Origin: a candidate division TA06 bacterium B3_TA06 | GTDB lineage: Bacteria > Hydrothermota > Tepidihabitantia > B3-TA06 | Reading direction: 5' to 3' | DNA: 64,000 nt | Assembly: GCA_005223075.1 (NCBI GenBank) | Contig: NJBO01000002.1 | Location: forward strand, 113,221 to 177,220 | Shown: piece after piece, positions 1-64,000 of the stretch | How the letters are laid out: each line of letters opens with the position of its first letter | How positions within the stretch are numbered: position 1 is the first letter of the stretch | The notes under the pieces: model-generated | What the model saw: the letters and a program-made list of their open reading frames with translations, nothing else | Told to the model about the DNA's origin: nothing | Databases searched by the model: none | Program-made: the position numbers and the translations under genes

Positions 1-328
1 TGCCGTCGTGGATGGCGATTGGGAGGGAGTTGTGGTGGCCGCCGTCGTCGGCGCCTATCATTTCGCCGTTGGATGTTTCCGCAGGGCTTCCGATTGGGAA
101 GGTGAAGTAGCGGACGTAGTAGTTTAGGACATTGGTGTTGTCCTTATATGCGATATGGACGTTTGCGTCGTCAGCTGCGATGACCCAGCCTCCGTAAGAG
201 GCAGTGTATGTTCCGCCGGGGTTGTTGGTGACCCTGAAGTCGCCCTGCCACTGGCCGAACAGCGGCACCGCGGCCAATGCCAGCACCCCAAGGATCAGTA
301 GTGTCTTAGACACTATGCTTTTACACAT
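1..328 (-). CDS. Secreted BNR/beta-propeller-like protein, N-terminal part (gene continues beyond window edge)
   Basis: Not in ORF track because it runs off the edge. Reverse strand reads AAGGAGG-N5-ATG (ATG = complement of 326-328). It then encodes MCKSIVSKTLLILGVLALAAVPLFGQWQGDFRVTNNPGGTYTASYGGW..., a signal peptide followed by an open frame to position 1. Confidence 0.6.
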   Translation of the reverse strand, partial: MCKSIVSKTLLILGVLALAAVPLFGQWQGDFRVTNNPGGTYTASYGGWVIAADDANVHIAYKDNTNVLNYYVRYFTFPIGSPAETSNGEMIGADDGGHHNSLPIAIHDG

Positions 329-500
329 AATACCCTCCTTGGCTTGTTTTTGAATTTTTCCAGGAATCTCGATATACACCTTCCCCTTGTTTTCTCTCTT
401 CCTCTCCCCTGTGCTGAGCAGGTCACTCAAGCTCTCTCCTTAGCGCCCTTCTCCACCTGGACTTCAACCCGCAACCGGTTCCCCGAACCGCTATCTTAGA

Positions 501-528
501 ACTATAGACAAAGAAAGGGTTTTGTCAA
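501..528 (-). promoter_or_regulatory. Sigma70-type promoter (TTGACA-16-TATAGT) for the gene starting at 328; implies a ~165-nt leader
   Basis: Reverse strand has TTGACA (523-528), a 16-nt spacer and TATAGT (501-506). Confidence 0.5.
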
Positions 529-554
529 GAGGTAAAGCAATTATCCGTTTTTTT

Positions 555-663
555 ATCCCAAAAACCCAAAAAATCCCCCAAAAATGACCACCTTTTGACC
601 AGCTTTTGACCACCTTTTGACCAGCTTTTTGGTGACGAGTGCCACTCAAACCTGACGAGTTGG
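555..663. repeat. Phased A-tracts + four tandem 11-bp iterons (GACCAsCTTTT) + 2x GACGAGT; copy 1 of 2
   Basis: Iterons lie at 586-596, 597-607, 608-618 and 619-630. They are preceded by CCCAAAAA x3 with ~10-11 bp phasing. GACGAGT occurs at 634-640 and 654-660. A near-identical element is at 46166-46296 in the same orientation. Confidence 0.85.
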
Positions 664-696
664 CGCCGCGCTTGTTTTTGTTCTCTACGGTTAGTT

Positions 697-1095
697 TCAG
701 ATAACCTCACCGCACATCTCACCTCCACCAACACCAGTTGAGTGCTCCAACCACTCAAGGGCCACATGCTTCTGAGAGAAGAACTGGGCATCCGCATACC
801 TCCCCAGGTACTCCCTAAGTATAATACCCACCATCTTTGCCTCAGGTCGGCTACATACAAGAGCCACCCTCTCTACCCCCGCCCGGCGAAGCTGCCCGAC
901 GAGTTGGGAGCATAGCTCCTCGTCCGGAAAGGACTCGATCTCCGAGAGATCGATGACCACTTTGCGTGAGGCATGACCCTTCAGAAAGTCTTGGCAACGA
1001 TCGCACAACTCGTTGACATTTGAAGCGTTACAATACCCTACGAAACGAACCCAAAGGATCTGCTTTGCCTCATCGAGCCACACACGGTGCTTCAT
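697..1095 (-). CDS. STAS-domain (SpoIIAA/anti-sigma-antagonist-like) protein
   Basis: ORF 697..1179 trimmed to the internal ATG at 1095 (MKHRVWLDEAKQILWVRFVGYCN...). Size and alternating hydrophobic pattern fit a STAS fold. Assigned from memory, not searched. Confidence 0.5.
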   Translation of the reverse strand: MKHRVWLDEAKQILWVRFVGYCNASNVNELCDRCQDFLKGHASRKVVIDLSEIESFPDEELCSQLVGQLRRAGVERVALVCSRPEAKMVGIILREYLGRYADAQFFSQKHVALEWLEHSTGVGGGEMCGEVI

Positions 1096-1423
1096 ATTCG
1101 AACCCCATGAAAGGGCCGCCCGGCGAACTCGCCAAATACAGCCGGCGTCCGATAAATCATAAACACCGGGCGGCAGCAAATCACACTAGAAGAAAAACGA
1201 CCTCTTGCACATGTTCTCTCCGGAATCATGCATGTATTTTGCGTTAAACTAGCCAAAGGTCAATCGGACAGATGACCTACCCTCGCAACTAAGCAAAAAA
1301 CCTTAGTGAACATTGGTGGTCAACTATGCCATGTGGGGGATGAAAGGCACCTCGATGGTTTAGTTGAACTTATCCGCTTGCAACCCGTCAAATTGAGCAG
1401 ACATCATGGATAGCGGCCTAAAA

Positions 1424-2071
1424 CTAGACGATCCCCTTGGTAACAGCATACCGGGTCAGTTCAGCCGTAGAGTGAACACCCAGCTTCTCCATGATGTGAG
1501 CCCGGTGCGTCTGAACCGTCTTAAAGCTGATCTTAAGAATCTCGGAGATCTGTCGGCTGGTATATCCGTCTGCTATAAGCTTGAGAATCTGGCGCTCCCT
1601 TGCCGTAAGCTTGGCAGGGCCATAACGAGAGGAACGAGGAGGTCCCTCCTGGAGCTGGCGACGCAGCTTCTCCGATACAGAGGGTGAAAGGAAGGTAGAT
1701 CCACGGTAAACGCTGCGCAGAGCAGCTACAAGATCGGATACTACCACATCCTTGAGTATATATCCCGATACCCCCACCTTGAAGGAATCCATAATATACT
1801 CCTCATCATCATACATGGAGAGGATAAGTATGCGGGTTTCGGGAAGCTTCTCGCGGATCTTGCGGGCCACCTCCACACCGGAAAGCAGGGGCAATGCCAT
1901 ATCAAGAATCACCACGTCCGGCGCATACTCTATGCAAGCCTGGACGCCCTTCAGTCCATCCTCAGCCTCCCCTACCACCTCTATGTCTTTCTCCTGCTCA
2001 AGAAGGGCACGGATACCCTTGCGAACCACGGTATGATCGTCAATCAAGAGTACTCTAATCTTTTCCGCCAT
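1424..2071 (-). CDS. NarL/LuxR-family response regulator (REC + HTH_LuxR)
   Basis: MAEKIRVLLIDDHTVVRKGI...DVVILDMALP... is a receiver domain. The C-terminal LTARERQILKLIADGYTSRQISEILKISFKTVQTHRAHIMEKLG is a LuxR HTH. The start overlaps the kinase stop (ATGA at 2071). Confidence 0.93.
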   Translation of the reverse strand: MAEKIRVLLIDDHTVVRKGIRALLEQEKDIEVVGEAEDGLKGVQACIEYAPDVVILDMALPLLSGVEVARKIREKLPETRILILSMYDDEEYIMDSFKVGVSGYILKDVVVSDLVAALRSVYRGSTFLSPSVSEKLRRQLQEGPPRSSRYGPAKLTARERQILKLIADGYTSRQISEILKISFKTVQTHRAHIMEKLGVHSTAELTRYAVTKGIV

Positions 2072-5000
2072 TACTCCTCCACAAAGAGTTTATCTGAATT
2101 ACGAGGTATTTCAACCTCTATCAGCACTTGAGTCCCCTTTCCCACAGACGAATTCAACTCTATCCTGCCTCCGATCAGAGCCACGCGCTCATGTATCGAA
2201 CGCAACCCCAATCCGCTGGAGGCAGAGGCAACCTTTTCTACATCGAAGCCCTTACCATCGTCCTCAACCATCACCCGAAGCTTGGGTTCAGTATACTCAA
2301 ACCTGACTGTAATCTCATCAGGCTCTGCGTGCTTTAATGCGTTTGTAACCGCCTCCTGTATGACGCGGTAAAGCATGATCTCGGTATCAGGATCGGCTCG
2401 TGGGAAACCCTCATCCCCCTGAATCACAAAACTAACACCACTGCCTTCGGCTGCGGATCGGGCAAGGGCACGCACCGCAGCGGCAAGCCCAAGGTTCTCA
2501 AGCGCGGGTGGCAGCAGTTCGTAGGAGAGGTCTCTTATGAAGTTCTGTGTCTCCTTGACCAGTCCCTTGGCCTCATCCAAGCGTTCTTTCGCTCTACTCT
2601 CACGCGTCAACTCGGGAGCGGAAAGGACAAGAGAAACCCCTGTCAACTGCTGGGCAATCTCGTCATGCAGCACCCTTGCGATGCGGCGACGCTCATCCTC
2701 CTCAGCCTTAACCAGACGCAGATTGAGTTCTGAGATGCGCCGCTCCCGCTCCTGAAGATTCTCGTAAGACAAGGCAAGTTCCCTAGCCTTGCTTTCAGTA
2801 GCAAGTGCGGATGAAAGGATCTTGGAGGCGGTCCAGAGCAAACGTATATCCTCAACGTTCCACTCGCGTCTGCGCTTTACTTCGTCAAAACCGATGGCAC
2901 CCCAGAAACGACCCTCTACAAAGATAGGCAAAACAAGAATGGCAAGTATTCCCTCGGCCTCGAACACCTCCCGCTCGCTGGCTGGCAGATCATCGGTAAG
3001 CCCATGGATTGCCTCTCCCGTGGAAAGGATTTTAAGCCATCGCTCGAATCCCTGATCATAGTAAACCTTGTCCATGCGGTCGTTATCGAGCTCGGAAGCC
3101 TCCTCAGAAACCCAACGATGGATGTGCTTCATAAATGGGCGGGAGTTCTCCTCCTCGTGGAAGAAAAGATATACCCGGCTGACCTCTGTGACCCTGGCCA
3201 GTCGTTCAAGGAACTCGCCAAGCGAGGAATCCGAAACCCCCTCACTTAAGAACAACGAGGATATCTCAAAAAGAACCTTCTCATACTCCATGCGCAACCG
3301 CAGAGCCCGCTCGGCCTGCTTACGTTCGGTAATGTCGCGAGCCACACCCTGCACGGCAAGGATACGTCCCTCATCGTCACGTATAAAGTTCCAACTCACC
3401 GCGAACCAATGACTACTCTCCTGGCTGTCATAAACTTTGCAGTCAATGTCGTGAATCGGTTTACCTTCACGCAGGGCCTTTGCAAACAGCGCTTGAAGCA
3501 TCATAAAGTCATCCGGCGCAATCGCCTTGAGAAACGCTTTCGGCTCTCTCAGGATATCCTCAGGTTTGTACCCCATTCTTTCGATTGCAGGAGAGCCATA
3601 AAGAGGCTTACCAGAGGGGGAAAGGAGGAATATGATATCAGAGGATGTCTCCACCAGGGTCCGGTAGCGCTGCTCCGATTGGGCACGCGCCTCCTCTGCA
3701 ACGCGCCGCTCCTGCTCCTCGAAGTAGCGGTCAATAACGGTACCTATCAAACGCGCAGCCGTGCGGAAAGCCTCGGTCTCACTATTACTCCATTGCCGCG
3801 CTACTCGGTACTCCTCGGCAACAATGAAGCCGTAGAAACCGTTGCGAAGACGCAAAGGGGCAAGGATCACCGAAAGCGCACCTTGGTCTCGGAATACACT
3901 GGAGTCGGCTTCCGGAAGTGAAGAAACCAAAGCAGCTATAGCCTCATCATCCTTAAGATGCTTGTGGATGTATCCAATCTTGGAATAGGAGTAATCAGTT
4001 CCAAGGAGAGTCTCGGCTCCCTGACCCAGCCACTCATGCGTCACATGCGCCCCAGGTCCCTCCTTTGGTGCTGAAGGATGCACTTCTTCTCCCTGTTTAG
4101 AGACCTCACGGTTGGTAGCAAGATACACCCTGCTTGCGTCTAAAGCATTGCCGAGAATCTCAAGACAGGCTTGGATAAATGTATCCAGGTTTTCAATCCC
4201 AATCGCCCGGTTCATTATCTGAGCGAAGGCGGTCTGGTAGATAAGGCGGAGCCGCAACTCGTCCTCTACCTTCTTAAGGTCGGTAATATCAGTTAATACA
4301 CCCAAGGTGACGTAGAGTTGTCCTTCAGCATCATAGATAGGCGCAGCATTCACAAGCACCTTTCTTGGAGTCCCGTTTTTGTGGATAAGGGTTGTTTCAT
4401 AACGGGAGGCCTCCCCCTTCATGCGTCGCCGGCTCTCAGAACGAATGAATTCAACCTCGTCAGATGGAACAAGCTCAAGCAAACTCCTTCCTATGAGCTC
4501 TTTCTGATCATAACCCACGAGATTTGCTATCTTCGGGTTAACAAAGAGGAACCTCTCTTCTGCATCTACAAGGCCTATACCCTCCTCGGCTGAATTGACA
4601 AGGGTTCTGTAAAGTTCCTCGCTTTCCCGCAGCGCCTCGCTGGCCCGCTTGCGTTCGGTGAACACTCCTATTTCTCCAGCAAGAGCATTTATCAACACCC
4701 TCTCTTCTTTAAGGAAAGGTCCCTCATGGGCTGCCGGTCTCTCTTGCAGGTAACATACATCTACAGACCCCACCTTTTCCCCGGAGACCCTGATGTCGGC
4801 AGATTGTTTCCAAGCCGTTTCGTTGAAGTTGTCTGTTTTAAACTCTTGCCCCTCGAAAGTGATTCTAGCACATGCTATGTCCGGATATTGCCAGGAGGGC
4901 GGAATTAAACGAACAACCCTCTGGAAGACTTCCTCTAGTGATCTGGTCGGTTCCGACATAAGTTTTAAAACCACATAGAGGCAGTTCAGCTCTTTGACTC

Positions 5001-7461
5001 GTTCCCCGAGATCGTACGTCCGTGTCTGCAGTTCCTCCTCTGCCCGCTTGCGCTCGGCGATATCACGGAGGAAAACAAGATCAGCCGCTCGGCCTTGATA
5101 TTGGATAATCCCTGCATTAAGCTCAACGTCTATCTCCTCACCATCACGTGCAACTATTTTGGTTTCGTAGACTGAGGGCACCTGCTGGCCTGCCATACGG
5201 CGGCGGTAACGATCCAGCACACCATCGCGAAACCCCGGAGCCAGAAGGTCTTGGAACCCCATTCCAACAAGATCATCTAAGGCATATCCTCCAAGATTAG
5301 CGGCGGCTCGATTGGCAAACACAATCCTGGCGTCCTGAATAATCACGATCCCGTCAATCGCCTGCTCAACAAAGGAACGGTACTTCTCTTCGGACTCGCT
5401 CAGGCGAGAAAATAGACTGCTGTTTACTGCCGCATCGGCCACCTGGTTGGCGAAAAGACCGAACAATTCAAGATCGTGCTCTCTAAAGCCTTCTTCGCTC
5501 AGGCGAACAAGGGTCATTACCCCCCAAAGCTCTCCGTGAGCTACGAGAGGTGCAACCAAAAGACATCTAGGCGTCTCCTTGACGCCCGGTATACGTATCG
5601 CCCTATCATCGAGGTGAACGTTATTGGCAAGGATCGGCCTGCGTTCAAGCGCCGCTTTGCCGGTAATCCCTTCCCCAAGTGATATGTGATAGGCCAGTCT
5701 CTGCTCACGATCCTGGAGGATAGTGGTTGTCTTAGGTATGAGCATTTCGGTCTGTGGATCGAATCGGTAGATGGTGCAGCCGTCGGCCCCTATAAGCTCG
5801 GTAGCCCGTTCGGCTATCAGGCGGGCCACCTCCTCCTCATCAAGGGTGGCGGAAACCTGGGTGGTAACCTCAAGCAGGGTGCTTAGCTCCTGGCTGTGAC
5901 GTTTAACCTTCTCCTCGGCATGCTTGCGCTCGGTGACGTCGCGGGCAACGCCAAGGATACCAATGGCCTGATCCTGTTTATCCCGCAGAAAAGCAGCCTT
6001 GGCCTCAATACAAATCGTGGAACCATCCTTACGCTTGATCTCAAACTCCAGCGTCCTCGACCGCCCCAGATCCTTTCCCGGTGTCTCCTCCACAGCCAAC
6101 TCCTCCGTAAGAACCTCCGTGACCTCATCCAACGAGTTAGGTATCAGGAACTCTCCCAGTTCCAGAGCCATCGCCTCCTCAACCTCGTAACCCGTGAGGT
6201 TAGTAACCGAAGGACTCAGGTAGGTTAACTGCAGGTTCGTATCCATGGTAAAGATCACATCTGTAGCATTCTCGGCAAGAAGGCGATAACGAGCCTCGCT
6301 CTCCCTCAACGCCTCCTCAGCCAGCTTGCGCTCGGTGACGTCCTCCACCATTCCAAGACCGTAAAGTCCTCCACCGGATGGGTCTCGAACTGTCGTGGCG
6401 GTCAAAAATCCCCAGATTATCTGGCCGTCTTTACGGATATAGCGTTTTTCTGTCTGATACAGATCTTCTCTCTTATCTATCCGCCTCTCTTTAATTAAAT
6501 CAAGCTCTCTCTTGATATCGTCCGGATGTGTAATCTGATCCAACGTCATACCTTGCAATTCTTCGGCGCTATAACCAAGCATCTCCTGAATAGCATGATT
6601 GGTTTGCAAAAGATTTCTATCCATATCCATTAACGCCATACCGATACCGGCACGCTCGAATATGGCACGAAAGCGAGATTCGCTCTCCCGCAACGCCTGC
6701 TCTGCCCGCTTGCGTTCGGTGATGTCCATGGCTATCTCCAGCCGGACCATGCGGCCATCAACCCATCTGATCGCGCGATCCCGTATCTCACACCAGAATC
6801 CATTAATGGTATTCTGAAACTCCCACGCATAAACACCGGTCGGTTCGCCCTCGGCGCCCAGCAGCTTGTCATTCGTACAGAAATCACAAGGTCCGCTCTG
6901 ACCCTGTTGCAGAACCTGCCAACAGGTTTTGCCTTCGATATTGCCGAAATAATTACGCATCTTCTGGTTCGCAAAGAGAATCTCGTAGGTTTCCATGTCC
7001 GCGACATAAACTCCAGAATCCAGACTGTCCAACACGGTAAGGAATCTCTCATGGGACTCCCGCAGCGCCTCGGTGGCCCGCATGCGCTCGGCGCCACTAA
7101 AATCAGTGGTTTTACTCTCCACAAGCACGACCCTACTCACCCCTCCTTGAGCCTCACGTAGGGGACAGAAGGTAGTCAGCACCTCAAGCAGACGACCGTC
7201 AGCGCAACGACGCCTCAGCTTTATACCCCTCAACTCCTCCCCTGAAAATACCTGACGAATCAAGTCCTCATCGTTACTGTCCGGGGTAGCGATGAGTTCA
7301 ACTATCTTACATCCTACGGCATCCTGTCTTTTGTAGCCGTAGAGGCGTTCAGCGGCCTCGTTCCAGTCGACAACCACCCCTTCCGCGTCGCATGAAAACG
7401 AGGCCAGGGGCAAGCGTTCAAAGATAGCCTCAAACAACTCTTCTGGTACTAACTTATTCAC
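2071..7461 (-). CDS. Giant (1796 aa) multi-PAS/GAF sensor histidine kinase, HisKA_3 + HATPase_c
   Basis: About 8 PAS-linker motifs (D[IV]TERK..E.ALRESE..[YF]R) and GAF-like segments. The H-box is RIARVLHDEIAQQLTG and the ATPase motifs are NALKHA...DDGKGF...GLGLRSI. GTG start is preceded by AAGGAG. Confidence 0.93.
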   Translation of the reverse strand: MNKLVPEELFEAIFERLPLASFSCDAEGVVVDWNEAAERLYGYKRQDAVGCKIVELIATPDSNDEDLIRQVFSGEELRGIKLRRRCADGRLLEVLTTFCPLREAQGGVSRVVLVESKTTDFSGAERMRATEALRESHERFLTVLDSLDSGVYVADMETYEILFANQKMRNYFGNIEGKTCWQVLQQGQSGPCDFCTNDKLLGAEGEPTGVYAWEFQNTINGFWCEIRDRAIRWVDGRMVRLEIAMDITERKRAEQALRESESRFRAIFERAGIGMALMDMDRNLLQTNHAIQEMLGYSAEELQGMTLDQITHPDDIKRELDLIKERRIDKREDLYQTEKRYIRKDGQIIWGFLTATTVRDPSGGGLYGLGMVEDVTERKLAEEALRESEARYRLLAENATDVIFTMDTNLQLTYLSPSVTNLTGYEVEEAMALELGEFLIPNSLDEVTEVLTEELAVEETPGKDLGRSRTLEFEIKRKDGSTICIEAKAAFLRDKQDQAIGILGVARDVTERKHAEEKVKRHSQELSTLLEVTTQVSATLDEEEVARLIAERATELIGADGCTIYRFDPQTEMLIPKTTTILQDREQRLAYHISLGEGITGKAALERRPILANNVHLDDRAIRIPGVKETPRCLLVAPLVAHGELWGVMTLVRLSEEGFREHDLELFGLFANQVADAAVNSSLFSRLSESEEKYRSFVEQAIDGIVIIQDARIVFANRAAANLGGYALDDLVGMGFQDLLAPGFRDGVLDRYRRRMAGQQVPSVYETKIVARDGEEIDVELNAGIIQYQGRAADLVFLRDIAERKRAEEELQTRTYDLGERVKELNCLYVVLKLMSEPTRSLEEVFQRVVRLIPPSWQYPDIACARITFEGQEFKTDNFNETAWKQSADIRVSGEKVGSVDVCYLQERPAAHEGPFLKEERVLINALAGEIGVFTERKRASEALRESEELYRTLVNSAEEGIGLVDAEERFLFVNPKIANLVGYDQKELIGRSLLELVPSDEVEFIRSESRRRMKGEASRYETTLIHKNGTPRKVLVNAAPIYDAEGQLYVTLGVLTDITDLKKVEDELRLRLIYQTAFAQIMNRAIGIENLDTFIQACLEILGNALDASRVYLATNREVSKQGEEVHPSAPKEGPGAHVTHEWLGQGAETLLGTDYSYSKIGYIHKHLKDDEAIAALVSSLPEADSSVFRDQGALSVILAPLRLRNGFYGFIVAEEYRVARQWSNSETEAFRTAARLIGTVIDRYFEEQERRVAEEARAQSEQRYRTLVETSSDIIFLLSPSGKPLYGSPAIERMGYKPEDILREPKAFLKAIAPDDFMMLQALFAKALREGKPIHDIDCKVYDSQESSHWFAVSWNFIRDDEGRILAVQGVARDITERKQAERALRLRMEYEKVLFEISSLFLSEGVSDSSLGEFLERLARVTEVSRVYLFFHEEENSRPFMKHIHRWVSEEASELDNDRMDKVYYDQGFERWLKILSTGEAIHGLTDDLPASEREVFEAEGILAILVLPIFVEGRFWGAIGFDEVKRRREWNVEDIRLLWTASKILSSALATESKARELALSYENLQERERRISELNLRLVKAEEDERRRIARVLHDEIAQQLTGVSLVLSAPELTRESRAKERLDEAKGLVKETQNFIRDLSYELLPPALENLGLAAAVRALARSAAEGSGVSFVIQGDEGFPRADPDTEIMLYRVIQEAVTNALKHAEPDEITVRFEYTEPKLRVMVEDDGKGFDVEKVASASSGLGLRSIHERVALIGGRIELNSSVGKGTQVLIEVEIPRNSDKLFVEE

Positions 7462-7522
7462 GTCGGTTCTCTCCTTAACGTTAACATAATAAGTATCCTG
7501 GGCCTTGAGTCAAGGGGAGAAG

Positions 7523-7649
7523 ATGCTCCTTTTTCGCTACGCGAAAAAGTTCGCAGAGAAAAGACTGGCCAGCCAAGCTTGGCATGTGGTTTCTATCGGT
7601 ATCGTTCCGTCGGGGTCCCCGCAAAGTTAGTCTCTAACTTTGTGGGGTG
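7523..7649. repeat. Intergenic palindromic modules X (7523-7556) and Y (7612-7649, inverted)
   Basis: ATGCTCCTTTTTCGCTACGCGAAAAAGTTCGCAG and GGGGTCCCCGCAAAGTTAGTCTCTAACTTTGTGGGGTG. The GCCAAGCTTGGC palindrome lies between them. See findings for the family. Confidence 0.8.
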
Positions 7650-7695
7650 AGGACCGCTTGACTTCAGGGGGGTAATAAGGTAAAATTCAGATAAG

Positions 7696-8205
7696 ATGCA
7701 TGATTCCCGAAAACCCGGTATAGTAGCGAAGCGCTGCTTTATAGCAGCGGGTGCCCACCTTATAGGTCAAGTCGAGTTGGACGAGCTCTCCAGCGTATGG
7801 TACAACGCCGTCCTGCGAGGGGATATCAATTACATCAAGATCGGACGTGAAACAAACATCCAGGATAACTGCGTGCTGCACGTTACCCATGAACTGCCGT
7901 TGATAGTAGGAGATCGCGTTACCATAGGTCACGGTGCTATCGTTCATGGCTGCGTGATAGCCGACGACTGCCTCATCGGCATGGGAGCTATTGTATTGGA
8001 CGGTGCAACGATCGGAAAGGGTTCGGTTATTGCGGCCGGTGCCGTGGTCCGCGAGCGGATGGAAGTTCCACCGCACAGTCTGGTAGTTGGGGTCCCCGGG
8101 GTCATCAAACGCACACTTGATCCGTCTACTATAGAGATGATTCGCGAGGCAGGACGTTCCTACGTAGAGCTTACCAAAGAACGCCTGGCTAACACTCTAA
8201 GATGA
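7696..8205 (+). CDS. Gamma-carbonic-anhydrase-like / left-handed beta-helix (hexapeptide repeat) protein
   Basis: SVWYNAVLRGDINYIKIGRETNIQDNCVLHV...IGHGAIVHGCVI...IGMGAIVLDGATIG matches the YrdA/PaaY-type pattern. Promoter is TTGACT-17-TAAAAT, 9 nt upstream. Confidence 0.85.
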   Translation: MHDSRKPGIVAKRCFIAAGAHLIGQVELDELSSVWYNAVLRGDINYIKIGRETNIQDNCVLHVTHELPLIVGDRVTIGHGAIVHGCVIADDCLIGMGAIVLDGATIGKGSVIAAGAVVRERMEVPPHSLVVGVPGVIKRTLDPSTIEMIREAGRSYVELTKERLANTLR

Positions 8206-9899
8206 GTTACGTAAGAAAGGCCTTAGGGCTGTTGTTGGCCGCCGGGGTTCTTCTCTCGGCCACAGGATGCGTGTGGCTTTTTGTAAACAGGGACAAATAC
8301 GAGGCCGAGGCCCTGGCAGTGTTCCAGACAGGGGAGGCGTTCTACAAGAAAGCGGACTACGAGAAGGCGATATCTTCGTTCACCGCGGTCATAAAGGGTT
8401 ATCCACGCTCCGAGCTTGTAGATGACGCATACTACCTTGCCTCGCTCGCCTTTGCCAAGAAAAAGGACTGGGAGCACACTGTGGGTGCGGCCCAGCAGCT
8501 TGAGGCGGAATTCCCAGCCTCGCCGCTGATTCCTAAGGTTCAGATCGTTCTGGCGCAGGGCTATGAACACCTCGATCTTTATGTGCCCGCACTTGTAGCA
8601 TACTTCGAGACCTACCTTTATTCTGAGAGCCCTGGTGAGCGAAAGAAGGCAGAATTACAGGCCAAGAACCTGTTGGGGCGTGAGCAGGACTTCAACGTGC
8701 TTACCGACCTTTATGCTAACTATAAAGACACGGACGTAGCGGAGTGGTTCCTTTTCCGATTGGGAATGCGCGCCTATGACGTAGAGAACTTTGCGGCTGC
8801 CGAGCGCTACTTTGCCGAGCTTCGAGCGCGCTTCCCGCGAAGCCCTTATATTGACAGGATAGGAGGACGAGAGATTTCAGCTGCAGCGCTCAAGGGCGAA
8901 CTTGTCTGCGGGGTGCTCTTACCGCTCTCAGGAGACTTCTCGGCATACGCTCAGTCGGTAAGAGAGGGAATTGAACTTGCACACAGCCTTAAGGGAGGCG
9001 GCACGATTCATCTGGAGATATACGATACTCGCTCCGATCCAACCCAGGCCGCCAGGGGGGCAGAGGCCCTGATCCGCAAGCAAGCAAAGATCATCATAGG
9101 GCCACTGACCTCGGCAGAAGTAAACGCTGTTGCAAAGATCGCAGCCAAAGCCGGTATCGTTATGATCTCGCCTACCTCAACCGACCCAGGTCTGCTTTCG
9201 CTTTACGAGTGCCTTTTCCAGCTGAACTCCTACGCCGAGTCCGAGACCCGGGAGATCGCCCGATACGCGGCGCGGCGCGGCACAAAGAAATTCGGAATCC
9301 TTCACCCCAATACTGAGCAGGCTAAGACGCTTGCCGATGCGTTCGCAACCACGGTGCGATCCGAGGGTGGCGAGGTTATCTACTCTCTCCCCCTGAGCGA
9401 CACCGTGGTAGAAATGAGGCAGACTTTTCTCAATGTCCGTCACCAGGGCGCCCAGGCTCTTTTCTTGCCCTTTGACCGTCAACAGCTGCTTTCGGTAGTT
9501 CCACAAGTGGTATACTATAGAATGAAGGTACGCATCCTGGGCCTGGATGACTTTGCGGATATGGAGATTCTTCGCCGCGGCGGGGCACCCTTTGAGGGGG
9601 CGTGGTTTGCCGCATCTGGAGGGCATCTTGCAAATCCTATACCGTTCGAGACGTTCTTTGCTCACTACACCAGACGCTACAACAAAGAGCCTGACTGGGC
9701 CGCAACCCTTGGATACGATGCCTACAACTTCATCTACGAGGCCCTCAGTCAGGGTAAGGATCTCTCCCTGTGCCAGGCGCTCCGAGGACTTGAGAACCGC
9801 CGGGGGGTACTGGGACGCCTCCTATTCCTTACCAATCCCAGCGAGCCCTCGGTGCGTATCTACACAATTCACTCCAACGAAGTGAAGGAGATTAAATGA
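8202..9899 (+). CDS. Lipoprotein with N-terminal TPR region and C-terminal type-1 periplasmic-binding fold (LpoA / LivK-like)
   Basis: Lipobox is LLSATGC. Has TPR-like helical repeats. The C-terminal part (IGPLTSAEVNAVAKIA...ISPTST...) resembles Leu/Ile/Val-binding-protein family receptors. Confidence 0.65.
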   Translation: MSYVRKALGLLLAAGVLLSATGCVWLFVNRDKYEAEALAVFQTGEAFYKKADYEKAISSFTAVIKGYPRSELVDDAYYLASLAFAKKKDWEHTVGAAQQLEAEFPASPLIPKVQIVLAQGYEHLDLYVPALVAYFETYLYSESPGERKKAELQAKNLLGREQDFNVLTDLYANYKDTDVAEWFLFRLGMRAYDVENFAAAERYFAELRARFPRSPYIDRIGGREISAAALKGELVCGVLLPLSGDFSAYAQSVREGIELAHSLKGGGTIHLEIYDTRSDPTQAARGAEALIRKQAKIIIGPLTSAEVNAVAKIAAKAGIVMISPTSTDPGLLSLYECLFQLNSYAESETREIARYAARRGTKKFGILHPNTEQAKTLADAFATTVRSEGGEVIYSLPLSDTVVEMRQTFLNVRHQGAQALFLPFDRQQLLSVVPQVVYYRMKVRILGLDDFADMEILRRGGAPFEGAWFAASGGHLANPIPFETFFAHYTRRYNKEPDWAATLGYDAYNFIYEALSQGKDLSLCQALRGLENRRGVLGRLLFLTNPSEPSVRIYTIHSNEVKEIK

Positions 9900-10126
9900 A
9901 AAAAAGGAGAAGGAAGGAGATAGTGGGCGCGCCCCAGACGCCCCGCTTTCAGCTTATTAACTGGGTGCTGCTGGCCGCAGCGATTATCCTGATAGCATTA
10001 GGTTTCTACAGCCTTTCGCGCGGCTCCATCACCCTTGCCCCAATCCTTCTCGTTGCAGGCTACTGTGTAGTGGTGCCGCTGGCTCTGCTCCTGCGAGTAA
10101 AACCCAAAGAAAAAGATCATGCCTGA
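9896..10126 (+). CDS. Small two-TM membrane protein, unknown function
   Basis: 76-aa ORF, start overlaps the upstream stop (ATGA). Basic N-terminus followed by two hydrophobic helices. Confidence 0.5.
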   Translation: MKKRRRKEIVGAPQTPRFQLINWVLLAAAIILIALGFYSLSRGSITLAPILLVAGYCVVVPLALLLRVKPKEKDHA

Positions 10127-10667
10127 GCGCTGTGTAGCCGACGCGGTCGAAATAAACCGGATGATCATCCGCATCGCTACTCAGATAATCGAACGCAACA
10201 AAGGGGTCGAGAATCTTGCGCTTGTGGGTATCGTTCGGCGAGGAGACGCGCTGGCTCGACGCCTGGCCGCCGAACTTAAGCACCTGGAGGGACTCGATGT
10301 CCCTGTGGGAGCAATAGATATAACCCTTTACCGGGACGATCTTCAGCTTGCAGCTGAGATGCCCATAGTCCAGGCGACATCAATACCTTTCGATGTAACG
10401 GGCAAGATTATCGTGCTCGTAGACGACGTGCTCTACACCGGGCGCACGGTAAGGGCGGCCTTAACCGAGCTCCTTGACTTTGGAAGACCCAAAATAGTCC
10501 AGCTGGCTGTATTGGTCGATCGCATCCACCGGGAGCTACCAATAGGAGGGGATTTCATCGGCCGCAAGATACCCGCTTCAACGAATGAGATAGTAGACGT
10601 ATTCCTTAAAGAAACCGATGGACGAGAGGGCATATTTATTAAGAAAAAAGAACCAGAGGAGGGATAG
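10119..10667 (+). CDS. pyrR: Bifunctional pyrimidine operon regulator / uracil phosphoribosyltransferase PyrR
   Basis: PRPP-binding loop IVLVDDVLYTGRTVRAAL. Size and position directly upstream of pyrB fit PyrR. Confidence 0.9.
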   Translation: MPERCVADAVEINRMIIRIATQIIERNKGVENLALVGIVRRGDALARRLAAELKHLEGLDVPVGAIDITLYRDDLQLAAEMPIVQATSIPFDVTGKIIVLVDDVLYTGRTVRAALTELLDFGRPKIVQLAVLVDRIHRELPIGGDFIGRKIPASTNEIVDVFLKETDGREGIFIKKKEPEEG

Positions 10668-10669
10668 AA

Positions 10670-11605
10670 GTGACCTGGACTCACAAGAACCTGTTGGGTC
10701 TTGAGGGATTATCCAGGGAAGAGATAACCTTCATACTCGACACCGCAGAGCGATTCCACGAGGTGCTGGACAGACCCATTCCTCTGGTGCCGGCCCTGCG
10801 CGGAAAGACCATCCTGAATATGTTCTACGAGGCCTCAACCCGAACCGCCACCTCGTTCGCCATGGCAGCAAAGAGGCTCTCTGCCGACGTGGTCGGGTTC
10901 AGCAAGGCCGCATCGAGCGTGAGTAAGGGCGAGACCCTTCTGGATACGGTTCGCACCATCGAGTCCATGCGGGTAGACGGGGTGGTGATACGTCACTCCT
11001 GTCCTGGTGCTGCCCGCTTTATCGCCCAAAGGATCGACGCCTTCGTGGTAAACGCAGGTGACGGTGCGCACGAGCATCCCACCCAGGGGCTTCTGGATCT
11101 CTTCGCTGTCCGCAAAAGGTTGGGGAGTTTCGAGGACAGACATCTGGTAATCGTAGGCGATATTACTCACAGCCGGGTGGCACACTCAGCCATCTACGGC
11201 TTCTCCACACTGGGTGCTGAGATCACGGTGTGTGGGCCAGCGACCCTTATACCACCTCATTTTAAGAAGGCCTTCCCTGACGTAGAGACCGAGACCGATT
11301 TCGACAAGGCTCTTGTGGATGCGGACATGATAATGATGCTTCGCTTACAGCTTGAGCGCCAAGGCAAGGGGCTCTTTCCTTCGATAAGGGAGTACCGCAA
11401 GCTCTACTGCCTGACCGCAGAGCGCATGAAGAAGGCGAAACCCGATGTGGTGGCTATGCATCCGGGACCGATTAACAGAGGGATAGAGATAGAACCGGCT
11501 GTAGCCGACGGTCCGAACTCGGTGGTATTGGCTCAGGTGCGCGCCGGTGTGGCGGTACGCATGGCGGTCCTTTACATACTTGCAGGAGGTGAGCTTGAGC
11601 ACTAG
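10670..11605 (+). CDS. pyrB: Aspartate carbamoyltransferase catalytic subunit
   Basis: Signature motifs FYEASTRTATSF, HPTQGLLD and HPGPINRG. Confidence 0.95.
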   Translation: MTWTHKNLLGLEGLSREEITFILDTAERFHEVLDRPIPLVPALRGKTILNMFYEASTRTATSFAMAAKRLSADVVGFSKAASSVSKGETLLDTVRTIESMRVDGVVIRHSCPGAARFIAQRIDAFVVNAGDGAHEHPTQGLLDLFAVRKRLGSFEDRHLVIVGDITHSRVAHSAIYGFSTLGAEITVCGPATLIPPHFKKAFPDVETETDFDKALVDADMIMMLRLQLERQGKGLFPSIREYRKLYCLTAERMKKAKPDVVAMHPGPINRGIEIEPAVADGPNSVVLAQVRAGVAVRMAVLYILAGGELEH

Positions 11606-12872
11606 ATTTCTCATACGCGGCGGATACGTCTTCTTCCCTGAAGAGGAGTCCCTGCGAAGGGCGGATGTTGAGATCGCGGAGGGCCGCATCAAAAGGATTG
11701 CAGAGACGCTCCCTGCCGAGGCCGACATCCGGATAATCGAGGCGCAGGATAAACTCCTGTCCCCGGGTTTGATAGACCTGCACGCTCATCTGCGCGAGCC
11801 TGGACGTGAGGATACCGAGACCTTAGAGTCCGGAGCCTGGGCCGCGCTTGCCGGAGGATTCACCACAATATGCGCGATGCCGAACACCCAGCCTCCCATG
11901 GATACAAGGGAGCAGGCGGCTTTTATCAGCAAGCGCTCGGATGAGCTCGGTCTTGCGCGCATACTACCCGTCGGCGCCGCAACCAAGGGCCGTGCCGGTG
12001 AGGAGATTGCCGAATACGCGCTCCTTAAGGAAGCGGGTGTCGTGGCGGTAACAGACGACGGCGACTGGATTTATTCATCCGAAGTAATGCGCTGCGCGCT
12101 TGAGTACGCAGGGATGCTTGGCCTCGTGGTTATTACCCACGCGGAGGAGCCGAGCCTGTGCGAAGAGGGGATAATGAACGAAAGCACGGTCTCGGCAAAG
12201 CTTGGACTTAAGGTGAGACCTGCGGTGGCGGAAGAAGCCGCGATCCAGCGCGACATAGCGCTTGCCTCATGCACCGGCTCCCACCTGCACGTAGCACATA
12301 TCACCACCACTCGCGGAGTGGAGCTGGTGCGCCAGGCACGAGTCAAGGGGATAAAGGTTACGGCAGAAGCCACACCTCACCACCTGCTCCTCACGGACGA
12401 GGCGCTTTTAAGCTTCGATGCCAACTACAAGGTCTACCCGCCCTTGAGGACGGAGGAGGACAGGAAGGCGCTCCTTGAGGCTCTCAAGGACGGAACCATC
12501 CAGGCAATAGCCACCGATCACGCCCCTCACGCGATAGAAGAGAAGGAACAAGAACTTGACCTCGCACCCGCAGGGATGATTGGTTTGCAGACCGCCCTAT
12601 CGGTACTCTGGGAAGGGTTGGTTGAGCCAGAGGTCATCAAACCCGAACTCCTCTTGCGGCTTCTTACCACAGGGCCTGCGTCGGTCATAGGTGAGAAGGT
12701 CGAATTAAAGGAAGAAAGCCCGGCGAATCTCATGGTCTTTGATCCTGCCGCGCGCTGGACGTTCGATGCTCAAAACAACCGCTCGCTGTCGCAAAACTCG
12801 CCGTGGTTCGGCAAAAAGCTCAAAGGCAAGATCGAGCACGTCTTCCTGGGAGAGCGCCACTTTAGCTTCTGA
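11595..12872 (+). CDS. pyrC: Dihydroorotase
   Basis: DLHAHLREPG..., metal ligands HV.H and a TDHAPH motif. Track ORF starts at 11547 inside pyrB. I prefer TTG at 11595 (AGGAGG 5 nt upstream). Start is uncertain by +/- a few codons. Confidence 0.88.
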   Translation: MSTRFLIRGGYVFFPEEESLRRADVEIAEGRIKRIAETLPAEADIRIIEAQDKLLSPGLIDLHAHLREPGREDTETLESGAWAALAGGFTTICAMPNTQPPMDTREQAAFISKRSDELGLARILPVGAATKGRAGEEIAEYALLKEAGVVAVTDDGDWIYSSEVMRCALEYAGMLGLVVITHAEEPSLCEEGIMNESTVSAKLGLKVRPAVAEEAAIQRDIALASCTGSHLHVAHITTTRGVELVRQARVKGIKVTAEATPHHLLLTDEALLSFDANYKVYPPLRTEEDRKALLEALKDGTIQAIATDHAPHAIEEKEQELDLAPAGMIGLQTALSVLWEGLVEPEVIKPELLLRLLTTGPASVIGEKVELKEESPANLMVFDPAARWTFDAQNNRSLSQNSPWFGKKLKGKIEHVFLGERHFSF

Positions 12873-12884
12873 TTAGAGCCCCTC

Positions 12885-14291
12885 TTAGCGTATCAAAATC
12901 AGTTTCAGGGTTGAAGAAGCCGGTGATAGTTTGACAAAATACACCCCTGGGGATAAAGCCTGACCTTTAGCATCCGTTCCATCCCAATGGATGGTTTGAT
13001 TGTCACTGATCGTTAGATCCCTAATCACGCGTCCGCTTGCGTCGTAGATTACTATTCCCCTGACAATATTGGAGTGTGATACGCTGAAGGTAAACTCACC
13101 CCCCACGCTTTTATCTATAGTGAGGGAAGGGAGGTGGTGTGTTACGGGTGTTACGGGTTCTTTTACACCCACGACGGTAGCGTAGGAGGCCCAGATGCTG
13201 TAGTCCCACTCGTCTTCACCCTCTCGATTTGACGACCACACACACCAGATACGTCCCTCGCCGTCAACCGCAATATCAGGGTATTGATCAACTGCCGGAT
13301 GGGTATCCACCGGTGCAGGTTCGCTCCAACCCTCCCCTGTATTTACCGAGTAGTAGATGTCGCCGTATTTATCGTTATCCTCCAACGCCTGTCGCCACAC
13401 CGCCCACGCGTTACCGTATGCATCCACCGCTATCTTGCCACAAGGAAACCAATCATTGTAAAAAGCTCCTGCTACGGCAACCGTCTCTGGTGATGTCCAC
13501 GCATCACCGTTCCAGTAGCTTGCCTTGATGAGGTAGTCTGTATGGAGTCCGCCGTCTTGCTGGTTCCATAATGCCCATACGCCGCCCTTGCGGTCGGGCG
13601 TTAACTTCAAACGAACCAACCATTTTGACTCGGCTATCGAGCTCACCTCGCTCCAATTTCCATTATCGTAGTATCTAGTTTCAAAGACCATTTTCCCACC
13701 CTGACTTTGGGACCATCCGAACCATACTCGACCATACGCATCGGTTGTGATAGAATTAAGGACATGATCTCCTTCCTCCAAAGTGTCGGTAACCGGTTGC
13801 GGTTCCTGCCATACGCCGTTCTGATAACGGTTATACGCTCCCTTAAAGAAACCCCACCACTCTGTGGACCACGCTGCCCATACACCGTTAGTGCTGTCGG
13901 CGGTGATCTTTGAACCAAAGTTACACGAAGAATAGGTAAGTACGTACTCCTTCTCGCTCCAGCTTTCTCCATCCCAGCGGATATAGTAAATTTGCCAATC
14001 ATTATCGTTAAGCAGCCAAAGCGTATCACCCTTGTCAAAACATCCCCTATCCATTCCACTGATTCCGCCGATCCCCCCTTCAGTCATTTTTTGCCAACCA
14101 GTTTCACCATTTTGAAACCTCAATACCCAAGGTAAGGCAAGGGCCCAGGCAACTCCACTATTGTCAATTATAACAGCCGGATCCTCATTATGAGTATTGA
14201 ACGGTACGAGACTTTCCGGTTCAGACCACACGTTTCCGAACGCCAGGCCATAAAGAGACAAGACGCTAAGTACAAAACACTGCAGCTTCAT
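12885..14291 (-). CDS. Secreted Trp-rich beta-propeller-like repeat protein with T9SS C-terminal sorting domain
   Basis: GGAGG-N5-ATG at 14291 and signal peptide MKLQCFVLSVLSLYGLAFG. Repeated G.VW..W blades. C-terminus is ...IYDASGRVIRDL...WDGTDAKGQALSPGVYFVKLSPASSTLKLILIR. Confidence 0.75.
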   Translation of the reverse strand: MKLQCFVLSVLSLYGLAFGNVWSEPESLVPFNTHNEDPAVIIDNSGVAWALALPWVLRFQNGETGWQKMTEGGIGGISGMDRGCFDKGDTLWLLNDNDWQIYYIRWDGESWSEKEYVLTYSSCNFGSKITADSTNGVWAAWSTEWWGFFKGAYNRYQNGVWQEPQPVTDTLEEGDHVLNSITTDAYGRVWFGWSQSQGGKMVFETRYYDNGNWSEVSSIAESKWLVRLKLTPDRKGGVWALWNQQDGGLHTDYLIKASYWNGDAWTSPETVAVAGAFYNDWFPCGKIAVDAYGNAWAVWRQALEDNDKYGDIYYSVNTGEGWSEPAPVDTHPAVDQYPDIAVDGEGRIWCVWSSNREGEDEWDYSIWASYATVVGVKEPVTPVTHHLPSLTIDKSVGGEFTFSVSHSNIVRGIVIYDASGRVIRDLTISDNQTIHWDGTDAKGQALSPGVYFVKLSPASSTLKLILIR

Positions 14292-14346
14292 GCCAACCTC
14301 CAAAGGGGGCGGAATATCACCGCCCCCTTTAGTATAGTCTGTTTAA

Positions 14347-14606
14347 CTACCTTAGCAAGACGATTCTCTCGCTCGCGTTGAACTCATCGGAGTGCAACCG
14401 TACGAAGTAGACGCCTGCGGGCATTGCAAGCCTTTGTTGTCGCGTCCGTTCCAGATAACCTCGTAGTGTCCGGGGGATTTGTTATCCGAGACCAGTATCT
14501 TAACTTCACGACCCGTCACGTCGAAGATGCTTAGCTCAATGTGCTGAGTTTCCGTAGAACCAACCTTTCCAGCCACTGAATAGGAGATTGTTGTTGAAGG
14601 ACCGTC
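14347..14606 (-). pseudogene. Orphan, frameshifted T9SS C-terminal-domain remnant (no N-terminal body)
   Basis: Reverse strand reads ...PSTTISYSVAGKVGSTETQHIELSIFDVTGREVKILVSDNKSPGHYEVIWNGRDNKGLQ. After a 1-nt shift near 14421-14430 it continues PAGVYFVRLHSDEFNASERIVLLR*. An in-frame TAG lies just upstream, inside the 3' end of the GT2 gene. Confidence 0.75.
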
Positions 14607-15912
14607 AGGTCTCGGCTATCTCCTCACCCTTTATGCGTTTTACCTTCTTCCAACTGCGGGTCTCGAGACCGCAGATAAGGTTGAAGGTTGCGGCTATCAC
14701 CAGCGGGAACCAGTGAAACATGTAGAGCATCGTGATGCAGGTGCGACCAAGTATCTGCCAGATAGAGTACCGGCGCTCACGCACATATGCCGATATCAAC
14801 TTGATTAGAATGAATATGGAAGCCGCTCCCATAACGACGGCAAGGCTCCCCAACCGCAGGTATCCAAGTGTAAATATCCAGACCACCTGGGTCAGGAGAT
14901 CGAACAGCACGTATATGGGCAGAGCGAACTCGGTTAAGAACATCACCATATCAAAGCGCTGACGCGGATGAAGCGGCCCCTTAAGCAGCCGAGGCAGATA
15001 CACAAGATACCGCAGCATGCTGCCTTCAAGCCAGCGCAGCCGCTGCCTGGAAAAGCTCTTGAAATCCGGTGCGGCCTGCTCCCATACGGCCGTCTCGGGA
15101 ACAAAGCGTATCCTGTACCCCCCAAGAAGCATCTTGGTTGAAAGATCAAGATCCTCGGTAAGGGTATGGTTGCTCCAGCCGCCTACAGCTTCAAGTGCCG
15201 AGCGTTTTATAAACGAGCCGTTGCCCTTGAACTCCACAGCCCCGCCCACCGAGTCGCGCCCAAGCTGAATGCTTATATCAATCTTGTACTCATCCGCCTG
15301 CAGCAGGCACAAAAGGTTGGTCTCAGGATTGGCTATCCGCTTAGCAACCTGTACCCCGCCTATCTGTTTTGGAGCCAGGTAGCCTACCGCACGGGCGATG
15401 AGATCAGGGGGAAAGTGGGCGTCCGCATCAAGAACGAGCAAAACCTCGCCCTTTGTGAAGGGAAGGCATTCATTCAAGGCCGCGGCCTTGCCCGCAAAAG
15501 CGTCACGCTTGCGGGAAAGAACCTCCAGCTCAGGGTAACATTTCTTTAAGCCCTCTATGACTTGTGGGGTATTGTCAGTAGAACGATCGTCGATCACCCA
15601 AACCTCGTAGTTCCGTGCCCCCTTCTCATGATAGCGAAGCTTGAACGCCTGCTTGATGCTCTCGGTAATGACCTCCTCCTCGTTATGAGCCGGGATAAGC
15701 ACCGAAACAAAGGGACGATAGGTTGCCTCAGGCGGCTTGCGTTCGGCGCCCTTGCCTATCATCAAAGCCGAGTAGCCTATAAGTAGAATGAAGAAAAGCC
15801 CGGTTCCTACAAAAAACCACGGCCCTAACTTAATAAACATCTGCAGACCTGCAAGGGCGGCCACAAAGATGAAAAGGATCAACCTTCGGTTAAATGGAAT
15901 CCGTGCTATCAT
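14605..15912 (-). CDS. Membrane-bound processive family-2 glycosyltransferase (Q.xRW type)
   Basis: VSVLIPAHNEEEVI, DDRSTDNT, LVLDADA and QRLRWLEG, plus multiple TM segments. Track start 15948 is the TTG of a TTGACA -35 box. I use ATG 15912 (TTGACA-17-TAAACT-7-ATG). Confidence 0.85.
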   Translation of the reverse strand: MIARIPFNRRLILFIFVAALAGLQMFIKLGPWFFVGTGLFFILLIGYSALMIGKGAERKPPEATYRPFVSVLIPAHNEEEVITESIKQAFKLRYHEKGARNYEVWVIDDRSTDNTPQVIEGLKKCYPELEVLSRKRDAFAGKAAALNECLPFTKGEVLLVLDADAHFPPDLIARAVGYLAPKQIGGVQVAKRIANPETNLLCLLQADEYKIDISIQLGRDSVGGAVEFKGNGSFIKRSALEAVGGWSNHTLTEDLDLSTKMLLGGYRIRFVPETAVWEQAAPDFKSFSRQRLRWLEGSMLRYLVYLPRLLKGPLHPRQRFDMVMFLTEFALPIYVLFDLLTQVVWIFTLGYLRLGSLAVVMGAASIFILIKLISAYVRERRYSIWQILGRTCITMLYMFHWFPLVIAATFNLICGLETRSWKKVKRIKGEEIAET

Positions 15913-15963
15913 GTTTGTTAGTTTATCAGTCCTCAGGCAAATTGTCAAGGAAGTCCAGCCGCC

Positions 15964-16377
15964 TCATCTCTTCAATGCCTTTTTGAGGCGTGAGTTATCC
16001 TTCTCAGCGGTTGAGGGAGCCTCCTTAGCCGCAGCAATTCGAAGGGCCAGGTCTTGCCTGAGGATGATAAGGATGACGATAACGGCGAAAACCCCGGAAA
16101 GAATACCGATCCTGAAGTACCAGGAGAACGAGGTGGTGGAAAAGAACCGCACTGCAAGAAAACCAAGCAAGCAGACGAGCAGAAACAGCAAGCCGTCTAT
16201 AGCCCAAAGAATCGCTCGAGACGGCGGTTTTTTGTCTGAATACCGTCGATAATAACCGCTGCGGCGTTTTACGACGTGGACAGCGAGAAGTATCAGGAAA
16301 ACGAGCCAGAGAGCTCCAACTGTTATCGCAAGCCAGGGCCCAAGACTGGCCTCGATCAGAGGAGTGATACCAGACAT
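15964..16377 (-). CDS. Multi-TM membrane protein, unknown function (upstream of the GT2 gene, same strand)
   Basis: ORF trimmed to ATG 16377 (MSGITPLIEASLGPWLAITVGALWLV...). Has three or four hydrophobic helices. Confidence 0.5.
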   Translation of the reverse strand: MSGITPLIEASLGPWLAITVGALWLVFLILLAVHVVKRRSGYYRRYSDKKPPSRAILWAIDGLLFLLVCLLGFLAVRFFSTTSFSWYFRIGILSGVFAVIVILIILRQDLALRIAAAKEAPSTAEKDNSRLKKALKR

Positions 16378-16382
16378 TCTCA

Positions 16383-16410
16383 AAGATACCACTTTCTGCT
16401 GAACTGTCAA
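16383..16410 (-). promoter_or_regulatory. Sigma70-type promoter, TTGACA-16-TATCTT, 5 nt from ATG 16377 (leaderless layout)
   Basis: Reverse strand has TTGACA (16405-16410) and TATCTT (16383-16388). It is back to back with the + strand TTGACA-16-TAAAAT (16420-16447) serving 16482. Confidence 0.5.
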
Positions 16411-16481
16411 GTAAAAATCTTGACAAGTAAAGCTGTTCAAATAAAATAGGCACGGATTACTGGAAGGATGAAAGGAGAATC

Positions 16482-17423
16482 ATGAAGGTTCTGGTTACCG
16501 GGGCGGATAAATTTCTGGGTTCGCACCTTGTGGATCGTCTGGTGGCAGAGAACGAGGACGTGGTAGCACTCGATCCGACCGGAGGACGAGGATTCATAAC
16601 CACCAAAGCCCGTGTATATCGCCACGATTATCGCTCGGAAAACCTGCAAAAACTCTTCGAGAAGGAGCGAGTGGACGTTGTTTGCCACTTCGCCTACGAG
16701 CACTCTCTGGTAAACAGCTTTGAACGCCCCCTTCAAAACGCAGACCATATCATTTATGCTCTGATCCTTCTTGAGCTATGCAAGCAATACCAGGTGAAAC
16801 GGGTGATCTACGGTTCTTCCACAGCGGTCTACGGGAACCCCCAGTATCTACCGTGTGACGAGGAGCACCCTACTCATCCGGTCTCGCCGGTGGGGGTCAC
16901 CCAGCGAACGGTCGAAAACTACCTATACTCCTACTGGGTTAACTTCGGGCTTGATCATGCTATTCTGCGGACGGCAAACGTCTACGGCCCTCGTCAAAGC
17001 TTAGGGCCCGAAGGCCGAATTATCTCTATTCTCATCGGCCAAATGCTGCAGGGAAAGCAGGTTATCATCAACGGCGATGGTTGGCAGGAACGTGACTTTG
17101 TCTTCTTCTCCGACGTAATAGACGCGGCAATTGCGGCGATAAGACTCCCTGAGCGAAAAACCAAGCGCGCCGCATCCGTTGACTTCATCTACAACCTGGG
17201 GACCGGTGAGGGCGTCGCAATCAACCGGATCTTCGCTATGCTCAAGGAACGCATCCCTTACGAACTCAAACCAGTTCGCGGACCCCAACTCCCATGTGAG
17301 GTATTCGAGATGCGCCTTGATGCCCATCACGCCGGGACCTCGCTGGGATTCAAACCCAAGGTAGGGCTTGAGGAGGGGATTGACCGCACCCTGCTCTGGT
17401 TCAAAAAGGAACTGAACGTCTAG
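16482..17423 (+). CDS. Extended-SDR (NAD-dependent epimerase/dehydratase fold) protein with degenerate cofactor and catalytic motifs
   Basis: GalE-like along its whole length (YGSSTAVYG, NVYGPRQ, GDGWQERDFVF). However TGxxGxxG reads TGADKFLG, and the catalytic PYGxSK reads PVGVTQR. AGGAG-N4-ATG start. Confidence 0.8.
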   Translation: MKVLVTGADKFLGSHLVDRLVAENEDVVALDPTGGRGFITTKARVYRHDYRSENLQKLFEKERVDVVCHFAYEHSLVNSFERPLQNADHIIYALILLELCKQYQVKRVIYGSSTAVYGNPQYLPCDEEHPTHPVSPVGVTQRTVENYLYSYWVNFGLDHAILRTANVYGPRQSLGPEGRIISILIGQMLQGKQVIINGDGWQERDFVFFSDVIDAAIAAIRLPERKTKRAASVDFIYNLGTGEGVAINRIFAMLKERIPYELKPVRGPQLPCEVFEMRLDAHHAGTSLGFKPKVGLEEGIDRTLLWFKKELNV

Positions 17424-17463
17424 CATCCGCCTCACTTACCAGGCAAGGAGGACGTGAAGGGGA

Positions 17464-18069
17464 TTATTCCTCTTCGTTACCGGAAGGCGAGAAGTCCCTC
17501 CTGCACCCCAGGACGTGCCAGTGAAAACTCCCGGGGCTGGCTTGTTCCTCATCCCTTAGATCAATTATCTTAACATCCCGCAAGAGCGCCACCACATCGG
17601 CGGCATCACAGTAGTGAGTGAGCAGCCCATTCAGGCTGAGGCTAGCAGGTTCAACCTCCCTCCCCTTGCCGTAGTCGGCATGCCTCGTGGAGATAAGGGT
17701 TATGTAAAAGAAACCCTCCTCACGGAGCAGGGCAAGAAGTGAGTCAAGTGAACGCTTCAGCCCTTCGCGATCGGAGTGGTAGAGGGTGTTGAATGCAAGA
17801 ACAAAGTCAAAAGGCTTTCTGGGAACTGGCAACTCGTTAAGGGGCCCCTCGATCAACCTGGCTCGAAGCCCTTTATCCTCAAGCGTTTTTCTAAGTCCGG
17901 TGAGTGCCTCGCGGGATGGCTCGAGGACCGTGACTTCAAATCCCTCGCTGAGCAGAAGAGAGACAACCTCAACCTCCCCCACACCCACTTGAAGAACCCT
18001 ACGGACAGACCTTGCTCGCAGGAAAGGCAAAAGAACGCTTACGCGTCGCAGGGCATAGGATTCAGCCAT
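17464..18069 (-). CDS. Class-I SAM-dependent methyltransferase-like protein
   Basis: VLQVGVGEVEVVSLLLSEGFEVTVLEPS...FDFVLAFNTLYH follows methyltransferase motifs I/II/III, although motif I is atypical. Confidence 0.5.
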   Translation of the reverse strand: MAESYALRRVSVLLPFLRARSVRRVLQVGVGEVEVVSLLLSEGFEVTVLEPSREALTGLRKTLEDKGLRARLIEGPLNELPVPRKPFDFVLAFNTLYHSDREGLKRSLDSLLALLREEGFFYITLISTRHADYGKGREVEPASLSLNGLLTHYCDAADVVALLRDVKIIDLRDEEQASPGSFHWHVLGCRRDFSPSGNEEE

Positions 18070-18108
18070 TACTTCTCCCTCTCATGGTATCTATCCGAAA
18101 GGATTTCC

Positions 18109-18429
18109 CTAGTCTCTTCGGCGGATACGGCCACGCCGGCTTGCGTTAATGGTAGCTCCGCCGCCTCCACCCCATACGAAGATAACGCCAAGTAAGAACC
18201 CGAAGTCGTACCAGCCGCCGTTGTTGAAGCACTCATACATATTGACGTTCTTGGAGAACAGGGAGATGATGAAGGTTATGACTGAGATTATCCCATGCCA
18301 CAGCCCGGCCCAGAAACCGGCAGGATTCGCCGTATTCCAACGAGTAGGATCTCCTGCCGCACACCCCAGAAAAACCAACGCAAACAAAACCAAGAAGACA
18401 GGTAGATAGTTCCAACTAAATCTCTTCAT
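18109..18429 (-). CDS. Small membrane lipoprotein, unknown function
   Basis: Lipobox LVFLGCAAG, two further hydrophobic helices, Gly-rich and Arg-rich tail. TTGACT-16-TATAGT and AGGAGG lie upstream. Confidence 0.5.
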   Translation of the reverse strand: MKRFSWNYLPVFLVLFALVFLGCAAGDPTRWNTANPAGFWAGLWHGIISVITFIISLFSKNVNMYECFNNGGWYDFGFLLGVIFVWGGGGGATINASRRGRIRRRD

Positions 18430-18821
18430 TAGCTCCTCCTGCCTGAACTATACGCAAACGAAACGATTAGTCAAGGGTATCACCCCTCCCCGCCTCACCC
18501 CCTACCTTCCAACTCCCCTGCACCTCCTTCCCCACACCCTCGTCCCTTCCATTGATTCTCACCTCACTCCTCTCGATTCTGACTATCTCCTCTCCCCTGT
18601 TTTTAGAGAGCAATTATCATGCCAAGTAGACCGTCATCCAAACAACGTGTATACGAGGATTCCGGAACCCGGATCCATAAGGGAATCAAGGATTCTTAAG
18701 GATAAAGATAATCCTGTTTCACAACCGGTAAAATCACGTGATGCAACCAACAGCTTTTTGACCACCTATGAATTTGCCAATCCATCGTTGACATAACCCT
18801 TTTCCCGGATAGAGTCAAGGT

Positions 18822-19211
18822 GTGCAGGAGATCGTAATCAAACAACTTACCCCGGCCGATTACGAGAAGATAGTCGAGCTTTGGGAACGCGCCGGGCTTG
18901 TGGTTAAAACTAAAGGACGCGATTCTCGAGAAGCTCTAACCAGACAGATGAAGCAGAACCCAAAGTTCTTTCTGGGTGCCGAGGTTGAAAGCCAACTGGT
19001 AGGCGTAATCATAGCCTCAAGTGACGGCAAAAAGGGGCACCTTAACCGAATCGCGGTCCAGGCTCGCTACCGGGGCCAGGGCATCGCCCAGAGACTCACT
19101 CTTGCCGCAGAGGATGCTCTGAGGCAGGAGGGAATAAAGGTCATCACCTTGCTCGTCGAGCGCGATAACATCCCCAGCATCCAGTTGGCCCACAAGTTTG
19201 GCTACGTTTAG
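18822..19211 (+). CDS. GNAT N-acetyltransferase, YpeA-like, ending at an in-frame TAG
   Basis: Acetyl-CoA motif is RIAVQARYRGQGIAQRL. Overall collinear with E. coli YpeA as I remember it. The expected C-terminal strand is encoded after the TAG (19212-19259). Confidence 0.8.
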   Translation: MQEIVIKQLTPADYEKIVELWERAGLVVKTKGRDSREALTRQMKQNPKFFLGAEVESQLVGVIIASSDGKKGHLNRIAVQARYRGQGIAQRLTLAAEDALRQEGIKVITLLVERDNIPSIQLAHKFGYV

Positions 19212-19356
19212 CACCCGGACATAATCTACTTTTCCAAAATGGACTCGGAAGAGGATTAACCAGTTCATGGAAAATCGCAACATCTTGCCGAGATATTACG
19301 TCTAAGATATAGACAATCCGACTCAATCGTGTACTTAGAGAGTTTGATCATTGAGG

Positions 19357-19380
19357 GCCGGTGTAAGCACCGGCCTTTTT
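19357..19380 (+). terminator. Intrinsic terminator after the GNAT gene
   Basis: GGCCGGTG-TAAG-CACCGGCC followed by TTTTT. Confidence 0.75.
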
Positions 19381-19442
19381 ATAAAGATTGCAATATAGAC
19401 GCCTGGGATACACTCTGGACCAAAGGAAATACCTAAGGTGTG

Positions 19443-20453
19443 TTACGGGCAAGAGTGTGTGTTACGGGAACCCAGGATCTCGTTTGACTTTGGACGGTAG
19501 CCGTTTGCGAATGCCGCGGCATCCATCTGTGCTTTGCCCTCCGGCTTCACCTTCAGAACCTCAAGGAATCCTGATCCACACTGAACCACAAGTTTTCCGC
19601 TTTCAAGTATCATGCTTCCCGGGACTCCCGCACCCTCCTCATCGGCTATACGCGAGTGAACGATCTCAAGGCGCTTGCCTCTGAAAAAGGTATACGCCAG
19701 GGGTTCAGGCGAAAGCGCACGAACCAGGTTGTGTATCTTTCCTACCGGACGAGACCAGTCAATAAGTCGCTCTTCCTTGCGGATCTTGGGCGCCTTTGTA
19801 ATACCCTCGCTGGATTGAGGAGATGGTTTAAGCGTACCATCAAGAAGCCCTTCGATTGTCTTCTCCACCAGGTAGCCAGCTGCACGGCTCACGTGCTCGG
19901 CAAGGTCCCCGTAGGTATCATCAGGTTCTATCGGAAGGGGTTCGGAGAGAAGGATGCCGCCTGTGTCAACACGCTCGCTCATCTGGATGATCGTGATGCC
20001 GGTTTCTTCCTCCCCTTCCATGATAGCACGCTGCAGGGGAGCGGCACCTCGATAGGCGGGGAGTAGGGATGGATGGACGTTAATCGCCCAGCGCGGGATA
20101 GCAAGAAGTTTCCCTGAGAGTATCTGACCGTAGGCGAAGAGTACGAAGGCGTCAGGTTTATGTGATGCGCACCATTTTATAGATTCGGGGGAGTTAACAT
20201 CAAGGGGCTGGTATACCTCAACTCCTATCTCTAAAGCGGCCTGTTTGATCGCCGAGGGTTTAGGTCTCCTGCCGCGTCCAGCCCGCCGATCAGGGGCGGT
20301 TACCACCCCTGCCACCTGGCCTAACGAGACACACCGCCGCAAAAGGGGTATACCTATCGCGGCGGTGCCGAAGTAAAGAATCCTCAGGTTACTTCTTCTG
20401 TGAGACAACGGATTTGTCGATCTCCAATTCCGTCTTATCGGCGGTCTTGACAA
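19443..20453 (-). CDS. fmt: Methionyl-tRNA formyltransferase
   Basis: LRILYFGTAAIGIPLL..., INVHPSLLPAYRGAAPLQRAI and a C-terminal Fmt domain. The first ~22 codons of the track ORF overlap yajC. The conserved core starts at LRILYFG, where no canonical start codon exists, so the start is uncertain. Confidence 0.88.
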   Translation of the reverse strand: MSRPPIRRNWRSTNPLSHRRSNLRILYFGTAAIGIPLLRRCVSLGQVAGVVTAPDRRAGRGRRPKPSAIKQAALEIGVEVYQPLDVNSPESIKWCASHKPDAFVLFAYGQILSGKLLAIPRWAINVHPSLLPAYRGAAPLQRAIMEGEEETGITIIQMSERVDTGGILLSEPLPIEPDDTYGDLAEHVSRAAGYLVEKTIEGLLDGTLKPSPQSSEGITKAPKIRKEERLIDWSRPVGKIHNLVRALSPEPLAYTFFRGKRLEIVHSRIADEEGAGVPGSMILESGKLVVQCGSGFLEVLKVKPEGKAQMDAAAFANGYRPKSNEILGSRNTHSCP

Positions 20454-20832
20454 TGAAGCTTTCCTCCTTCACCCTGGTGATGGTTCCGATTACGCCGCCG
20501 TTAGTGACGATACGATCCCCCCGGTTCAACGACTTAAGCATCTCCTGGTGTTTCTTCTGCCGTCTGCGCTGTGGCAGAATCATAACGAGGTAGAATACAA
20601 CGAGTATACCCAGGAGTATAACCCACGTAATCCATGCCGGGCGTTTCTGCTTGGGTGGGGGTTGTTGTTGCTCCACTGCAGGCTGCTCTTCTGCCTCTTC
20701 TGCCTGAACCTCGGCTTCGCCGGTCTGGGCTGGCTGCACCACCTCGGTGGCTTGCTTTTCTGGCTGTCCAGGCTCCGCCGTGGGTGGGGCCTGACCGAGA
20801 AGCAAGAACAATAACGCAACTTTGCAAATCAT
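20389..20832 (-). CDS. yajC: Preprotein translocase subunit YajC with N-terminal signal-like segment and acidic/Pro-rich extension
   Basis: Core is VVFYLMILPQRRRQKKHQEMLKSLNRGDRIVTNGGVIGTITRV. GGAGG-N4-ATG at 20832. Confidence 0.85.
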   Translation of the reverse strand: MICKVALLFLLLGQAPPTAEPGQPEKQATEVVQPAQTGEAEVQAEEAEEQPAVEQQQPPPKQKRPAWITWVILLGILVVFYLVMILPQRRRQKKHQEMLKSLNRGDRIVTNGGVIGTITRVKEESFIVKTADKTELEIDKSVVSQKK

Positions 20833-21380
20833 CTGTCCTCCAATTTCGGTTTGATTACTAATTCTACACAAACACGCCCCCCTGTCAAATGCAGAATCTC
20901 GGCATCGAGCGTGTTCTGACCAACGACCCAGGCATAGGCGTGGCTCGGCATGTTGATGCGGGTTATGAGATAGCGAAGAAGGTGGCTAAGAAGCACTGGG
21001 TAAAGATTCCGATGAAATAGTGATTTCCCCTTCCCTGGTGGAAGGTGAGTAAGGGGAAGGGGATTCACCTCCTCCGACCTCTGCTCCGCAGAGGCCACCT
21101 CCTCCATCAAGGAGGAGGAGACTGGAATGTAAGGGTGGCGTTTGCGGAGTACCGAAGGGCGACGGTAACGGAGCTATCTCATATATCTGACGCACAGCAA
21201 TTAGAGAGGGTTTTTAATCCCCCTCATTTCGGATAGGTGGGTGATCAACGGATTGATGTATATCCCCGGATACAGCCACATATGAGATTACTCACTGCGT
21301 TCGTCCTTCGGTGCTACGTCCTGCTCTCTACGGTCGCAGTCCTCGCAACGACAGCTTGTTCCTCTGTGGTTTAGTGACTG

Positions 21381-21408
21381 TTGACACCGACAGCTAGCCA
21401 TTTATAAT
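21381..21408 (+). promoter_or_regulatory. Sigma70-type promoter TTGACA-16-TATAAT, 11 nt upstream of tRNA-Ala
   Basis: TTGACA at 21381-21386 and TATAAT at 21403-21408. Confidence 0.6.
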
Positions 21409-21419
21409 TCAGTCTAACC

Positions 21420-21492
21420 GGGGGCGTAGCTCAGCCGGGAGAGCACCTGCTTTGCAAGCAGGAAGTCGGCGGTTCGAGTCCGCTCGCCTCCA
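21420..21492 (+). tRNA. tRNA-Ala (anticodon UGC), no encoded CCA
   Basis: GGGGGCG acceptor stem pairing with CGCCTCC, including the G3:U70 pair. D-arm TAGCTCAGCCGGGAGAGC, anticodon loop CTTTGCAAG and T-arm GGTTCGAGTCC. Confidence 0.95.
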
Positions 21493-21498
21493 TTTTTT

Positions 21499-21706
21499 AC
21501 CCCACGCAGATACGTCGTATCTGCGTGGGGACCCCGATTATGCACCCCGCACGATCGCTACGCGCTCGTGCGGGGACCCCGATTAAAATGCTCCTTTTTG
21601 CCTCTGGCAAAAAGATCGGAAGTAATAAATCGAAAAGTCAACCCTTTAGGTTGGCTTTCATTATCTCCTCTGCGATCTTTTTACCCTCTAGGGTAAAAAG
21701 GAGCAT
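21499..21706. repeat. Cluster of intergenic palindromic modules: Y (21499-21535), Y (21543-21580), X (21588-21619), Z (21637-21655), X inverted (21670-21706)
   Basis: Y = CACCCC-hairpin-GGGGACCCC. X = ATGCTCCTTTT-hairpin-AAAAGATCGCAG. Z = GCCAACC..GGTTGGC. Compare the copies listed in findings. Confidence 0.85.
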
Positions 21707-21719
21707 GTTAACAAGGTAT

Positions 21720-21745
21720 GGCCGATCTTCGGATCGGCCTTTTTT
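21720..21745 (+). terminator. Intrinsic terminator
   Basis: GGCCGATC-TTCG-GATCGGCC followed by TTTTTT. Confidence 0.8.
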
Positions 21746-21811
21746 ACCCCTTGACAACTATCCAGGTTCACCTATAATTAGTCCAGGCTAACTTTTTTAG
21801 AGGAGTCTAAC

Positions 21812-22246
21812 ATGACAGCCTTGACTGAAGGCCTGCAGGACTATATTGAGGCGATACTCTTGTGTTCTGCCGAGCACAAGTTCGTTCGAACCAAGCATCT
21901 GGCTGAAAAGCTCGGTGTAAAGAGCCCCAGCGTAAATGCTGCGGTAAAGGAACTTGCTCGGCTCGGATTTGTTGAACACGAGTCTTACGGGTACATTGAA
22001 CTCACCGCCGAGGGTCGCAGACAAGCCGAATGCATCTACTCAAGACATAAGATCCTCTACCGCTTCTTTGCCAAGACCTTGAGCTTGCCCAACGACCTGG
22101 CAGAGGACACCGCTTGCGGTATTGAGCATCATCTTGACGAGCTGACACTTAAGAAGATAACCAAGCTTCTGGATTTTCTGGAACAAAAGATGAAGCAATC
22201 CGAGGAGTTCACGAGTGAACTCAGGAAGACGCTTGACAATGAGTGA
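21812..22246 (+). CDS. DtxR/MntR-family metal-dependent transcriptional repressor
   Basis: N-terminal wHTH (TEGLQDYIEAILL...VRTKHLAEKLGVKSPSVNAAVKELARLGFV) and a dimerisation/metal domain (SRHKILYRFF...EHHL). Lies directly upstream of feoAB. TTGACA-16-TATAAT and GAGGAG are upstream. Confidence 0.85.
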   Translation: MTALTEGLQDYIEAILLCSAEHKFVRTKHLAEKLGVKSPSVNAAVKELARLGFVEHESYGYIELTAEGRRQAECIYSRHKILYRFFAKTLSLPNDLAEDTACGIEHHLDELTLKKITKLLDFLEQKMKQSEEFTSELRKTLDNE

Positions 22247-22478
22247 GAAATTACTGACCGATCTTTCCATAAACGAAGAGGCTGAGATCGTGGAGATAAG
22301 GGGCGGACGGGGTATGCAGGCGCGGTTGAGGGCCCTGGGATTATCTGAAGGGCAGCATGTGAAGAAGCTATCCCATGTGGGGCTGGGCGGGCCGGTAGTC
22401 ATCCTCGTGAACCGCGCGCAGGTGGCGATTGGCCGGGGTATGGCTCGCAGGATTATAGTGAGGAGTAACGATGGCTAA
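22239..22478 (+). CDS. feoA: Ferrous iron transport protein A
   Basis: MSEKLLTDLSINEEAEIVEIRGGRGMQARLRALGLSEGQHVKKL... is a FeoA SH3-like domain. ATG 22239 overlaps the regulator stop. Confidence 0.8.
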   Translation: MSEKLLTDLSINEEAEIVEIRGGRGMQARLRALGLSEGQHVKKLSHVGLGGPVVILVNRAQVAIGRGMARRIIVRSNDG

Positions 22479-24360
22479 GGCGAACAAGGATTCCTCAAAA
22501 CCTACCAGGAAGCGAAAGCACGTAGCCTCAGACATTCTTCTTGTGGGACAGCCCAACGTTGGCAAGAGCGTTTTGTTCTCGCGCATGACCGGCATCCGCA
22601 CCATCGCCTCCAACTATCCAGGCACCACGGTAGGCTACACCTCAGGCAGGATGCGGTTTGCCAACGATATTTATGACGTAGTGGATGCTCCGGGCACCTA
22701 CTCGCTTGAGCCTTTAGACGACGCGGCAAAGGTGGCCGTTGATCTCATTGACGAAGCTAGGCGGATCATCAACGTAGTAGACGCGACCCACCTGGAGCGG
22801 CATCTCACCCTCACCCTTGAGCTTATCGCCCAGGGAAAACCGATGGTTGTTGCTCTAAACATGAGCGACGAGGCGCGGCACAAGGGAATCGAGATAGATG
22901 TCAGCAGACTGGCAAAGAGGCTGGGTGTACCGGTTATCCCGACGGTGGCCCGTACCGGCGAGGGAGTGAAAAGATTGATCCTGGCTACACTTTCACTAGA
23001 TCTGAAGAAAATAGGGAGGGAGGAGGGCGGCCATCCAGGGCACCATCCTCACATTGCCCATCATCCTGTCGGAAACCACACAAGGGGGCATAAGCATATA
23101 CCGGAGAAGAAGGCGTGGACAAAAGTAGGAGAGATTGTGGATGAGGTGCAAATTCTGCATCATCATCATCACACCTTCGGCCAGTGGTTTGAGGAGGCAA
23201 GCGTACATCCGGTCTGGGGCGGATTGGTTGCAATACTGGTTTTAGCCGTCTCCTTCATCCTCATCCGGATTATCGGCGAGTTCCTGATCGGAGGGGGGAT
23301 TGGGATCGTAGGAAATCCATGGGTCGAGCTCCCCTTCGGCACCGAGAAACTGTTCGAGGTTGCGTGGAAGCCTGTGATGATGAAGCTTTCCGGGTTATTG
23401 GGTGAGGGAAGCTTTCTGCACAATCTATTTATCGGCCAGCTCATCGGCGGCCAGATAGACTTCATGCAGTCCTTCGGGATATTGACTTCCGGTCTGTTTA
23501 TTCCTCTTGGAGCGGTGCTCCCCTACATCGTAAGCTTCTACTTCGTACTGGGGATATTGGAGGATACAGGTTATCTGCCCAGGCTGGCGGTGTTTTTGGA
23601 TAACATCATGCACCGGCTTGGACTGCACGGGTATGCAATAATACCAACGCTTCTGGGTCTGGGCTGCAACGTGCCCGGGGTGATGGCGACAAGGATTCTG
23701 GAGACAAAGCGGCAGCGCTTCATCACAGCTACGTTGATATCCATAGCCGTGCCGTGTGCGGCGCTTCAGGCGATGATTATCGGCCTTGTGGGCGAGCGCG
23801 GGTTATGGCCGGTGGCCCTGATCTACGGCATCCTTTTTGTGGTGTGGATTCTGATCGGGGTGATCCTGCGGTTCACCTCAAAAGGGTTCCGGCCAGAGCT
23901 TCTCATTGAGATCCCCCCTTACCGGGCACCTTCCTGGCGTGCTCTGGGCTCCAAGCTGTGGATGCGCATCACCGGTTTTTTAAAGGAAGCCTTGCCGGTT
24001 GTTTTGGGAGCAGTGGTTGTTGTTAACCTTCTCTATCAGTTCAACGTGTTCCGCTACATAGCCAGAGCCGCAGCACCTGTGGTGAGTTTCCTCTGGGGCC
24101 TGCCCAAGGAGGCCATCGCGCCCTTGCTGGTAGGGATATTAAGGAAAGACGTGGCTATCGGCATGTTCGCACCATTGAATCTGACAATCAAGCAGTTGGT
24201 GATCGGAAGCGTGGTTTTATCCATGTTCTTCCCCTGCATCGCGACCTTCGTTATCATGTTCCGTGAGCTGGGCCTAAAGGACGCGTTGAAATCTATAGGC
24301 ATCATGTTTATTGCCGTGATCATTGTAGGTACGGCCATAAACTTCCTCTGGCCGGGATGA
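22471..24360 (+). CDS. feoB: Ferrous iron transporter FeoB with a His-rich linker
   Basis: G1 motif is GQPNVGKS and G3 is DAPG. Has a polytopic membrane domain. A His-rich segment at ~23020-23175 includes HHHHH. Confidence 0.95.
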   Translation: MAKANKDSSKPTRKRKHVASDILLVGQPNVGKSVLFSRMTGIRTIASNYPGTTVGYTSGRMRFANDIYDVVDAPGTYSLEPLDDAAKVAVDLIDEARRIINVVDATHLERHLTLTLELIAQGKPMVVALNMSDEARHKGIEIDVSRLAKRLGVPVIPTVARTGEGVKRLILATLSLDLKKIGREEGGHPGHHPHIAHHPVGNHTRGHKHIPEKKAWTKVGEIVDEVQILHHHHHTFGQWFEEASVHPVWGGLVAILVLAVSFILIRIIGEFLIGGGIGIVGNPWVELPFGTEKLFEVAWKPVMMKLSGLLGEGSFLHNLFIGQLIGGQIDFMQSFGILTSGLFIPLGAVLPYIVSFYFVLGILEDTGYLPRLAVFLDNIMHRLGLHGYAIIPTLLGLGCNVPGVMATRILETKRQRFITATLISIAVPCAALQAMIIGLVGERGLWPVALIYGILFVVWILIGVILRFTSKGFRPELLIEIPPYRAPSWRALGSKLWMRITGFLKEALPVVLGAVVVVNLLYQFNVFRYIARAAAPVVSFLWGLPKEAIAPLLVGILRKDVAIGMFAPLNLTIKQLVIGSVVLSMFFPCIATFVIMFRELGLKDALKSIGIMFIAVIIVGTAINFLWPG

Positions 24361-24416
24361 CGCAGCAAAAACCTAGGTTAGTATGTGTCAGTTGCCCAAC
24401 TACCCACAAAGATAGC

Positions 24417-24445
24417 TTGACACGTGCGGCTGACGGCTCTATAAT
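24417..24445 (+). promoter_or_regulatory. Consensus promoter TTGACA-17-TATAAT, 5 nt from ATG 24451 (leaderless)
   Basis: TTGACACGT at 24417 and TATAAT at 24440-24445. No Shine-Dalgarno sequence. Confidence 0.6.
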
Positions 24446-24450
24446 GTTCC

Positions 24451-25839
24451 ATGACTGAATTGGTGATGGATGACCCTTTTGGCTTCCACAAAAGCCTTGA
24501 GGAGGGTGTGTTCAAGCTGGAGGAGGTGGGAAAGTTGTATGGGGAAGATGAAACTAGTTATTTAGATGGTAAGGAATTCCAATTTGAACTTGTGGTTCGA
24601 CTGAAAGGAAACATTGGGGGGCGAATAGTTTTATCTCCCGTTGATCCATCCTCCAATATAGATGACATAGAGAACGAGATTAACCAAATCAGAAGCACAA
24701 AGCAGGATGGTATATCTGCGTTTACATGGAAATTGGTTGGAGAATTAAAAGGCGAACCGATAGTAGTGAAAACCATATATATATCCTCTGAGGAGAAGAG
24801 TTATCTGCCGTCTCCTAATTATAAGTTGATTTGTGGGTTCTTTGAGTTTGAGTGGGGAGAGGATAAAGGGAAATATGAATCTTGTTTGACTTGGGTTCCC
24901 AATGTGGAATTCGGAGGGTGTGCAGGCACTACCTATCAAGAAGGTAACATCTCTAAGAGTCGTTTGGATCACTGTCAACTATCTTATCCATCCTTGCTTG
25001 GAGGATTGGAAGTCGAGATGCGTCAGCTTCGTAACTATAAGAAGATTTTAAATCACTTGATGTTGAATGGCGGATCGGCGGTTACCTCTATTTGCAACTT
25101 TGAATCCTCATCACCAGCTTCGATAAAGGATTTCTTAGAAATTATAAAGAGATTTTTTCGCCTAGTTTCTTTTGCTTCCGGGAAGTCTATTCTTCCTTTG
25201 GCCTATCATTTTAAGGGTGAGACTGAGATTCTTATCTTAAAACCTCTCAACAGAGTCAGCTACACCAAAACACTAACATGGTGCGATTACGATGATACCC
25301 CCCATTTTTTAGCAGAAGCGCTACAGGAACTTCTGCCTCATTACTTTTCGCTTGATGTGAAGCTACGAGATTTACTTGAGCTTGCATTTTACTTCTACAT
25401 AAACCTGAAGACGATAAGTCACTTCAGTACGGATATTATTCTTCTGGCAACGATCTATGAAAGTTACACATGTTCGGATTTTTTTCTACCTAGTAGCTTA
25501 AGAGAGGGTAAGAATTTACAGGAAAAAATCAAAGAACTATTACTTCGTGAGGATATGTCTTGCGAAAATGATCTTCTGAAGGTTTTCATTGTTTTGAGAA
25601 ATGCAATCATACATAGCCCTCATAAGCTAGTTAATCTTATAAATTCAGATGCTAAGCGTTCAATTCGATACATGCTTCGACAAGCTGAAATACTGACCTT
25701 GAAATGTCTGAATTACACTGGTCAATTCCGTGATACATGGCTAGTGGTTAAAGACCCATCTAAAACGTATCCTGTCTTTAGATTTGGCACAATCCTGAAG
25801 CGGCTGAAGAAAGAGAAAGAAGCTGCGGAATCAAATTAG
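24451..25839 (+). CDS. 462-aa protein with C-terminal RNxxxH (HEPN-type, ApeA/Abi-like) motif; candidate anti-phage RNase
   Basis: Long AT-rich ORF. VFIVLRNAIIHSPHKL lies near residue ~390 inside a predicted helical C-terminal domain. The N-terminal ~250 aa is beta-rich with no motif I recognise. Confidence 0.5.
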   Translation: MTELVMDDPFGFHKSLEEGVFKLEEVGKLYGEDETSYLDGKEFQFELVVRLKGNIGGRIVLSPVDPSSNIDDIENEINQIRSTKQDGISAFTWKLVGELKGEPIVVKTIYISSEEKSYLPSPNYKLICGFFEFEWGEDKGKYESCLTWVPNVEFGGCAGTTYQEGNISKSRLDHCQLSYPSLLGGLEVEMRQLRNYKKILNHLMLNGGSAVTSICNFESSSPASIKDFLEIIKRFFRLVSFASGKSILPLAYHFKGETEILILKPLNRVSYTKTLTWCDYDDTPHFLAEALQELLPHYFSLDVKLRDLLELAFYFYINLKTISHFSTDIILLATIYESYTCSDFFLPSSLREGKNLQEKIKELLLREDMSCENDLLKVFIVLRNAIIHSPHKLVNLINSDAKRSIRYMLRQAEILTLKCLNYTGQFRDTWLVVKDPSKTYPVFRFGTILKRLKKEKEAAESN

Positions 25840-25921
25840 GATATACCTCAGCACACCCTCGCCTGCACCACCGCTTGGTGGTGGGTGTCAGGTCGACCCG
25901 AAAACTTAAAATGAGGTCAAC

Positions 25922-26041
25922 TTGAAAAACAAAGGTCTCGTAACCTTCCTGATCACGCTTGCCGCGTTCGGAGCAACCTACATGCTGCTTGTATTCACAT
26001 CACGGTGGAGCAACGCGGCCTACAGCGTCGCAAGAATTTAA
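25922..26041 (+). CDS. Possible 39-aa single-TM peptide
   Basis: GAGG-N5-TTG, then MKNKGLVTFLITLAAFGATYMLLVFTSRWSNAAYSVARI*. Below the ORF-track size cut-off. Weak evidence only. Confidence 0.25.
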   Translation: MKNKGLVTFLITLAAFGATYMLLVFTSRWSNAAYSVARI

Positions 26042-26064
26042 GAACCGGTGTAAGGTGTGTCTTA

Positions 26065-26093
26065 TTGACACGTTAACTTATCGCAAGTATAAT
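26065..26093 (+). promoter_or_regulatory. Consensus promoter TTGACA-17-TATAAT, 5 nt from ATG 26099 (leaderless)
   Basis: TTGACACGT at 26065 and TATAAT at 26088-26093. Confidence 0.6.
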
Positions 26094-26098
26094 TACCC

Positions 26099-27055
26099 AT
26101 GCTCAAGCGCGTCATGACCTTCCTGAGACAAAGAGTTACAATACTTGTTGACTTTCGTATCAGGTTGAAACCAATTCGTCTCATTGCTCCCAAGTGGATA
26201 TTGTTGGTCATCTGTCTTATTATGGTGTCCTTCATTGGCACTGGTGGACGCTCGATTTTCTGCTGTGTGGGAAATCAAATCGTTTCCTGTAAGTTAATCC
26301 GACTGGAACAAAAGAATCAAGAGCTGCTGGGAAAGTATACGGAACTTGAAGAGGATGCGGATTCCCTTGGAGAGTTGCTGGCGCTTATGGAAAGCCACGA
26401 TATTCAACTCCGCATGTATAAGAATATGGAGATATGGCCTGAAGATATCCGCCAGCTTGGTGTCGGTGGTCCTGCAGTAGAAACTCCGGAGATGATCGAA
26501 CTGCGAGAGATGGGTAGTTCACATTACCATGGAGTTGCAGAGATCAAGAAATCCATAGATGCGCTTCTTCGCAAGGCGCTCTACCAGCAGGAAAGCTTTG
26601 TCGAGATCGAAAAAAAGCTCACCAAAGACGAATACATGCTTGACCATACCCCTTCAATTACACCTACTGAAGGGCATCTGACCAGCGGTTTCGGTTACAG
26701 AATAGATCCCTTTCTCCACTGCATCAAGATGCACACCGGAGTTGACATATCCAACAAGCCGGGGACTCCAATCCTGGCCAGTGCCGACGGTGTAGTCTCC
26801 TTCACCGGCTACCTGTCAGGGTACGGTCTTACCGTAAAGATAGATCACGGGAATGAGATTGAGACCCTGTACGGACATCTTTCCGAATTCTACGTCAAGG
26901 AAGGGCAAAGCGTGCTGCGTGGAGAAGCAATAGGTGCTATGGGTAATACCGGACGCTCCACCGGCCCGCATCTGCACTACGAAGTAAGGGTTGCCGGTAG
27001 GCCAATCAACCCCAAAGGTTACTTCCTCGACGAAGTTCGTAGGGGCCAACCTTAA
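26099..27055 (+). CDS. M23 (LytM-type) metallopeptidase with N-terminal TM anchor and coiled coil
   Basis: HTGVDISNKPGTPILASADGVV...GHLSEF...GNTGRSTGPHLHYEV gives the HxxxD and HxH zinc motifs. Confidence 0.9.
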   Translation: MLKRVMTFLRQRVTILVDFRIRLKPIRLIAPKWILLVICLIMVSFIGTGGRSIFCCVGNQIVSCKLIRLEQKNQELLGKYTELEEDADSLGELLALMESHDIQLRMYKNMEIWPEDIRQLGVGGPAVETPEMIELREMGSSHYHGVAEIKKSIDALLRKALYQQESFVEIEKKLTKDEYMLDHTPSITPTEGHLTSGFGYRIDPFLHCIKMHTGVDISNKPGTPILASADGVVSFTGYLSGYGLTVKIDHGNEIETLYGHLSEFYVKEGQSVLRGEAIGAMGNTGRSTGPHLHYEVRVAGRPINPKGYFLDEVRRGQP

Positions 27056-27077
27056 GGTTGGCCCGTTCATAATATTC

Positions 27078-27188
27078 TTCGTTATCATGTTCCGGGAGCT
27101 GGGCGGCAAGGACGCATTGAAATCCATCGGCATCATGCTGGCCGCGGTGATAGTAGTGGGCGCGGCCATAAACCTCCTCTGGCCGTAA
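27078..27188 (+). pseudogene. Displaced feoB 3' fragment (last ~36 codons only)
   Basis: FVIMFRELGGKDALKSIGIMLAAVIVVGAAINLLWP* compares with the feoB end FVIMFRELGLKDALKSIGIMFIAVIIVGTAINFLWPG*. About 80% nt identity by hand alignment. No upstream feoB body. Confidence 0.75.
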
Positions 27189-27264
27189 GTATATTGGAGA
27201 TCCCCCGCCCTTTTCAACATACCCCTCACCACCTGGTAACGATCTCCTGGCGCACAGACTATAA

Positions 27265-27292
27265 TTGACAAGAATCAATTTTGGACTAAAAT
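27265..27292 (+). promoter_or_regulatory. Promoter TTGACA-16-TAAAAT firing into a 114-nt hairpin
   Basis: TTGACA at 27265-27270 and TAAAAT at 27287-27292. Confidence 0.45.
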
Positions 27293-27300
27293 TAATATAT

Positions 27301-27414
27301 CTTGGCATGGCGGCTTCTGAAAGAGAAGTTGCGAAAAACAATGGCTTCGTTGAACCAGCCGCAGAGGAACTGTTTTTGCCGTTGTTTTACTGTTGGTTCC
27401 TTCGCCATGCCAAG
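27301..27414 (+). other. Long imperfect hairpin (12-bp perfect closing stem); candidate sRNA or 37-aa ORF
   Basis: CTTGGCATGGCG (27301-27312) pairs with CGCCATGCCAAG (27403-27414). Further partial pairing inside. Confidence 0.35.
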
Positions 27415-27550
27415 ATGTAGCCCCTACCTGCTGCAACGACACACGGGGTCCCCGCACAACGGCGAAGCCGGTGTGTGGGGTAAAGCGGCACGGTCGTTGC
27501 ACTCCATAAACATTGCTTGACACACAGAAAGGCGCGACTAGGATTAAGGG

Positions 27551-28930
27551 ATGACTGAAAGGCAGGTAAACGAGTTAAAAGAGCTATTCGGAGAGAGGTT
27601 TTCAACGCTTCCAGAAACCCTTGATCGCTACTCACGCGACGAAACCAGCAACCTTGAGGCTAAGCCGGAGGCGGTTCTTTTTGCCGAGGAGACAGATGAT
27701 GCTGCACGACTCCTCAAATACTGCACTGATAACAAGATTCCGGTGACACCGCGGGGCATGGGAACCGGGGTATCGGGTGGGGCATTGCCGATCGAAGGCG
27801 GGGTGCTTCTAACCCTGGAACGGATGAATAAGATACTGGAGATAGATGTTCCCAACCGCATGGTTGTTGTCCAGCCCGGGGTAATAACCGGAGAGCTGCA
27901 CAAGGCGGTGGAGGCAGAAGGGCTTTTCTACCCTCCCGATCCGGCGTCGCTTGAAAGCTGTTCTGTAGGCGGCAACGTGATAGAGGGAGCGGGCGGGCCC
28001 AGGGCAGTGAAATACGGAACGACCAGGGACTACGTTACCGGTCTTGAGGTTGTTCTACCCACAGGGGATGTGTTACGACTCGGCGGAAAGCTTCGCAAGA
28101 ACGTTACCGGGTACAACCTGATTGGTCTCATGATTGCCTCCGAGGGTACCCTGGGGGTGGTAACCGAGATCACGCTGAGACTCCTGCCACTTCCCAAAGT
28201 AAGAACCGACCTCCTCGTCCCGTTCAAGAGTTTTGAACAGGTTACACGCACCATCAACGAGATCCACAGAACCGGCATTATCCCGGCAGTGATCGAGTTC
28301 ATGGAGCGGCGCGCCTTGGAGATAGTGGAGGCGTATCTTGACTCCAAGCTGCCCGTGCCTGGCGCAGGTGCCTATCTAATGATCGGACTTGACGGCCAGG
28401 ATGCCGAGTCGGTGGAGCGCGACTACGAAAAGGTAGGCGAGATTTGCCTTGAAAACGGTGCGGTGGACGTGTTCGTGGCCGAAGGTTCGGATATGAAGCA
28501 GAGATTATGGAAGACCAGACGGTCTCTGCATGACGCGCTGCACGATCTCTCACCCCAGATGGAGCGTGAGGACGTGGTGGTGCCGGTGGCCAGGATTGAG
28601 GATTTATTGAAAGGGGTGGACGGGATCAGGAACGGGACAAAAGTAGAGGTGGTGGCGTTCGGACACGCGGGTGACGGCAACGTGCATGTTAATCTCCTGC
28701 GCGGCAAGCTGGATGAGGAGAGGTGGAACACCGAACGAGAGCAAGTGTTAGCAGAGCTCTTTGATTTGGTCGTTTCACTCGGCGGCACCCTCTCCGGGGA
28801 GCATGGGATAGGGGTGGTGAAGAAGGAGTTCATGCCACTGGTTACCAGCGATGCGGAACGCAAGCTTTACAAACGGCTGAAACAAGCGTTTGATCCTGCG
28901 GGAATTCTAAATCCGGGAAAAATAATATAA
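27551..28930 (+). CDS. FAD-linked oxidase (GlcD / D-lactate dehydrogenase family)
   Basis: FAD_binding_4 pattern PRGMGTGVSGGALP. C-terminal FAD-oxidase_C with GTLSGEHGIG...LNPGK. Confidence 0.88.
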   Translation: MTERQVNELKELFGERFSTLPETLDRYSRDETSNLEAKPEAVLFAEETDDAARLLKYCTDNKIPVTPRGMGTGVSGGALPIEGGVLLTLERMNKILEIDVPNRMVVVQPGVITGELHKAVEAEGLFYPPDPASLESCSVGGNVIEGAGGPRAVKYGTTRDYVTGLEVVLPTGDVLRLGGKLRKNVTGYNLIGLMIASEGTLGVVTEITLRLLPLPKVRTDLLVPFKSFEQVTRTINEIHRTGIIPAVIEFMERRALEIVEAYLDSKLPVPGAGAYLMIGLDGQDAESVERDYEKVGEICLENGAVDVFVAEGSDMKQRLWKTRRSLHDALHDLSPQMEREDVVVPVARIEDLLKGVDGIRNGTKVEVVAFGHAGDGNVHVNLLRGKLDEERWNTEREQVLAELFDLVVSLGGTLSGEHGIGVVKKEFMPLVTSDAERKLYKRLKQAFDPAGILNPGKII

Positions 28931-28933
28931 GAA

Positions 28934-29308
28934 GCCAACCTTTGGTTGGCTTACATGTTGGTTCTTGCAATCCTTTGCGCGTAGCGCAAAGGGAGCATTT
29001 AAACACCCCACACATCTGCTACGCATCTGTGCGGGGACCCCGAATATGCTCCTTTTCTCCTGCGGAGAAAAGATCGCAGGGATAAAATTTAAAGTGCACC
29101 GACCACATTGTTGCATTCTCTTTTTGTCGCTTTCTCATAAAGTAAGCATTTCCTGAAAATCTACATTAAGAATCAAAAGATGCACCCTTAAAGTTTTGTG
29201 AAACCTGCCAGCTTCCTGACCCTCCTATTCTGCGATCTTTTTGCGCTCTGCGCAAAAAGGAGCAAATATTTGGGGTCCCCACAAAAACGTGAAACGTTTT
29301 TGTGGGGT
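28934..29308. repeat. Cluster of palindromic modules: Z (28934-28950), X-variant (28966-28998), Y (29004-29041), X (29046-29079), X inverted (29230-29265), Y inverted (29272-29308)
   Basis: Same conserved flanks as the other copies, with different stem sequences. Confidence 0.85.
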
Positions 29309-29311
29309 ATT

Positions 29312-29338
29312 AAAATCCCGGCTTAAGGCCGGGATTTT
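29312..29338. terminator. Bidirectional terminator-like hairpin between convergent genes
   Basis: AAAATCCCGGC-TTAA-GGCCGGGATTTT. Confidence 0.6.
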
Positions 29339-29444
29339 AAGTGGGTATCTCACTGCCTTTCGGCAAACCCACCCATACTGAACGTATTGATTATAGGAGC
29401 AAGGCAGACGTCGTCAAGTGAAAATCTGTTGTCGGGAAGTCAGG

Positions 29445-29612
29445 TCACTCAGAAAGCAGGTCTTTATCGATCTCCTTCTCCTGCTTGCGTTTGCGCTTGT
29501 AGGAAGGTTTTTCTTCTTTCTTCTCTGACCAGCGTATGTTCTTTGGAGGCCGGGGATGCCTGGGTTTCTGCTTTATAACCTTCTTTTCAACCGTCTTCTT
29601 TTTTCTCGGCAC
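29445..29612 (-). CDS. Possible 55-aa highly basic (Lys/Arg-rich) protein downstream of dapF
   Basis: AGGTGG-N5-GTG, then MPRKKKTVEKKVIKQKPRHPRPPKNIRWSEKKEEKPSYKRKRKQEKEIDKDLLSE*. Below the ORF-track cut-off. Confidence 0.35.
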   Translation of the reverse strand: MPRKKKTVEKKVIKQKPRHPRPPKNIRWSEKKEEKPSYKRKRKQEKEIDKDLLSE

Positions 29613-29629
29613 AACCCACCTGATGAAGT

Positions 29630-30427
29630 TTAAGGCAATTCTATCTCGCCCTTGAACACCACAGCCGTCTCACCGCCCAGCATCACGTTGGTGGGTGTTG
29701 ACGTGCTAGACTCAAAGCTGACGCGAAGCATTCCGCCGGGGAAGTTGAGCCCTATTGGCGGTTGTATCCCTTTAAGTCGGTGCAGAATGGTAGCCACGGC
29801 CACCGCGCCTGTGCCGCATGCTAAGGTCTCTCGCTCCACCCCGCGCTCGTAGGTGCGCACCGAGATTGAGTTATCCGGATGGATCTGGACGAAATCGGCG
29901 TTTGTTCCGGCAGGTATGAATTTCGGATGATTGCGGATCGAACGGCCGACTCCATCTACGTCGAAAGAGGCAAGGTTTTCGACAAGAACTACGACGTGAG
30001 GAACACCGGCGTCAACGAAGTGAAGCGGGAAGTCGAACTCATGCAACGTCAGGTTGAGTTTTATATCCTTGGGATCGGGCAGGGAGACGCTCGGTTTGCC
30101 GTCAACGACCAGTCCCTTGTGAACGCCCGCGTCGGATACGAACCTCATCTTCCGAGGTGCCATACCTTCCTTCCACATGTAGAGCACCAGCGCACGGGCC
30201 CCGTTCCCGCAGAAGGAGGCTCTGGAGCCGTCTGCGTTGAAGTAGACCATGCGGAAGTCGTGCTCAGGATCTCTGAGAACCAGAAGCAGACCGTCAGCAC
30301 CTATGCCCTTGCGGCGATCGCACAGGATTGGTGCCAGTTTGGCAAATTCTTCATCGGACAGTTCAGGATACTTGACGACTACAAAGTCATTTCCTGCACC
30401 GTGCACCTTGGTGAATGGAAGCTTCAT
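29630..30427 (-). CDS. dapF: Diaminopimelate epimerase
   Basis: FTKVHGAGNDFVVV and both catalytic Cys motifs (FCGNGARA, ACGTGAVA). Promoter is TTGACA-17-ATCATT, 5 nt from the ATG. Confidence 0.92.
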   Translation of the reverse strand: MKLPFTKVHGAGNDFVVVKYPELSDEEFAKLAPILCDRRKGIGADGLLLVLRDPEHDFRMVYFNADGSRASFCGNGARALVLYMWKEGMAPRKMRFVSDAGVHKGLVVDGKPSVSLPDPKDIKLNLTLHEFDFPLHFVDAGVPHVVVLVENLASFDVDGVGRSIRNHPKFIPAGTNADFVQIHPDNSISVRTYERGVERETLACGTGAVAVATILHRLKGIQPPIGLNFPGGMLRVSFESSTSTPTNVMLGGETAVVFKGEIELP

Positions 30428-30472
30428 ATATAAATGATACTTGTCTGCCTGGAGGTGTCAATATAATAAAGG

Positions 30473-30562
30473 TGTGGAACAGCCTCTCCAGGCTGTTCAT
30501 AAATAAGCACAGGCCGACAATTGTCACCCCCACCTTTATCCTCCCCCATCAATGGGGAGGAA
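30473..30562 (+). repeat. 90-bp direct repeat, copy 1
   Basis: TGTGGAACAGCCTCTCCAGGCTGTTCATAAATAAGCACAGGCCGACAATTGTCACCCC[C/T]ACCTTTATCCTCCCCCATCAATGGGGAGGAA. Differs from copy 2 at one position. Confidence 0.9.
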
Positions 30563-30922
30563 ACTATAAGGTTGATCTCTAGATCGACCTTCAAATATCC
30601 TGCATGCGATCTTTTTAGCCTTTGGCTAAAAATGAGCAAATCCAGATCGCCACGTCGCCTTCGGCGGCTCGCGATGACATTCATTTTGTGGAGTGCAACA
30701 ACCGCGTTGTTGCGTTTATAATTATGCAATGACACGGTCATTGCACTCCAAAAGATCCCAAGATTAAAAGGAAGGTCAACCTGACGCGAAGCGCGCAGGC
30801 AAAGGCTGCGAACGTCGACCCATACGAATTTCACCGATTTCAATATTCTTCCCTTGATGGGGGACGAACAATAAACCCTCCCAAAAGGTAGGGGCACGCT
30901 GTGCCGTACCCTTACTGATCTT

Positions 30923-31012
30923 TGTGGAACAGCCTCTCCAGGCTGTTCATAAATAAGCACAGGCCGACAATTGTCACCCCTACCTTTATCCTCCCCCATC
31001 AATGGGGAGGAA
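30923..31012 (+). repeat. 90-bp direct repeat, copy 2 (450 bp from copy 1)
   Basis: See copy 1. Confidence 0.9.
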
Positions 31013-31119
31013 TTATGAGGGATGTCGAATCCACAAAGGAATCCCCCTCCCTTGATGGGACAGTGTGCCCCTTGAGTGCCTGGTGCACTCATATGGTAGG
31101 GGGTAGGGGAAGGGTGAAA

Positions 31120-32439
31120 TTATGCCTTGACTATTTTCTCGCGGCCTTGCTTTACGTCGGCCGTCGCGTTGCGGGTATCGATCACAAGCTTCGCGTGGGC
31201 AACCACCTTGGCGTAGTCCAGGCTGTCGTGGTCGGTGGCGATTAATACGACGTCGTATTTGGCGATATTCTCAGCGCTCAAAGGCACGCTCTCCTTGTCG
31301 AACTTGTAACGACGTGTAGGCGGAATCTTGGGGATATAGGGATCGTGGTAATCGACCACCGCACCCTTCTCCTCAAGAAGTTCAATGAGACGCAACGCTG
31401 GCGACTCGCGCATATCGTCAACGTTCTTCTTGTACGCCATGCCCAGAATAAGCACCTCCGAGCCGTTCAACGCCTTCTTGTGGTCGTTGAGCGCCTCCAT
31501 TATCTTGCCTACCACCCAGCGTGGCATGGATGTGTTGATCTCACCGGCAAGCTCGATGAACCGGGTGGGCATCTCAAACTCCTGCGCCTTGTAGGTGAGA
31601 TAGAATGGATCGATTGGGATGCAGTGACCACCCAGACCAGGACCGGGGTAGAACGGCATGAACCCGAACGGTTTTGTGGATGCGGCACGGATAACCTCCC
31701 ACACGTCTATCCCCATGGCGTCGAGGATCACCTTCAGCTCGTTTACGAGCGCGATGTTAACGCTGCGGAACGCATTCTCGAATATCTTGGTGGCCTCGGC
31801 CGCCTCGGCTGAGGAGACCGGCACCGTTTGATCAATTACCGCATCGTAGATGGCCTTGGCCAGCCCAAGGCTCCGCTTGGAGTTGGCACCCACCACCTTG
31901 GGGATGTTCTTGGTGTTGTATTTAGGGTTATTGGGGTCTTCGCGCTCAGGAGAATAGGCGAGGTAGAAATCGGTGTGGGCGACAAGACCGGAGCGCTCCT
32001 CCAATACTGGCCGCATTATCTCCTCGGTGGTGCCGGGGAACGAGGATGATTCAAGTACAACAAGCTGCCCTTTTTTAAGATAGGGGCCGATCTGTTCTGC
32101 AGTACCGGTTACGAACGAGAGGTCGGGCTGAAGGTGATCGTCAAGCGGTGTGGGGACGCAGACAAGCAAAGTATCAGACTCGGGGATGCGACTGAAGTCG
32201 GCAGTTCCCTCAAGAAGACCTTTCTTAACCGCATCCTTGATTCTAGCCGAGGGGATGTGTTTTATGTAGGTCTTCCCTGCGTTAAGCGCCTCGGCTTTGG
32301 CCTCGTCTATGTCATAGCCAATCACGCGGAAACCCTCCTCGGCGAACGTCAACGCCAAAGGAAGCCCCACGTATCCCATCCCCACCACACCAACAACCGC
32401 CTTGCGCTCGGCTATCCGCCCAAGTGTAAGCATGCCCAC
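31120..32439 (-). CDS. Nucleotide-sugar dehydrogenase (UDP-glucose/GDP-mannose dehydrogenase family; WbpA/WecC-like)
   Basis: VGVVGMGYVGLPLALTFAEEG..., catalytic GLGGHCIP and a C-terminal UDPG_MGDP_dh_C. Confidence 0.88.
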   Translation of the reverse strand: MGMLTLGRIAERKAVVGVVGMGYVGLPLALTFAEEGFRVIGYDIDEAKAEALNAGKTYIKHIPSARIKDAVKKGLLEGTADFSRIPESDTLLVCVPTPLDDHLQPDLSFVTGTAEQIGPYLKKGQLVVLESSSFPGTTEEIMRPVLEERSGLVAHTDFYLAYSPEREDPNNPKYNTKNIPKVVGANSKRSLGLAKAIYDAVIDQTVPVSSAEAAEATKIFENAFRSVNIALVNELKVILDAMGIDVWEVIRAASTKPFGFMPFYPGPGLGGHCIPIDPFYLTYKAQEFEMPTRFIELAGEINTSMPRWVVGKIMEALNDHKKALNGSEVLILGMAYKKNVDDMRESPALRLIELLEEKGAVVDYHDPYIPKIPPTRRYKFDKESVPLSAENIAKYDVVLIATDHDSLDYAKVVAHAKLVIDTRNATADVKQGREKIVKA

Positions 32440-32611
32440 TCCTTTTTTGACGCTAGGCGTAAGCTTAGTCGAACCTCGGCTAAAGTCAAGCTAACCGCAG
32501 ATTTCTATAAGGATTTTAATTCAAGTAATCCGTGTAATCTGCGAAATCTGCGGTTTAAATCCTTGACTTCGGGAACTTATTCTCTAGAATTCACGAAACA
32601 AGGAGGCTTGC

Positions 32612-34561
32612 GTGAAGCGTGTCGCATGTTTGATATTGACGGGTGTGGCTTTGATGATGGCCGCGCAGGACCCCATTGACGAGGTTTTAGCCAAAGGAGG
32701 ATTAACGAGAGAAGATGTCCACTTCGATAGAGCACTAATGGATTTCTACGGCGGCGGGCCTTACCGATTGAAGATATTTGATTTATTGGTTAATCGTCCG
32801 TTGGATATTCCTTACTACAACCATCTGTTCGTGCACCAGCTCTTTGAAGGCGGCGACAGATTGGCCAAGGGTGTGTTCTTTGCATCTCTGAGGACGGACG
32901 CCCCGGTCCGCAGAGGCCTTATCGAGCACCCTTACACCTCACTGAAAGAGGAATTAGACGAGGAGGAGGATAAGTTCTTCTACGCGTTTGATCAGCTCAA
33001 GGAGGTGGCTGGCAACCAGGATGTGCTGTATGACTTTGAGCTTCCCCCGATGTCACCCGAAGTTGAAGAAGCATTGGCGACAATCCTTTTAGCCTCAGCT
33101 CAAGCGATCGAGATGCGGGACCTGGCATTCCGCTATCTCTCTGAAGAGGAGCAGGAAAGGTTATGGGATAAAGCTTTGGGATACGTTGGTGACGACACCA
33201 CCATCACCATCGAAGATGTTTATTTCGTTGAGGAAGCGATCGGCAAGGTGGAGTTCTCGCTTCTCTACGCAGGTCTTGAGGATTTAGCCATGGTTCTTGA
33301 TACCCTGATGCCGTTTATAGATTCTGTCAGGGATGACCTTCCTCGCTTCGAGATCGAGACGCCTTACGGGACGGCAAAGATCGCAGGAGAAAGCGATGAC
33401 AAATATGATGGAGACTATCTGCTTCTTATCGAGACCGGAGGGGATGAGTATTACGAAAGAGCCGGTGCCAATCCCGATTTCCGCCATCCGGTGAGCATCG
33501 TGATCGATCTGGATGGAAATGACAGCTACGTTAACGAATCATATGATCCTGCGATCGCCGCAGGCGTGCTGGGTGCAGGGATTCTTATAGACTGGCGCGG
33601 CGACGATGTCTACGAGTCCAACGGTCCAGGTCAGGGCGGCGGCCTGTTCGGTCTGGGTCTTCTTTACGACCGCGAGGGTAGCGATCATTACGCGGGCTTC
33701 GTCAACTGTCAGGGTGCAGGGGTGTTCGGTGCAGGGATTCTGGTGGACGTGGCAGGAAACGACACCTACCGCGGTTTCCGCGGCATTCAGGGCTACGGTT
33801 TCACCAAGGGATGCGGACTGCTCCTCGATCTTGCCGGAGATGACCAATACGTGGCACGTAACGACTCTGTGCCCTTCCCCTCGCCGCAGTCTGCCGAGCA
33901 CAATGCCGCGATGGCCCAGGGGTTCGGGTTCGGTAAGCGCGCCGACTTCACCGACGGCCGCTCCCTGGCAGGTGGCGTCGGAGTTCTGGCCGACGCTTCG
34001 GGCAACGATACCTACGAGGCCGGGGTGTTCGCCCAGGGAGCGGGCTACTGGTACGGGGTAGGGATGCTCACCGATAAAGAAGGGGATGATAACTACTCCG
34101 GCGTTTGGTACGTTCAGGGCTCGGGCGCTCACTTCGCGGTGGGTATCCTCAACGACGTGCGAGGCAACGACACCTACTCGGCCTTCAAGAACATGGCCCA
34201 GGGCGCAGGCCACGATTTCACGGTAGGATACCTGATTGAAGATAGTGGTGATGATACGTACAACGCCCCCAACCTGTCTTTGGGCGGCGGCAACGCCTCA
34301 GGCATCGGCATCTTCTGGGATAGAGAAGGTGATGATGTCTATAACGTGACCGCGGCGACCACCCTGGGGCTGGCCAACATAGGCAAGCGCGGCGGGATGC
34401 GCGACCGCCTGATCTGTGCAGGAATATTCCTTGATACCGGCGGGGGCAAGGACACCTATCCTCGTGACAAGCCTGCCAACAACAACAAGACCTGGTTCCA
34501 GCCCGGACTCAATACCAAGGAACCCTTGGATACTGAGATAGGAGTCGGTCTTGACCGTTAA
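32612..34561 (+). CDS. Secreted protein with 11 copies of a ~27-aa G[ND]D.Y / QG.G solenoid repeat; unknown function
   Basis: AAGGAGG-N6-GTG and signal peptide MKRVACLILTGVALMMAAQ. Repeats are GNDSY, GDDVY, GSDHY, GNDTY, GDDQY, GNDTY, GDDNY, GNDTY, GDDTY, GDDVY and GKDTY. Confidence 0.65.
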   Translation: MKRVACLILTGVALMMAAQDPIDEVLAKGGLTREDVHFDRALMDFYGGGPYRLKIFDLLVNRPLDIPYYNHLFVHQLFEGGDRLAKGVFFASLRTDAPVRRGLIEHPYTSLKEELDEEEDKFFYAFDQLKEVAGNQDVLYDFELPPMSPEVEEALATILLASAQAIEMRDLAFRYLSEEEQERLWDKALGYVGDDTTITIEDVYFVEEAIGKVEFSLLYAGLEDLAMVLDTLMPFIDSVRDDLPRFEIETPYGTAKIAGESDDKYDGDYLLLIETGGDEYYERAGANPDFRHPVSIVIDLDGNDSYVNESYDPAIAAGVLGAGILIDWRGDDVYESNGPGQGGGLFGLGLLYDREGSDHYAGFVNCQGAGVFGAGILVDVAGNDTYRGFRGIQGYGFTKGCGLLLDLAGDDQYVARNDSVPFPSPQSAEHNAAMAQGFGFGKRADFTDGRSLAGGVGVLADASGNDTYEAGVFAQGAGYWYGVGMLTDKEGDDNYSGVWYVQGSGAHFAVGILNDVRGNDTYSAFKNMAQGAGHDFTVGYLIEDSGDDTYNAPNLSLGGGNASGIGIFWDREGDDVYNVTAATTLGLANIGKRGGMRDRLICAGIFLDTGGGKDTYPRDKPANNNKTWFQPGLNTKEPLDTEIGVGLDR

Positions 34562-36704
34562 ACCTCTGTGGATTTTCCTTATACTGATAGTTCTTACCGG
34601 GTGCATGCCCAGGGGGATGAAAGAAACCATGACCGTCCGGCAGCTTCAGGCATTGAAGGGCGACTCTACCCTTGCCCTTGGTCATTACTGGGAGGCTTTA
34701 GATTTCTACCGTCACGCGTGGATGCTTTCGGAGACCGACGAGGAACGCGCCGAGATCGGAGTAAAGCTCTACCGCGTCTTCTACGAAGGTAGAGAGTGGG
34801 ACAGCTGCGTAGTCCAGGCCGAGGCGTTACGTGGAACGCCTTGGTTCGACTCCCTGTCCTACAAGGGCCTTGTCTACTGGCGGGCAGGTTACTTTACCGA
34901 GATACTTGGAATCACAGACGCCTCTCCCCTGCTTCGTGCCGAGGCCGCGACAAGGCTGGGGCTTGAAGATTCGGCAGGGGTACTTTACGCTGAGGCTGAA
35001 AGACTGTTTGGTGAGGTGGCACGAGGCCGCCGGGCAGAGGTTTACGCTGAGATAGGCAAAAAGGACAGCGCCGTAGTGCTTTTGAAAAAATTGAAGTACC
35101 CATCCAATCCACAGAAAAGGCTGCTTGTCGAGCTCCTCTTTGAGCAAAAGGCCTGGCGCGATCTCCCTGCAGCGATAGCAAGGCTTCCAAAGGAATCGGA
35201 AAGGCTGACCGCTCTGGTTCGACTCTATGGTGAGGTGGGTGACGCTAAAAAGAAACGCAGGACCCAGATGCAGCTTATCCGCACCGCACCTTGGTCTTCT
35301 GCCGCAAGAGAGGCAGCTAAGGAGATCACCCCTGCAGATGCCGAAGAGACCTTTGCCGTAGCCAGGGCCTACGTGGGGATTGATCGAGAAAGGGCGCTTG
35401 CCCTCTTTGAAGAGGCCGAGGCCAAAGCCAAGGGATATTCACGAAAGGCCTGCCAGTGGGAGCGGGCACAACTTCTCTACCGTCTCACGAGATACGAGGA
35501 GGCGTACGAGCTTTTGAAGAACATGCGATCAGACGAGGCCAAGTTTCTTCTGGCAAAGGTGGAGTCTAAAATGGGCAGGGACGCCGAGGCGTTAAAGGTG
35601 CTTGCCGATCTTAGGGAGAATGCAAAAACACGTAAGAATCGGCAGGAGGCATGGGAACGAATGGCAACCCTACTGCAGGAGCAAGATAAGAACCTCGAGG
35701 CGGCCGAGCTGGCAGCCGAAGGGGCGCGGGCGCTTTCAGATGAGGGGTTAGGCCACCGCGCCCTGGTGCTCTGGCTTGCGGAAGGGGATACCACCAAGGC
35801 ATGCTCGGCTCTGGCCGGAGGAGTCCCGCTTGATTCAGACATCTCACTTTTCTTCCGCATCTGGCTTGCCCCTGATTCGGCAGCCGCCCTCCTCTCCCGG
35901 CTTGATGCGAATGACCCCTTCTCGTATTACTCCCTGACCGCGCGAGGAAAACTGGATCACACCCCACCTCTTGAAGACTGGTTCATCGAGCTTGGCGACA
36001 CCATCCGCGTAATCTCGCCCCGGGACTCGGCAGTCGAGAATCAGGCCTGGATTTTGGCTGAAGCAGGATTCATGAGCCAGGCCTCAAGCAAACTCAGGGG
36101 AATAAAGAACCCGCCGATGCCGGTGATGCTTGACTGGGCCGAGCGTTTCTCAGAGCTGGGCGCAGATAACATCGCGATAGATTGGATCGAAAGGCTGCTA
36201 CTTGAGGCCCGCAGGCGCGGCGTCTATACACGACCGATTGAGGTGCTGAGGCTGCAGTATCCAACGGTCTATCTGTTTCAGATCCAAAGTCAGATAGACG
36301 ATCCCGTTACCTTCCTTGCCCTGACCCGGCAGGAGAGCTGGTTCAATCCACGTGCAAAATCACCTGCCAATGCGTATGGGCTCTGCCAATTGCTCTACTC
36401 TACAGCTAGAGGTATGGATACAACGGTGGCCGTGGATTCATTGTACGAGACACATGTTAGCATCAGGTTGGGTGCCGAGTTCCTTCGCAGGATGCAGGCC
36501 AGGTTCAATGGCCGTAACGTGACCTACATCGCGGCCTACAACGCAGGGCCCGGAGCGGTGAACCGTTGGCTGGAGTATCTGCCACAAGACGACGCCCTGT
36601 TCGTTGAGCTCATACCCTACGACGAGACCCAACGCTACGTAAAGCAGGTGCTTAGAGGGAAGATCATCTACCGCTCCCTCCTGTCCGCAGAGAATCAACA
36701 ATAA
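34551..36704 (+). CDS. Slt70-like soluble lytic murein transglycosylase (lipoprotein)
   Basis: Lipobox LIVLTGC, a long helical-repeat N-terminal domain, and C-terminal SLT motifs LTRQESWFNP...AYGLCQL...AAYNAGPGAV. Confidence 0.85.
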   Translation: MTVKPLWIFLILIVLTGCMPRGMKETMTVRQLQALKGDSTLALGHYWEALDFYRHAWMLSETDEERAEIGVKLYRVFYEGREWDSCVVQAEALRGTPWFDSLSYKGLVYWRAGYFTEILGITDASPLLRAEAATRLGLEDSAGVLYAEAERLFGEVARGRRAEVYAEIGKKDSAVVLLKKLKYPSNPQKRLLVELLFEQKAWRDLPAAIARLPKESERLTALVRLYGEVGDAKKKRRTQMQLIRTAPWSSAAREAAKEITPADAEETFAVARAYVGIDRERALALFEEAEAKAKGYSRKACQWERAQLLYRLTRYEEAYELLKNMRSDEAKFLLAKVESKMGRDAEALKVLADLRENAKTRKNRQEAWERMATLLQEQDKNLEAAELAAEGARALSDEGLGHRALVLWLAEGDTTKACSALAGGVPLDSDISLFFRIWLAPDSAAALLSRLDANDPFSYYSLTARGKLDHTPPLEDWFIELGDTIRVISPRDSAVENQAWILAEAGFMSQASSKLRGIKNPPMPVMLDWAERFSELGADNIAIDWIERLLLEARRRGVYTRPIEVLRLQYPTVYLFQIQSQIDDPVTFLALTRQESWFNPRAKSPANAYGLCQLLYSTARGMDTTVAVDSLYETHVSIRLGAEFLRRMQARFNGRNVTYIAAYNAGPGAVNRWLEYLPQDDALFVELIPYDETQRYVKQVLRGKIIYRSLLSAENQQ

Positions 36705-36759
36705 GATTTGCGGCGGTCTGTGGATCGCCGCAAATCTTCGGGGTGATTTTTATTCGTTG

Positions 36760-37392
36760 CTATCTTGACCGTCCCCCTCTCCCATGGTCCTCTCTTATCT
36801 CATCTATAAATCTTCGGATTCCCCGCTCAAACTCCACCTCGAAGATAACGAATCTCGCTTGCTGTTCTACCGAGAGCACGGATAGCATCTCGTCCCTTAA
36901 TTCCCTCATCTGTTTATGGTGTTCTGCTTCTCTTTTCTTCAGGCGATCCATTATTTGGCTGAGTTTGGACTCACTTGGGTTTCGTTTGGCAAGCTCCTCT
37001 TTGAGCAGTTTGAAGTCGGCGGCCTGTGCTTTGCGATGGCTCAAGACCAGGGAGTCTCGTTGGCTCAACTTAGGCAGCAATGCAGCGACCTGTTCATCAC
37101 TCAGATTCAATCCCTCACGCATACGCATTATACGCATGGTCCGGATCATCTCCAGCGCCCTTTCCGAGGTTGGTGCCATTGCGGCCCTGGCTTTCTCGAA
37201 TTCGGCCCTCTTTTCCTCCAGTGCGGCTCTGGCTTCCTCTAGTGCGGGCCTTGCTTCCTCCATTGCGACCCTGGCCTCCTCCATGGTTGTTCGCATCCTC
37301 TCCAGCTCCTTTTCTGAATCTGCCGCACCATCACTTGTCTGAGCCGTGACAACGACGACAGCCAAAGCCATCAGTATAAATAAACGTCTCAT
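36760..37392 (-). CDS. Periplasmic Spy/CpxP-family (LTXXQ-motif) protein
   Basis: Signal peptide, helical Glu/Arg-rich sequence, and LSDEQ and LSVEQQ motifs. Third gene of the ECF sigma/anti-sigma operon. Confidence 0.65.
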   Translation of the reverse strand: MRRLFILMALAVVVVTAQTSDGAADSEKELERMRTTMEEARVAMEEARPALEEARAALEEKRAEFEKARAAMAPTSERALEMIRTMRIMRMREGLNLSDEQVAALLPKLSQRDSLVLSHRKAQAADFKLLKEELAKRNPSESKLSQIMDRLKKREAEHHKQMRELRDEMLSVLSVEQQARFVIFEVEFERGIRRFIDEIREDHGRGGRSR

Positions 37393-37395
37393 CCG

Positions 37396-37935
37396 TTAAC
37401 TCCTTTCCAGGCCCTCGGTCATCTCCTCAAGCAAGGAGATCAAAGCGGCCTTCTCCTCTTCGTTTAACTCATCAATCTCGGTGTAGATATCTGTAGGGAA
37501 AGCCTCCTCATAACTCTCCAGACCTTGCATCAACTCCTCATCCTCAGAGATAAGCAGTAAGGCAAGCTCCAGCCCCTCATCGGCAGAAAGGCTGTCTCCT
37601 TCAACCACCACCCATCCCTCCTGCGGAGCAACCGGACGTTTCAGGACGGCGTCCCCTCCAAAGATGATCGCAAGGAGCACCGCTGCGGCTGCCACCGGCA
37701 CCCAGACCCAGCGCCACCAGGGGACGCGACGAGGGGCAGAGGTCTGCCATTCGATACCGGTAAATCGAGGCGGCGCATCTGCGGAGGTTAGTGCCAAGGC
37801 TGCCTTGATTGTCTCAAGCTCCTTACGACACCCATAACACTTCTCAAGATGTTCCTCCAACTCCGAGCGTTCAGAGGCATTCAGTTGCCCATCAAGGTAG
37901 GCGACCAGTTTATCACGAAATAGGTCTGCATTCAT
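37396..37935 (-). CDS. Anti-sigma factor (zf-HC2, single TM)
   Basis: H..C..C motif is HLEKCYGCRKEL. Central TM is WWRWVWVPVAAAAVLLAIIFG. The start overlaps the sigma gene stop. Confidence 0.75.
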   Translation of the reverse strand: MNADLFRDKLVAYLDGQLNASERSELEEHLEKCYGCRKELETIKAALALTSADAPPRFTGIEWQTSAPRRVPWWRWVWVPVAAAAVLLAIIFGGDAVLKRPVAPQEGWVVVEGDSLSADEGLELALLLISEDEELMQGLESYEEAFPTDIYTEIDELNEEEKAALISLLEEMTEGLERS

Positions 37936-38480
37936 TTTTTATCCCCTTGAGGGACAAAACCCTTCAGGCTCTTGCGAAGCTTTGTCACCGCATGATGGTA
38001 GCTTGCCTTGACCGCACCCTCGGAGATTCCGAGTATCTCGGCAATCTCCGCGTGGGAATGCTCCTCTTCGTATCTCATATGGAAGATGGCGCGCTGGCGG
38101 GGCGGAAGCTGGTCTGTAGCACGTGCCACCGCGACCTCGAGTTCCTTTTGACGTGTAGCATACGAGGGAGTTAAAATGCTTGGCATCCGTTCCAGATCAA
38201 GGTCAGCCTCGCGCATCCTTGAACCCCTGCGTAAACGGTTAAGGATGTGGTTTAAGGCAATCCGGTAGAGCCAGGTGGAGAAGCGGGCCTCACCGCGAAA
38301 ACGCTTAAGAGATCGGTAGGCCTTCACGAACGCCTCCTGGACCGCATCATCGGCGTCGGCACGGTTGTGAAGCATCCTCCAGGCAAGGGCAAACAGTTTG
38401 CCTTCATAACGCCGCACGAGTATCTCAAAAAGGTCCGCTTTACCCTTCTTGACTCGCTCGATAACCTCATGATCTTGCAT
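37932..38480 (-). CDS. ECF (group 4) sigma-70 family factor
   Basis: Region 2 is DADDAVQEAFVKAYRSLKRFRGEARFSTWLYRIALN. Region 4 is EEHSHAEIAEILGISEGAVKASYHHAV. Confidence 0.9.
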   Translation of the reverse strand: MQDHEVIERVKKGKADLFEILVRRYEGKLFALAWRMLHNRADADDAVQEAFVKAYRSLKRFRGEARFSTWLYRIALNHILNRLRRGSRMREADLDLERMPSILTPSYATRQKELEVAVARATDQLPPRQRAIFHMRYEEEHSHAEIAEILGISEGAVKASYHHAVTKLRKSLKGFVPQGDKK

Positions 38481-38640
38481 CTCCTCATCACCCTTTTGAC
38501 ACGGGAGAGGCGAAAAGGTTTAATCGGTGTGGCACGGCTAATGATAGAAACTCCTTGAATGCTGTCAAGTCCATACCGGCTGACTAATGGAATCCAGGTA
38601 GGAGTTGACAAAGGATATTCTGCGATTATCCTTTCCTATC

Positions 38641-41600
38641 ATGCAGGTCATTCTTGGTTTGCTTTTGTTGGGCCAACTCTTTGAGCCGGTAGACGCCTTC
38701 GGCGGAGGGGAATGCTACGGTGTGGCCTGCGTGGACCTGGACCGTGACGGCGCATATGATGTAATAATTGCATCAAACCAGGGCATAGGCTACTACCGCA
38801 ACCTTGGTGATATGACGTTCGAGCAGCGCAGGGAGCTTCACCCTGATCCACCGGTCCCGGCCAGGGCGGTCCTGGCAGGGGATCTGGATAACGACTCGGA
38901 CATTGATCTTTTCGTTGCTACAACCGGGCAGGATTTTCTCCTCATAAATCAAGGTGATGATATCACTTTTCAGGAGATCACAGTCTACTTCCCGGTGGAG
39001 TCCAGCCGTGCCGCTGCCCTGGTGGATTTCGATGCGGACGGGAATCTTGATCTGTTCGTGGCCGCTGCCACTTCAAGGCTTTACCACAATGAGGGGGATG
39101 CATCCTTTGTTGTGGTCGACAGCTTCCCGGCAGGCTTCGCCGTCTCATGGGCGGACTACGACTCCTCGGGCTGGGCGGACTTTGCCTTAGCCTCGCTGGA
39201 TAGGTTAAGTTTCTATCGCCGTTCACTCACCGGCGAATTCGTTCGGGATACGACGATTCAAGTCACGGCACCGCGCGGCTTGTGCTGGTTTGATTGGGGT
39301 AATGACGGAAGACTGGAGCTGGCGGTGGCCGATTCGGCCGGGGTGAACATCCTGATTAAACCCGATTCCGCATTCGCGATCCATGCTATCGGAACGGAGA
39401 CAGAACCCAGCGTTGCGGTGGCCGCAGGTGATTTTGACGGAAAGCCAGGGGTGGACCTCTTATTTATCAATTACGGCATCGAGGACCGCATCTATGAAGG
39501 TCCTGATTTCATCTCTCAACCGGAAGATACGATCTCTTGCGGCACAAAAGAGGCCCGCTCGGTGGCTCTGGGCGATCTGGACACACTGAATGGGATGGAC
39601 GCTGTGGTGGTCGGTGTGGGTGGCAACGCCATTTACAAGAGCCTTGTATCAAGAACCAACAAACTGATCGTTAACCTGGTGGGACGAAGGGATGTGGTGG
39701 ATGGACTTTCAAACACCATCGCGGCAGGAACGCTTCTGAGGCTCTATGAAGGTGACACGATCAGGGGTTTCTGGGAGATAGCTGCAGGCTCAGGACATGC
39801 CGGCCAGGATGCGCCGCAAAAAAGCTTCCCCTTACCTGATACTACCGGTTATCTCTTGAAGATAGAATGGCCGCGATCAGGGGTTGTGGATTCAATCCAT
39901 CTCGATACTTTCACCCTGCCAGTGCTAATAGACGCCTACGAGGATATAACCCCTCCCCTGCCCCCGTCCAACCTTAAGTGCACCTCACACGACACCCTTG
40001 TGTGGAGCAACGACAATCAGGTTGAATTTGAGTGGAAAGCAGGCAATGACCCTCACGGAAGCGGCCTGGCAGGCTACAGTACCCTATGGAGCAAGGACAC
40101 TCTTGCATACCCTGACAATGAAGTGGAAACCTCTGATACTTTCATGACCGTTAGTACGGATCTCGAAGGTGACTCCTGCTTCTTCTTTCTCTCCTCGGTG
40201 GACTCGGTAGGCAACGTCTCCACCCCGGTGCGGTACGCACCATTGAAGCTGGATTTTCATCCGCCGGACAGTATCGAGCTGATACATCCTTCTGTCTACT
40301 CGTATGTGAACGACACCTTTGTAAGGTACGAGTGGAGTGCTGGGGTTGATACGCTTTCAGGGATAGCCTCCTACAGCATGGAGGTTTCGAATCGTCATGA
40401 CTTCCTGGGCCAAAAAGCGGACAGCCTGCTTGATACCCAGGATACCTTTTACCAATCCGCCGCCAACCTTGGGGAGATGTGGCATTACTGGCGGCTAACA
40501 GTGAAAGATACAGCAGGGAACACCGATACCATACCGTCCCAGCAAAACGATACGTTAGGGATACCCTTCAAGGTTGACGTAACCGCTCCCAGGGTGGTTA
40601 AAGTGGTCCCTAGGGATGGTGAGATCGGCATAGCGACGAATATTACCATCCGTGTCGAGTTCAGCGAACCAATGTTGCCTAGCTCGGCCGAGGATGAATC
40701 CAATTATCTGATCGAGCAAGATGCGCCCCTTCTATTTGAAGTTGAACAACATAATCCATATACCTACCGTCTTAACCCCATCCAACTTCTAGACCCTAAT
40801 ACCGAGACATTCGTGACGGTTCATCAATCTGTAACCGACCTCGCAGGTAATGGGCTTGCTGCCCCCTATTCCTGGAGTTTCAGAACAGGTAAAGCGCCTG
40901 ATCTTAAAGGGCCGGTGATTGACCTTGTAGTTATCGACCCCAACCCGACCGGTGGACATAGGATAGTAAAGATCCAGGCACGAGCTACGGATGAGGATAA
41001 CGGCGGAGGCGTGCCGATAAGGTGCGTTTTCTTCATTGATGATTCCCCTGATACGAATGAAATGGAACTCGCTGACGGAACCTATAACTCCCCGGTGGAA
41101 CTCTATACCTTCGATCTTGACGTTGATACCTTTGAAAAAGATAGTTCCTACCTTTTGTCCTTTAGGGCTATGGATGGTTCCGACAACTGGGGACGTATAA
41201 AAAATGATGATACATTGTATGTAACCGATGATGTTGACCCACCTGAATTGAATCTTGCTGTCCTAAGCGATACAACCGACCTTCACACCGGGGACACCCT
41301 TTCCCTTGAGGTTACCTCAAACGAACCGCTTCGCAGTCTTGCGGTGGCCTTCTCCCAGATTACAGAACAGGACTCTTTCTATAGTCAACTATCCGTTTCC
41401 ATTCCGGATGACTCTATGTTCTTTAGGGTAGACGTTCATCTTTCCGGTTTCCCAGCAGGACGTATCGATGGCGCGGCAACCGGCAGGGACAAAGGCGGAA
41501 ACTTAGGAACCACCACCTTTGGTTTTCCTCTTCTCTCAGGTGATCTTTTACCCCAAGAGAAGGCCTTCGCCGCCCCCAACCCGGCTTCCAGCCAAGTGGG

Positions 41601-41832
41601 TATCTACTTTACGCCCGGGGAGAACGTGGAGGCAAGCCTGCGGGTATTTACCATAGATGGGCAGGAGGTGTGGACTCCTGATCCAATTGAGATTGCTCCG
41701 GGCGGAGAACGTTCAGTATTCACCACCGACGTATCCCAGTGGCCTGTGGGTCTTTACATCTTCGTGCTTCAGGCAACCAATGATCAAGGACAAAAAGCAA
41801 AAGTCAAGAAGGTGTTCGCGGTGGTGAGATGA
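38641..41832 (+). CDS. Large FG-GAP/VCBS-repeat + Ig-like-domain surface protein with T9SS C-terminal sorting domain
   Basis: Repeated DLD.DG..D(L/V) FG-GAP motifs. An SbsA-Ig-like segment (DVTAPRVVKVVPRDGE...). C-terminus is ...LRVFTIDGQEVW...GLYIFVLQATNDQGQKAKVKKVFAVVR. Track start 38605 is the TTG of a -35 TTGACA, so I use ATG 38641. Confidence 0.75.
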   Translation: MQVILGLLLLGQLFEPVDAFGGGECYGVACVDLDRDGAYDVIIASNQGIGYYRNLGDMTFEQRRELHPDPPVPARAVLAGDLDNDSDIDLFVATTGQDFLLINQGDDITFQEITVYFPVESSRAAALVDFDADGNLDLFVAAATSRLYHNEGDASFVVVDSFPAGFAVSWADYDSSGWADFALASLDRLSFYRRSLTGEFVRDTTIQVTAPRGLCWFDWGNDGRLELAVADSAGVNILIKPDSAFAIHAIGTETEPSVAVAAGDFDGKPGVDLLFINYGIEDRIYEGPDFISQPEDTISCGTKEARSVALGDLDTLNGMDAVVVGVGGNAIYKSLVSRTNKLIVNLVGRRDVVDGLSNTIAAGTLLRLYEGDTIRGFWEIAAGSGHAGQDAPQKSFPLPDTTGYLLKIEWPRSGVVDSIHLDTFTLPVLIDAYEDITPPLPPSNLKCTSHDTLVWSNDNQVEFEWKAGNDPHGSGLAGYSTLWSKDTLAYPDNEVETSDTFMTVSTDLEGDSCFFFLSSVDSVGNVSTPVRYAPLKLDFHPPDSIELIHPSVYSYVNDTFVRYEWSAGVDTLSGIASYSMEVSNRHDFLGQKADSLLDTQDTFYQSAANLGEMWHYWRLTVKDTAGNTDTIPSQQNDTLGIPFKVDVTAPRVVKVVPRDGEIGIATNITIRVEFSEPMLPSSAEDESNYLIEQDAPLLFEVEQHNPYTYRLNPIQLLDPNTETFVTVHQSVTDLAGNGLAAPYSWSFRTGKAPDLKGPVIDLVVIDPNPTGGHRIVKIQARATDEDNGGGVPIRCVFFIDDSPDTNEMELADGTYNSPVELYTFDLDVDTFEKDSSYLLSFRAMDGSDNWGRIKNDDTLYVTDDVDPPELNLAVLSDTTDLHTGDTLSLEVTSNEPLRSLAVAFSQITEQDSFYSQLSVSIPDDSMFFRVDVHLSGFPAGRIDGAATGRDKGGNLGTTTFGFPLLSGDLLPQEKAFAAPNPASSQVGIYFTPGENVEASLRVFTIDGQEVWTPDPIEIAPGGERSVFTTDVSQWPVGLYIFVLQATNDQGQKAKVKKVFAVVR

Positions 41833-43682
41833 GGCTTTTTCTTCTTCTAATGGCGGGCGTTCCTTCGCAGGGTGTGCGCGAGTTCCTTATCCCCACCTCA
41901 CCCATATCAGCACTCTATGGGGAGGCATTGGTAGCTTCTCACGAGTGTGGTGCGTTTTTTGCCAACCCGGCACTCGCTGTCAGGGAGCCTTACCCTTGCG
42001 TCCACCTTGCACATACCGAGTGGTTTGCATCAACGCGCAGGGAGCGCGTTGATTTTCTCTTACCCAAAACCTGGGGCACGCTGGGGATTGGCGCGAGCGG
42101 CTTTCATGTGTGGGATCTTGAGCATAGGGATGATCCTGACGACGATCCGGAGACCTTTTCGGCATACAATACAGACCTTGTGATCAGGTATGCGCGAGGT
42201 ATAGGAAGATTCGCTCTGGGTGCTGAAGCAGGGGTATTTCTACAACGCATCTATGAATACTCAGCAGCAGGGTTTCATGGATCGCTCGGTGCAAGCTTTA
42301 ACAAGAAGCCATTTTCTGTTGGACTTTCCATAATCAATTTGGGTCCGTCTGTAAAGCTCTCAACCGAAGCCACGCCACTGCCAAGTAGGGTCCAACTGGG
42401 CGCCGCGTGGAACCCTTCGCTACCTTTAAACATCCAGACCGGCCTGTCCTACGCCTTTGACGGATCGTTTAACGCATCGGCAGGGATAGGTGGAGTATTA
42501 TTTAAGATCCTTCACCTACACGCTGGCGGCGGATACGGCACGCGTCCACGTATAGGGGCCGGTGCCTCACTTGAGTTCAAACATCTCCAGATTGCCTACT
42601 GTGCCGTGTTGAGACCGGGAATCGGTCTATCCCACCACATTGGGGTAAACCTAATTTTCCCTCCCAGGCAGCGTGAAGACCCTCTTATGATTGCCATGAT
42701 ACAAACCTCCCAGACGTTCGTGGAGAATGGGAAACGCGACATGCTGAATCGGGATTACCAACACGCCTTACAGCAGTTTGATCTTGCTCTGGTGTGGTAT
42801 CCTGACAACCCCGAGGCCCAGGCCGGTTACAACGAGGCACTGGCAAAAGAACGGGAGCTACAGGTCAGCCTGCATCTTGATGCAGCCCGTGCCTACCGTG
42901 AGACGGAAGGGTATCTGGATGCACTGCGTGAGTACGAGTTCGTGCTTTCTTTAGCCCCTGACAATGCGCTTGCACTCTCCGGAAGGACCGACATGCAGCT
43001 TGAAATGGAACAGATACCTATACTTGCAAGGGGGCAACTTCCCGAAGATGCAGTTAGACTATTCGAGGCAGGTGTGGAAGCCTTTCACAACGATCGTTTC
43101 AAGGAGGCGCTCGCCTATTGGCAGGAGATCAAGGAGCGCTTCACATACATTGAGGAGATCGATCCCTTCCTGGATCTGGCCGCAGAACGCCGCGATGAGA
43201 AGATAGACAGCCTTCTGCTCGACTCCTACGCCGCACGTGAAGGGGGTGCGTTGCGCCAGGCTCTGGAGTTGGTGGAGCAGGTGCTGAAGATCGATCCCAC
43301 AGAGAGAAGAGCCCATACCCATCGTGAGGAACTCACAAGTCTCATCCACAGAAGGACCTCAGATCTGCTCGTAGAAGCAATCGAGCACTTCGATTCAAGA
43401 CGCTATGAGCTCGCGGCAGAAACCTTCAATAGGATCCTTGCCTTGGAACCCGCCAATCCCATAGCCCAACGCTACCTTAACCGCTTGCAAAAGGAAGAAA
43501 GGCTCAAACACAAGGATCTTGGCCAGCTTAACGTAAGCGCTACCAATGCCTACACTTCGGGGGACTACGAGACAGCCATCCGTATATGGGAACAGATACT
43601 TGCCGTAGACTCCACCTTTGCCAATGTTCAGCGAAACCTTGAACGCGCCAGGCGGAAAAAAAACATGCTTCGATCCCCTTGA
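41829..43682 (+). CDS. Fusion of a PorV/PorQ-like (UPF0164-type) outer-membrane beta-barrel with C-terminal TPR repeats
   Basis: N-terminal ~280 aa has alternating beta-strand patterns and ALYGEALVAS....AFFANPALA resembling the PorV-family N-terminal motif (from memory). The C-terminal ~330 aa is TPR-like. ATGA overlap with the upstream T9SS cargo gene. Confidence 0.5.
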   Translation: MRLFLLLMAGVPSQGVREFLIPTSPISALYGEALVASHECGAFFANPALAVREPYPCVHLAHTEWFASTRRERVDFLLPKTWGTLGIGASGFHVWDLEHRDDPDDDPETFSAYNTDLVIRYARGIGRFALGAEAGVFLQRIYEYSAAGFHGSLGASFNKKPFSVGLSIINLGPSVKLSTEATPLPSRVQLGAAWNPSLPLNIQTGLSYAFDGSFNASAGIGGVLFKILHLHAGGGYGTRPRIGAGASLEFKHLQIAYCAVLRPGIGLSHHIGVNLIFPPRQREDPLMIAMIQTSQTFVENGKRDMLNRDYQHALQQFDLALVWYPDNPEAQAGYNEALAKERELQVSLHLDAARAYRETEGYLDALREYEFVLSLAPDNALALSGRTDMQLEMEQIPILARGQLPEDAVRLFEAGVEAFHNDRFKEALAYWQEIKERFTYIEEIDPFLDLAAERRDEKIDSLLLDSYAAREGGALRQALELVEQVLKIDPTERRAHTHREELTSLIHRRTSDLLVEAIEHFDSRRYELAAETFNRILALEPANPIAQRYLNRLQKEERLKHKDLGQLNVSATNAYTSGDYETAIRIWEQILAVDSTFANVQRNLERARRKKNMLRSP

Positions 43683-43740
43683 CCTGGCTAAAAATCCGCT
43701 TAGACTCACGAGTAAAATCATAGAGACTGAGAGGTGAAAG

Positions 43741-44118
43741 ATGAAAAAGATAGCCCTCGTGGCCACGATTGTGCCCTTACTTATAATATCCCTGGGATGT
43801 GCAGGACCACCGCCTCCTGAACTGATCTACCCTGAGGACGGTGGAATCCTGCTCAACCTGCCCTTCACCTGGTCAACCGTGCCTGAAGCCGAAAACTACC
43901 TCTTCGAGATCGCCACAGACCAGGTCTTCGCAAGTGTTATCCTCGATGAAGTCCTCACAGACAACACCTACCAGATTCAAAACACTGAGATTTTCCAGAC
44001 AGGCATCACGATGTACTACTGGCACGTTTACGCCGGAGACGGCGAGAACTGGGGCGAGGCCTCGGAGACCTGGATGTTTACCATAACCAGCGGAGGCAAG
44101 TCTTGGGGAAGCTTTTGA
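43741..44118 (+). CDS. Small lipoprotein with Fn3-like beta-sandwich domain (paralogue 1)
   Basis: Lipobox LIISLGC. LIYPEDGGILLNLPFTWSTVPEAENYLFEIATDQVF...YYWHVYA. Confidence 0.6.
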   Translation: MKKIALVATIVPLLIISLGCAGPPPPELIYPEDGGILLNLPFTWSTVPEAENYLFEIATDQVFASVILDEVLTDNTYQIQNTEIFQTGITMYYWHVYAGDGENWGEASETWMFTITSGGKSWGSF

Positions 44119-44492
44119 TGAAAGCCTTTGCCGCTGCATTCGTTGTGCTGATTTTCTCAACGGTTGCCTGTCTGATAAGCCCTGACGCACCAGGCCTTCT
44201 TTACCCACCCGACGGCGACACCATCTCAGGCAGCCAGGTTACGTTCTCGTGGAGCGCGGTCGAGGACGCAACATACTACAAGCTTGAGATAGCCTCGGAC
44301 GAGTACTTTACGAGCACGGCCTTGAGCGAGGACTCGGTTGACGCCACGTCCTACACGGTGGATTTGGAGTATGAGACCAGTCCGCTTAACGGTCAGAGCA
44401 CCTACTACTGGCACGTGGCGGCTTTTAAGGAGGGTTGGGGCTCCTGGTCCGGGGTGCGCAGCTTCTACAACGCCAACCAGGAACACCCGTAA
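44118..44492 (+). CDS. Small lipoprotein with Fn3-like beta-sandwich domain (paralogue 2)
   Basis: TGATG overlap. MKAFAAAFVVLIFSTVAC lipobox. LLYPPDGDTISGSQVTFSWSAVEDATYYKLEIASDEYF...YYWHVAA. Confidence 0.6.
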   Translation: MKAFAAAFVVLIFSTVACLISPDAPGLLYPPDGDTISGSQVTFSWSAVEDATYYKLEIASDEYFTSTALSEDSVDATSYTVDLEYETSPLNGQSTYYWHVAAFKEGWGSWSGVRSFYNANQEHP

Positions 44493-44665
44493 CCCGTCGC
44501 GCGTCACTATGATGCAGGACGAAGAAGGCGGCTAAGAAGAAGGGGATTAAGATTCCTATGAAGCGATCCCCCTTCAATTCCCCCTTAATAAGGGGGACAT
44601 AGGGGGATTGTCATTACGAGCGACTGACGACCGCAGGGAGGAAGGACGAAGCAATCTCAGAGGGG

Positions 44666-44694
44666 TTGACATAACCTTAGTTTAAGAGTATATT
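44666..44694 (+). promoter_or_regulatory. Promoter TTGACA-17-TATATT for the HEPN cassette
   Basis: TTGACATAACC at 44666 and TATATT at 44689-44694. AGGAGG is at 44705, 5 nt before ATG 44716. Confidence 0.55.
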
Positions 44695-44715
44695 TGGGGG
44701 AAATAGGAGGTTAGC

Positions 44716-45420
44716 ATGGCTTTAACGAAACAGCAGAAACTTCAAGTCTTTCGTATCATTGAGGAAGCGGAAGAAGGTGTAAATCTCAATAGAATTATAG
44801 ATGGAACATTGAAAGACGTGATCCGAGGTAGTGGCTCTTCACCTGAATTTGGGTACGATAAAGTGGAAGCATCTAAAGAAGAAATCCGGTCATACTGGCA
44901 AGAACTTCAAACTAAAGGGTATATTATTCCCATAAATAATTACACTAAGGACTGGTTCAAGCTTTCACCAAAAGGCAAAAATTATTGCGAAAGACTAAAG
45001 GCTTCACAAACGGAACCACTTGATGTTGATCTGGACTCCGTGATTTTCCATGAGCAGCTTCGGGAAGAAATAAGGACTCTCTTTGAAGATGGCGAATATG
45101 CAGAGTGTGTGGTTAAGGGTGCAAGATTGCTAGAACGCCTGCTCCGAAACAAAACGGGGTCACCTACTGATGTAAAAGGGGTTGGGTTAGCTTCATTAGC
45201 TTTCAAGCCTGAGGAAGGTGAGCTAATTGCACCATATTGCCAAGAAAAAAGTCACGAAGAAGGCTTTCACTGTTTATACTTAGGTGCTATTAAGTTTATT
45301 CGGAATCTAGCCATCCATCATTCAGAAACATTAAACGATCAGATTGATAATCTGCAAATGCTTATCTTCCTTGATCTTCTTTTTCGACTATTGGAGAAGT
45401 CAAAACCCAGGAAACCATGA
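44716..45420 (+). CDS. wHTH-like N-terminal domain + TIGR02391/Hypoth_Ymh-like HEPN domain (RNxxxH)
   Basis: AT-rich ORF. The C-terminal half EDGEYAECVVKGARLLERLLRNKTG...GVGLASLAF...EEGFHCLYLGAIKFIRNLAIHH follows the TIGR02391 pattern as I recall it (...G...L..G....[IL]RN..AH). Confidence 0.6.
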   Translation: MALTKQQKLQVFRIIEEAEEGVNLNRIIDGTLKDVIRGSGSSPEFGYDKVEASKEEIRSYWQELQTKGYIIPINNYTKDWFKLSPKGKNYCERLKASQTEPLDVDLDSVIFHEQLREEIRTLFEDGEYAECVVKGARLLERLLRNKTGSPTDVKGVGLASLAFKPEEGELIAPYCQEKSHEEGFHCLYLGAIKFIRNLAIHHSETLNDQIDNLQMLIFLDLLFRLLEKSKPRKP

Positions 45421-45917
45421 TGATGGTTGAACTGCTTGTGAGCACGATAGCAGGCGCTATTGTTGGTGGAATACTTGTGTTTGTTTCGACGTGGTTATTT
45501 GACATAATCAAAATAAGGCCGCGATTCGGCGTTCAAGTTCCTGCAGCCTCTAAGTATCATTCTACCGGAAGACGCAAAGGAGAAGACGTTATCGCATGGA
45601 AAATACAATTGACTTTATTGAAGGGACAGTTCCCAATTATCCATGGGGTTCAACTATTAAATAAACAGAAAACCCCATGTTTGCTTTATAGTGACAATAC
45701 GACAGAACACATGCCTACTGGGGATACTTACATTCGATCGTATAAAATAAGACCAGTTGAATCTAAAGAAACGATTAATCCTGCTGTTTCCTTCAGGGCT
45801 AATTGTGCAATGGAGGAAAAACCATATTACTTAAAACTCTATTTTAATTTGAACAAACGTAAGATTATTAAAATCCCCCCAATCGAAATTGAGAAGTACC
45901 TAGAAGATTGGCAATAA
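45417..45917 (+). CDS. N-terminally membrane-anchored protein of unknown function, translationally coupled to the HEPN gene
   Basis: ATGA overlap. The TM helix is LLVSTIAGAIVGGILVFVSTWLF, followed by a ~135-aa beta-rich soluble part. AT-rich. Confidence 0.6.
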   Translation: MMMVELLVSTIAGAIVGGILVFVSTWLFDIIKIRPRFGVQVPAASKYHSTGRRKGEDVIAWKIQLTLLKGQFPIIHGVQLLNKQKTPCLLYSDNTTEHMPTGDTYIRSYKIRPVESKETINPAVSFRANCAMEEKPYYLKLYFNLNKRKIIKIPPIEIEKYLEDWQ

Positions 45918-46027
45918 TCTAATCCCTTGACATCCCCACCCTCCTTCAGTCCTCTCAACCAAAAACAAAGGAGGCACGCATCAATAATCACCACCCCATA
46001 CCGTTCATACCCGTTGGCGCGGGGCAC

Positions 46028-46102
46028 TCGCCTGGCGTGTATTTCTTCAGGATTGAGGGTGACGCGTCAGCTACCACTCAAAAGGTGATCCTGATCCATT
46101 AA
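46028..46102 (+). pseudogene. Decapitated T9SS C-terminal-domain remnant (last ~24 codons)
   Basis: ...SPGVYFFRIEGDASATTQKVILIH*, with stop at 46100-46102. The frame is open back to 45923 but lacks any recognisable upstream domain or start. Confidence 0.5.
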
Positions 46103-46165
46103 CTCCCCCTCCCTGGTGGCGAAGTGCCCCCGTCGGGTAAGGGGGATAAGGGGGGAGGGGATTCA

Positions 46166-46296
46166 CCCCAAAAACCCTCAAAAATACCCCAAAATCGCCC
46201 CATTTTTGTCCAACTTTTGTCCAACTTTTGACCAGCTTTTGACCATCTTTTGACCAGCTTTTTTGCGACGAGTTGCACTCAAACCTGACGAGTTGG
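46166..46296. repeat. Phased A-tracts + five tandem 11-bp iterons (G[AT]CCAnCTTTT) + 2x GACGAGT; copy 2 of 2
   Basis: Iterons lie at 46208, 46219, 46230, 46241 and 46252. Tail is GCGACGAGTTGCACTCAAACCTGACGAGTTGG. Same orientation as 555-663. Confidence 0.85.
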
Positions 46297-46409
46297 AACA
46301 ATAGAATGGGGCGAGCAGATGTCGCGAGCAGGGGGTGTTTAATTGTTCTTCCACCCGTAACACACCTCCCTATCACGCTGAAGGAGTGTATGTTACGGTG
46401 TGTTACGGG

Positions 46410-46437
46410 TTGACAGGTCGGTTTTAGCACTTATTAT
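46410..46437 (+). promoter_or_regulatory. Promoter TTGACA-16-TATTAT, 5 nt from ATG 46443 (leaderless)
   Basis: TTGACA at 46410-46415 and TATTAT at 46432-46437. Tandem TGTTACGG motifs abut the -35. Confidence 0.55.
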
Positions 46438-46442
46438 CCGCA

Positions 46443-47000
46443 ATGGAGGATCGGCTCCGCATCAACGCAGAGGACATAGCTTTAGTAGAGCGTGTCCTTG
46501 CCGACAACCGCTCGGCGCAGCGCGAGCTGGTGCGCCGCTATCAGGGACCGATCTTTGCATACATCTACCGCTGGCTGCGCAACCGCGCAGACGCCGAAGA
46601 CCTGACCCAGGACGTATTCCTCAAGATGTTTCGAGCGCTTGGCACCTACTCCCGCAAATCAAGCTTCCGCGCATGGCTCTACCGCATCGCCCGCAACCGG
46701 GTCATAGATTTCATTAGGCGCAAGAAACCGGCAGCAATCGATATAGATAAGGTGGTGATAGCCGGTGAGGACTCACCGGTCAAGACCTATAGCCGTGCCG
46801 CGACAACAGAAACCCTTGAGGACACGATCGCTGAACTGCCGCCGATCTACAGTGAGGTTCTGCTTCTAAGGCACAAAGATGAGTTGACTTACGAAGAGAT
46901 AGTAGATGCAACCGGCCTGGCCCTGGGAACGGTAAAGGCGAGGTTGCATCGTGGCAGGGCCTTGCTGCGAAAAAAACTTGACGAGGTGAAACCTTTATGA
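46443..47000 (+). CDS. ECF sigma-70 family factor
   Basis: Region 2 is ADAEDLTQDVFLKMFRALGTYSRKSSFRAWLYRIARN. Region 4 is DELTYEEIVDATGLALGTVKARLHRGR. Confidence 0.9.
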   Translation: MEDRLRINAEDIALVERVLADNRSAQRELVRRYQGPIFAYIYRWLRNRADAEDLTQDVFLKMFRALGTYSRKSSFRAWLYRIARNRVIDFIRRKKPAAIDIDKVVIAGEDSPVKTYSRAATTETLEDTIAELPPIYSEVLLLRHKDELTYEEIVDATGLALGTVKARLHRGRALLRKKLDEVKPL

Positions 47001-47554
47001 CTAAAACACCGTCTGCCAATGTGATGGACTGTGCACAGACCAGACGATGGGTCCAGCTAAAACTGGATGGCGAAGGACTACCCCCGGAGCTAAAAGGGGC
47101 CTTTGAGGGGCATCTGGCATCGTGCGTAAGATGTGCTACGTGGGTCGCCAAGATGGAGACTATGATCGCCAAATTAGCCAGGCTGCGTGAACCCAGGCCC
47201 TCTTTCGGATTCGAAGCCAGGCTTATGCGGGCGCTCGGCCTTGCTCCTTTGCCCTTGTGGCTGCGATGGGCCGCGGGCGTGGCTCTTGGACTGGCAGGTG
47301 CCTGGAGTGTTGTCTTACTTCTGGTTGGAGAGAACGCCGTTTTCCATGTCCGCGAGGGTCTTTACCTAGTTCCGCGTGCACTGCACCTTAGTAAACTTAT
47401 CTCTTACCTGCGCCCCAATCTTGCCGAATACCTCCCCGGTATACTGAGCGCAGCGTCTATACTGCTTGGAGCGTTAGTAATACTACTTGTCCTGGGTATC
47501 CTTGCCAGCCGGATGTTGAGCCGAACACGACCGCTTGCGGCAAGGAGCATATAA
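46997..47554 (+). CDS. Anti-sigma factor (zf-HC2) with membrane segments
   Basis: HLASCVRCATWV motif. ATGA overlap with the sigma gene. Has hydrophobic helices. Confidence 0.7.
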   Translation: MTKTPSANVMDCAQTRRWVQLKLDGEGLPPELKGAFEGHLASCVRCATWVAKMETMIAKLARLREPRPSFGFEARLMRALGLAPLPLWLRWAAGVALGLAGAWSVVLLLVGENAVFHVREGLYLVPRALHLSKLISYLRPNLAEYLPGILSAASILLGALVILLVLGILASRMLSRTRPLAARSI

Positions 47555-47567
47555 TTATGGAGGCCAG

Positions 47568-48785
47568 ATGCACCCTTTCCTGTGTTGCCTGACCTTCTTA
47601 ACCCTTATCGCCTCCCCTCCCGAGGCCGAAATTGATATAAGCCTCGAGTCTGCTAAGGATATCTCGGAGAATAGTACCAAAATAGAATGTTGCGCTCACC
47701 TCCCTATTCACTCTGTGCATGCTCGCGTTTCACATGATCATAGACGTAGGAAATCACGGGTTCACATACCGTTTGACTCCGTGCACCCCTACGACATAGC
47801 CATTACTGGCGACGCCACGATAGAAGGAACCGTCGAGGGCGACATAGTAATCTCTGAAGGGATGCTTACGTTAGAAGGAAGCACAGAAGGCGACGTTGTG
47901 CTGATTAGCGGCGATTTCCTTATCTCAGGCGCCATCAAAGGCGACCTGGTAGCGATTGGTGGTGAAAGTGTGGTTTCAGGCAATATAGAGGGAGATGCGG
48001 TGTTCATCGGCGGTGCCCTGGAGCTCGACTCGACCGCAGTGATTGAAGGAGACCTTGTGGTGGTAAGCGTGGAGCTGAAAAGAGACCCTGCAGCGGTAGT
48101 AAAAGGCGATGAGACTGAGGTTTCGCTGGGGCCTTTGGGCAAGATTCTCGCAGGTGTTCTTTCCCGTCGTGTGCCACCAGGGGAAATAGAGGCAGGTAAG
48201 CCTGCCCATGCGTTTGCGTCAGGTATAGTTTTTATTGCTTCGTTTGCTCGTCTAATCTTGATTGCCGTTCTGTATCTTTTGGGTTTGCTTATGCTCCTAG
48301 CCATACCTCGCTGGCAGCACCGTTCAGAGCTGGCCGTGGAGCATGTCATATGGAAGACGGTACTTACAGGTGTAGTTTACCGGCTGGCAGTTGGAGGAAT
48401 CTTCGCCATACTTGCGATTTCTATAATAGGATGGCTGCTTGTGCCTTTAGCCGTGTTAGGGTGGGCTTTTATTGCACTTATGGGCATCCCTCAAGCCTCT
48501 CTGTGGGTTGGACGATGGATCAAGAAGTGGCTTCGATTTTCATTCGAGTCCCGAATCGGGCTTTATTCCCTCGGATTCATAACCATTTACCTCTTAAGCA
48601 TTCTCTCGGCGGTTTTATCGCTTCTCCTTAGAGGAACAAGCCTGCCTGCCCGCATCGTTCACGTGATAGGCTTTCTTCTTATCTTCGGCGTTATGACCGT
48701 GGGGCGAGGCGGCATCATCTATACGCTTATCTTCCCTCGCGAAGTGCGTGCCTTGGAAAAACACCTTAAACAAGGAGCCGAATGA
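47568..48785 (+). CDS. Bactofilin-like (polymer-forming beta-helix) domain fused to a polytopic membrane domain
   Basis: GGAGG-N4-ATG and an N-terminal signal-like MHPFLCCLTFLTLIA. Repeated G.(I/V)EGD(V/L)V units. Five or six TM helices at the C-terminus. Confidence 0.65.
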   Translation: MHPFLCCLTFLTLIASPPEAEIDISLESAKDISENSTKIECCAHLPIHSVHARVSHDHRRRKSRVHIPFDSVHPYDIAITGDATIEGTVEGDIVISEGMLTLEGSTEGDVVLISGDFLISGAIKGDLVAIGGESVVSGNIEGDAVFIGGALELDSTAVIEGDLVVVSVELKRDPAAVVKGDETEVSLGPLGKILAGVLSRRVPPGEIEAGKPAHAFASGIVFIASFARLILIAVLYLLGLLMLLAIPRWQHRSELAVEHVIWKTVLTGVVYRLAVGGIFAILAISIIGWLLVPLAVLGWAFIALMGIPQASLWVGRWIKKWLRFSFESRIGLYSLGFITIYLLSILSAVLSLLLRGTSLPARIVHVIGFLLIFGVMTVGRGGIIYTLIFPREVRALEKHLKQGAE

Positions 48786-49615
48786 GAAGGGGTAGGAAGC
48801 GAACGTTTTTTGCCCGCCTCGGCCGCGGGTTGGGCGATCTTTTGGCTAAATACAATCGCCGCAACGGCCCGCTTCTGGCCAAGGGTTTGGGATTCAGCTT
48901 CCTTTTCGGGTTGATCCCGTTGCTTTTTCTCTCTGTATCCCTTGCCGGTTACCTTTACCGTGTGGCCCCGGGTCTACAGCGTTTCATCACCGAGGAGTTC
49001 CTGGCCTTCATACCAACTCAGGCGCGATCGGTGCTTCTTTCACACATAACCACCGCTTCAGGTAACTGGGGCGCTATCGGGATATTGGGTATTTTAATCC
49101 TCCTGGGTATCTCGGTGGCGCTGTTCGACTCGATCGAGCGTGCTCTTGCCACGATGCTTTCGGCCCCACGACGCAAATTCCACTTCGGCAGGCTCATATC
49201 CCTTGCTCTTATGGTTGGTGCAGTGCTTTGCTTCTTCGGTGCTGCGGCACTTTCTACAACCGCAACCTACTTCCGCAACGCCATCTCGTTTTCACCTGCT
49301 CTTGTCTACTGGGGCGGTAAGGTACTCTCCGGCTTGATGTTCGCGTTCATACTCCTTGGTCTTTACTATCTCTTTGCACGCAGGCGTCTTCGCTTCTGGC
49401 CTACCCTGGGCATAGCGATTGGAGCCTCGCTGGCATGGCAGATTATAGTATCGTTGGGCTCGGGTTTGATCCGTTACGCAGGCCGCCGGGTTATAGTCTT
49501 CGGTGCATTGGCCTGGGTTACGGTGTTCTTGATCTATTTGCGGGTGCTTGCCGAGCTTTTATTGTTCTCAAGCCTTCTGGTGAGCCGCGCATCACCACCG
49601 CAGGAAACAGAATAG
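48782..49615 (+). CDS. YihY/BrkB-family inner-membrane protein
   Basis: LAKGLGFSFLFGLIPLLFL... and about six TM helices, typical family layout. ATGA overlap with the upstream gene. Confidence 0.75.
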   Translation: MRRGRKRTFFARLGRGLGDLLAKYNRRNGPLLAKGLGFSFLFGLIPLLFLSVSLAGYLYRVAPGLQRFITEEFLAFIPTQARSVLLSHITTASGNWGAIGILGILILLGISVALFDSIERALATMLSAPRRKFHFGRLISLALMVGAVLCFFGAAALSTTATYFRNAISFSPALVYWGGKVLSGLMFAFILLGLYYLFARRRLRFWPTLGIAIGASLAWQIIVSLGSGLIRYAGRRVIVFGALAWVTVFLIYLRVLAELLLFSSLLVSRASPPQETE

Positions 49616-49825
49616 CATAACTCCTCTCGCTTTCCAAGGTGTTGCACTTCATTATTGAACTCACGAATACAAAATTTAAAATTGGTAACGGAGTTCCCGC
49701 CCTTTGCATTTTACAATTTGATATTTGCATTTTGAATTTTGCACTCGGGGCTTTGCCCCGCTCGTCCTTGACATAACCCATCTTCCGGATAGTATTTTTC
49801 CTGTAGCTATCCCAAAGGAGGTAAA

Positions 49826-51529
49826 ATGTCGATACTTTTGCTTTCCGCGATCCTTTTCTCCCAGGCTGGCGACACCACCCAGCCGGTTTTGACCTGGGAG
49901 CCACAGATGCCAGGGTGGGGAGATACGGTGACCATCCTCTATCACCACACTGCACCCCAGGCCCAATTTAAAGGGTTGACCCCTTTGTGGATTAAATTCA
50001 CTGAAGGCGGACGGTACGAGTGGAAAACCCGGAAGATGGAACGTGAAGGTGGAATCTCCACCGTCGGATTTGCGGTGCCCGAGTCGGTATTAACCATAAC
50101 CGTAGGAGTGCACACCGTCGAAACCATAGACTGGCAGGCCTATAAAAGTATACCGGTAGCAGCCCCTGAAGGATGGTTCTCAATTGCAGAAAAGCTGGCG
50201 GAACTCAGAAGTCTCTTTCTTGCCATAGACATGGGACGTATCAGCAAAGAAGAGGCCCAAAGAGTGCTGGACAGCCTTCGGGCAAATCCTCAAGATGATC
50301 CCGGCTACCGTTCGATATGTCTCTATGGCTTTCTTAAGCTGGATGAACCGGATTCTGCCTGGGCTATACTCCAATATATGCAAAAAAAGGATGCGGGAAC
50401 CCCTCAATACAGTAGTGCTCTTTCCTCCTTTGCCTACGAGCTATCCAGCGGGAAGGTAGATCTGTCCACCCAAAAGAAGGATAGGCTTAATCACTGGATA
50501 GACCAAGAGCTTTTAGAAAGCGGTTCCTTTTCCACATCCTTGCTCAGCTTTGCCGCTTCACGCTGGGGAAAGGACAGCACCCATCTATCCGCAGGAGAGC
50601 AGGGGAAGATACTTCAGAAGTTTATAGAAAACAACCCTTACGACCTTTACGTCAGGGATATGTTGGTCGGTTACTATCTCCGGGCGGGCGACACCGCCGC
50701 GGCGAAAGAGGAAATTGCTAAAACGCTCCAATTGAACTTAAGCAACGCCCCCCAGAAGGAAGGCGAATACTTTCACACTAAATCCAGTGATCGGATACTT
50801 TCCTCTCTGATGCTCGAGCAGGGCAGATTGCATGCCGCTCAGGGAGGGTTTGACGAGGCGTTGGCGGATTTCAGTTTTGTGATACTCCTGAAGGATGACA
50901 ACGAGGGTGCGGCCTACTTTGAGCGTGCCAAGGTATGGCAGAGGCTTGAGCGTTATAGAAGGGCCGAGGGTTCGTTTGTCAAAGCACTCAAAGCAGGGTA
51001 TGCTCATGCAGAACCGGCACTTAAAGGCATCTACCTTCTCAACCACGGCAAGGAAGGCTACGACGAGTACCTTACCGAGAAGTTGAAGCCCTCAGAGGAT
51101 GAAGAACTAAGGATGACCAAGGATTTCGGTTTTGCCGATCTTGAGGGTAATCCGGGACGGTTCTTCGACTACCGCGGCAAGATCGTGGTCGTAAACTACT
51201 GGGGACTGGGCTGTGGGCCGTGCAAGAGGGAGATACCGTGGCTCAACGAGCTGGTTGAAGAGTATACAGGCACCGATGTCGAGTTCCTTGCCTTCTCCTT
51301 TGACAAAGCCGAGGCACAGAAGGACTACTTCAAAGACCATCCGTTCGAATATACCAACCTCATCCAGGATGGTCCAGGGATCTTCCAATCCATAGGCCTT
51401 GGTTCCTCTCCCCTGCCCTGGCATGCAGTCGTTGATCCCGAGGGTCGGGTCCGGTTTACACGCATCGGCGGCCGTGAGGACAACTCCGACATGAAGCTAA
51501 TAATCGACCAGCTTCTGCGCGAACAATAA
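49826..51529 (+). CDS. Secreted TPR-containing protein with C-terminal TlpA/ResA-like thioredoxin domain (CGPC)
   Basis: Signal peptide and TPR-like helices. GKIVVVNYWGLGCGPCKREIPWLNEL lies in the last ~150 aa. AAGGAGG-N6-ATG start. Confidence 0.8.
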   Translation: MSILLLSAILFSQAGDTTQPVLTWEPQMPGWGDTVTILYHHTAPQAQFKGLTPLWIKFTEGGRYEWKTRKMEREGGISTVGFAVPESVLTITVGVHTVETIDWQAYKSIPVAAPEGWFSIAEKLAELRSLFLAIDMGRISKEEAQRVLDSLRANPQDDPGYRSICLYGFLKLDEPDSAWAILQYMQKKDAGTPQYSSALSSFAYELSSGKVDLSTQKKDRLNHWIDQELLESGSFSTSLLSFAASRWGKDSTHLSAGEQGKILQKFIENNPYDLYVRDMLVGYYLRAGDTAAAKEEIAKTLQLNLSNAPQKEGEYFHTKSSDRILSSLMLEQGRLHAAQGGFDEALADFSFVILLKDDNEGAAYFERAKVWQRLERYRRAEGSFVKALKAGYAHAEPALKGIYLLNHGKEGYDEYLTEKLKPSEDEELRMTKDFGFADLEGNPGRFFDYRGKIVVVNYWGLGCGPCKREIPWLNELVEEYTGTDVEFLAFSFDKAEAQKDYFKDHPFEYTNLIQDGPGIFQSIGLGSSPLPWHAVVDPEGRVRFTRIGGREDNSDMKLIIDQLLREQ

Positions 51530-51531
51530 AA

Positions 51532-51569
51532 CACCCCAAGGCGTCACTTCGTTACGCCTTGGGGACCCC
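51532..51569. repeat. Palindromic module Y
   Basis: CACCCCAAGGCGTCACTTCGTTACGCCTTGGGGACCCC, immediately 3' of the preceding gene. Confidence 0.8.
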
Positions 51570-51664
51570 GAGGAGGGATTTACACGGAAGGATGACCGAG
51601 TAAAGGATAGAAAGGCGGCCCGGAACTCCGGGCCGCCCTGTCAAAATGCCTCCTCGGAGAAAAA

Positions 51665-52093
51665 CTAGGGCGAGTGCCTGGCCGGAAGCTCTTCCCAGGC
51701 TTTCTCGGTCTTCTCCTGGGCGCCCTGCGCCTTCCAGTAGAGGTTTATCCAGCGTACCCCACTAACGCGGCTCGTCTTGTCCCACAACTCACGTGTCTCC
51801 TCTATCTGCTTGCGTAGTCTCTTGACATCGTTCACGTAGGGTGATTTTCCGTCTTCGGAAGTAGTCTTCACGAACTCATCAAGCTCCGCCTCCATTACGT
51901 CAAGCTTCTTTGTGAAGTAGTTATTCACCGGATCGCGCATCTCGTTTACGGTTCGCTTAAGGCCTTGAATTGAAAGAATGGTAAAGACGTTTATGAACCC
52001 GGATACGATCAGAAGTCCAAAAAGCACCCATCCGATAATCGTTGTAGAGTCGGGTTGCCTTTGCTTGACCTCTTTTTGCCTCGTCCGAGCCAT
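51665..52093 (-). CDS. Membrane-anchored coiled-coil protein, unknown function
   Basis: 142-aa ORF 2 nt downstream of the OmpA-family gene. One TM (IIGWVLFGLLIVSGFINVFTIL). Confidence 0.5.
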   Translation of the reverse strand: MARTRQKEVKQRQPDSTTIIGWVLFGLLIVSGFINVFTILSIQGLKRTVNEMRDPVNNYFTKKLDVMEAELDEFVKTTSEDGKSPYVNDVKRLRKQIEETRELWDKTSRVSGVRWINLYWKAQGAQEKTEKAWEELPARHSP

Positions 52094-52095
52094 GC

Positions 52096-54033
52096 CTACA
52101 TCTCGCCAAGTATAACGAACTCCACACGACGGTTGAGTTCGCGTCCCGACTCGCTGGTATTGGATGCGATGGGCATCGTCTCGCCATATCCGCGTGGAAC
52201 CAGCCGACGCGGATCTATCTGATGGGTCATCACGAAGTAGTTGACCACCGAGGCCGCGCGAGCCTCTGAAAGCTTCTGGTTGTATGCATCGGAGCCGACG
52301 CTGTCGGTGTGTCCCTGAATCTCAACACGTATGGATGGATTCTCCTTGAGGATCTTGGCCGCCTCATCGAGCACCACATAGCTCTGAGGCTTGATCGTGG
52401 ATTTGTTGAAATCGAAGTAGATGCCGCGAAGGGTGAAGGTCATACCTTTCTTGACCAGCTTGAACTCCTTCTCAGTAACCTCGTCCTCACTGATCACCAG
52501 AGGGGAAGGTTGTTCGATGTATCCTTCGGCTGAAACGATGATAGCGTAGGTTCCTGCAGGGATCTCCGCCTTGAACACGCCCGTAGTGGCATCCGCCTGG
52601 ACCGGTGGGATATCGGTATCAGGAAAGCGTACCACACCGGCTAAGAGTTCCTCGGTCTTGCGGTCCTTGATCTGACCTATGAACTGTCCTACAACCTTGG
52701 TGGTCTTAAGCATAACATCCAGATTAGATGTGCGGTTGACGTCAATCTGAACCGTGTTGATTGCAGGCACGAACTCCGCTGCCGTAACCTCGACTGAGGC
52801 CACACCCGTGGGCACCGAGTCCAGACGGTAGAATCCGTTGGCGTCTGTTTTGACAGGTGGACGCTCAATCCCTTTGAGCGCAACCTGGGCATCCGAAAGC
52901 GGTCGGCCGGTCTTCGCGTCCTTGACCACCCCGGTAATCGAACCGTAGGTCTGCCTGGGCATAAGCAGTATATCCTGGGTGGTGGTCTCGTCCTCCTTGA
53001 CCACCATGGGGATACTTGTCTCCCGGTAGCCTTCTGCCCGGGCTACAATGGTAATCACTCCCACAGGAACATTCTCAAACTGGAATACACCTGTAGCCGG
53101 ATTGGTATTAACCTCAGGGATCTTAATGGAGGTATCGGCGAAGGATACCCGGGCGGCAATCGGTTGCTCCGTGACGGCGTCACGTACGGCACCGGCGATC
53201 ACCCCCACGGGCACAGGTGCGGGACGAAGGAAGGGTGATACGAAGTTTATCCCTAAGATGCCCTGGAAGGTGGGGGCGTTACCGAAGGCGATGTCCAGAC
53301 CCAGATCAAGCCCTACACCGAAGGGGAAGGTGAATTTGATCCCCGGAGTGACGCGAAGCGCGTTTTGGTTGAAGTCAAAGAGTGCGTCCAGTCCCTGTAC
53401 CGTTGTCGCTTCTAGCGTGACCGCGTACGTCTTGGCAGGGAGCTCAAGCCCCACCCCCAGAGCAAGTGAATCCTCGACGTTGGTGCCGGTGCTGGTAAGG
53501 TATCCGACATTGAAAACCAGGTTAAAGGGAGCGGAGATCGAGACGTCTGCGAAATCAAAACCCAAAAGCAGGCCGCCGCCGTAGCCGAAGCCCGGATTTA
53601 CCGTATCAGCAGGATCATGTAGAAGTTCGAACTCCTCACTGAGGGTATTAATAGAACCCAGACCCATGAGGCCAAACTTGAACACAGGAACGGCCAGAAC
53701 ACTTGCCTTAAGTCCGAAGCGGGTGTCGTAGAAACCTGCCCGGGTGTTGGTAAAACCAAAGTCCTCGGACCAACCCGCGTAGGTAGGCGAGACCCAGAAC
53801 CCCATCCAGTCCAGAGGAGCGTAGGTCACCCCGCCGTGCAAGGCTAACTGGTACCAGGAGGTATCGCCAACCTCCTGATTCTGTATTGTGTTGTGCAGGG
53901 AAAGGGAAAGCATCCCATAGCCGTCTGTTTTTGTATCGATCACCCTGTAAAATCCCCGGCTCCCCCCTATCGCAGGGAACCCCGCGGCAATCCCAACCAC
54001 TAAAAGCACCGCAACCAAACTACGTTTGAGCAT
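52096..54033 (-). CDS. OmpA-family outer-membrane protein: N-terminal barrel + carboxypeptidase-regulatory-like domains + OmpA_C
   Basis: Signal peptide. Repeated G.(V/I).D..T..P(L/I)..A.V modules. C-terminus is FDFNKSTI...IQGHTDSVGSDAYNQKLSEARA...NRRVEFVI. Confidence 0.88.
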   Translation of the reverse strand: MLKRSLVAVLLVVGIAAGFPAIGGSRGFYRVIDTKTDGYGMLSLSLHNTIQNQEVGDTSWYQLALHGGVTYAPLDWMGFWVSPTYAGWSEDFGFTNTRAGFYDTRFGLKASVLAVPVFKFGLMGLGSINTLSEEFELLHDPADTVNPGFGYGGGLLLGFDFADVSISAPFNLVFNVGYLTSTGTNVEDSLALGVGLELPAKTYAVTLEATTVQGLDALFDFNQNALRVTPGIKFTFPFGVGLDLGLDIAFGNAPTFQGILGINFVSPFLRPAPVPVGVIAGAVRDAVTEQPIAARVSFADTSIKIPEVNTNPATGVFQFENVPVGVITIVARAEGYRETSIPMVVKEDETTTQDILLMPRQTYGSITGVVKDAKTGRPLSDAQVALKGIERPPVKTDANGFYRLDSVPTGVASVEVTAAEFVPAINTVQIDVNRTSNLDVMLKTTKVVGQFIGQIKDRKTEELLAGVVRFPDTDIPPVQADATTGVFKAEIPAGTYAIIVSAEGYIEQPSPLVISEDEVTEKEFKLVKKGMTFTLRGIYFDFNKSTIKPQSYVVLDEAAKILKENPSIRVEIQGHTDSVGSDAYNQKLSEARAASVVNYFVMTHQIDPRRLVPRGYGETMPIASNTSESGRELNRRVEFVILGEM

Positions 54034-54099
54034 GACGTCTCCTTATTTTTTTATACTCCATTTTAAGGAAAAGGGGCGCGGTGTCAAGAACTGTATCGC

Positions 54100-54528
54100 G
54101 TGATTGCTGTCGTGAAGGCATGGGGCTTCAAAGCAACTATATGGAAGGATGTTTACACCTCTACCCTATCCGTCACTGAGGGTTGGTATTGGCTCTCGAT
54201 CTACGATGAAGGCTCGGTCCTGCTTGCTCAATCCGATTCCGTGTTTTGTGGAACCGATACTCTACCTCCTCTCCCTATAGCTGATTTTGGGGGAAGACCA
54301 ACTGCGGGTCCTGCCCCTTTAGCAGCCTGGTTTTATGATCCGTCAATCAGAAACACGATGAACGAATGGGATTTAGGGGACGGATACAAAACTTCTGAAT
54401 CCCCCGGGGGTGCCTTTCGTTATATTTACGAAACCGCTGGAATCTATACCGTTACCCTTATAGCTAGAAATGAGTACGGGGCCGATACGCAACCGGATAT
54501 GCCACCATCCACCTTGACAAAGGGGTAA
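54100..54528 (+). CDS. PKD-domain protein (no obvious signal peptide; GTG start uncertain)
   Basis: ADFGGRPTAGPAPLAAWFYD...WDLGDGYKTSE...YETAGIYTVTLIARNEYGADT is a PKD signature. Confidence 0.45.
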   Translation: MIAVVKAWGFKATIWKDVYTSTLSVTEGWYWLSIYDEGSVLLAQSDSVFCGTDTLPPLPIADFGGRPTAGPAPLAAWFYDPSIRNTMNEWDLGDGYKTSESPGGAFRYIYETAGIYTVTLIARNEYGADTQPDMPPSTLTKG

Positions 54529-54572
54529 TTTCTCGGTAAACTTTACTAAAGTCTAAGTCGAAAGGAGGCGAT

Positions 54573-56249
54573 ATGGGCAAAAAGATCGTGGTAGGGCTAT
54601 TAGGCTTAGCCCTGGCACTTTTTGCCGAGTTCAATCGTTCTTCCGTATTGATAGATGTCCCGACCGCCTATGTGCTGCGGCACAAGGTGATTCAAGGGAC
54701 GGCGGTTGGAGCGTTTGCTTTAAGCGCCTACGATTCTATACCCCCACCTTACGATTTCGATCTCTGTCTGGGCGCAGGGATAGGGAACTTCCTGGAGATA
54801 TCCCTCTCAGCCTACAGCCTTGAAAACTACTCTCTGGGCTTCACCGCCCTCTTGCTGCGGGAGAAGAAGTACTCCCCATCTGTGGCGATAGGGGTCCATG
54901 AGATAACATGGGTGCCGTACATCGGCTCCTTTGGAGGAGGCAACGAACTTAGTGCGGATCCTGGCTCCGGTAACCGGAATCCCGAGGATAAAATCATCGA
55001 CAAACCAGGATTTATCTACTGGGAACAGCAGGAGTGGTTCAGTGCATTCGCTGTGGTCTCAAAACAGTTCTGCAACTACTTCCGTATCCACGCAGGTCTT
55101 GGTCGAGGCCGCTACACGGGTTACGGACGCATCTCCCAGTACTTCAACACCGATATCTTCAACGAGAACGCGGTCTCCGAACTGGCGTTCGGGCTTTTTG
55201 GAGCAGTAGAGTTCAACTACCGTGATTGGTTTTCTGTAGCCGCAGAGTACGACGGAAGGGATGTGAACTTCGGCACCAAGGTGGGATTTAATCACTGGGA
55301 ACTCTATCTTGCAGTAACACGTCTTGAGAACCTCATTGACACCACTACCAGCTACTCACCCCGGTTGGTTGCCGGGCTGAATCTCTACACCTCGCCTTAC
55401 CATAAACTCCCCAAGGGAACGGAAATAGTAGGCAAGGCAGCCTACCCTGACGGTAATCCTGCGTCGGGTGCCGAGATCGAGGTCTTTAGCGATAACTACA
55501 CCCAGGAGACCACCGCTAACGAAAGAGGCCTCTACAAGATGCGTGCGGTGCCCGCCGGCATGGTGACGCTCGTCGCATCCCAAGAAGGATACCGCAGCAA
55601 ACCTAAGCTGCTGAAGGTTACCTTGGATTCTCCGACAAAGGCTGAGGACCTTGTTCTTAAGGACATCCGCAATAAAGGGACAATCCGCGGAACGGTAAAG
55701 GATGCGGAAGACGGCTCAGGCATCCTTGCAAACGTCTACGTAGTCGAAACGGGTGACGCGGTTCGTGCCGGTCCACGCGGCGGGAGCTACGAGATCGTGG
55801 GGCTTGAAGCGGGCAAGTACACCCTGCATGCACAAGCGCGAGGCTACTTCGATCACGAGATCACCTCCGAGGTAGGTGCCGGCTCCACTACTGAACTCGA
55901 CATCAACATGAGCAAGAACTGGATCATCTTCCACTTCAGACCGGGCGAGAAGCTGATCGAGCCGCGCTATGTGCCCGTACTTGAGGACGTCGTGCGCTTC
56001 CTTAATGACCGACCGAAGATGGTCGTCGAGATACAGGGACACACAGACAGCGTAGGTGATGCCAAGGCCAACAGAGAACTCTCACGCAAACGTGCGGAAG
56101 CGGTACGAGACTACCTAATCAAGAGGGGCATCAGCAAGAGAAGACTGGTAGTCAAGGGCTATGGAGAGCTTGCACCGATAGGAGATAACCGCACGATCCT
56201 GGGACGTGACATGAACCGCCGCGTGGAGCTGAAGGTCTTAAGCGAATAG
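54573..56249 (+). CDS. OmpA-family outer-membrane protein (paralogue of 52096-54033)
   Basis: Signal peptide, barrel-like N-terminus and CarboxypepD_reg-like modules. IQGHTDSVGDAKANRELSRKRA...NRRVELKV. AGGAGG-N4-ATG start. Confidence 0.88.
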   Translation: MGKKIVVGLLGLALALFAEFNRSSVLIDVPTAYVLRHKVIQGTAVGAFALSAYDSIPPPYDFDLCLGAGIGNFLEISLSAYSLENYSLGFTALLLREKKYSPSVAIGVHEITWVPYIGSFGGGNELSADPGSGNRNPEDKIIDKPGFIYWEQQEWFSAFAVVSKQFCNYFRIHAGLGRGRYTGYGRISQYFNTDIFNENAVSELAFGLFGAVEFNYRDWFSVAAEYDGRDVNFGTKVGFNHWELYLAVTRLENLIDTTTSYSPRLVAGLNLYTSPYHKLPKGTEIVGKAAYPDGNPASGAEIEVFSDNYTQETTANERGLYKMRAVPAGMVTLVASQEGYRSKPKLLKVTLDSPTKAEDLVLKDIRNKGTIRGTVKDAEDGSGILANVYVVETGDAVRAGPRGGSYEIVGLEAGKYTLHAQARGYFDHEITSEVGAGSTTELDINMSKNWIIFHFRPGEKLIEPRYVPVLEDVVRFLNDRPKMVVEIQGHTDSVGDAKANRELSRKRAEAVRDYLIKRGISKRRLVVKGYGELAPIGDNRTILGRDMNRRVELKVLSE

Positions 56250-56380
56250 GGAGAAGCGTTATAGGAGTTTTTAATCCCCGCCCCTTGCGGGCCGTCGAGA
56301 ACGGAGCCGAGCTGAACTCATGCTTCTCGATGGGAAAACAACAAAAAAATCTCAACCCTCTGTAGCTAGGAGGATGACCA

Positions 56381-57631
56381 ATGAGTGAAGAGCTGAATCC
56401 CTTCAAGATAGCACAGGCTCAATTCGATGAAGCAGCCGAGGTTCTCGGACTTGAGCCAGCGATGCGCGAGATTCTTCGCTGGCCGCGCCGTGAGTACTCC
56501 TTCACCATCTCTGTGAAGATGGATGACGGAACCACCGAGGTCTTCCACGGCTACCGCGTTCAGTATAACGATGCCCGCGGTCCTACAAAGGGCGGCATTC
56601 GCTGGCATCCTGCCGAAACCATGGATACCGTGCGCGCCCTTGCCGCATGGATGACCTGGAAGACCGCGGTCGTTGACATTCCCTTGGGCGGTGGTAAGGG
56701 CGGTGTTACCTGCAATCCCAAGGAGTTCTCCGAGGGCGAGAAGGAGCGTCTGGCCCGCGGATGGATGCGTGTGATTGCCCGTGAGCTAGGCGAACATCGC
56801 GACTCCCCGGCTCCTGACGTCTACACCAACCCACAGATCATGGCGTGGATGATGGATGAGTTCGAGAGCATCGTGGGCCGCAATCATCCTGCGGTGATCA
56901 CCGGCAAGCCCATCCCGATCGGCGGCTCCCAGGGACGCGGCGACGCTACCGCACGCGGCGGCATCTTCACACTCCGTGAAGCCTGCAAGATCCTTGGTGT
57001 TGATCCCAAGGGGACATACGCCATTCAGGGATTCGGCAATGCCGGTCAGTTCGCGGCGCTTCTGCATCCTGAGGTGCTTGGCGGCGGTAAGCTGGTTGCT
57101 GTTTCCGACTCCCGCGGCGGTATCTATGTAGAAGGCGGCATGGATCCCAAGGCCATCGTTAAGCACAAGCTTGAGACCGGGAAGGTAGGCGACTTCCCAG
57201 GATCCACCAAGATCACCAATGAGGAGCTTCTGGAGCTCGATGTGGATGTTCTCTATCCCGCCGCGCTGGAGAACGTGATAACCAAGGAGAACGCGCCGCG
57301 CATCAAGGCCAAGATCAGCTGCGAGCTGGCGAACGGACCTACCACTCCGGAAGCCGACGTTATCCTTCACGAAAAGGGTGTGCACGTGATCCCGGACTTT
57401 TTGGCCAACGCAGGCGGCGTGACCGTCTCCTACTTCGAGCAGGTTCAGGGCACCTACAACTACTACTGGCCACTGGAAGAGGTTCGCAAGCAGCTGGATG
57501 CCAAGATGACTGCGGCCTACCACGCGGTTTACAAGATGCATAAGGAGAAGAAGGTGCACATGCGTCTGGCCGCCTACCTGGTTTCTGTGGCGCGTGTGGC
57601 CGAGGCGGTCAAGCTCCGCGGCTGGGTATAA
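56381..57631 (+). CDS. gdhA: NAD(P)-specific glutamate dehydrogenase
   Basis: GPTKGGIRWHP, PLGGGKGG, and GFGNAG dinucleotide fold. Confidence 0.95.
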   Translation: MSEELNPFKIAQAQFDEAAEVLGLEPAMREILRWPRREYSFTISVKMDDGTTEVFHGYRVQYNDARGPTKGGIRWHPAETMDTVRALAAWMTWKTAVVDIPLGGGKGGVTCNPKEFSEGEKERLARGWMRVIARELGEHRDSPAPDVYTNPQIMAWMMDEFESIVGRNHPAVITGKPIPIGGSQGRGDATARGGIFTLREACKILGVDPKGTYAIQGFGNAGQFAALLHPEVLGGGKLVAVSDSRGGIYVEGGMDPKAIVKHKLETGKVGDFPGSTKITNEELLELDVDVLYPAALENVITKENAPRIKAKISCELANGPTTPEADVILHEKGVHVIPDFLANAGGVTVSYFEQVQGTYNYYWPLEEVRKQLDAKMTAAYHAVYKMHKEKKVHMRLAAYLVSVARVAEAVKLRGWV

Positions 57632-57636
57632 CAAAT

Positions 57637-57837
57637 CACCCCAACCGGTTACTTCGTAACCGGCCGGGGACCCCAAAAACTTATGCTCCTTTTTGCGTCT
57701 TAGGACGCAAAAAGATCGCAGAATTGAAAATGAAGGCCGACCTTAAGGTTGGCCTTACCTTTATTATCTCCGATCTTTTATCTTAGTGCACTACGTGTAC
57801 TAAGATCACAAGTATGCGTAAAGTACAAAAGGAGCAG
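57637..57837. repeat. Cluster of palindromic modules: Y (57637-57674), X (57683-57721), Z (57735-57754), expanded X inverted (57770-57837)
   Basis: Same conserved flanks as the other copies. Starts 6 nt after the gdhA stop. Confidence 0.85.
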
Positions 57838-57909
57838 GTCAACACTTGACACCCAATCGGAAGTTGTGTATAGTCAGACAAAATAATCATAACTTAGAAG
57901 GAGATCGAA

Positions 57910-59871
57910 ATGAGACCGAGTCAGTTGCATAGTAGAGGTAAAGGATTCCTAGGGGGCATAATCCTTCTCTTGTTGACTGTGCCCATCGCGATAGCTGGAG
58001 AAACTTCATCCTCTTACCCTGAGAAGAAAACGATTCCTGTTAAAGGAATTCTTAACTTCATCTCGCAGTATTGCACGAGTGCCGATAGTCTCCCGATCCT
58101 CGTTCAATTCTACGATAGCCTTAACCGGCCAGAGCCAGGAGTGTTATGCACCCTCACCATCGGATCGGAAAAGCTTGCGCGCACCTCCGACGACAACGGC
58201 GAGGTGCTTTTTTGGGTGCCCTCAGCGGAGATTTCCTCGGAGATTGAATGTGTGGCATATTCACGTCGCCCCATCGAACACAGTTATGAAGTAGAGGTTA
58301 GCCCTTTAGTAGATTGGTTGATATCGCAAGGTAAAGAAGTAGGCTTTGAAACCGGTGTAGGCCTCCCTGAATTAGCAGACGATGGGATCAGGGTGCTTTA
58401 CCCGGAAGGACGCGAGGAAGAAGCTCACAAGATGATGGCTACTCTGAAGGAAGAAAAGAAGATCATCCAGAGTATCACCAAGATGAGACTAATGCCCCGG
58501 AAGATTATACTGACCGACAAACCTGAGATTGCAGTTTTTGTGGGAGGGGGTGGTTTGCCTTTAGCGTCCGGTTCTTTTATGAATATCTTAATCTATGAAG
58601 CTCTACCTCACGAGTGGGTGGAGGGTTCTCTCTCCAAGAACTATCAAATCTACGAGGACTCAACAAATCGCTGGATTGGTGACGGGTTGGCCAATTATAT
58701 CGCTTTTGAGATTTGCAAACGATTCTACCTGCCCGCATTGCGTGACCTATACCGTCTTTCTCATGAGGATTCGGGCAAGGTTTACGATCTTCGAAGTTGG
58801 CTTAGAGCGGGTGTCGAAAAGCGAGCGTCTAAAGAAGGCCGGGAGCTACCCAAAGGTACAGGAACAACCTATGTGGGTTGGAAAGGCTATGCACTTGCCC
58901 CTTACTTCTGGGCAAAGGTGATTGATAAATCCGGGGATTCCTTGATCATAGCTAAGTTCCTTGAGGAGTTCCGGAAGGCCGAGGATAAAAGATCTCAAAA
59001 CGCCATCGCAATCCTCGAACGCCTCAGTGGACTGGATATAAATAAGGAACTGGTTATTACAGGCAAGGAGTATATCGAGAACGTCAATCGCTACTGGCCG
59101 GTTGCTATCCCTCTGCCCGGAATGGTTATGATTGGGCTTATTGGGATTAATAACCGCTTTTCAATGGGCGACAGTACCGATAGAAACACTTCACCTGTCC
59201 GGAATGTTCACCTTAATAGCTTTTTTCTCGACAGCTATGAGGTAACCAACGAACAATTCTGTAAATTTTTAAACGCTATGGGCAACCAGAAAGAAGGCGG
59301 TGTGTACTGGTTTGATGAGTGGTTCTACTCCGATATTATACACGAAGGAGATTCGTTTAGAGTCAAAGCCGGTCGTGAGAGTTATCCTGTAAGCCAGGTG
59401 AGCTGGTACGGAGCGGCAGCTTACGCAGAATGGGCAGGTAAGCGTCTTCCAACCGAGGCAGAATGGGAATTCGCTGCAAGCAACAACGGGACTACCCTCT
59501 ATCCCTGGGACGGCGGGTGGCACGACGATTACTGCAACTGGGGCGAGGAGGGCAAGCTCGACGGCTATGAGTTTACCGCCCCCGTAGACTCATTCGCAAA
59601 AGGTAAGAATCATTACGACTGCTATAACATGGTGGGCAACGTTTTTGAATGGGTATCAGACTGGTATGCGCCTTACAGCCCGGCGGATACCATAAATCCA
59701 AAAGGTCCCCAGACCGGAACTCAGAAGGCCTATCGCGGCGGTAGTTTCGCAGAGGGAAAGGAATGGATGACTACACGCGCCCGACAGGGAGCCGATCCAG
59801 CCGAAGCCTCACCCTGTATCGGTTTCCGCTGCGCTGCGGATATAGAAAAGCCTGAACTTGAAGGGAACTGA
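57910..59871 (+). CDS. Secreted protein with C-terminal formylglycine-generating-enzyme (SUMF1/FGE) family domain
   Basis: FFLDSYEVTNEQF...PVSQVSWYGAAAYAEWAGKRLPTEAEWEFAA...NVFEWVSDWY...YRGGSF. The N-terminal ~400 aa is unassigned. TTGACA-17-TATAGT and AAGGAG are upstream. Confidence 0.8.
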   Translation: MRPSQLHSRGKGFLGGIILLLLTVPIAIAGETSSSYPEKKTIPVKGILNFISQYCTSADSLPILVQFYDSLNRPEPGVLCTLTIGSEKLARTSDDNGEVLFWVPSAEISSEIECVAYSRRPIEHSYEVEVSPLVDWLISQGKEVGFETGVGLPELADDGIRVLYPEGREEEAHKMMATLKEEKKIIQSITKMRLMPRKIILTDKPEIAVFVGGGGLPLASGSFMNILIYEALPHEWVEGSLSKNYQIYEDSTNRWIGDGLANYIAFEICKRFYLPALRDLYRLSHEDSGKVYDLRSWLRAGVEKRASKEGRELPKGTGTTYVGWKGYALAPYFWAKVIDKSGDSLIIAKFLEEFRKAEDKRSQNAIAILERLSGLDINKELVITGKEYIENVNRYWPVAIPLPGMVMIGLIGINNRFSMGDSTDRNTSPVRNVHLNSFFLDSYEVTNEQFCKFLNAMGNQKEGGVYWFDEWFYSDIIHEGDSFRVKAGRESYPVSQVSWYGAAAYAEWAGKRLPTEAEWEFAASNNGTTLYPWDGGWHDDYCNWGEEGKLDGYEFTAPVDSFAKGKNHYDCYNMVGNVFEWVSDWYAPYSPADTINPKGPQTGTQKAYRGGSFAEGKEWMTTRARQGADPAEASPCIGFRCAADIEKPELEGN

Positions 59872-59907
59872 ATCTGTAGTGGCGAGGCATGCCTCGCCAC
59901 TACAAGG

Positions 59908-59943
59908 CTGCGATCTTTTATCCCGAAGGGATAAAAGGAGCAT
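59908..59943. repeat. Palindromic module X (inverted)
   Basis: CTGCGATCTTTTATCCCGAAGGGATAAAAGGAGCAT. Confidence 0.8.
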
Positions 59944-59944
59944 T

Positions 59945-60304
59945 CTATTTCGTTATAGCCTCGTAGACCTCCGAAGGGTCAACCAGCGTGACCCCTTCAG
60001 CCATCTGCTTGAGGTAGGCTCTGGCCGACTCGTGTTTGGCTTTGGGAACGATCAGATAAACCGGGATCTTGTGGGTCCTGCAGGAAAACAGCACGTCCCT
60101 GGGACCTTCTGCTGTTCCTTCAGGCGGGAAAATCTTGTGCAGATAGCCCACAACCGCGGATACGTTGTCCTCCTTGGTAAGGTGGTTGATGTATTTGCCG
60201 TGACCGTCCCACCCGTTGCCCAACGGAAGGGTTCCCATTCCATCCAAAACCAACTTGGAGAGAAGTTCGGGATCCGTACCTTCTAGATAGCCTATTCTTT
60301 TCAT
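59945..60304 (-). CDS. Hypothetical 119-aa protein
   Basis: Clean ORF with GAGGAGG 5 nt before the ATG. No motif I can assign. Confidence 0.5.
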   Translation of the reverse strand: MKRIGYLEGTDPELLSKLVLDGMGTLPLGNGWDGHGKYINHLTKEDNVSAVVGYLHKIFPPEGTAEGPRDVLFSCRTHKIPVYLIVPKAKHESARAYLKQMAEGVTLVDPSEVYEAITK

Positions 60305-60438
60305 GTCCTCCTCCTTGTGTTGAAGGGTTTGGCTCTTTTGGCTTACTTAAATAACTATAGGAATGGAACGATACCCTGTCAAGGTGTGTGTGGATTTTCG
60401 TTTCTTGACAACCGGCGCTCTTTTCCGTAAGCTTCGCA

Positions 60439-60582
60439 ATGCGACAACTACTGCGTTGGCTATGGATACCGATTCTGGCTCTAATGATAGCGGTGTGTGT
60501 ATTCGGCATAAGGTTGGGGGATCTGCCGGAGATTCTGCGTAACGCAGTTATATTGTGTTTGTCCTGTATAGGGATCGGGTAA
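60439..60582 (+). CDS. 47-aa membrane peptide with C-terminal CLSC motif, leaderless, coupled to the polyferredoxin gene
   Basis: TTGACA-17-TAAGCT-5-ATG, then MRQLLRWLWIPILALMIAVCVFGIRLGDLPEILRNAVILCLSCIGIG*. The stop overlaps the next start (TAATG). Below the ORF-track cut-off. Confidence 0.45.
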   Translation: MRQLLRWLWIPILALMIAVCVFGIRLGDLPEILRNAVILCLSCIGIG

Positions 60583-61472
60583 TGAGGCGTCTCCTAGTTC
60601 AGGTATTCTCGGCGCTCGCCATGAACTTCAACGTGGCAGGCCTCATAGGACGTATCTTTGAAAGAATCGGTAAGACGCCAACTGCCGGTCTGGCCAAAGT
60701 GATCGCCGCAAGTAACAACATTGTAGAAACGACCACCAAAAGTATATGTGTACCTGGACTTAACTGTTACTCCTGCCCTGCCGCAGGTGGTGCGTGTCCC
60801 CTGGGTTCAATCCAGCACTCCATAGCCATAAGGCAGATTCCCTGGTTTGCCGCCGGCTCCATGCTTGCCATCTCCGCCGTGGTTGGTCGCATGCCATGCG
60901 GATTCCTCTGTCCATTCGGGTTCCTGCAGGATCTTCTCTATAAGATCCGTACCGCCAAAATAAAGCTACCCTACTGGACTCACTATCTCAAGTTCGCTTC
61001 CTTAGTGATCATAGCCGGGCTGGTGGTATTCCTGACCGGTGAGACTTGGTTCTGCAAGCTGTGCCCTTCAGGGATATTGGGAGCAGGAATCCCCCAGGTA
61101 CTATTGGATCCACAGCTGCCTCGACTTTTGGGATGGCTATTTACCACCAAACTTGCCATCCTGGCCGTAACCCTTACGCTCTCGGTTTTCGCCAAGAGGC
61201 CGTTCTGCAGGGTCTGTGCACTGGGGGCAATCTTTTCTCTGGGAAACCCTGTAAGCTTGATGAGGCTTCGTGTTGATAAAGCCAACTGCAACCAATGCGA
61301 TATGTGTTACCGCGTTTGTCCGATGGAGATCAAGCCCTATGAGAATCCCCAGAGCACCGCCTGCATAAGATGCCTTGAGTGCACCCGGTGTGAGCTTATA
61401 GACTTCGTATCCGTGTTCAAGATGCGGGATTCCAGAAAGAACGTCTTAGACCGCCTTCCAACAAGGACGTAA
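60582..61472 (+). CDS. Membrane-bound polyferredoxin, NapH/MauN/NosR-like 4Fe-4S binding protein
   Basis: CxxCP-type motifs CYSCPAAGGACP, CGFLCPFG and CKLCPSG. Two ferredoxin clusters CNQCDMCYRVCP and CIRCLECTRC. Four TM segments. ATG 60582 preferred over track GTG 60555. Confidence 0.8.
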   Translation: MRRLLVQVFSALAMNFNVAGLIGRIFERIGKTPTAGLAKVIAASNNIVETTTKSICVPGLNCYSCPAAGGACPLGSIQHSIAIRQIPWFAAGSMLAISAVVGRMPCGFLCPFGFLQDLLYKIRTAKIKLPYWTHYLKFASLVIIAGLVVFLTGETWFCKLCPSGILGAGIPQVLLDPQLPRLLGWLFTTKLAILAVTLTLSVFAKRPFCRVCALGAIFSLGNPVSLMRLRVDKANCNQCDMCYRVCPMEIKPYENPQSTACIRCLECTRCELIDFVSVFKMRDSRKNVLDRLPTRT

Positions 61473-61579
61473 AGTATGCCGAACGGATTTAAAAGATCTT
61501 GTCGATGTCTCAAACGAGGTATGTTGTGCGAGACTCTAATCTCATCGGCACCTCCTTTTACGTTCAGAACCTCTTTCCT

Positions 61580-61614
61580 TTGCGATCTTTTGCCCCGCAG
61601 GGCAAAAGGAGCAT
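61580..61614. repeat. Palindromic module X (inverted)
   Basis: TTGCGATCTTTTGCCCCGCAGGGCAAAAGGAGCAT. Confidence 0.8.
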
Positions 61615-61632
61615 TAAAAAAAGGAGCATAAA

Positions 61633-62310
61633 ATGAGGTTCGGTCTCATACTGGCCGCAGGACGCGGCGGGCGATTCGGTTCCCCAAAGCAAAGGATGAT
61701 GCTTAGCGGGCATCCACTGGCTCTGTGGAGCATCCTTGCATTTGAACAATGCAGTGAAGTTGATCTGATCGTTATGGTCACAGACGAGGGGAATGTAGAG
61801 TTCTTCGAACATGAGATCAAACAGAGGGGGATAGAGAAGGTGGAGGCGGTTATCCCGGGTGGAGCTAAAAGACTGGATTCTCTGAAGGCCGGTCTAAAGG
61901 TACTACCCCCGCAGGGATTTGTGGCCGTGCATGACGGGGCAAGGCCTTTCGTTCGTGCCGAAGAGATAGCCAAGGGATTCCACGTGGTTCAGTCAAAAGG
62001 CCCGGCCATCTACGCTATCCCAGCGACCGATACCCTGAAGCAGGTAAAGGACAACCTGGTAGTAGAAACCATACCCAGAGAATGCGTCTACCAGGCGCAG
62101 ACCCCACAGTTCTTCGGCTTACCGATTTTGAGAGAAGCCTTGGCAAAAGCTGAGGCCGAAGGGTTTATAGGAACCGACGAGGCAAGCTACGTGGAACGGC
62201 TTGGAGAAAGAATCCACATCATCCCAGGCAGAGCCGAAAACCTAAAAGTAACCTTCCGCCGCGATCTGGAGCTTGCCGAAGAGCTTCTTGCAGCGGGAAC
62301 ATGCCCCTGA
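61633..62310 (+). CDS. ispD: 2-C-methyl-D-erythritol 4-phosphate cytidylyltransferase
   Basis: ILAAGRGGRFGSPKQ, VHDGARPF and TPQFF motifs. Confidence 0.9.
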   Translation: MRFGLILAAGRGGRFGSPKQRMMLSGHPLALWSILAFEQCSEVDLIVMVTDEGNVEFFEHEIKQRGIEKVEAVIPGGAKRLDSLKAGLKVLPPQGFVAVHDGARPFVRAEEIAKGFHVVQSKGPAIYAIPATDTLKQVKDNLVVETIPRECVYQAQTPQFFGLPILREALAKAEAEGFIGTDEASYVERLGERIHIIPGRAENLKVTFRRDLELAEELLAAGTCP

Positions 62311-62320
62311 CGCGAAAGCG

Positions 62321-63448
62321 GTGAAAAACGTAGCCATACTGGGATCAACAGGAACCATCGGACGCCTTAGCGTTGAGGTAATCAAGGAGCTAAGCTCAAG
62401 GCTGCGGGTATTCGGTCTGGCGGCAAACCGAAATATCCAGCTCCTGGCCTCCCAGATAGCCGAGTTTACACCCCAACAAGCGGTCGTTTTGGATGAAGAA
62501 CAATGTGCGTTGCTTTCCTCTTCAAGGATACCCGTATCCTGCGGCTCTGCCGCGCTCCTGAATCTGGCACGGCATCCAGACCTCGACATCCTTGTAGTCG
62601 CGATGACAGGCACTGCGGCCGTAGATGCGGTGCTTGCTGCATTGAGAGCAGGTAAGAGGGTAGCGCTGGCCACAAAGGAGATACTTGTAAGCTTCGGTAG
62701 ATTCGTAAACCAGGCTTTAGATGAAGGCAAGGGGGAGCTTTTGCCCGTAGACTCCGAACACAACGCCATCCACCAGTGTTTAGAGGGAAGGGACCCCTCG
62801 ACGGTCAAACGATTGATACTTACCGCCTCTGGTGGTCCGTTCAGAAACAGAAGCTACGAAGGGGCCAAACCTGAGGATGTTCTCGCTCACCCTACATGGA
62901 ACATGGGGGAGCGGATAACGGTCGATTCTGCTATGCTAATGAACAAGGGCTTTGAAGTCATCGAAGCCCATTTCCTGTTCAAGATTGAGCCTCGAAGGAT
63001 CAAGGTTCTAGTGCACCCTCAGTCGATCGTCCACTCATTAGTTGAGTTCATGGACGGCTCGGTGCTTGCTCAACTCTCCTTGCCCGATATGCGTTTGCCT
63101 ATCGAATACGCCCTTCTTTACCCTGAACGTGGCCCGCAGATTGTATCCCAGCTTGATCTGGCAAAGGTCGGGTCGCTTGAGTTCGAGAGAGCGGACCTCA
63201 AGCGCTTTCCATGCTTGGCTCTTGCGTATGAGGCCCTCAAGCGAGGAGGCACCGCTCCTGCGGTGCTGCAGGCAGCCGATGAGGAGGCGGTCAATCAGTT
63301 TCTTGCCGGACGCTTGCAGTTCGAACGTATCCCTGAGTTGATAAAAGGCGCACTTGAGGTGCACAGATATATCCGGACGCCTTCGATCGAAGAGACGAGA
63401 CAGGCGGAGCGTCTGGCTAAAGAGTTTGTTAAACAAGTGGTCCAGTGA
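62321..63448 (+). CDS. dxr: 1-deoxy-D-xylulose-5-phosphate reductoisomerase
   Basis: VAILGSTGTIG, DSEHNAI, LTASGGPF and NKGFEVIEA motifs. Start set to GTG 62321 just after the ispD stop. The track ORF begins at 62273 inside ispD, so the start is uncertain. Confidence 0.9.
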   Translation: MKNVAILGSTGTIGRLSVEVIKELSSRLRVFGLAANRNIQLLASQIAEFTPQQAVVLDEEQCALLSSSRIPVSCGSAALLNLARHPDLDILVVAMTGTAAVDAVLAALRAGKRVALATKEILVSFGRFVNQALDEGKGELLPVDSEHNAIHQCLEGRDPSTVKRLILTASGGPFRNRSYEGAKPEDVLAHPTWNMGERITVDSAMLMNKGFEVIEAHFLFKIEPRRIKVLVHPQSIVHSLVEFMDGSVLAQLSLPDMRLPIEYALLYPERGPQIVSQLDLAKVGSLEFERADLKRFPCLALAYEALKRGGTAPAVLQAADEEAVNQFLAGRLQFERIPELIKGALEVHRYIRTPSIEETRQAERLAKEFVKQVVQ

Positions 63449-64000
63449 ATACCATCCTTAACATCTTGACCTTCATAGCCTTACTCCTGATACTAATAGG
63501 TTTCCACGAGTTCGCCCATCTTATTGTAGGCAAGCTCTCAAAGATCCCTGTAGAGCGCTTCTCTATAGGCTTTGGGCCGGCGATTGTTAAATGGAAGATA
63601 GGCGAAACCACCTACCAGCTCTCGGTATTGCCTCTGGGGGGTTATGTCAAGTTTAAAGGGGAGGATTTCGATGACCCGGAAGGGTTCTTTTCCTTTCCAT
63701 TCGGCCGCAAGACCGCAACAACCGCCGCAGGGATAGTGGCCAACTTACTGCTTGCCGTGATTGTCTACTTCTTCATCGGAATAGTCTATGGGATCGAGAC
63801 ACCACCTGCTGTTCTTGAATTACCAGAAGGCTCCTCCTTGACGCAGGCCGGATTTCAGGCAGGAGACAGGGTTGTGACTGTGGACGGTAAAAAGGTGAGG
63901 GATTTCTACGGTTTCATAGATTTCATTCCCAACCCCGATACCTTAAAGGTGACCGTTGTTCGTTCGGACGGCCGGCACAACCTTTTGCTTGCGCCATCCG
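63445..64000 (+). CDS. rseP: RIP site-2 metalloprotease RseP (M50), N-terminal part; runs off window
   Basis: Not in the track. GTG 63445 overlaps the dxr stop. VNTILNILTFIALLLILIGFHEFAHLIVGKL...LPLGGYVKF carries the HExxH motif. PDZ-like GFQAGDRVVTVDGKKV. Confidence 0.85.
   Translation, partial: MNTILNILTFIALLLILIGFHEFAHLIVGKLSKIPVERFSIGFGPAIVKWKIGETTYQLSVLPLGGYVKFKGEDFDDPEGFFSFPFGRKTATTAAGIVANLLLAVIVYFFIGIVYGIETPPAVLELPEGSSLTQAGFQAGDRVVTVDGKKVRDFYGFIDFIPNPDTLKVTVVRSDGRHNLLLAPS

Follow-up and report, generated by a model that had tools for sequence, protein, structure and literature searches.

A second feoB 3' end in the hypervariable feoB-glcD slot of an uncultivated Stahlbacteria/WOR-3 lineage is most likely a recombination scar

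The DNA analysed here (the window) is a stretch of 64,000 nucleotides from contig NJBO01000002.1 of the candidate division TA06 bacterium B3_TA06. It carries two feoB 3' ends, one belonging to the complete gene and the other, without a gene body, lying 2.7 kb further downstream and ahead of a glcD-like gene. Related loci are designated by L-numbers, and tm206 is the name given to the gene for a 206-aa membrane protein, pieces of which are found between the two ends. The region is laid out as follows.

22471-24360, + strand: feoB (629 aa), the slot's left core gene, ending ...WPG-TGA (Pfam FeoB_N, Gate, FeoB_C)
24246-24354, + strand: copy 1, the functional feoB 3' end, of class-1 allele type by allele affinity and GC3
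24417-24445, + strand: consensus sigma-70-type promoter, TTGACA-N17-TATAAT, a 12/12 consensus match lying 5 nt upstream of the HEPN-motif gene's ATG
24451-25839, + strand: gene for a 462-aa protein with a HEPN-type Rx4H motif, by motif and sub-threshold profiles a distant ApeA-like candidate defence RNase
25893-26032, + strand: tm206 5' stump with about 30 nt of upstream sequence, by identity to L019 and L004
26060-27035, + strand: M23 peptidase segment (Peptidase_M23), with a promoter at 26065-26093 and the ORF at 26099-27055
27036-27076, + strand: tm206 3'-untranslated remnant with a perfect hairpin at 27042-27064, by identity to L019 and L033
27077-27188, + strand: copy 2, an orphan feoB 3' end with its TAA stop, of mixed allele by allele affinity and junction
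27189-27550, + strand: spacer, found directly after the feoB stop in L021 and L001
27551-28930, + strand: glcD-like FAD-linked oxidase gene, right core gene (Pfam FAD_binding_4, FAD-oxidase_C)

By pairwise alignment within the window, the two copies form an ungapped direct repeat of 109 nt (24246-24354 and 27077-27185), identical at 89 of 109 positions (82%); BLAST within the window pairs them at E = 2e-26. Copy 2 lies on the + strand like copy 1, keeps the frame as far as a TAA stop and has no feoB body upstream, as a sequence-only reading of this DNA had already described. The same reading had estimated about 20 mismatches in 108 nt, many of them at third codon positions, with 6 of 36 residues changed; our count of 20 in 109 nt (12 at position 3, six at position 1, two at position 2) and 6/36 residues agrees with it. 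Both copies begin, at the upstream edge of the repeat, with a perfectly identical 18-nt block, CTTCGTTATCATGTTCCG, which is also conserved in feoB of the window's own clade (L015-L018). This block sits where a site-specific core would be expected, a point against the explanation that we prefer below.

Three ORFs lie between the copies, encoding the 462-aa protein with the Rx4H motif, a 39-aa transmembrane peptide and a 318-aa M23 peptidase. These contents had been listed correctly beforehand, but the 39-aa ORF (25922-26041) proves to be the truncated start of tm206, the homologous ORF running to 206 aa in L019 and L004. The insert had also been described as lower in G+C than its surroundings. 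Taken whole, its 2716 nt do have a G+C content of 0.441 against 0.53-0.54 in the flanks, but the lowering is not uniform, with values of 0.396-0.41 for the HEPN-motif gene and its segment (GC3 0.395) and of 0.48 for the M23 segment. Likewise, the promoter layout said to be shared by the two large genes, TTGACACGT-N14-TATAAT-N5-ATG, stands exactly before both but is not specific to the insert, since across the window it precedes nine ORFs of 100 aa or more, glcD and dapF among them. A promoter placed next to the ATG (leaderless-type) is the organism's general layout and not the signature of an element. No viral relatives were found.

The 462-aa protein belongs to a tiny family, with six representatives among 1.84 billion proteins. 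Its RNAIIH motif occupies residues 383-388 (nt 25597-25614), its predicted structure is helical over residues 284-419, and RN(A/K/T)xxH is kept in all eight family members that cover the region. Pfam ApeA_NTD1 gives a sub-threshold match (E = 0.0068; 16.4 bits against a cut-off of 25.5), as does HEPN_Apea in five of nine family members (best E = 2e-4). PADLOC found nothing for this gene, a confident structure model had no significant match in the PDB, and profile-profile comparison of the family with the ApeA of L016 was not significant. ApeA itself is a defence system made up of one HEPN protein, which forms an oligomeric ring and, once activated by a ligand, cleaves tRNA anticodon loops (bioRxiv 10.64898/2026.01.26.701840; Pfam PF18862, PF18739). 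The window's gene resembles it in being a single gene of about 460 codons whose product is beta-rich towards the N-terminus and helical towards the C-terminus, where RNxxxH lies, in its weak ApeA_NTD1 and HEPN_Apea matches, and in occupying the slot position held by a clear ApeA in L016 (and by a RiboL-PSP HEPN in L019); unlike ApeA, all its profile matches fall below the Pfam thresholds, and PADLOC, the PDB and the L016 profile return no significant match. The motif and the sub-threshold profiles make it a candidate HEPN ribonuclease, possibly of the abortive-infection type.

The two core genes are conserved among related loci, feoB with 84-97% amino acid identity in L001, L015-L021 and L039, and glcD with 88-95% in L001, L004, L015, L017-L019, L021 and L033. 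Between them we find at least ten different kinds of filling.

L017: 38 nt between feoB and glcD
L001 and L021: a spacer of 316-370 nt between feoB and glcD
L015: M23 alone between feoB and glcD
L039: M23 directly after feoB; the contig ends before glcD
L041: M23, hairpin and the start of copy 2
L016: ApeA, tm206 stump and M23
L018: DUF3800
L019: RiboL-PSP HEPN and tm206
L020: tm206
L004: TonB-dependent receptor and tm206
L033: two other genes and tm206

Since glcD directly follows feoB in L001, L017 and L021, the order that had been proposed as a synteny check, the segment is an insertion relative to these relatives. Domain matches identify several of the cargo proteins (L016, ApeA_NTD1 at 1e-39 and HEPN_Apea at 6e-27; L019, HEPN_RiboL-PSP at 6e-12; L018, DUF3800 at 5e-16), and none of the slot cargo proteins scanned has an integrase or transposase domain. 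Among eight other cargo-bearing versions of the slot, a second feoB tail is absent from the six that reach glcD or downstream genes; the remaining two (L016 and L020) end before such a tail could lie. Identity between the window and L001 alternates between blocks of 97-100% and of 70-85%, and a similar alternation with L014 is seen inside the insert; homologous recombination appears to be pervasive in this lineage. L001 equals the window minus 24355-27185, at 98-100% identity per 100-nt block for about 380 nt to the left and about 220 nt to the right, and its feoB tail is of the copy-1 type but ends CCG-TAA, as copy 2 does.

The cargo of the window is itself assembled from pieces found in these relatives. 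Over their full 140 nt, positions 25893-26032 match L019 10795-10934 at 85.7% identity, and 25923-26032 are 86.4% identical to L004 14501-14610; tm206 is intact (206 aa) in L004, L019, L020 and L033. The stump in L014 carries a 42-nt deletion, a sign of decay. The other end of the same gene reappears at 27039-27077, which is 95% identical to the sequence right after the tm206 stop in L019 (11449-11487) and L033. Flanked by the 5' stump and the 3' hairpin (27039-27076) lies the M23 segment, 97% identical to L015 1953-2928 and to L041; homology to L015 stops at 27035, and the last six codons and stop of the M23 ORF come from the tm206 3' region. M23 stands directly 3' of feoB in L015, L041 and L039, and is a neighbour of feoB already in more distant relatives. 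Its product matches Peptidase_M23 (PF01551) with E = 5e-37 and 126 bits (cut-off 28.7), has the metal-binding motifs HTGVD at residue 212 and HLH at residue 291 as well as an N-terminal transmembrane helix and a coiled coil, and would be a membrane-anchored peptidoglycan endopeptidase. The swap boundary at 25892/25893 is common to the window, L016 and L019. With its order of HEPN-motif gene, tm206 5' stump, M23 gene and tm206 3' hairpin, the 2.7 kb between the copies is a composite and not one coherent element.

At the distal junction the tm206 hairpin region, ending ...CATAATATTC, meets TTCGTTATC at feoB position -109. Hairpin homology to L019 and L033 stops at ...CATAATATTC and feoB homology takes over at the following base, which leaves an overlap of 0-1 nt. 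Beyond the junction, L021 has copy 2, its TAA and the spacer in one uninterrupted stretch, 99-100% identical from about 27155 to 27340, and the window, L014, L001 and L021 share 99-100% identity over 27160-27340. Within the spacer lie a promoter-like site at 27265-27292, a branched hairpin of 124 nt (27296-27419; fold z-score -6.3), a GC-rich palindromic insert of 39 nt (27444-27482) and, at 27517-27544, the promoter of glcD; an Rfam search of the spacer gave no match.

Misassembly at the junctions, which the sequence-only reading had raised, is not borne out. The whole arrangement recurs with identical junctions, and with an identical copy 2, in L014 (SRR30965935, another sample), and the junction between hairpin and copy 2, with the start of copy 2, recurs in L041 (SRR14872667, a third sample), giving three assemblies and two different left-hand contexts for that junction. 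Strain variants are many in this strongly mosaic population, so that reads of two co-occurring strains might in principle be joined into a chimera, but the independent assembly of both junctions in L014 and of the distal one in L041 makes this scarcely credible.

The affinities of the two copies differ. The functional feoB ends of L001, L015 and L016 share 97-99% identity with copy 1, those of L017 and L018 86-88%. Copy 2 is 92-94% identical to L016-L018 over its first 48 nt and 92-97% identical to the functional ends of L004, L020 and L033 over its last 60 nt, and is a mix of alleles from two clades, its 5' part like the window's own clade and its 3' part like the other. Among insert-less relatives, the last part of copy 2 together with the spacer is matched only by L021, of the other clade. 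The feoB ends of the other two stand closer to copy 1, at 86% against 81.5% for L017 (no insert) and 98% against 81.5% for L001 (spacer only). Copy 2 has a single private base, no indel and no internal stop, and with only one private base it was therefore a working gene end until recently; no working feoB with the exact copy-2 allele was found among the genomes compared. In keeping with the earlier claim that both copies evolved as coding sequence in different lineages, each matches functional ends of different relatives, which supports the view that the copies are alleles that once served as working feoB ends in those lineages. The displacement of one 3' end by another is likewise supported. 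That the distal copy is the host-like one is not: the window's clade, including the insert-less L017, has copy-1-type ends, and in GC3 copy 1 (0.667) matches the feoB body (0.660) and not the AT-rich cargo.

The best explanation, to which we assign a probability of about 0.6, is an accessory hotspot flanked by core genes, in which homologous recombination on one side, combined with illegitimate joining, displaced a 3' end; most likely the second feoB tail is the scar of that recombination and not the footprint of an integrating mobile element. From feoB up to 27076 the window follows the layout feoB, defence gene, tm206, hairpin, glcD, intact in L019, with the tm206 body replaced by M23, and from 27077 onwards the layout feoB 3' end, spacer, glcD, as in L021. 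Imported DNA would have entered by homologous recombination at one side, either in feoB or in glcD with the region upstream of it, and would have been joined illegitimately on the other, the tm206 hairpin end to feoB position -109, leaving copy 1 in frame and working and copy 2 orphaned. The event may have run in either direction, bringing cargo into a spacer-type genome or a spacer into a cargo-type genome. In L001 the insert seems to have been lost secondarily, through a crossover between the copies inside their last 12 identical bases.

The sequence-only reading had instead seen an element that integrates into the 3' end of a gene and supplies a replacement for it, now a decayed islet or one mobilised in trans. 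Spelled out, this rival is an islet of the e14/phage 21 type whose att site supplied a replacement feoB 3' end and which integrated at the 18-nt core, displacing copy 2, with its integrase lost or acting in trans. Direct repeats do bracket an insert of lower G+C, the perfect 18-nt block lies at the upstream edge and the working gene is restored in frame. Moreover, against L004, L002 and L033 copy 2 (85-90% identical) matches the 600 nt upstream of the repeat (86-88%), copy 1 being further off (77-79%), which would also fit copy 2 being the older resident end. There is a precedent, in that e14 and phage 21, integrating into icd, supply an alternative icd 3' end and leave the icdC fragment (PMC13626634, citing Hill et al. 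1989). As far as that secondary account describes it, the likeness extends to a diverged direct 3'-end copy bracketing the insert beside an intact working gene, and to insert loss through the copies giving a chimeric tail, as L001 seems to have; the window differs from the same account in having neither integrase nor coherent element, in a cargo that includes genes resident at the locus, and in nearest relatives whose working ends match the proximal and not the distal copy. We regard such an islet as unlikely. The absence of an integrase had been noted before and holds, for the HEPN-motif protein, the tm206 stump and M23 account for all ORFs between the copies and none has a recombinase domain. 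The insert is a mosaic of modules found separately in relatives, containing stumps of tm206, which is resident here in the same order and orientation, and an old feoB neighbour in M23. Nor is there a recurring unit, since in L041 the copies enclose M23 only, L015 carries M23 but lacks copy 2, and L016 has ApeA in place of the HEPN-motif gene. Bracketing by an att-like, element-supplied tail fares no better: to the left of copy 2 lies the tm206 hairpin and no element arm, and the distal copy is missing wherever the other cargo-bearing versions extend past the cargo. Were the islet real, its circle junction would read ...CATAATATTC-TTCGTTATCATGTTCCG-TGAGCTGGGCCTAAAG, with a copy-2-type feoB restored.

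A Campbell-type single crossover would produce the same topology. A circle spanning feoB -109 to the tm206 hairpin would have left a cargo-type genome by illegitimate excision and then integrated into a spacer-type genome through the 109-nt homology; copy 1 is wholly class 1 and copy 2 wholly not, as a crossover within the 18 identical nt at the left edge would produce, and the joint between hairpin and feoB -109 would be the closure point of the circle. Given the minimal homology lengths that are established, a perfect match of only 18 nt within 82% overall identity is a poor substrate for RecA-type recombination beside the long anchor that feoB offers, the existence of such circles is an assumption, and two rare steps are called for instead of one, so that this course, too, seems improbable. 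Still less probable is that copy 2 is what remained of a tandem feoB paralogue, or of a local duplication, after deletion of the body. Its strand, frame and nearly undecayed state would suit this, but none of about 40 related loci has two feoB genes, the copies are 18% diverged and each matches functional alleles of different lineages, and copy 2 is contiguous with the spacer that follows the single feoB of L021 and has its left edge on the tm206 hairpin.

Displacement of a 3' end by homology-facilitated illegitimate recombination was proposed for the T6SS effector-immunity arrays of Vibrio cholerae and for Rhs loci (PMC5361080; mechanism also in PMC3240628), and the mark of such displacement, a same-strand orphan fragment downstream, here of feoB, with a junction overlap of 0-1 nt, is what we find. 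Akin to those systems, the homology anchor would lie in a conserved upstream gene, the other end would be joined illegitimately, no integrase would take part and the resident 3' end would be moved downstream and kept as a same-strand orphan. Unlike them, the tail is that of a housekeeping transporter and not of a polymorphic toxin, there is a single orphan and no array, and we infer the mechanism from anatomy. A second parallel is offered by the core defence hotspots of Pseudomonas aeruginosa, which are flanked by core genes and lack mobility genes (PMC10250203). Here also two core genes bound strain-variable cargo with no mobility genes, and candidate defence genes are enriched among the cargo (ApeA, RiboL-PSP HEPN, DUF3800 and the window's HEPN-motif protein). 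The differences are that this slot is very small (0-4 kb, one to three genes), that it also takes non-defence cargo (M23, TonB-dependent receptor, tm206) and that its host belongs to an uncultivated candidate phylum.

The feoB-glcD interval of this uncultivated Stahlbacteria/WOR-3 lineage is a hypervariable accessory-gene slot between two core genes. Segments with their own promoters, often encoding candidate phage-defence proteins, would be gained, lost and reassorted in it, and this turnover may proceed by homologous recombination through shared flanks and shared internal segments, without a mobility gene in the slot.

The last 109 nt of feoB, a gene whose sequence was read directly alongside an ORF listing, are repeated in frame and on the same strand some distance downstream, where the second copy ends in a TAA stop and has no feoB body 5' of it. 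The two copies align without gaps (89/109 identical, 82%; BLAST E = 2e-26), and their 20 mismatches, 12 at codon position 3, six at position 1 and two at position 2, change six residues. The region is organized as follows:

22471-24360: feoB, ending ...FVIMFRELGLKDALKSIGIMFIAVIIVGTAINFLWPG and the stop codon
24246-24354: copy 1, the 3' end of the working feoB
26060-27035: M23 segment, 97% identical to related loci L015 and L041
27077-27185: copy 2, same strand as copy 1, an orphan feoB tail
27189-27550: spacer before glcD

Between the copies lie 2716 nt that encode a 462-aa protein, a 39-aa ORF and a 318-aa M23 peptidase. Alignment, ORF list and composition thus bear out the sequence-only reading in its description of a feoB tail repeat bracketing an insert. 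Its report of low G+C holds overall, at 0.441 against 0.53-0.54 in the flanks, but the strong drop is limited to the 462-aa gene (0.396, GC3 0.395), the M23 segment standing at 0.48. Misassembly is ruled out because the junctions recur in independent samples: L014 contains copy 1 (its last 64 nt), the 462-aa gene, the 39-aa ORF, M23, copy 2 and spacer with identical junctions, and L041, from a third sample, has the same junction between the hairpin preceding copy 2 and copy 2 itself.

A scan of reference genomes with FeoB led to genomes of Candidatus Stahlbacteria / candidate division WOR-3; a metagenome scan contributed 24 further loci, and exact-protein look-ups contributed L014, L039, L040 and L041. 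By FeoB identity we drew two groups, named here clade W, the close one (the window, L001 and L015-L018; FeoB 90-97% amino acid identity), and its sister, clade R (L002-L004, L019-L021 and L033; 86-88%). L014 and L041 have a class-1, that is copy-1-type, feoB tail, with too little feoB to be scored into a clade. The contents of the interval between feoB and glcD vary widely among these loci. In the following list, tm206 denotes a gene for a 206-aa membrane protein.

Sequence following feoB in related loci
L017: 38 nt, then glcD
L001 and L021: spacer of 316-370 nt, then glcD
L015: M23 only
L039 (FeoB 84%): M23, 78 nt after feoB, with a near-identical promoter
L041: M23, hairpin, start of copy 2
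L016: clear ApeA (ApeA_NTD1 1e-39, HEPN_Apea 6e-27), tm206 stump, M23
L018: DUF3800 protein
L019: RiboL-PSP HEPN protein, intact tm206, hairpin, glcD
L020: tm206
L004: TonB-dependent receptor, tm206
L033: two other genes, tm206

Relatives in which glcD follows feoB without an insert, the comparison proposed by the sequence-only reading, therefore exist, either nearly directly (L017) or with the spacer alone (L001 and L021). Among the compared loci, a second feoB tail occurs only in the window, L014 and L041; it is absent from the other cargo variants whose sequence extends past the cargo. With such varied fillings between two core flanks, the interval behaves like the defence hotspots flanked by core genes that have been described in Pseudomonas (PMC10250203), sharing with them the pattern of core genes around variable content. 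We conclude that the feoB-glcD interval is a small accessory/defence hotspot between core genes, which in the window most likely bears a 3'-end displacement scar.

The insert itself is composite. Its 39-aa ORF is a truncated tm206, cut down to the 5' stump: positions 25893-26032 are 85.7% identical to L019 10795-10934, and positions 25923-26032, inside the stump, are 86.4% identical to L004 14501-14610, the ORF reaching 206 aa in both relatives. L014 has a 42-nt deletion within this stump. The last six codons and stop of M23 are the sequence found 3' of the tm206 stop in L019 and L033 (27039-27077, 95%), so M23 is embedded in what is left of tm206. The window, L016 and L019 switch from the first-position cargo gene to the tm206 stump at one common point (25892/25893), which fits cassette exchange via homologous recombination in shared flanks. 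L041 is L015-type on its left side (feoB-GGG-TAA-CACCTTG-M23 promoter) and window-type on its right, indicating that modules reassort through shared segments. The M23 homologues form a graded series (97, 81, 81, 67, 66, 56% and so on) and the feoB-M23 adjacency is kept in L039 at 81% M23 identity, which weakens the case for M23 as mobile cargo and argues that it is an old feoB neighbour rather than foreign. The M23 protein, in which a transmembrane helix accompanies a coiled coil and both the HTGVD and the HLH motif are intact, is a predicted membrane-anchored peptidoglycan endopeptidase.

The right-hand junction is sharp. After tm206, L019 and L033 read ...GGCCGACCTTAAGGTTGGCCCGTTCATAATATTC/GGGCCGG..., and the window at the same point reads ...GGCCAACCTTAAGGTTGGCCCGTTCATAATATTC/TTCGTTATCATG...; homology to the tm206 3' region (where the hairpin lies, at 27042-27064) stops exactly where homology to feoB position -109 starts, with at most one shared base. 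Inspection by eye for a dif or Xer-like site here was unconvincing. Copy 2 runs through its TAA straight into the spacer, as in L021; between roughly 27155 and 27340 this relative matches the window at 99-100%, against approximately 72-92% per 60-nt block in neighbouring coding DNA. The window is thus a cargo-type left part joined to a spacer-type right part that begins 109 nt inside feoB.

Evidence on which copy is the resident feoB end is mixed. Copy 1 may be the clade's own end, as favoured by copy-1-type tails at every other clade W locus (L001 98%, L015 99%, L016 97%, L018 88%, L017 86%), including L017 even though it has no insert, and by a GC3 of 0.667 that matches the feoB body (0.660); that of copy 2 is 0.833, at the upper extreme. 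Copy 2 may instead be the older resident end, since it matches its local background: the 600 nt of the window upstream of the repeat are 86-88% identical to L004, L002 and L033, to which copy 2 is 85-90% and copy 1 77-79% identical. On this background we revised the view of copy 2 as simply foreign, which had come from a whole-gene average of about 80% to L004. That view was further revised on finding copy 2 to be a mix of alleles from two clades, its first 48 nt being 92-94% identical to clade W alleles (L016-L018) and its last 60 nt 92-97% identical to clade R alleles (L004, L020 and L033). Copy 2 has one private base, no indel and no stop; being nearly undecayed, it belonged to a working gene recently. 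When 5.8 billion proteins were searched for a working feoB product with the copy-2 peptide as its end, only fragments of 77% identity or less came back, which say little either way.

L001 corresponds to the window minus 24355-27185; left of the missing stretch approximately 380 nt, and right of it approximately 220 nt, are 98-100% identical per 100-nt block. Its feoB tail is copy-1-type through ...CTCTGGCCG and then continues TAA-GTATATTGG as in copy 2. Because the ending ...CCGGGATGA is common to the window and other cargo types (L016, L019), our reading is that L001 once had the insert and probably lost it when the two copies recombined within their final 12 bases, which are identical. Its tail would be analogous to the chimeric icd that is left by loss of e14 (PMC13626634).

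Over 16 kb (17000-33000), identity between the window and L001 switches back and forth, with stretches at 97-100% next to stretches at 70-85%. Against L014 it is approximately 99-100% over 24411-25310 and 26132-27525 and only about 80-85% over 25311-26130, from the C-terminal half of the 462-aa gene to the M23 promoter. Such alternation implies that homologous exchange among diverged relatives is frequent here. The simplest single event giving this anatomy would combine homologous recombination at one end, located in feoB or else in glcD and the region upstream of it, with an illegitimate join of the hairpin end to feoB position -109 at the other. Homology-facilitated illegitimate recombination provides such a mechanism (PMC3240628) and was proposed earlier for orphaned 3' ends and immunity genes at T6SS and Rhs loci, which the window resembles in its orphaned 3' end (PMC5361080). 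The sequence-only reading had envisaged an element that integrates into the 3' end of a gene, and it is partly supported: under the mechanism above, a replacement 3' end displaced a resident one, but the integrative element is not supported. ORF list and domain scan revealed no recombinase within the insert, whose content is composite rather than a coherent unit, other cargo variants that extend past the cargo lack the duplication, and viral collections yielded no match to the repeat core or the 462-aa protein. Both copies begin with the same 18 nt, and on account of this block we give site-specific or Campbell-type integration a small probability. It would be quite surprising if the 18-nt block were a true attachment site for defence islets that have no integrase and depend on a recombinase of the host or a helper acting in trans; the interval would then be a dedicated docking site for small cassettes with promoters of their own, and the cassette system would be unlike integrons.

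Both large insert genes share a promoter layout (TTGACA-N17-TATAAT-N5-ATG). We reject it as a signature of the insert, since nine ORFs spread over the window, each 100 aa or longer, are preceded by TTGACA-N16/17-TAnnnT-N5-8-ATG, among them glcD, dapF and genes 8-20 kb away; examples of ORFs with consensus -35 and -10 boxes 5-8 nt before the start are 15912(-), 16377(-), 18822(+), 27551(+), 30427(-), 38641(+) and 46443(+). M23 keeps the layout even in L040, at 64% identity. The arrangement is organism-wide and of leaderless type, and suggests that leaderless mRNAs may be widespread in this organism.

The 462-aa protein carries a conserved RN(x)3H motif (RNAIIH, residues 383-388). Its match to ApeA_NTD1 is weak (E = 0.0068), of nine family members, five have sub-threshold HEPN_Apea matches (E = 2e-4 at best), and the family has six representatives among 1.84 billion proteins. 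The structure model (pLDDT 80.7, pTM 0.81) is beta-rich in its N-terminal part and helical in its C-terminal part. No PDB fold matched the model at E < 0.001; the beta domain, encoded by 24451-25300 in the N-terminal two-thirds, gave weak and non-significant matches to Hcp and phage tail-tube proteins (E about 0.03, TM about 0.4). A profile search of PDB sequences, PADLOC and NCBIfam returned nothing for the protein, hhalign against the L016 ApeA was not significant, and an exact look-up found the window's protein not on record. Membership of the ApeA family is not established, but we infer a candidate HEPN ribonuclease of the abortive-infection kind that may work like ApeA, which cleaves tRNA anticodon loops (bioRxiv 10.64898/2026.01.26.701840). 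Between the window and L014, the HEPN-bearing C-terminal half of the gene is approximately 80-85% identical and the N-terminal half about 99.6%, a contrast indicating that the nuclease domain has either been exchanged between alleles or diversified rapidly. The ApeA gene of L016 (1875-3336) is itself split into two overlapping ORFs of 304 aa (ApeA_NTD1) and 195 aa (HEPN_Apea), for which a frameshift, gene decay or faulty assembly could account.

The spacer holds a promoter-like site (TTGACA-N16-TAAAAT, 27265-27292) upstream of a branched hairpin of 124 nt (27296-27419) that is closed by a 17-bp stem (MFE -54.4 kcal/mol, z = -6.3 vs shuffles), which occurs once in the window. Both are 99-100% identical in the window, L014, L001 and L021 of the other clade, against only about 72-92% per 60-nt block in nearby coding DNA. 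A 5-nt indel in L021 disrupts the small ORFs overlapping the hairpin region. Rfam matched only the tRNA-Ala gene, and nothing in insert or spacer; from its conservation and predicted fold, the hairpin is a candidate small RNA adjoining feoB. Further along, a short GC-rich palindromic element, CCCCGCACAACGGCGAAGCCGGTGTGTGGGG (27444-27482), present in the window and L014 and absent at this spot in L001, looks like a REP-like intergenic repeat; related copies follow glcD and tRNA-Ala (29005-29078 and 21543-21621). A stretch of about 0.7 kb with an internally repeated sequence at 30424-31117, in which the frame-translated peptide ...PLMGEDKG(G/R)GDNCRPVLIYEQPGEAVP... appears twice, does not align with L001 between well-conserved flanks and is thus a second variable spot. 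Within feoB, the His-rich linker between G-domain and membrane domain (22895-23175) is hypervariable, at 47-69% identity to L001 with indels, against 76-100% per 100-nt block, mostly above 85%, elsewhere in the gene.

The hotspot and the probable displacement scar are of kinds already known, and no new kind of mobile element is revealed. A duplicated gene tail can mimic an integration footprint and yet be a recombination scar. Among the by-products, the HEPN-motif family, which is very rare, and the structured spacer element, strongly conserved next to feoB, lend themselves best to testing. Collectively, these loci serve as a worked case, drawn from multiple genomes, of the turnover of small accessory and defence genes at a site bounded by two core genes and lacking a mobility gene, in hosts of an uncultivated and little-studied candidate phylum (Stahlbacteria / WOR-3).

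Follow-up and report, generated by a model that had tools for sequence, protein, structure and literature searches.

A divergent YopA/ApeA-like HEPN protein, a candidate single-protein anti-phage RNase, in a recombining chromosomal islet of a WOR-3 bacterium

A low-GC gene with its own promoter lies in a small chromosomal islet

The window, as we call the whole 64,000-nucleotide stretch of DNA analysed here, carries between feoB and glcD an islet of 2,831 bp, bracketed by two copies of the feoB 3' end that form a 109-nt direct repeat (Table 1). The islet harbours a gene for a 462-residue HEPN protein; the genes around it (feoB, glcD and one for an M23 peptidase) include no defence or mobile genes. 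A sequence-only reading of the window had described this gene as part of an inserted islet, and in the closest relative, L005, glcD indeed follows feoB directly. The same reading had placed the ORF among the two most AT-rich long ones; with a GC of 0.396 and a GC3 of 0.395 it ranks first among the 28 ORFs that are 250 aa or longer (window median GC 0.542), against a GC of 0.54-0.55 and a GC3 of 0.63-0.66 for the flanking feoB and glcD. Across this locus and those of its relatives, the GC of the gene is 0.37-0.40 versus 0.51-0.56 in the flanks.

The consensus leaderless promoter described in that reading is also borne out, since a perfect promoter stops only 5 nt short of the ATG. An identical promoter-ATG layout is found in all sequenced relatives of the HEPN gene, and five leaderless-promoter arrangements are observed in the window versus 0.2 in shuffles; this genome therefore uses the layout habitually. 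The HEPN gene, low in GC and driven by a strong leaderless promoter of its own, forms a solitary, horizontally acquired accessory cassette.

Table 1. Features of the HEPN gene and of the surrounding islet, in window positions.
Feature	Position	Strand	Basis or remark
Left 109-nt repeat copy, functional feoB 3' end	24246-24354	+	98% identical to empty-site L005
Sigma-70 consensus promoter, TTGACA-17-TATAAT	24417-24445	+	12/12 matches
CDS, 462 aa, YopA / ApeA-NTD1-like HEPN protein	24451-25839	+	ATG start
β-rich N-terminal region and α/β middle region, residues 1-280, presumed sensor/regulator	24451-25290	+	Model; ApeA_NTD1 and YopA_M matches
Residues 1-31 (MTELVMDDPFGFHKSLEEGVFKLEEVGKLYG)	24451-24543	+	Best-conserved segment of the close family
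Predicted HEPN domain, residues ~285-420	25303-25710	+	Profile matches; model
Catalytic motif R383-N384-A-I-I-H388 (R-x4-H)	25597-25614	+	Invariant R/H; aligned with YopA FRNKIVHP
Recombination tract, ~770 nt	25326-26098	.	HEPN module from codon ~292, intergenic DNA and gene remnant
Remnant (39 codons, ATG to TTG) of a 206-aa membrane-protein gene	25922-26041	+	Part of the islet, outside the system
M23 peptidase gene	26099-27055	+	Own leaderless consensus promoter, 26065-26093
Right repeat copy, displaced non-functional feoB 3' end	27077-27185	+	82% identical to L005, 89-93% to L008

The HEPN module has been exchanged within the islet

A classical integrase model, under which the functional feoB end would be element-derived, was rejected because the left repeat copy is the native-like one. 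The membrane-protein gene that survives in the islet as a remnant lies after feoB in other WOR-3 genomes. The M23 peptidase was considered as a component of the system and rejected, being absent next to other family members; the feoB hotspot was likewise rejected as a defence island, as its other cargo consists of a TonB-dependent receptor and a membrane protein. Two chromosomal sites of Ca. Stahlbacteria (feoB/glcD and ffh/groES) are polymorphic for presence or absence of the HEPN gene, and empty sites are found in L005 and L033.

When the islet is compared with that of L002, identity falls to 60-90% over the recombination tract and is 99-100% in its flanks; behind the tract call is a dS of 0.575 versus 0.006. 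The HEPN module has thus been exchanged by recombination between two near-identical strains, and an omega of 0.195 over the swapped module indicates that it is under purifying selection.

A confident model places a conserved R-x4-H motif in a C-terminal helical domain

With seven aligned sequences AlphaFold reached a pLDDT of only 56; the model used here comes from a 128-sequence alignment (pLDDT 93.4, pTM 0.92). The β-rich N-domain and helix-rich C-terminal third that had been read from the sequence are both seen in this confident model: residues 1-263 contain 13 strands and 4 helices, and the C-terminal domain is modelled with helices at residues 285-300, 303-321, 325-340, 373-388 (which bears the motif) and 399-419, all with pLDDT >90. 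Foldseek searches of the model against the PDB and BFVD returned no significant match, with none in the PDB at E < 1e-3, and PDB sequence searches with the protein and two profiles found no relative. The weak small-domain Foldseek matches include the HEPN toxins HepT / SO_3166 (5yep, 6m6u; E 0.26-0.28, probability 0.44-0.54), and one borderline BFVD match is to a tail protein (TM 0.14-0.20). The N-terminal region weakly resembles Hcp, phage tail-tube and distal-tail (Dit) proteins in fold, resemblances that we treat as leads only.

The RNxxxH motif noted in the initial reading is carried by FIVLRNAIIHSPH (residues 379-391 of the 462) and is not a chance occurrence. R383, N384 and H388 are invariant in all seven members of the close family, and R383 and H388 are the sole invariant columns in an alignment of 128 full-length relatives, 84% of which also have N384. 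The protein has a predicted C-terminal HEPN domain with an invariant R383-N-x3-H388 dyad. Further family-wide conserved residues lie in the N-terminal region (G97, N151, T212, and G244). Nucleotide-level constraint was considered as the source of the N-terminal conservation and rejected, because synonymous sites vary, with 57-70% of third bases shared. Kinship with a second RN-x3-H protein of the window (44716-45420) was also rejected (hhalign 0.9%).

Family membership emerges from relatives and consensus profiles

Taken alone, the window protein stays below every curated threshold in Pfam, NCBIfam and PADLOC. HEPN_Apea (gathering score 24.4 bits) is unmatched even at E <= 10, and ApeA_NTD1 (gathering score 25.5 bits) is matched at 16.4 bits (E 0.0068) over residues 216-260; PADLOC and NCBIfam give no match and PHROGs only noise, and PADLOC v2 matches neither the protein nor either family consensus. 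Its putative membership of the HEPN_Apea and ApeA_NTD1 families is transitive, by way of relatives and family consensus. Close homologues score 19.7-22.2 bits against HEPN_Apea, slightly below the cutoff, and two remote full-length relatives exceed it (P0012, 35.1 bits; P0016, 30.5 bits) and match the close-family profile over nearly their full length (E 1e-20 and 8.5e-16, respectively). The family consensus aligns to model positions 1-127 of 136 with 41.2 bits and also scores 38.6 bits against HEPN_RiboL-PSP. For ApeA_NTD1, the close-family consensus gives 19.8 bits and the deep-family consensus, over model positions 25-214 of 271, comes just under the gathering score with 24.5 bits (E 2.3e-5). 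HEPN_Apea is matched at E <= 1e-3 by 23 of 105 relatives and ApeA_NTD1 by 2; 6 of the 105 match the PADLOC Cas13-ApeA model.

The ApeA/BMEI1217 HEPN family is defined by an NTD of ~300 aa, mostly β-strand, fused to an Apea-type HEPN domain (PMC3710099; Pfam PF18862 and PF18739). This architecture matches the model of the window protein, even though the protein's own scores are sub-threshold, and the suggestion that a β-rich NTD followed by HEPN represents the ApeA_NTD1 plus HEPN_Apea layout therefore fits the published definition.

Close relatives are few, about eight in all (P0007, L030 and six of 5.8 billion clusters), and those that can be placed all belong to Ca. Stahlbacteria/WOR-3; none was found in 185,579 GTDB species-representative genomes. 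An exhaustive profile search, however, reaches 343 remote clusters (50% identity) of ~450-aa proteins, to which a third word-indexed homologue search with the deep profile added almost nothing. The protein had been called an orphan, which describes its close family well and its wider family poorly.

Remote relatives are mostly found in defence islands

Informative genomic contexts were available for five remote homologues, and four of these are defence islands. One relative adjoins an OLD/AriA/GajA-like (OLD/Gabija-like) ATPase, a helicase-nuclease and a WYL protein; another a type III restriction-modification (R-M) system and a toxin-deaminase; another AbiEi_2 and a Schlafen-like protein; and another two GmrSD genes, R-M and a second HEPN_Apea gene. 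The fifth sits among housekeeping genes. A SIR2-like gene is also among the neighbours of distant family members, and elsewhere the family gene stands alone.

The nearest named relative is YopA of SPβ

The closest named protein is not ApeA proper but YopA of SPβ (NP_046623.1; Pfam YopA_M PF26308 / YopA_C PF27216). In hhalign comparisons YopA aligns with the close family (A2) at 96.9% (E 1.7e-10, 266 columns) and with the deep family (A3) at 99.9% (E 2.7e-32, 301 columns), in the former with R-N-x3-H aligned and in the latter with the motifs likewise in register. The homology spans the middle and C-terminal ~270-300 residues, the first ~140 residues being unaligned, and the two proteins (438 and 462 aa) share ~18% identity. 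Precomputed YopA_M / YopA_C matches are strong on remote relatives, weak on three close relatives (P0002, P0003, P0005) and absent from three others (P0001, P0004, P0006). The window protein's N-terminal ~280 residues, rich in β-strand, appear homologous to the YopA_M / ApeA_NTD1 region. Both genes are on accessory DNA, although in different settings: YopA in a Firmicute prophage, SPβ, beside HTH and RES-domain genes, and the window gene in a solitary chromosomal cassette of WOR-3. In the literature no function is reported for YopA and no experiment for any member of the β-rich branch, YopA included.

More is known of the E. coli proteins Ec1ApeA and Ec2ApeA, which are ~580 aa long and largely built of α-helices, their N-domain being catenin-like and their Mid domain PafA-like, and which form a doughnut-shaped decamer or dodecamer with a ligand pocket between N-terminal and HEPN domains and protect against phage; ApeA cleaves tRNA anticodon loops or phage RNA in a ligand-gated manner, and HepT 5YEP is among the closest structural homologues reported for HEPN_ApeA (bioRxiv 10.64898/2026.01.26.701840, 10.64898/2026.03.20.713152). 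The window protein resembles them in lacking a partner gene and in joining, within one polypeptide, a large N-terminal region to a putative Apea-type HEPN domain at the C-terminus, and HepT 5YEP is also among the weak Foldseek matches of its model. It differs from them in length, at 462 aa, and in its β-rich N-terminal half. As E. coli ApeA is mostly α-helical and PADLOC finds nothing, we regard the window protein as ApeA-like rather than as a canonical ApeA. Checks on the three refuting conditions set out in the initial reading, concerning HEPN fold, motif conservation and defence neighbourhood, left its interpretation standing. The ApeA part of its label, ApeA/Abi-like, is supported by the family consensus; the Abi part specifically found no support. 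We see the protein as a highly divergent representative of the YopA / ApeA-NTD1 family of HEPN RNases, adding to a known branch rather than defining a new kind of system.

A putative self-gated RNase

The reading we favour, and consider fairly likely, makes the gene product a sensor-effector RNase, cytoplasmic and formed of one polypeptide, that belongs to the YopA / ApeA-NTD1-HEPN_Apea superfamily and has a putative role in anti-phage defence; we infer that the window protein is probably a self-gated defence RNase. As in other HEPN enzymes, such as ApeA, PrrC and Cas13, the HEPN domains would pair up to give a dimer with a composite active site. The protein would be made constitutively and held inactive by its own N-terminal domains, self-inhibition being proposed because no antitoxin partner exists. 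An infection cue at the N-terminal/HEPN interface might then switch on the RNase, which could cut tRNA anticodon loops or other RNAs and so block phage propagation. Ec1/Ec2ApeA offer a plausible mechanistic model, and what is suggested here of RNA target, trigger and oligomeric state is pure analogy.

Many small HEPN proteins are toxins of toxin-antitoxin (TA) modules, and the window protein might be such a toxin, whether of HEPN-MNT type or of type III with its antitoxin an RNA, and serve to keep the islet stable instead of acting against phages. Its gene does lie in an accessory islet, and it has a weak structural likeness to the HepT/MNT toxins (SO_3166, 5YEP; 6M6U), with which it would share an R-x4-H HEPN core. 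[quoted passage not shown] The upstream gap is just 90 nt, with no small partner gene, and the small downstream ORF is the unrelated membrane-protein remnant; with zero tandem repeats and zero Rfam matches in the islet, a type III TA or RNA partner was rejected. A TA toxin is thus very unlikely. A housekeeping or stress enzyme of RNA processing (tRNA/rRNA maturation or decay) with no immune role also seems very unlikely. Certain HEPN families, among them Las1, Swt1 and relatives of RNase LS, do process cellular RNA (PMC3710099), the Stahlbacteria gene sits among core genes at both of its sites, and one remote relative has a housekeeping context. Such an enzyme would nevertheless be hard to square with the extreme patchiness of the close family, with syntenic sites that lack the gene in the closest relatives, with a gene GC ~14 points under that of the hosts, with replacement of the HEPN module by recombination, or with the defence islands in which most remote relatives lie.

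The prophage setting of YopA, beside HTH and RES genes, and the duplicated target-gene end that flanks the islet, as with integrative elements, raise the question of whether the protein serves a mobile element or prophage, in superinfection exclusion or host takeover, rather than chromosomal host defence. Neither the islet and its surroundings nor the second site, however, contains an integrase, transposase or phage gene; IMG/VR has no close relative, SPβ YopA alone among 50,697 phage records matches a family member, and tblastn against phage records gave nothing. A mobile-element tool is in our judgement quite unlikely, and it overlaps the defence reading, because prophage-encoded exclusion is itself anti-phage defence. 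The window allele in particular could be impaired, since Glu (GAG, codon 25, 24523-24525) replaces a Gly present in 89% of the 128 relatives and in every other close relative, and a ~45-aa insertion between the HEPN helices of P0002-P0006 is missing from it. Also in the islet, one gene is truncated and an end of feoB displaced; the allele might thus be decaying or already silenced within a remnant-rich mosaic. Against this, the ORF is intact and its promoter perfect, the short form is common to L002 and is predicted to fold confidently, omega is low across the divergent module, and all catalytic and family-conserved residues except G25 are kept; inactivation is unlikely.

Returning to the defence RNase, a more specific scheme is conceivable in which the β-rich YopA / ApeA-NTD1 branch would be a mechanistically distinct one-protein sensor. 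Its N-terminal region would recognise a phage structural protein or assembly intermediate, instead of the nucleotide ligands of α-helical ApeA, and free the HEPN RNase, and HEPN swaps would be an escape from phage-encoded RNase inhibitors. We offer this as a long shot.

The precise module swap at the domain boundary illustrates cleanly, in a natural setting, how a candidate immune gene can exchange its effector module. The β-rich NTD1/YopA branch, with its 343 clusters, has an N-terminal fold unlike that of the ApeA proteins for which a mechanism was worked out in 2026, and the link to YopA points to a tractable model, B. subtilis. Current detectors overlook the window protein, which lies below every curated Pfam, NCBIfam and PADLOC model, and with it the ApeA/YopA-type HEPN family now reaches WOR-3/Stahlbacteria, a largely uncultured phylum.

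A HEPN protein of the YopA/ApeA-NTD1 family

The window protein is homologous to the YopA/ApeA-NTD1 family, and the catalytic residues of its HEPN-type domain are conserved. Searched alone, it matched only ApeA_NTD1 (16.4 bits; cutoff 25.5), with no match in PADLOC or NCBIfam, and its close homologues reached 19.7-22.2 bits on HEPN_Apea, below the cutoff of 24.4; the remote full-length relatives P0012 and P0016 passed it with 35.1 and 30.5 bits. When the 7-sequence profile of the close family was used for an exhaustive HMM search, it recovered 343 clusters at E <= 1e-3, including 38 at E <= 1e-10, most of them ~450 aa long and aligned across most of their length. At E <= 1e-3, HEPN_Apea was matched by 23 of 105 members, HEPN_RiboL-PSP by 11, PADLOC 'Cas13-ApeA' by 6 and ApeA_NTD1 by 2 (best E 1.1e-6). 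For the family HMM consensus, HEPN_Apea gave 41.2 bits across model positions 1-127 of 136, HEPN_RiboL-PSP gave 38.6 bits, and ApeA_NTD1 gave 24.5 bits (E 2.3e-5, model positions 25-214 of 271; cutoff 25.5). The shared middle and C-terminal domains are named YopA_M and YopA_C in precomputed annotations, and when the SPβ prophage YopA sequence, taken from GenBank, was compared by hhalign, it matched the close family at 96.9% (E 1.7e-10) and the deep family at 99.9% (E 2.7e-32, 301 columns), with the motifs aligned in both cases.

The R-x4-H motif picked out in the sequence-only reading is borne out by an alignment of 128 full-length members, in which R383 and H388 are the sole invariant columns; high conservation is also seen at N151 (99%), G244 (94%), L417 (92%), T212 (91%), Y422 (90%), and E337 and N384 (84% each). 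In the close family, R383, N384 and H388 are all invariant. The model built from this alignment (pLDDT 93.4, pTM 0.92) is β-rich with few helices to residue ~263, followed by a linker and helices at 285-300, 303-321, 325-340, 373-388 (with R-N-x3-H at its end) and 399-419. There was no convincing structural match in the PDB or BFVD. Small-domain matches with probabilities of 0.4-0.8 were to Hcp, tail-tube and distal-tail proteins and to the HepT and SO_3166 HEPN toxins; the output carries no query coordinates, and we infer that the former belong to the N-terminal part and the latter to the C-terminal part.

ApeA-NTD1 was defined as a region of ~300 aa, mostly β-strands, joined to an Apea-type HEPN domain (Anantharaman et al., 2013; PMC3710099), and the window protein fits this definition. 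ApeA proteins characterised by experiment in 2026 differ from the β-rich window protein in their N-terminal part: they are predominantly α-helical, and their N-domain is catenin-like and their Mid domain PafA-like. They assemble into decameric or dodecameric doughnuts and are activated via a pocket that separates the N-terminal domain from HEPN; their cleavage targets are tRNA anticodon loops or the genomes of RNA phages. The original ApeA-type assignment stands as one of remote homology, not as one to a canonical ApeA system. Our literature search turned up no functional study of YopA or of ApeA_NTD1 proteins.

An AT-rich gene with a leaderless promoter

The HEPN gene (GC 0.396, GC3 0.395, versus 0.54-0.55 and 0.63-0.66 for the flanking feoB and glcD) is the AT-richest of the 28 window ORFs of at least 250 aa. 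The earlier description of it as one of the two most AT-rich long ORFs is upheld, as is that of its consensus leaderless promoter. Such promoter-to-ATG arrangements number 5 in the window versus 0.2 in shuffles, which makes leaderless transcription a recurrent feature of this genome. A sigma-70 consensus promoter also lies upstream of the family gene in four other loci (L001, L003, L004 and L030), and every copy of the HEPN cassette has the leaderless form; leaderless mRNAs, these data suggest, are widespread in Ca. Stahlbacteria.

A second AT-rich spot holds a candidate second HEPN gene pair. Kinship of its 234-aa protein with the YopA-like family beyond the motif was ruled out (hhalign 0.9%), and this protein has no PDB relative.

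Features of the window and of compared loci (window coordinates unless a locus is named)
Feature	Coordinates	Strand	Remarks
HEPN ORF	24451..25839	+	462 aa, ATG start, contains FIVLRNAIIHSPH
HEPN promoter	24417-24445		perfect TTGACA-17-TATAAT, 5 nt from its end to the ATG
Consensus sigma-70 promoters near start codon	24417-24451; 26065-26099; 30427 (-); 46443; 7696		spacing to start codon 5-6 nt; 9 nt at 7696
Codon 25	24523-24525		GAG
Divergent tract	25326 (codon ~292) to ~26098		~770 nt
Membrane-protein gene remnant	25922-26041		39 codons, ATG -> TTG, premature stop
Intact 206-aa multi-pass membrane-protein gene	L008 12500-13120; L012 11029-11649		downstream of feoB
feoB 3'-end direct repeat	24246-24354 (left); 27077-27185 (right)		109 nt, imperfect; brackets islet
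Palindrome GGGGCCAACCTTAAGGTTGGCCC	~27043-27065		overlaps M23 gene end, right islet junction
~48-nt element with palindrome	L008 6640-6687, 17823-17865		L008 is a related WOR-3 genome
~75-nt intergenic repeat	21543-21621; 29004-29079		
tRNA-Ala(TGC)	21420-21492		sole tRNA gene in window; ~3 kb upstream of islet, off its boundary
Second AT-rich spot	44716-45420	+	GC ~0.41; 234-aa protein, R-N-x3-H motif (IKFIRNLAIHH)
166-aa gene	45417-45917	+	predicted membrane protein; overlaps end of 44716-45420 gene
Three defence-like single genes	L027 5629-11353		metagenome contig
349-aa protein	L028 8573-9622		weak HEPN_Apea match; directly upstream of YopA-like gene; Firmicute-like genome

The feoB islet and a second site

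The HEPN gene is accessory and moves horizontally. In the closest relative, L005, feoB is directly followed by a 459-aa glcD-like gene, and the window has 2,831 additional bases between the two; the inserted islet first described from sequence is thus present here and missing there, and may have been gained in the window or lost from L005 via recombination between repeats. It holds the HEPN gene, a remnant of the 206-aa membrane-protein gene found after feoB in L008 and L012, and a gene for an M23 peptidase, which has a leaderless promoter of its own; no integrase or transposase is present. The two feoB-end repeat copies are 82% identical. The left one, the functional feoB end, is 98% identical to L005, and the displaced right one is 82% identical to L005 and 89-93% to L008, a pattern that departs from a classical integrative element in that the functional left copy is the native-like one. 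Cargo at the feoB site in other genomes is non-defence (a TonB-dependent receptor, a membrane protein).

Two repeats were also observed in this region: the ~48-nt palindrome element could represent a terminator or a repeat of the REP/MITE type, and the ~75-nt repeat, which matches several intergenic spots in L005, L006 and L008, is a dispersed repeat of Stahlbacteria genomes.

Only 6 close proteins were found among 5.8 billion clusters, one 92% identical and the others 28-38%; the exhaustive search added P0007 and fragments, and a metagenome scan added L030. No close relative was found in 185,579 species-representative genomes or in IMG/VR. The window FeoB shares 90% identity with its counterpart in L005, a Candidatus Stahlbacteria (WOR-3) MAG, and the host is again Stahlbacteria where flanks are informative (L001, L030). 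In these two loci the gene occupies another site, with two ~220-aa genes to one side and groES to the other, where it is solitary, AT-rich (GC 0.38-0.40 versus 0.51-0.56) and preceded by a leaderless consensus promoter; in the relative L033 this second site is empty.

Exchange of the HEPN module

We compared the window gene with its 92% orthologue in the near-identical strain L002, with the M23 gene as control (dN 0.015, dS 0.03, omega 0.495). Codons 1-280 differ by 2 amino acid changes (dN 0.003, dS 0.006, omega 0.54, from only ~3 substitutions) and codons 281-462 by 35 (dN 0.112, dS 0.575, omega 0.195). The divergent tract is 60-90% identical to L002 between flanks of 99-100% identity, so the HEPN module was swapped through recombination; the tract start coincides exactly with the HEPN domain boundary. 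Purifying selection acts on both alleles, and both retain the catalytic motif. Of the two N-terminal differences, one is G25E in the window allele, at a position that is Gly in every other close relative and in 89% of the 128 members of the family; the change may weaken the protein, or it may be an error of sequencing or assembly.

Defence-island context and proposed mechanism

The wider family is associated with defence islands, in line with the suggestion that homologues would lie near defence genes: such islands make up 4/5 contexts of at least 6 kb, a small and unsystematic sample. Remote members neighbour an OLD/AriA/GajA-like ATPase-TOPRIM, a 1,647-aa helicase-nuclease and a WYL protein (L021); Type III R-M, a toxin-deaminase pair and DUF6615 (L024-L026); AbiEi_2 and a Schlafen-like protein, inserted within an operon for an ABC transporter (L027); two GmrSD genes, a second HEPN_Apea-like gene, R-M and UvrD-PDDEXK (L028); an upstream SIR2-like gene (L018); or housekeeping genes only (L029). 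In L027, the AbiEi_2, Schlafen AlbA_2-like and YopA-like HEPN genes alternate singly with the permease and ATPase genes that make up this operon, which serves branched-chain amino acids, and in L028 the 349-aa HEPN_Apea-like and YopA-like genes are possibly a paralogous pair.

These findings confirm the sequence-only observation. The active site would be composite, formed by a dimer. Because neither a partner gene nor tandem repeats nor an Rfam RNA was found for the HEPN gene, we infer that the protein is gated intramolecularly, presumably under constitutive expression; an infection cue would activate it to cleave RNA, possibly tRNA. The alternatives, that it is the toxin of a toxin-antitoxin pair, a housekeeping RNase, an inactivated allele or a tool of a mobile element, are each less well supported than this defence reading. 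The window protein is best classed among HEPN proteins of the YopA/ApeA-NTD1 type, as a divergent one, and not as a canonical ApeA system; its novelty is modest, since it adds one member to a branch that is known and computationally defined.

Follow-up and report, generated by a model that had tools for sequence, protein, structure and literature searches.

We favor, with middling confidence, the reading that the short AT-rich cassette described here, which lies in a 64,000-nt stretch of DNA that was analyzed as a whole (the window), is a HEPN RNase module of the conflict or abortive-infection type that acts autonomously, spreads horizontally and has a facultative membrane accessory. Its constant core would be gene 1, a winged-helix-like N-terminal domain followed by a Ymh/TIGR02391 HEPN domain, and gene 2 encodes a membrane-anchored protein (Table 1). 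Related bacteria have lost gene 2, and it is therefore an optional add-on: gene 2 is a facultative accessory, and the gene pair is not an obligatory two-part system.

Table 1. Features of the cassette and its immediate flanks (positions in the window).
Feature	Position	Strand	Remarks
Left G-rich 19-nt motif, TAAGGGGGACATAGGGGGA	44589-44607	+	In a hairpin-rich, REP-like stretch
Upstream element, GTCATTACGAG...GAAGCAATCTC	44610-44660	+	Left boundary of the stretch that the loci have in common
Sigma-70-like promoter, TTGACA-17-TATATT	44666-44694	+	11/12 consensus positions
Shine-Dalgarno sequence, AGGAGG	44705-44710	+	5 nt 5' of the gene-1 ATG; read from the sequence
Gene 1, 234 aa	44716-45420	+	ORF
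Gene-1 N-terminal alpha/beta domain, codons 1-100	44716-45015	+	Winged-helix-like; variable, recombining module
Gene-1 HEPN domain (Ymh/TIGR02391), codons 101-234 plus stop	45016-45420	+	Profile matches
Motif R196-N-L-A-I-H201-H202	45301-45321	+	Inside the gene-1 HEPN domain
Candidate gene-2 ribosome-binding site, AGGAA	45409-45413	+	Inside the end of gene 1, 9 nt 5' of the ATG at 45423
Gene 2, 166 aa (164 aa if the start is 45423)	45417-45917	+	ORF; ATGA overlap with gene 1
Gene-2 TM helix, residues ~6-28	45432-45500	+	A ~135-aa beta-rich domain comes next
Conserved non-coding cassette tail	45918-46011	+	Aligns with the stretch 3' of gene 2 in L001
TTGACAT in the tail	45927-45933	+	
AAGGAGG in the tail	45968-45974	+	
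Tail end motif, CCCCATACCGTTCATACC	45994-46011	+	
T9SS C-terminal sorting domain remnant, ending in HSPGVYFFRIEGDASATTQKVILIH and a stop	46016-46102	+	Translated frame starting at 45920
Right G-rich 19-nt motif, TAAGGGGGATAAGGGGGGA	46138-46156	+	Direct orientation; 84% identical to the left copy

The AT-rich unit extends from 44651 to 46011, with a G+C of 0.38-0.40 and a GC3 of 0.34-0.36, against 0.53 and 0.56-0.73 in the flanks. Measured in 400-nt windows, G+C is 0.37-0.43 over 44600-45999 and 0.50-0.57 on either side. These values, together with those of the individual genes (GC 0.401 and GC3 0.340 for gene 1; GC 0.381 and GC3 0.359 for gene 2), bear out the original prediction of an AT-rich stretch at 44716-45917 (~40% G+C) in a context in the mid-50s %. 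The same contrast between low cassette GC3 and flank GC3 recurs at every other locus that we found. The promoter and strong Shine-Dalgarno sequence that had been proposed were both located, and both hexamers, like the AGGAGG, are invariant in four loci (the window, L001, L002 and L004). The upstream element is also kept 5' of the promoter in L001, L002 and L004, although the left flank of L001 differs; the blastn match between the window and L001 begins at 44651. At the other end, the L001 stretch that matches the cassette tail sits in a different genomic context. The motif that ends the tail occurs once in the window, again 3' of the cassette in L001, and in two copies in L002, and no ORF lies 3' of it. 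No terminal inverted or direct repeats were seen at the ends of the unit shared by the window and L001, the locus yielded no integrase or other mobility genes and no satellite genes, and Rfam detected no structured RNA within the cassette. (The sole Rfam match in the window is a tRNA at 21420-21492.) Because GC3 is low relative to the flanks at all loci, and because the same promoter and ribosome-binding site recur in differing genomic contexts, horizontal acquisition of the ~1.36 kb unit with its own promoter appears to be the best explanation. Conservation as core genome with normal composition had been named in advance as evidence against the original reading. Three related species carry the unit at one shared chromosomal site, and it is thus not freshly mobile; its composition is AT-rich at every locus.

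The C-terminal half of gene 1 had been likened to TIGR02391/Hypoth_Ymh, and both profiles match it above their curated cut-offs: PF09509 covers residues 111-226 (profile positions 3-119 of 119) with E=6.1e-17 and 62 bits (cut-off 25), and TIGR02391 scores E=1.4e-13 and 51.1 bits (cut-off 39.45). The RNxxxH motif noted at the outset is present as R196-N197-x3-H201, and R196, N197, H201 and H202 are invariant in all seven family sequences. Judged by its sequence, gene 1 is thus a true member of the Ymh/TIGR02391 HEPN family, and its Rx4H motif is intact. AF2 places helices at residues 113-124, 128-147, 156-163, 178-200 and 209-228 (pLDDT 64-85), with the motif loop (residues 199-206) below a pLDDT of 50. 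Foldseek searches with this model (overall pLDDT 78) returned nothing significant in the PDB or BFVD, and no solved HEPN structure at E<0.1. Among PADLOC profiles, gene 1 weakly matched two HEPN proteins of validated defense function, PD-Lambda-3_B (E=0.005) and Aga_HEPN (E=6.7e-5). No TM segment is found in gene 1. Its omega of 0.09-0.19 across all comparisons points to purifying selection, also at those loci where the membrane gene is absent (L008, L002 and L004).

For the N-terminal ~100 residues, where the original prediction saw a winged helix, the hints are weak and consistent, with no significant sequence or fold match. AF2 models this domain with a pLDDT of 77-91 per 10-residue block and a topology of H-H-beta hairpin-H-beta-beta-H. 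The matches to residues 1-100 are all sub-threshold, though they agree with one another: HTH_69 (E=0.056), a PHROG transcriptional regulator (E=0.047), the eS10 winged helix (E=0.2, the sole outcome of the PDB sequence search) and, by Foldseek, PadR/MarR/AspA (E=0.3-2) and a phage MarR (E=0.9). We tentatively call the domain winged-helix-like. It is none of pMORC, AbiJ-NTD1 and AbiTii, the N-terminal fusions listed for the Ymh family (PMC3710099), and it is common to distant plasmid-borne TIGR02391 members in Rhizobium and Halopenitus.

Gene 2 overlaps gene 1 by ATGA in the window, as first described, and the accompanying picture of one N-terminal TM helix plus a ~135-aa beta-rich domain without a recognizable motif also stands: there is a single hydrophobic segment (residues 1-33) and no family match in Pfam, NCBIfam, PADLOC or PHROG, and family searches found no nucleotidyltransferase (MNT) or RnlB-like domain. 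Three in-frame ATGs (45417, 45420 and 45423) could start the gene, and only the one at 45423 is conserved in the homologue at L001, where TGA-cg-ATG, with a 2-nt gap, takes the place of the overlap and where the AGGAA is conserved at the same spacing. With a dN/dS of 0.10 at a dS of 0.87 between these two copies, the substitution pattern marks gene 2 as a genuine protein under purifying selection. Its only relative among ~15 billion proteins is P0002, which is 84% identical and adjoins a gene-1 homologue on the 3' side; the search combined a word-indexed pass over 5.8 billion clusters with a phmmer run against all of 1.84 billion representatives. A second match from the protein searches proved spurious, and no relatives were found in viral contigs. 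The AF2 model of gene 2 is poor (pLDDT 50) and gave only generic Ig-like/beta-sandwich matches (E ~4e-3), which we excluded as evidence. The charge is -1 before the TM helix and +4 net in residues 29-57, and by the positive-inside rule this suggests that the beta-rich domain is cytoplasmic.

The co-occurrence proposed earlier as a check on the pair was found once more, at L001, so that the pairing is known from two loci, and gene 2 was never seen without gene 1 (2/2 cases). The claim of an obligate pair did not survive. In syntenic relatives belonging to two species (L002/L003 and L004-L007), gene 1 is intact, catalytic motif included, and gene 2 is cut after codon 11, leaving a stub that was seen in 10 contigs from independent assemblies. 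L008 carries gene 1 alone: a 206-aa TM gene lying 3' of it was considered as a partner and rejected, its GC3 of 0.66 being the host value. The third gene at L001, which gave a DUF6036 hint (E=0.11), was likewise rejected as a cassette member on its GC3 of 0.82, again the host value. At L009-L011, gene 1 is followed in the gene-2 slot by an unrelated AT-rich multi-TM gene, which comes from one lineage, shows no sequence variation and had no matches in homologue searches. Since gene 1 thus persists intact without gene 2, on its own or with another partner, the suggestions that gene 2 is an antitoxin or an obligatory membrane trigger for an RNase are unlikely.

In all, the AT-rich gene 1 recurs in at least four unrelated genomic contexts. 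The subfamily is tiny, with 7 clusters, and a Candidatus Stahlbacteria MAG is the named genome among them; searches of GTDB genomes, JGI metagenomes and IMG/VR turned up only the loci already known, and phage and viral collections contained no gene-1 relatives. The neighbors are housekeeping genes (ECF sigma and anti-sigma factors, TPR, FG-GAP, BrkB and AhpC), and the neighborhood is not a defense island. Distant plasmid TIGR02391 proteins are encoded by solo genes beside the defense-like DUF4238, DUF4365, DUF3320 and ThiF/MPN.

The two halves of gene 1 appear to have had different histories. Genomes with a flank identity of 77-92% have a HEPN half that matches at 98-100% in DNA (397/405 positions for the window versus L002, 404/405 for L002 versus L004), and comparing genomes that have gene 2 with genomes that lack it shows only 2-3 residue differences in this half. 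Between the window and L002, dS is 1.26 in the N-terminal half (omega 0.11) and 0.069 in the HEPN half, an 18-fold contrast. Breakpoints fall near codon 100 for the window versus L002/L004 and near codon 70 for L002 versus L004. In the latter pair, the flanks are 91-95% identical, yet only about half the positions agree in codons 11-50 (13-16 differences in every 30 alignment columns), and 100-column windows give 64-67% identity. Residues 18-52 of L004 gene 1 are 77% identical to L009 and 57% identical to L002, and different segments of the gene imply incongruent relationships. The alignments thus mark gene 1 as a mosaic, its N-terminal segment swapped between cassettes and its HEPN half near-constant.

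Such a history looks conflict-like and sits poorly with the idea that gene 1 encodes a common type of regulator or RNA-binding protein that plays no part in conflict, that gene 2, a lineage-specific membrane gene, is unrelated to it and merely sits on its transcript, and that low G+C and mosaicism record an old transfer followed by ordinary homologous recombination. We think this account unlikely, although the cassette does lie among housekeeping genes at a site common to three related species, has no defense neighbors, draws its weak winged-helix matches from transcription factors, and belongs to a superfamily in which MtlR and some other members are regulators (PMC3710099). A housekeeping regulator would not usually show segment incongruence with so large a dS contrast in one gene; conservation of the catalytic Rx4H motif is strict; the same AT-rich gene is found in unrelated contexts; and its distant relatives lie on plasmids next to defense-like genes.

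If gene 1 is instead an autonomous effector, as we prefer, it would, by analogy with characterized HEPN proteins, be a metal-independent endoribonuclease that dimerizes, with the Rx4H residues making up the active site. Normally silent, it would, on receiving a trigger, cut cellular or invader RNA in conflict or abortive infection. The N-terminal domain may be a regulatory or specificity module, that is, a sensor and possibly an autorepressor of the conserved promoter; we propose that this segment is exchanged while the HEPN half is kept because it sets regulation or specificity. The gene-2 protein, translated in step with gene 1 and tethered to the membrane with its beta-rich domain probably in the cytoplasm, would most likely be a membrane-side partner, either a co-effector or a localizer/modulator; we disfavor the view that it is an antitoxin on which the cell depends to withstand gene 1. 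A bolder version, which we regard as doubtful, holds that the cassette represents a modular defense family of uncultured FCB-group bacteria (the Stahlbacteria-like lineages found here), in which a soluble winged-helix-HEPN RNase is combined with interchangeable, unrelated, downstream-encoded membrane partners. These partners, a single-pass beta-domain protein in the window and L001 and a multi-TM protein in L009, would either report envelope events (phage adsorption, DNA entry) to the RNase or constitute a second, membrane-directed effector, and the swappable N-terminal segment would set specificity.

The pair could also be read in reverse, as a type V-like toxin-antitoxin system in which gene 2 (and the multi-TM gene of L009) encodes a membrane-damaging toxin and gene 1 its controller, by promoter repression through the winged-helix-like domain and/or HEPN cleavage of the toxin mRNA, much as GhoS controls GhoT. 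This seems to us distinctly improbable. Gene 1 is under purifying selection in L008, L002 and L004, where the membrane gene is missing (omega 0.09-0.19), and the wider TIGR02391 family consists mostly of solo genes; it follows that gene 1 has its own function, even though the order of the genes (DNA-binding protein first, coupled membrane protein downstream), the loss of the membrane gene while gene 1 stays, the restriction of gene 2 to loci with gene 1, and the unrelated membrane proteins in one slot all suit a toxin-controller pair. A 166-aa protein with a folded beta-rich domain is also unlike the small lytic peptides, and no GhoS/GhoT homology was found, an Fst match at E=0.17 being noise. 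A classical toxin-antitoxin pair or membrane-gated RNase, with gene 1 constitutively toxic and restrained or triggered by the gene-2 protein, is very improbable: tight translational coupling (ATGA overlap or 2-nt gap), co-occurrence at two loci and the well-known HEPN toxins with protein antitoxins (RnlA/RnlB, HepT/MntA) speak for it, but two species have gene 2 destroyed after codon 11 beside a HEPN half that is 98-100% identical in DNA with its motif intact, gene 1 is solo in L008, L009 has a non-homologous protein in place of the partner, and an MNT or RnlB-like domain is absent.

Among known systems, the closest frame is the Ymh/TIGR02391 family itself (Pfam PF09509), defined by Anantharaman et al. 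2013 as HEPN proteins with a conserved Rx4-6H motif that are encoded mostly by solo genes or within R-M operons (PMC3710099). Gene 1 fits this description in its C-terminal 125 aa, which score above the cut-offs with Rx4H intact, and in being a compositionally foreign gene that can stand alone in varied contexts; it differs in lying outside any R-M operon, in having an N-terminal domain that is not a listed fusion, and in being coupled to a membrane-protein gene at two loci. The original remark that no named system was known to join a HEPN effector to a small membrane protein was inaccurate, as a review names a 'HEPN-TM' immune system of phage-inducible chromosomal islands (PMC12948488). Compared by architecture only, the adjacent HEPN and TM genes of the window and L001 resemble that system, which has a horizontally moving carrier and provides a precedent for joining HEPN to a membrane protein. 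However, our cassette has no PICI or satellite context, no integrase, housekeeping flanks and no viral-contig relatives, its membrane gene is dispensable and interchangeable, and PADLOC gave no HEPN-TM-related match. HEPN-TM reportedly goes back to Fillol-Salom et al. (Cell 2022), and its DefenseFinder model is FS_HEPN_TM.

PD-Lambda-3 is reportedly a two-gene anti-phage system of a PD-(D/E)XK nuclease and a HEPN protein, described by Vassallo et al. in 2022. Gene 1 weakly matches the C-terminal part of PD-Lambda-3_B (E=0.005, positions 133-263 of 270), which is probably a HEPN domain of the same kind. This similarity falls far short of membership level, however, and the cassette lacks a PD-(D/E)XK nuclease gene; PD-Lambda-3 itself is reported only in Proteobacteria (bioRxiv 10.1101/2024.10.26.620412). 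The single-protein HEPN abortive-infection genes AbiD/F, AbiJ, AbiV and ApeA share with gene 1, as we model it, the plan of a variable N-terminal domain and a C-terminal HEPN RNase in one autonomous gene, but they belong to other HEPN families with other N-terminal domains, and none has an HMM match to gene 1. The membrane-associated HEPN proteins DUF4145-TM, Abi2/Swt1-TM and HEPN-2TM-Zn ribbon (PMC3710099) offer the idea of a HEPN RNase at the inner face of the membrane; in these the TM segment is fused to HEPN, whereas here the membrane protein is a separate, optional gene. HEPN-MNT (HepT/MntA, type VII TA) differs in its adjacent minimal nucleotidyltransferase antitoxin, which the cassette does not have, gene 2 being without an NTase domain.

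Ymh/TIGR02391 is a widespread HEPN family, and we found no report of a tested function for it in the literature consulted. The loci described here amount to a natural experiment, in which the same HEPN gene occurs with a membrane partner, without one and with a different one, and in which sharp breakpoints set off the variable N-terminal module from a catalytic module that has hardly changed. These natural variants make clear predictions as to which part of gene 1 senses and which acts, and they are ready-made constructs for testing Ymh proteins as autonomous abortive-infection RNases. Should the gene-2 protein interact with that of gene 1, the cassette would be one more case in which a second protein links a HEPN RNase to the membrane; should it not, this would be a solo HEPN island of the ordinary sort that an orphan gene has joined as a hitch-hiker, not to be cataloged as a new two-gene system.

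Two features of the flanks had also been remarked on. On the right, a decapitated T9SS-CTD remnant is weakly supported by a TIGR04183 match (E=0.0039), which at 17.1 bits is below the cut-off of 23 and covers only profile positions 50-70 of 72; we would treat it as flank, outside the function of the cassette. On the left, the dispersed repeats are real but modest: the G-rich 19-nt motif has two matches in the 64 kb of the window, where chance alone predicts 0, with one copy on each side of the cassette. Neither the hairpin seed GTAGGGGCYGAC, which belongs to a REP-like hairpin 3' of gene 1 in relatives, nor the upstream motif GTCATTRCGAG is enriched in the window. A similar G-rich motif lies 5' of the cassette in L002 and L009.

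The AT-rich cassette singled out in the original prediction, with its own promoter, a Shine-Dalgarno sequence and an ATGA overlap joining its two genes, was described accurately. In 400-nt windows, G+C is 0.37-0.43 across 44600-45999 vs. 0.50-0.57 on both sides, and GC3 is 0.34 for gene 1 (encoding the HEPN-family protein) and 0.36 for gene 2 (encoding the membrane-anchored protein), compared with 0.56-0.73 for neighbouring genes. AGGAGG sits 5 nt ahead of the gene-1 start. Gene 2 offers three in-frame ATGs (45417, 45420 and 45423), only the last of which is kept in its sole homologue, at locus L001; there a 2-nt gap replaces the overlap, and AGGAA lies 9 nt upstream of the third ATG just as in the window.

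Features of the cassette and its surroundings (window coordinates unless a locus is named)
Feature	Position	Strand	Description
tRNA gene	21420-21492	+	
Second AT-rich island	24451-25839	+	single 462-aa ORF
Small tandem genes	43741-44118; 44103-44492	+	125 and 129 aa
Promoter TTGACA-17-TATATT	44666-44694		11/12 positions match
Gene 1	44716-45420	same as gene 2	ORF, 234 aa
Gene 2	45417-45917	same as gene 1	ORF, 166 aa
Stretch behind gene 2	45918-45992		-35-like TTGACAT + AAGGAGG
11-nt array	46188-46264		CCAnCTTTTGn, six head-to-tail copies
17-nt inverted repeat	46350-46366; 46397-46413		TCCACCCGTAACACACC / GGTGTGTTACGGGTTGA, 94% complementary
Promoter-like site of ECF sigma gene	46410-46437		strong
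ECF sigma-factor gene	46443-47000		
REP-like hairpins	L002 10735-10960; L004 10740-10950; L008 1445-1505; L009 11295-11345		GGGCCGGTCTAAAGACCGGCCC; GTAGGGGCTGACC...GGTCAGCCC

Profile matches identify the gene-1 product as a Ymh/TIGR02391 member, as had been proposed: Pfam PF09509 (Hypoth_Ymh) aligns over residues 111-226 (E=6.1e-17) and TIGR02391 also hits the protein (E=1.4e-13), both above the curated thresholds, and the motif R196-N-L-A-I-H201 does not vary among the seven family members found. Ymh has been assigned to the HEPN superfamily, with its conserved Rx4-6H motif, and occurs mostly as solo genes or as fusions with pMORC, AbiJ-NTD1 or AbiTii, often in R-M operons (Anantharaman et al. 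2013, PMC3710099). In PADLOC, Aga_HEPN (E=6.7e-5) and PD-Lambda-3_B (E=0.005) matched weakly. From a 7-sequence alignment, AlphaFold predicts an N-terminal domain of alpha/beta type and a C-terminal one of five helices (mean pLDDT 78); Foldseek found no significant match for the model in the PDB or BFVD. The proposed N-terminal winged helix is at this point an idea: the signals are concordant (HTH_69, E=0.056; eS10 winged helix, E=0.2; a PHROG transcriptional regulator, E=0.047; PadR/MarR/AspA folds by Foldseek), but all are sub-threshold. Rhizobium, Streptomyces and Halopenitus plasmids encode distant TIGR02391 proteins whose alignment with gene 1 starts at residue 31-55, so the N-terminal region of gene 1 is not unique to this sub-family; the plasmid genes are solo and lie beside defence-like genes (DUF4238, DUF4365, DUF3320, ThiF/MPN). 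Among named genomes, only a Candidatus Stahlbacteria MAG carries a gene of the gene-1 family.

Gene 2 likewise agrees with its first description: its single hydrophobic segment is N-terminal, and no family in Pfam, NCBIfam, PADLOC or PHROG matched. Its structural model is poor (pLDDT 50); strands come after a helix at the N-terminus, and the only matches are to generic beta-sandwiches. A single charged residue, which is negative, precedes the helix, and residues 29-57 hold seven K/R vs. three D/E; under the positive-inside rule, these flanking charges would place the beta-rich domain in the cytoplasm. A search across 5.8 billion clusters and a phmmer run through all 1.84 billion representatives each returned a single homologue, P0002 in L001 (84% identity); gene 2 is almost an orphan. 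Its dN/dS of 0.10 at dS 0.87 against P0002 indicates a real gene.

The gene for P0002 immediately follows a gene-1 homologue (58% identity) on a contig of 1.9 kb with flanks unlike the window's; the third gene of that contig was ruled out as a cassette member, its GC3 of 0.82 being that of host DNA. Gene 2 therefore stands behind gene 1 in 2/2 cases, and the reverse does not hold. In two related species that share the window's neighbouring genes (L002/L003 and L004-L007; 10 independently assembled contigs, with flanks of 77-89% DNA identity to the window), gene 2 is reduced to its first 11 codons, followed by REP-like hairpins. At L008, gene 1 is solo, followed by a hairpin and a gene of host composition (GC3 0.66); at L009-L011, an unrelated 188-aa multi-TM gene of equally low GC3 (0.33) lies 10 nt downstream, and the search detected no homologues of the L009 copy; at L012, the contig ends directly after gene 1. 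Across these loci, the compositionally foreign unit therefore comes in three forms: gene 1 alone, with gene 2, or with a different membrane protein. In L002 and L004 the hairpins sit precisely where the deletion of gene 2 begins, whereas L008 has them immediately behind gene 1 and L009 behind the membrane gene; such hairpins may have mediated the gene-2 deletion.

Contrasts in dS, identity and breakpoints from segment to segment show a cassette built of modules with separate histories, namely the N-terminal segment of gene 1 (codons 1-100), its HEPN half (codons 101-234) and the downstream gene. Between the window and L002, dS is 1.26 for the N-terminal segment and 0.069 for the HEPN half, both under purifying selection (omega about 0.1). 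The HEPN half is identical at 397/405 nt between the window and L002 and at 404/405 between L002 and L004, vs. flank identities of 77-86% (window with L002/L004) and 91-95% (L002 with L004). Over codons 11-50, L002 and L004 show 13-16 differences per 30 alignment columns, and their identity in 100-column windows (64-67%) is far below that of the flanks. Breakpoints fall near codon 100 (window vs. the others) and codon 70 (L002 vs. L004). Over residues 18-52, L004 shares 77% identity with L009 and only 57% with L002, whereas over the HEPN half it shares 60% with L009 and 99% with L002; the genomic context of L009 differs from that of L004. In the comparison of the window with L001, gene 2 (dS 0.87) has diverged less than the HEPN half of gene 1 (dS about 2). 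Such swapping of N-terminal alleles onto a near-frozen HEPN half is as expected if the N-terminal domain were to set specificity, as a sensor or operator-binding module, with the HEPN half as a generic effector.

The results agree with a HEPN module that is autonomous and has a membrane protein as an optional accessory. Housekeeping genes surround the cassette (SLT, ECF sigma and anti-sigma factors, FG-GAP/Big_5, TPR, BrkB, AhpC-TSA), and the neighbourhood is not a defence island. A non-conflict regulator with a hitch-hiking gene is rather unlikely. Gene 2 was never seen away from gene 1, and an unrelated, equally AT-rich membrane gene fills the same tight slot in another lineage, which together suggest, on very small numbers, a functional link rather than pure chance. 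The original prediction had named a toxin-antitoxin or abortive-infection pair or a membrane-triggered RNase as possibilities. We regard a reversed (type V-like) toxin-antitoxin arrangement as distinctly improbable. A classical toxin-antitoxin pair or gated RNase is very improbable, since gene 1 is under selection with or without its partner, the catalytic half is unchanged where gene 2 was lost and the wider family is typically solo, all of which argues against a needed antitoxin or an obligatory membrane trigger. The observation of the cassette is thus confirmed, and its interpretation is supported in part. Gene 1 represents a rare sub-family within a known HEPN family; its orphan membrane partner is facultative, recombination has followed a clearly modular pattern, and the evidence is not enough for a new two-gene system. 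For a HEPN family that is uncharacterised, the cassette offers a useful natural experiment.

By description, the pairing resembles HEPN-TM (source reportedly Fillol-Salom et al. 2022; DefenseFinder name said to be FS_HEPN_TM), although the context here differs. A review (PMC12948488) names that immune system for phage-inducible chromosomal islands. In PD-Lambda-3, a HEPN protein is paired with a PD-(D/E)XK nuclease, which the cassette lacks, and identity with HEPN-MNT was excluded, no nucleotidyltransferase being present. The membrane-associated HEPN proteins described in 2013 (PMC3710099) have the TM fused in one polypeptide, whereas here the proteins are separate.

The window and L001 have the stretch 44651-46011 in common, which includes a conserved non-coding tail with TTGACAT, AAGGAGG and the end motif CCCCATACCGTTCATACC, which also follows the cassette in L001 and has two copies in L002. 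The part directly behind gene 2 is followed by no ORF in the window or L001; it could be what is left of the start of a third gene since lost, or a tail with a regulatory role. The cassette showed neither terminal repeats nor mobility genes. A 19-nt G-rich motif lies on both sides of it, the only two copies in the window. The supposed T9SS sorting-domain remnant on the right does match TIGR04183, but at E=0.0039 and over the last 21 profile positions only; in L002, a unit with a T9SS-tail-like fragment (HSPGVYF) is duplicated. The 11-nt array, presumably the 'iteron element' noted earlier, lies upstream of the ECF sigma-factor gene and is kept in the syntenic L002 and L004. The 17-nt inverted repeat ends in the -35 hexamer of that gene's promoter-like site, and the motif ACCCGTAACACAC is also found just upstream of the cassette in L002 and L004. 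The small tandem genes overlap and encode paralogues with signal-peptide or lipoprotein-like N-termini and a common YYWHV motif; they share a 14-nt exact DNA repeat, are kept in L002 and L004, and had no NCBIfam match. At gathering threshold, Rfam matches only the tRNA gene in the window. The ORF of the second AT-rich island (G+C 0.41-0.46 vs. about 0.53) has no PADLOC match, carries a C-terminal Rx4H-type motif (VLRNAIIH) and matches ApeA_NTD1 weakly, below threshold (E=0.0068). It may be an ApeA-like HEPN gene, in which case one 64-kb window would hold two foreign HEPN islands.
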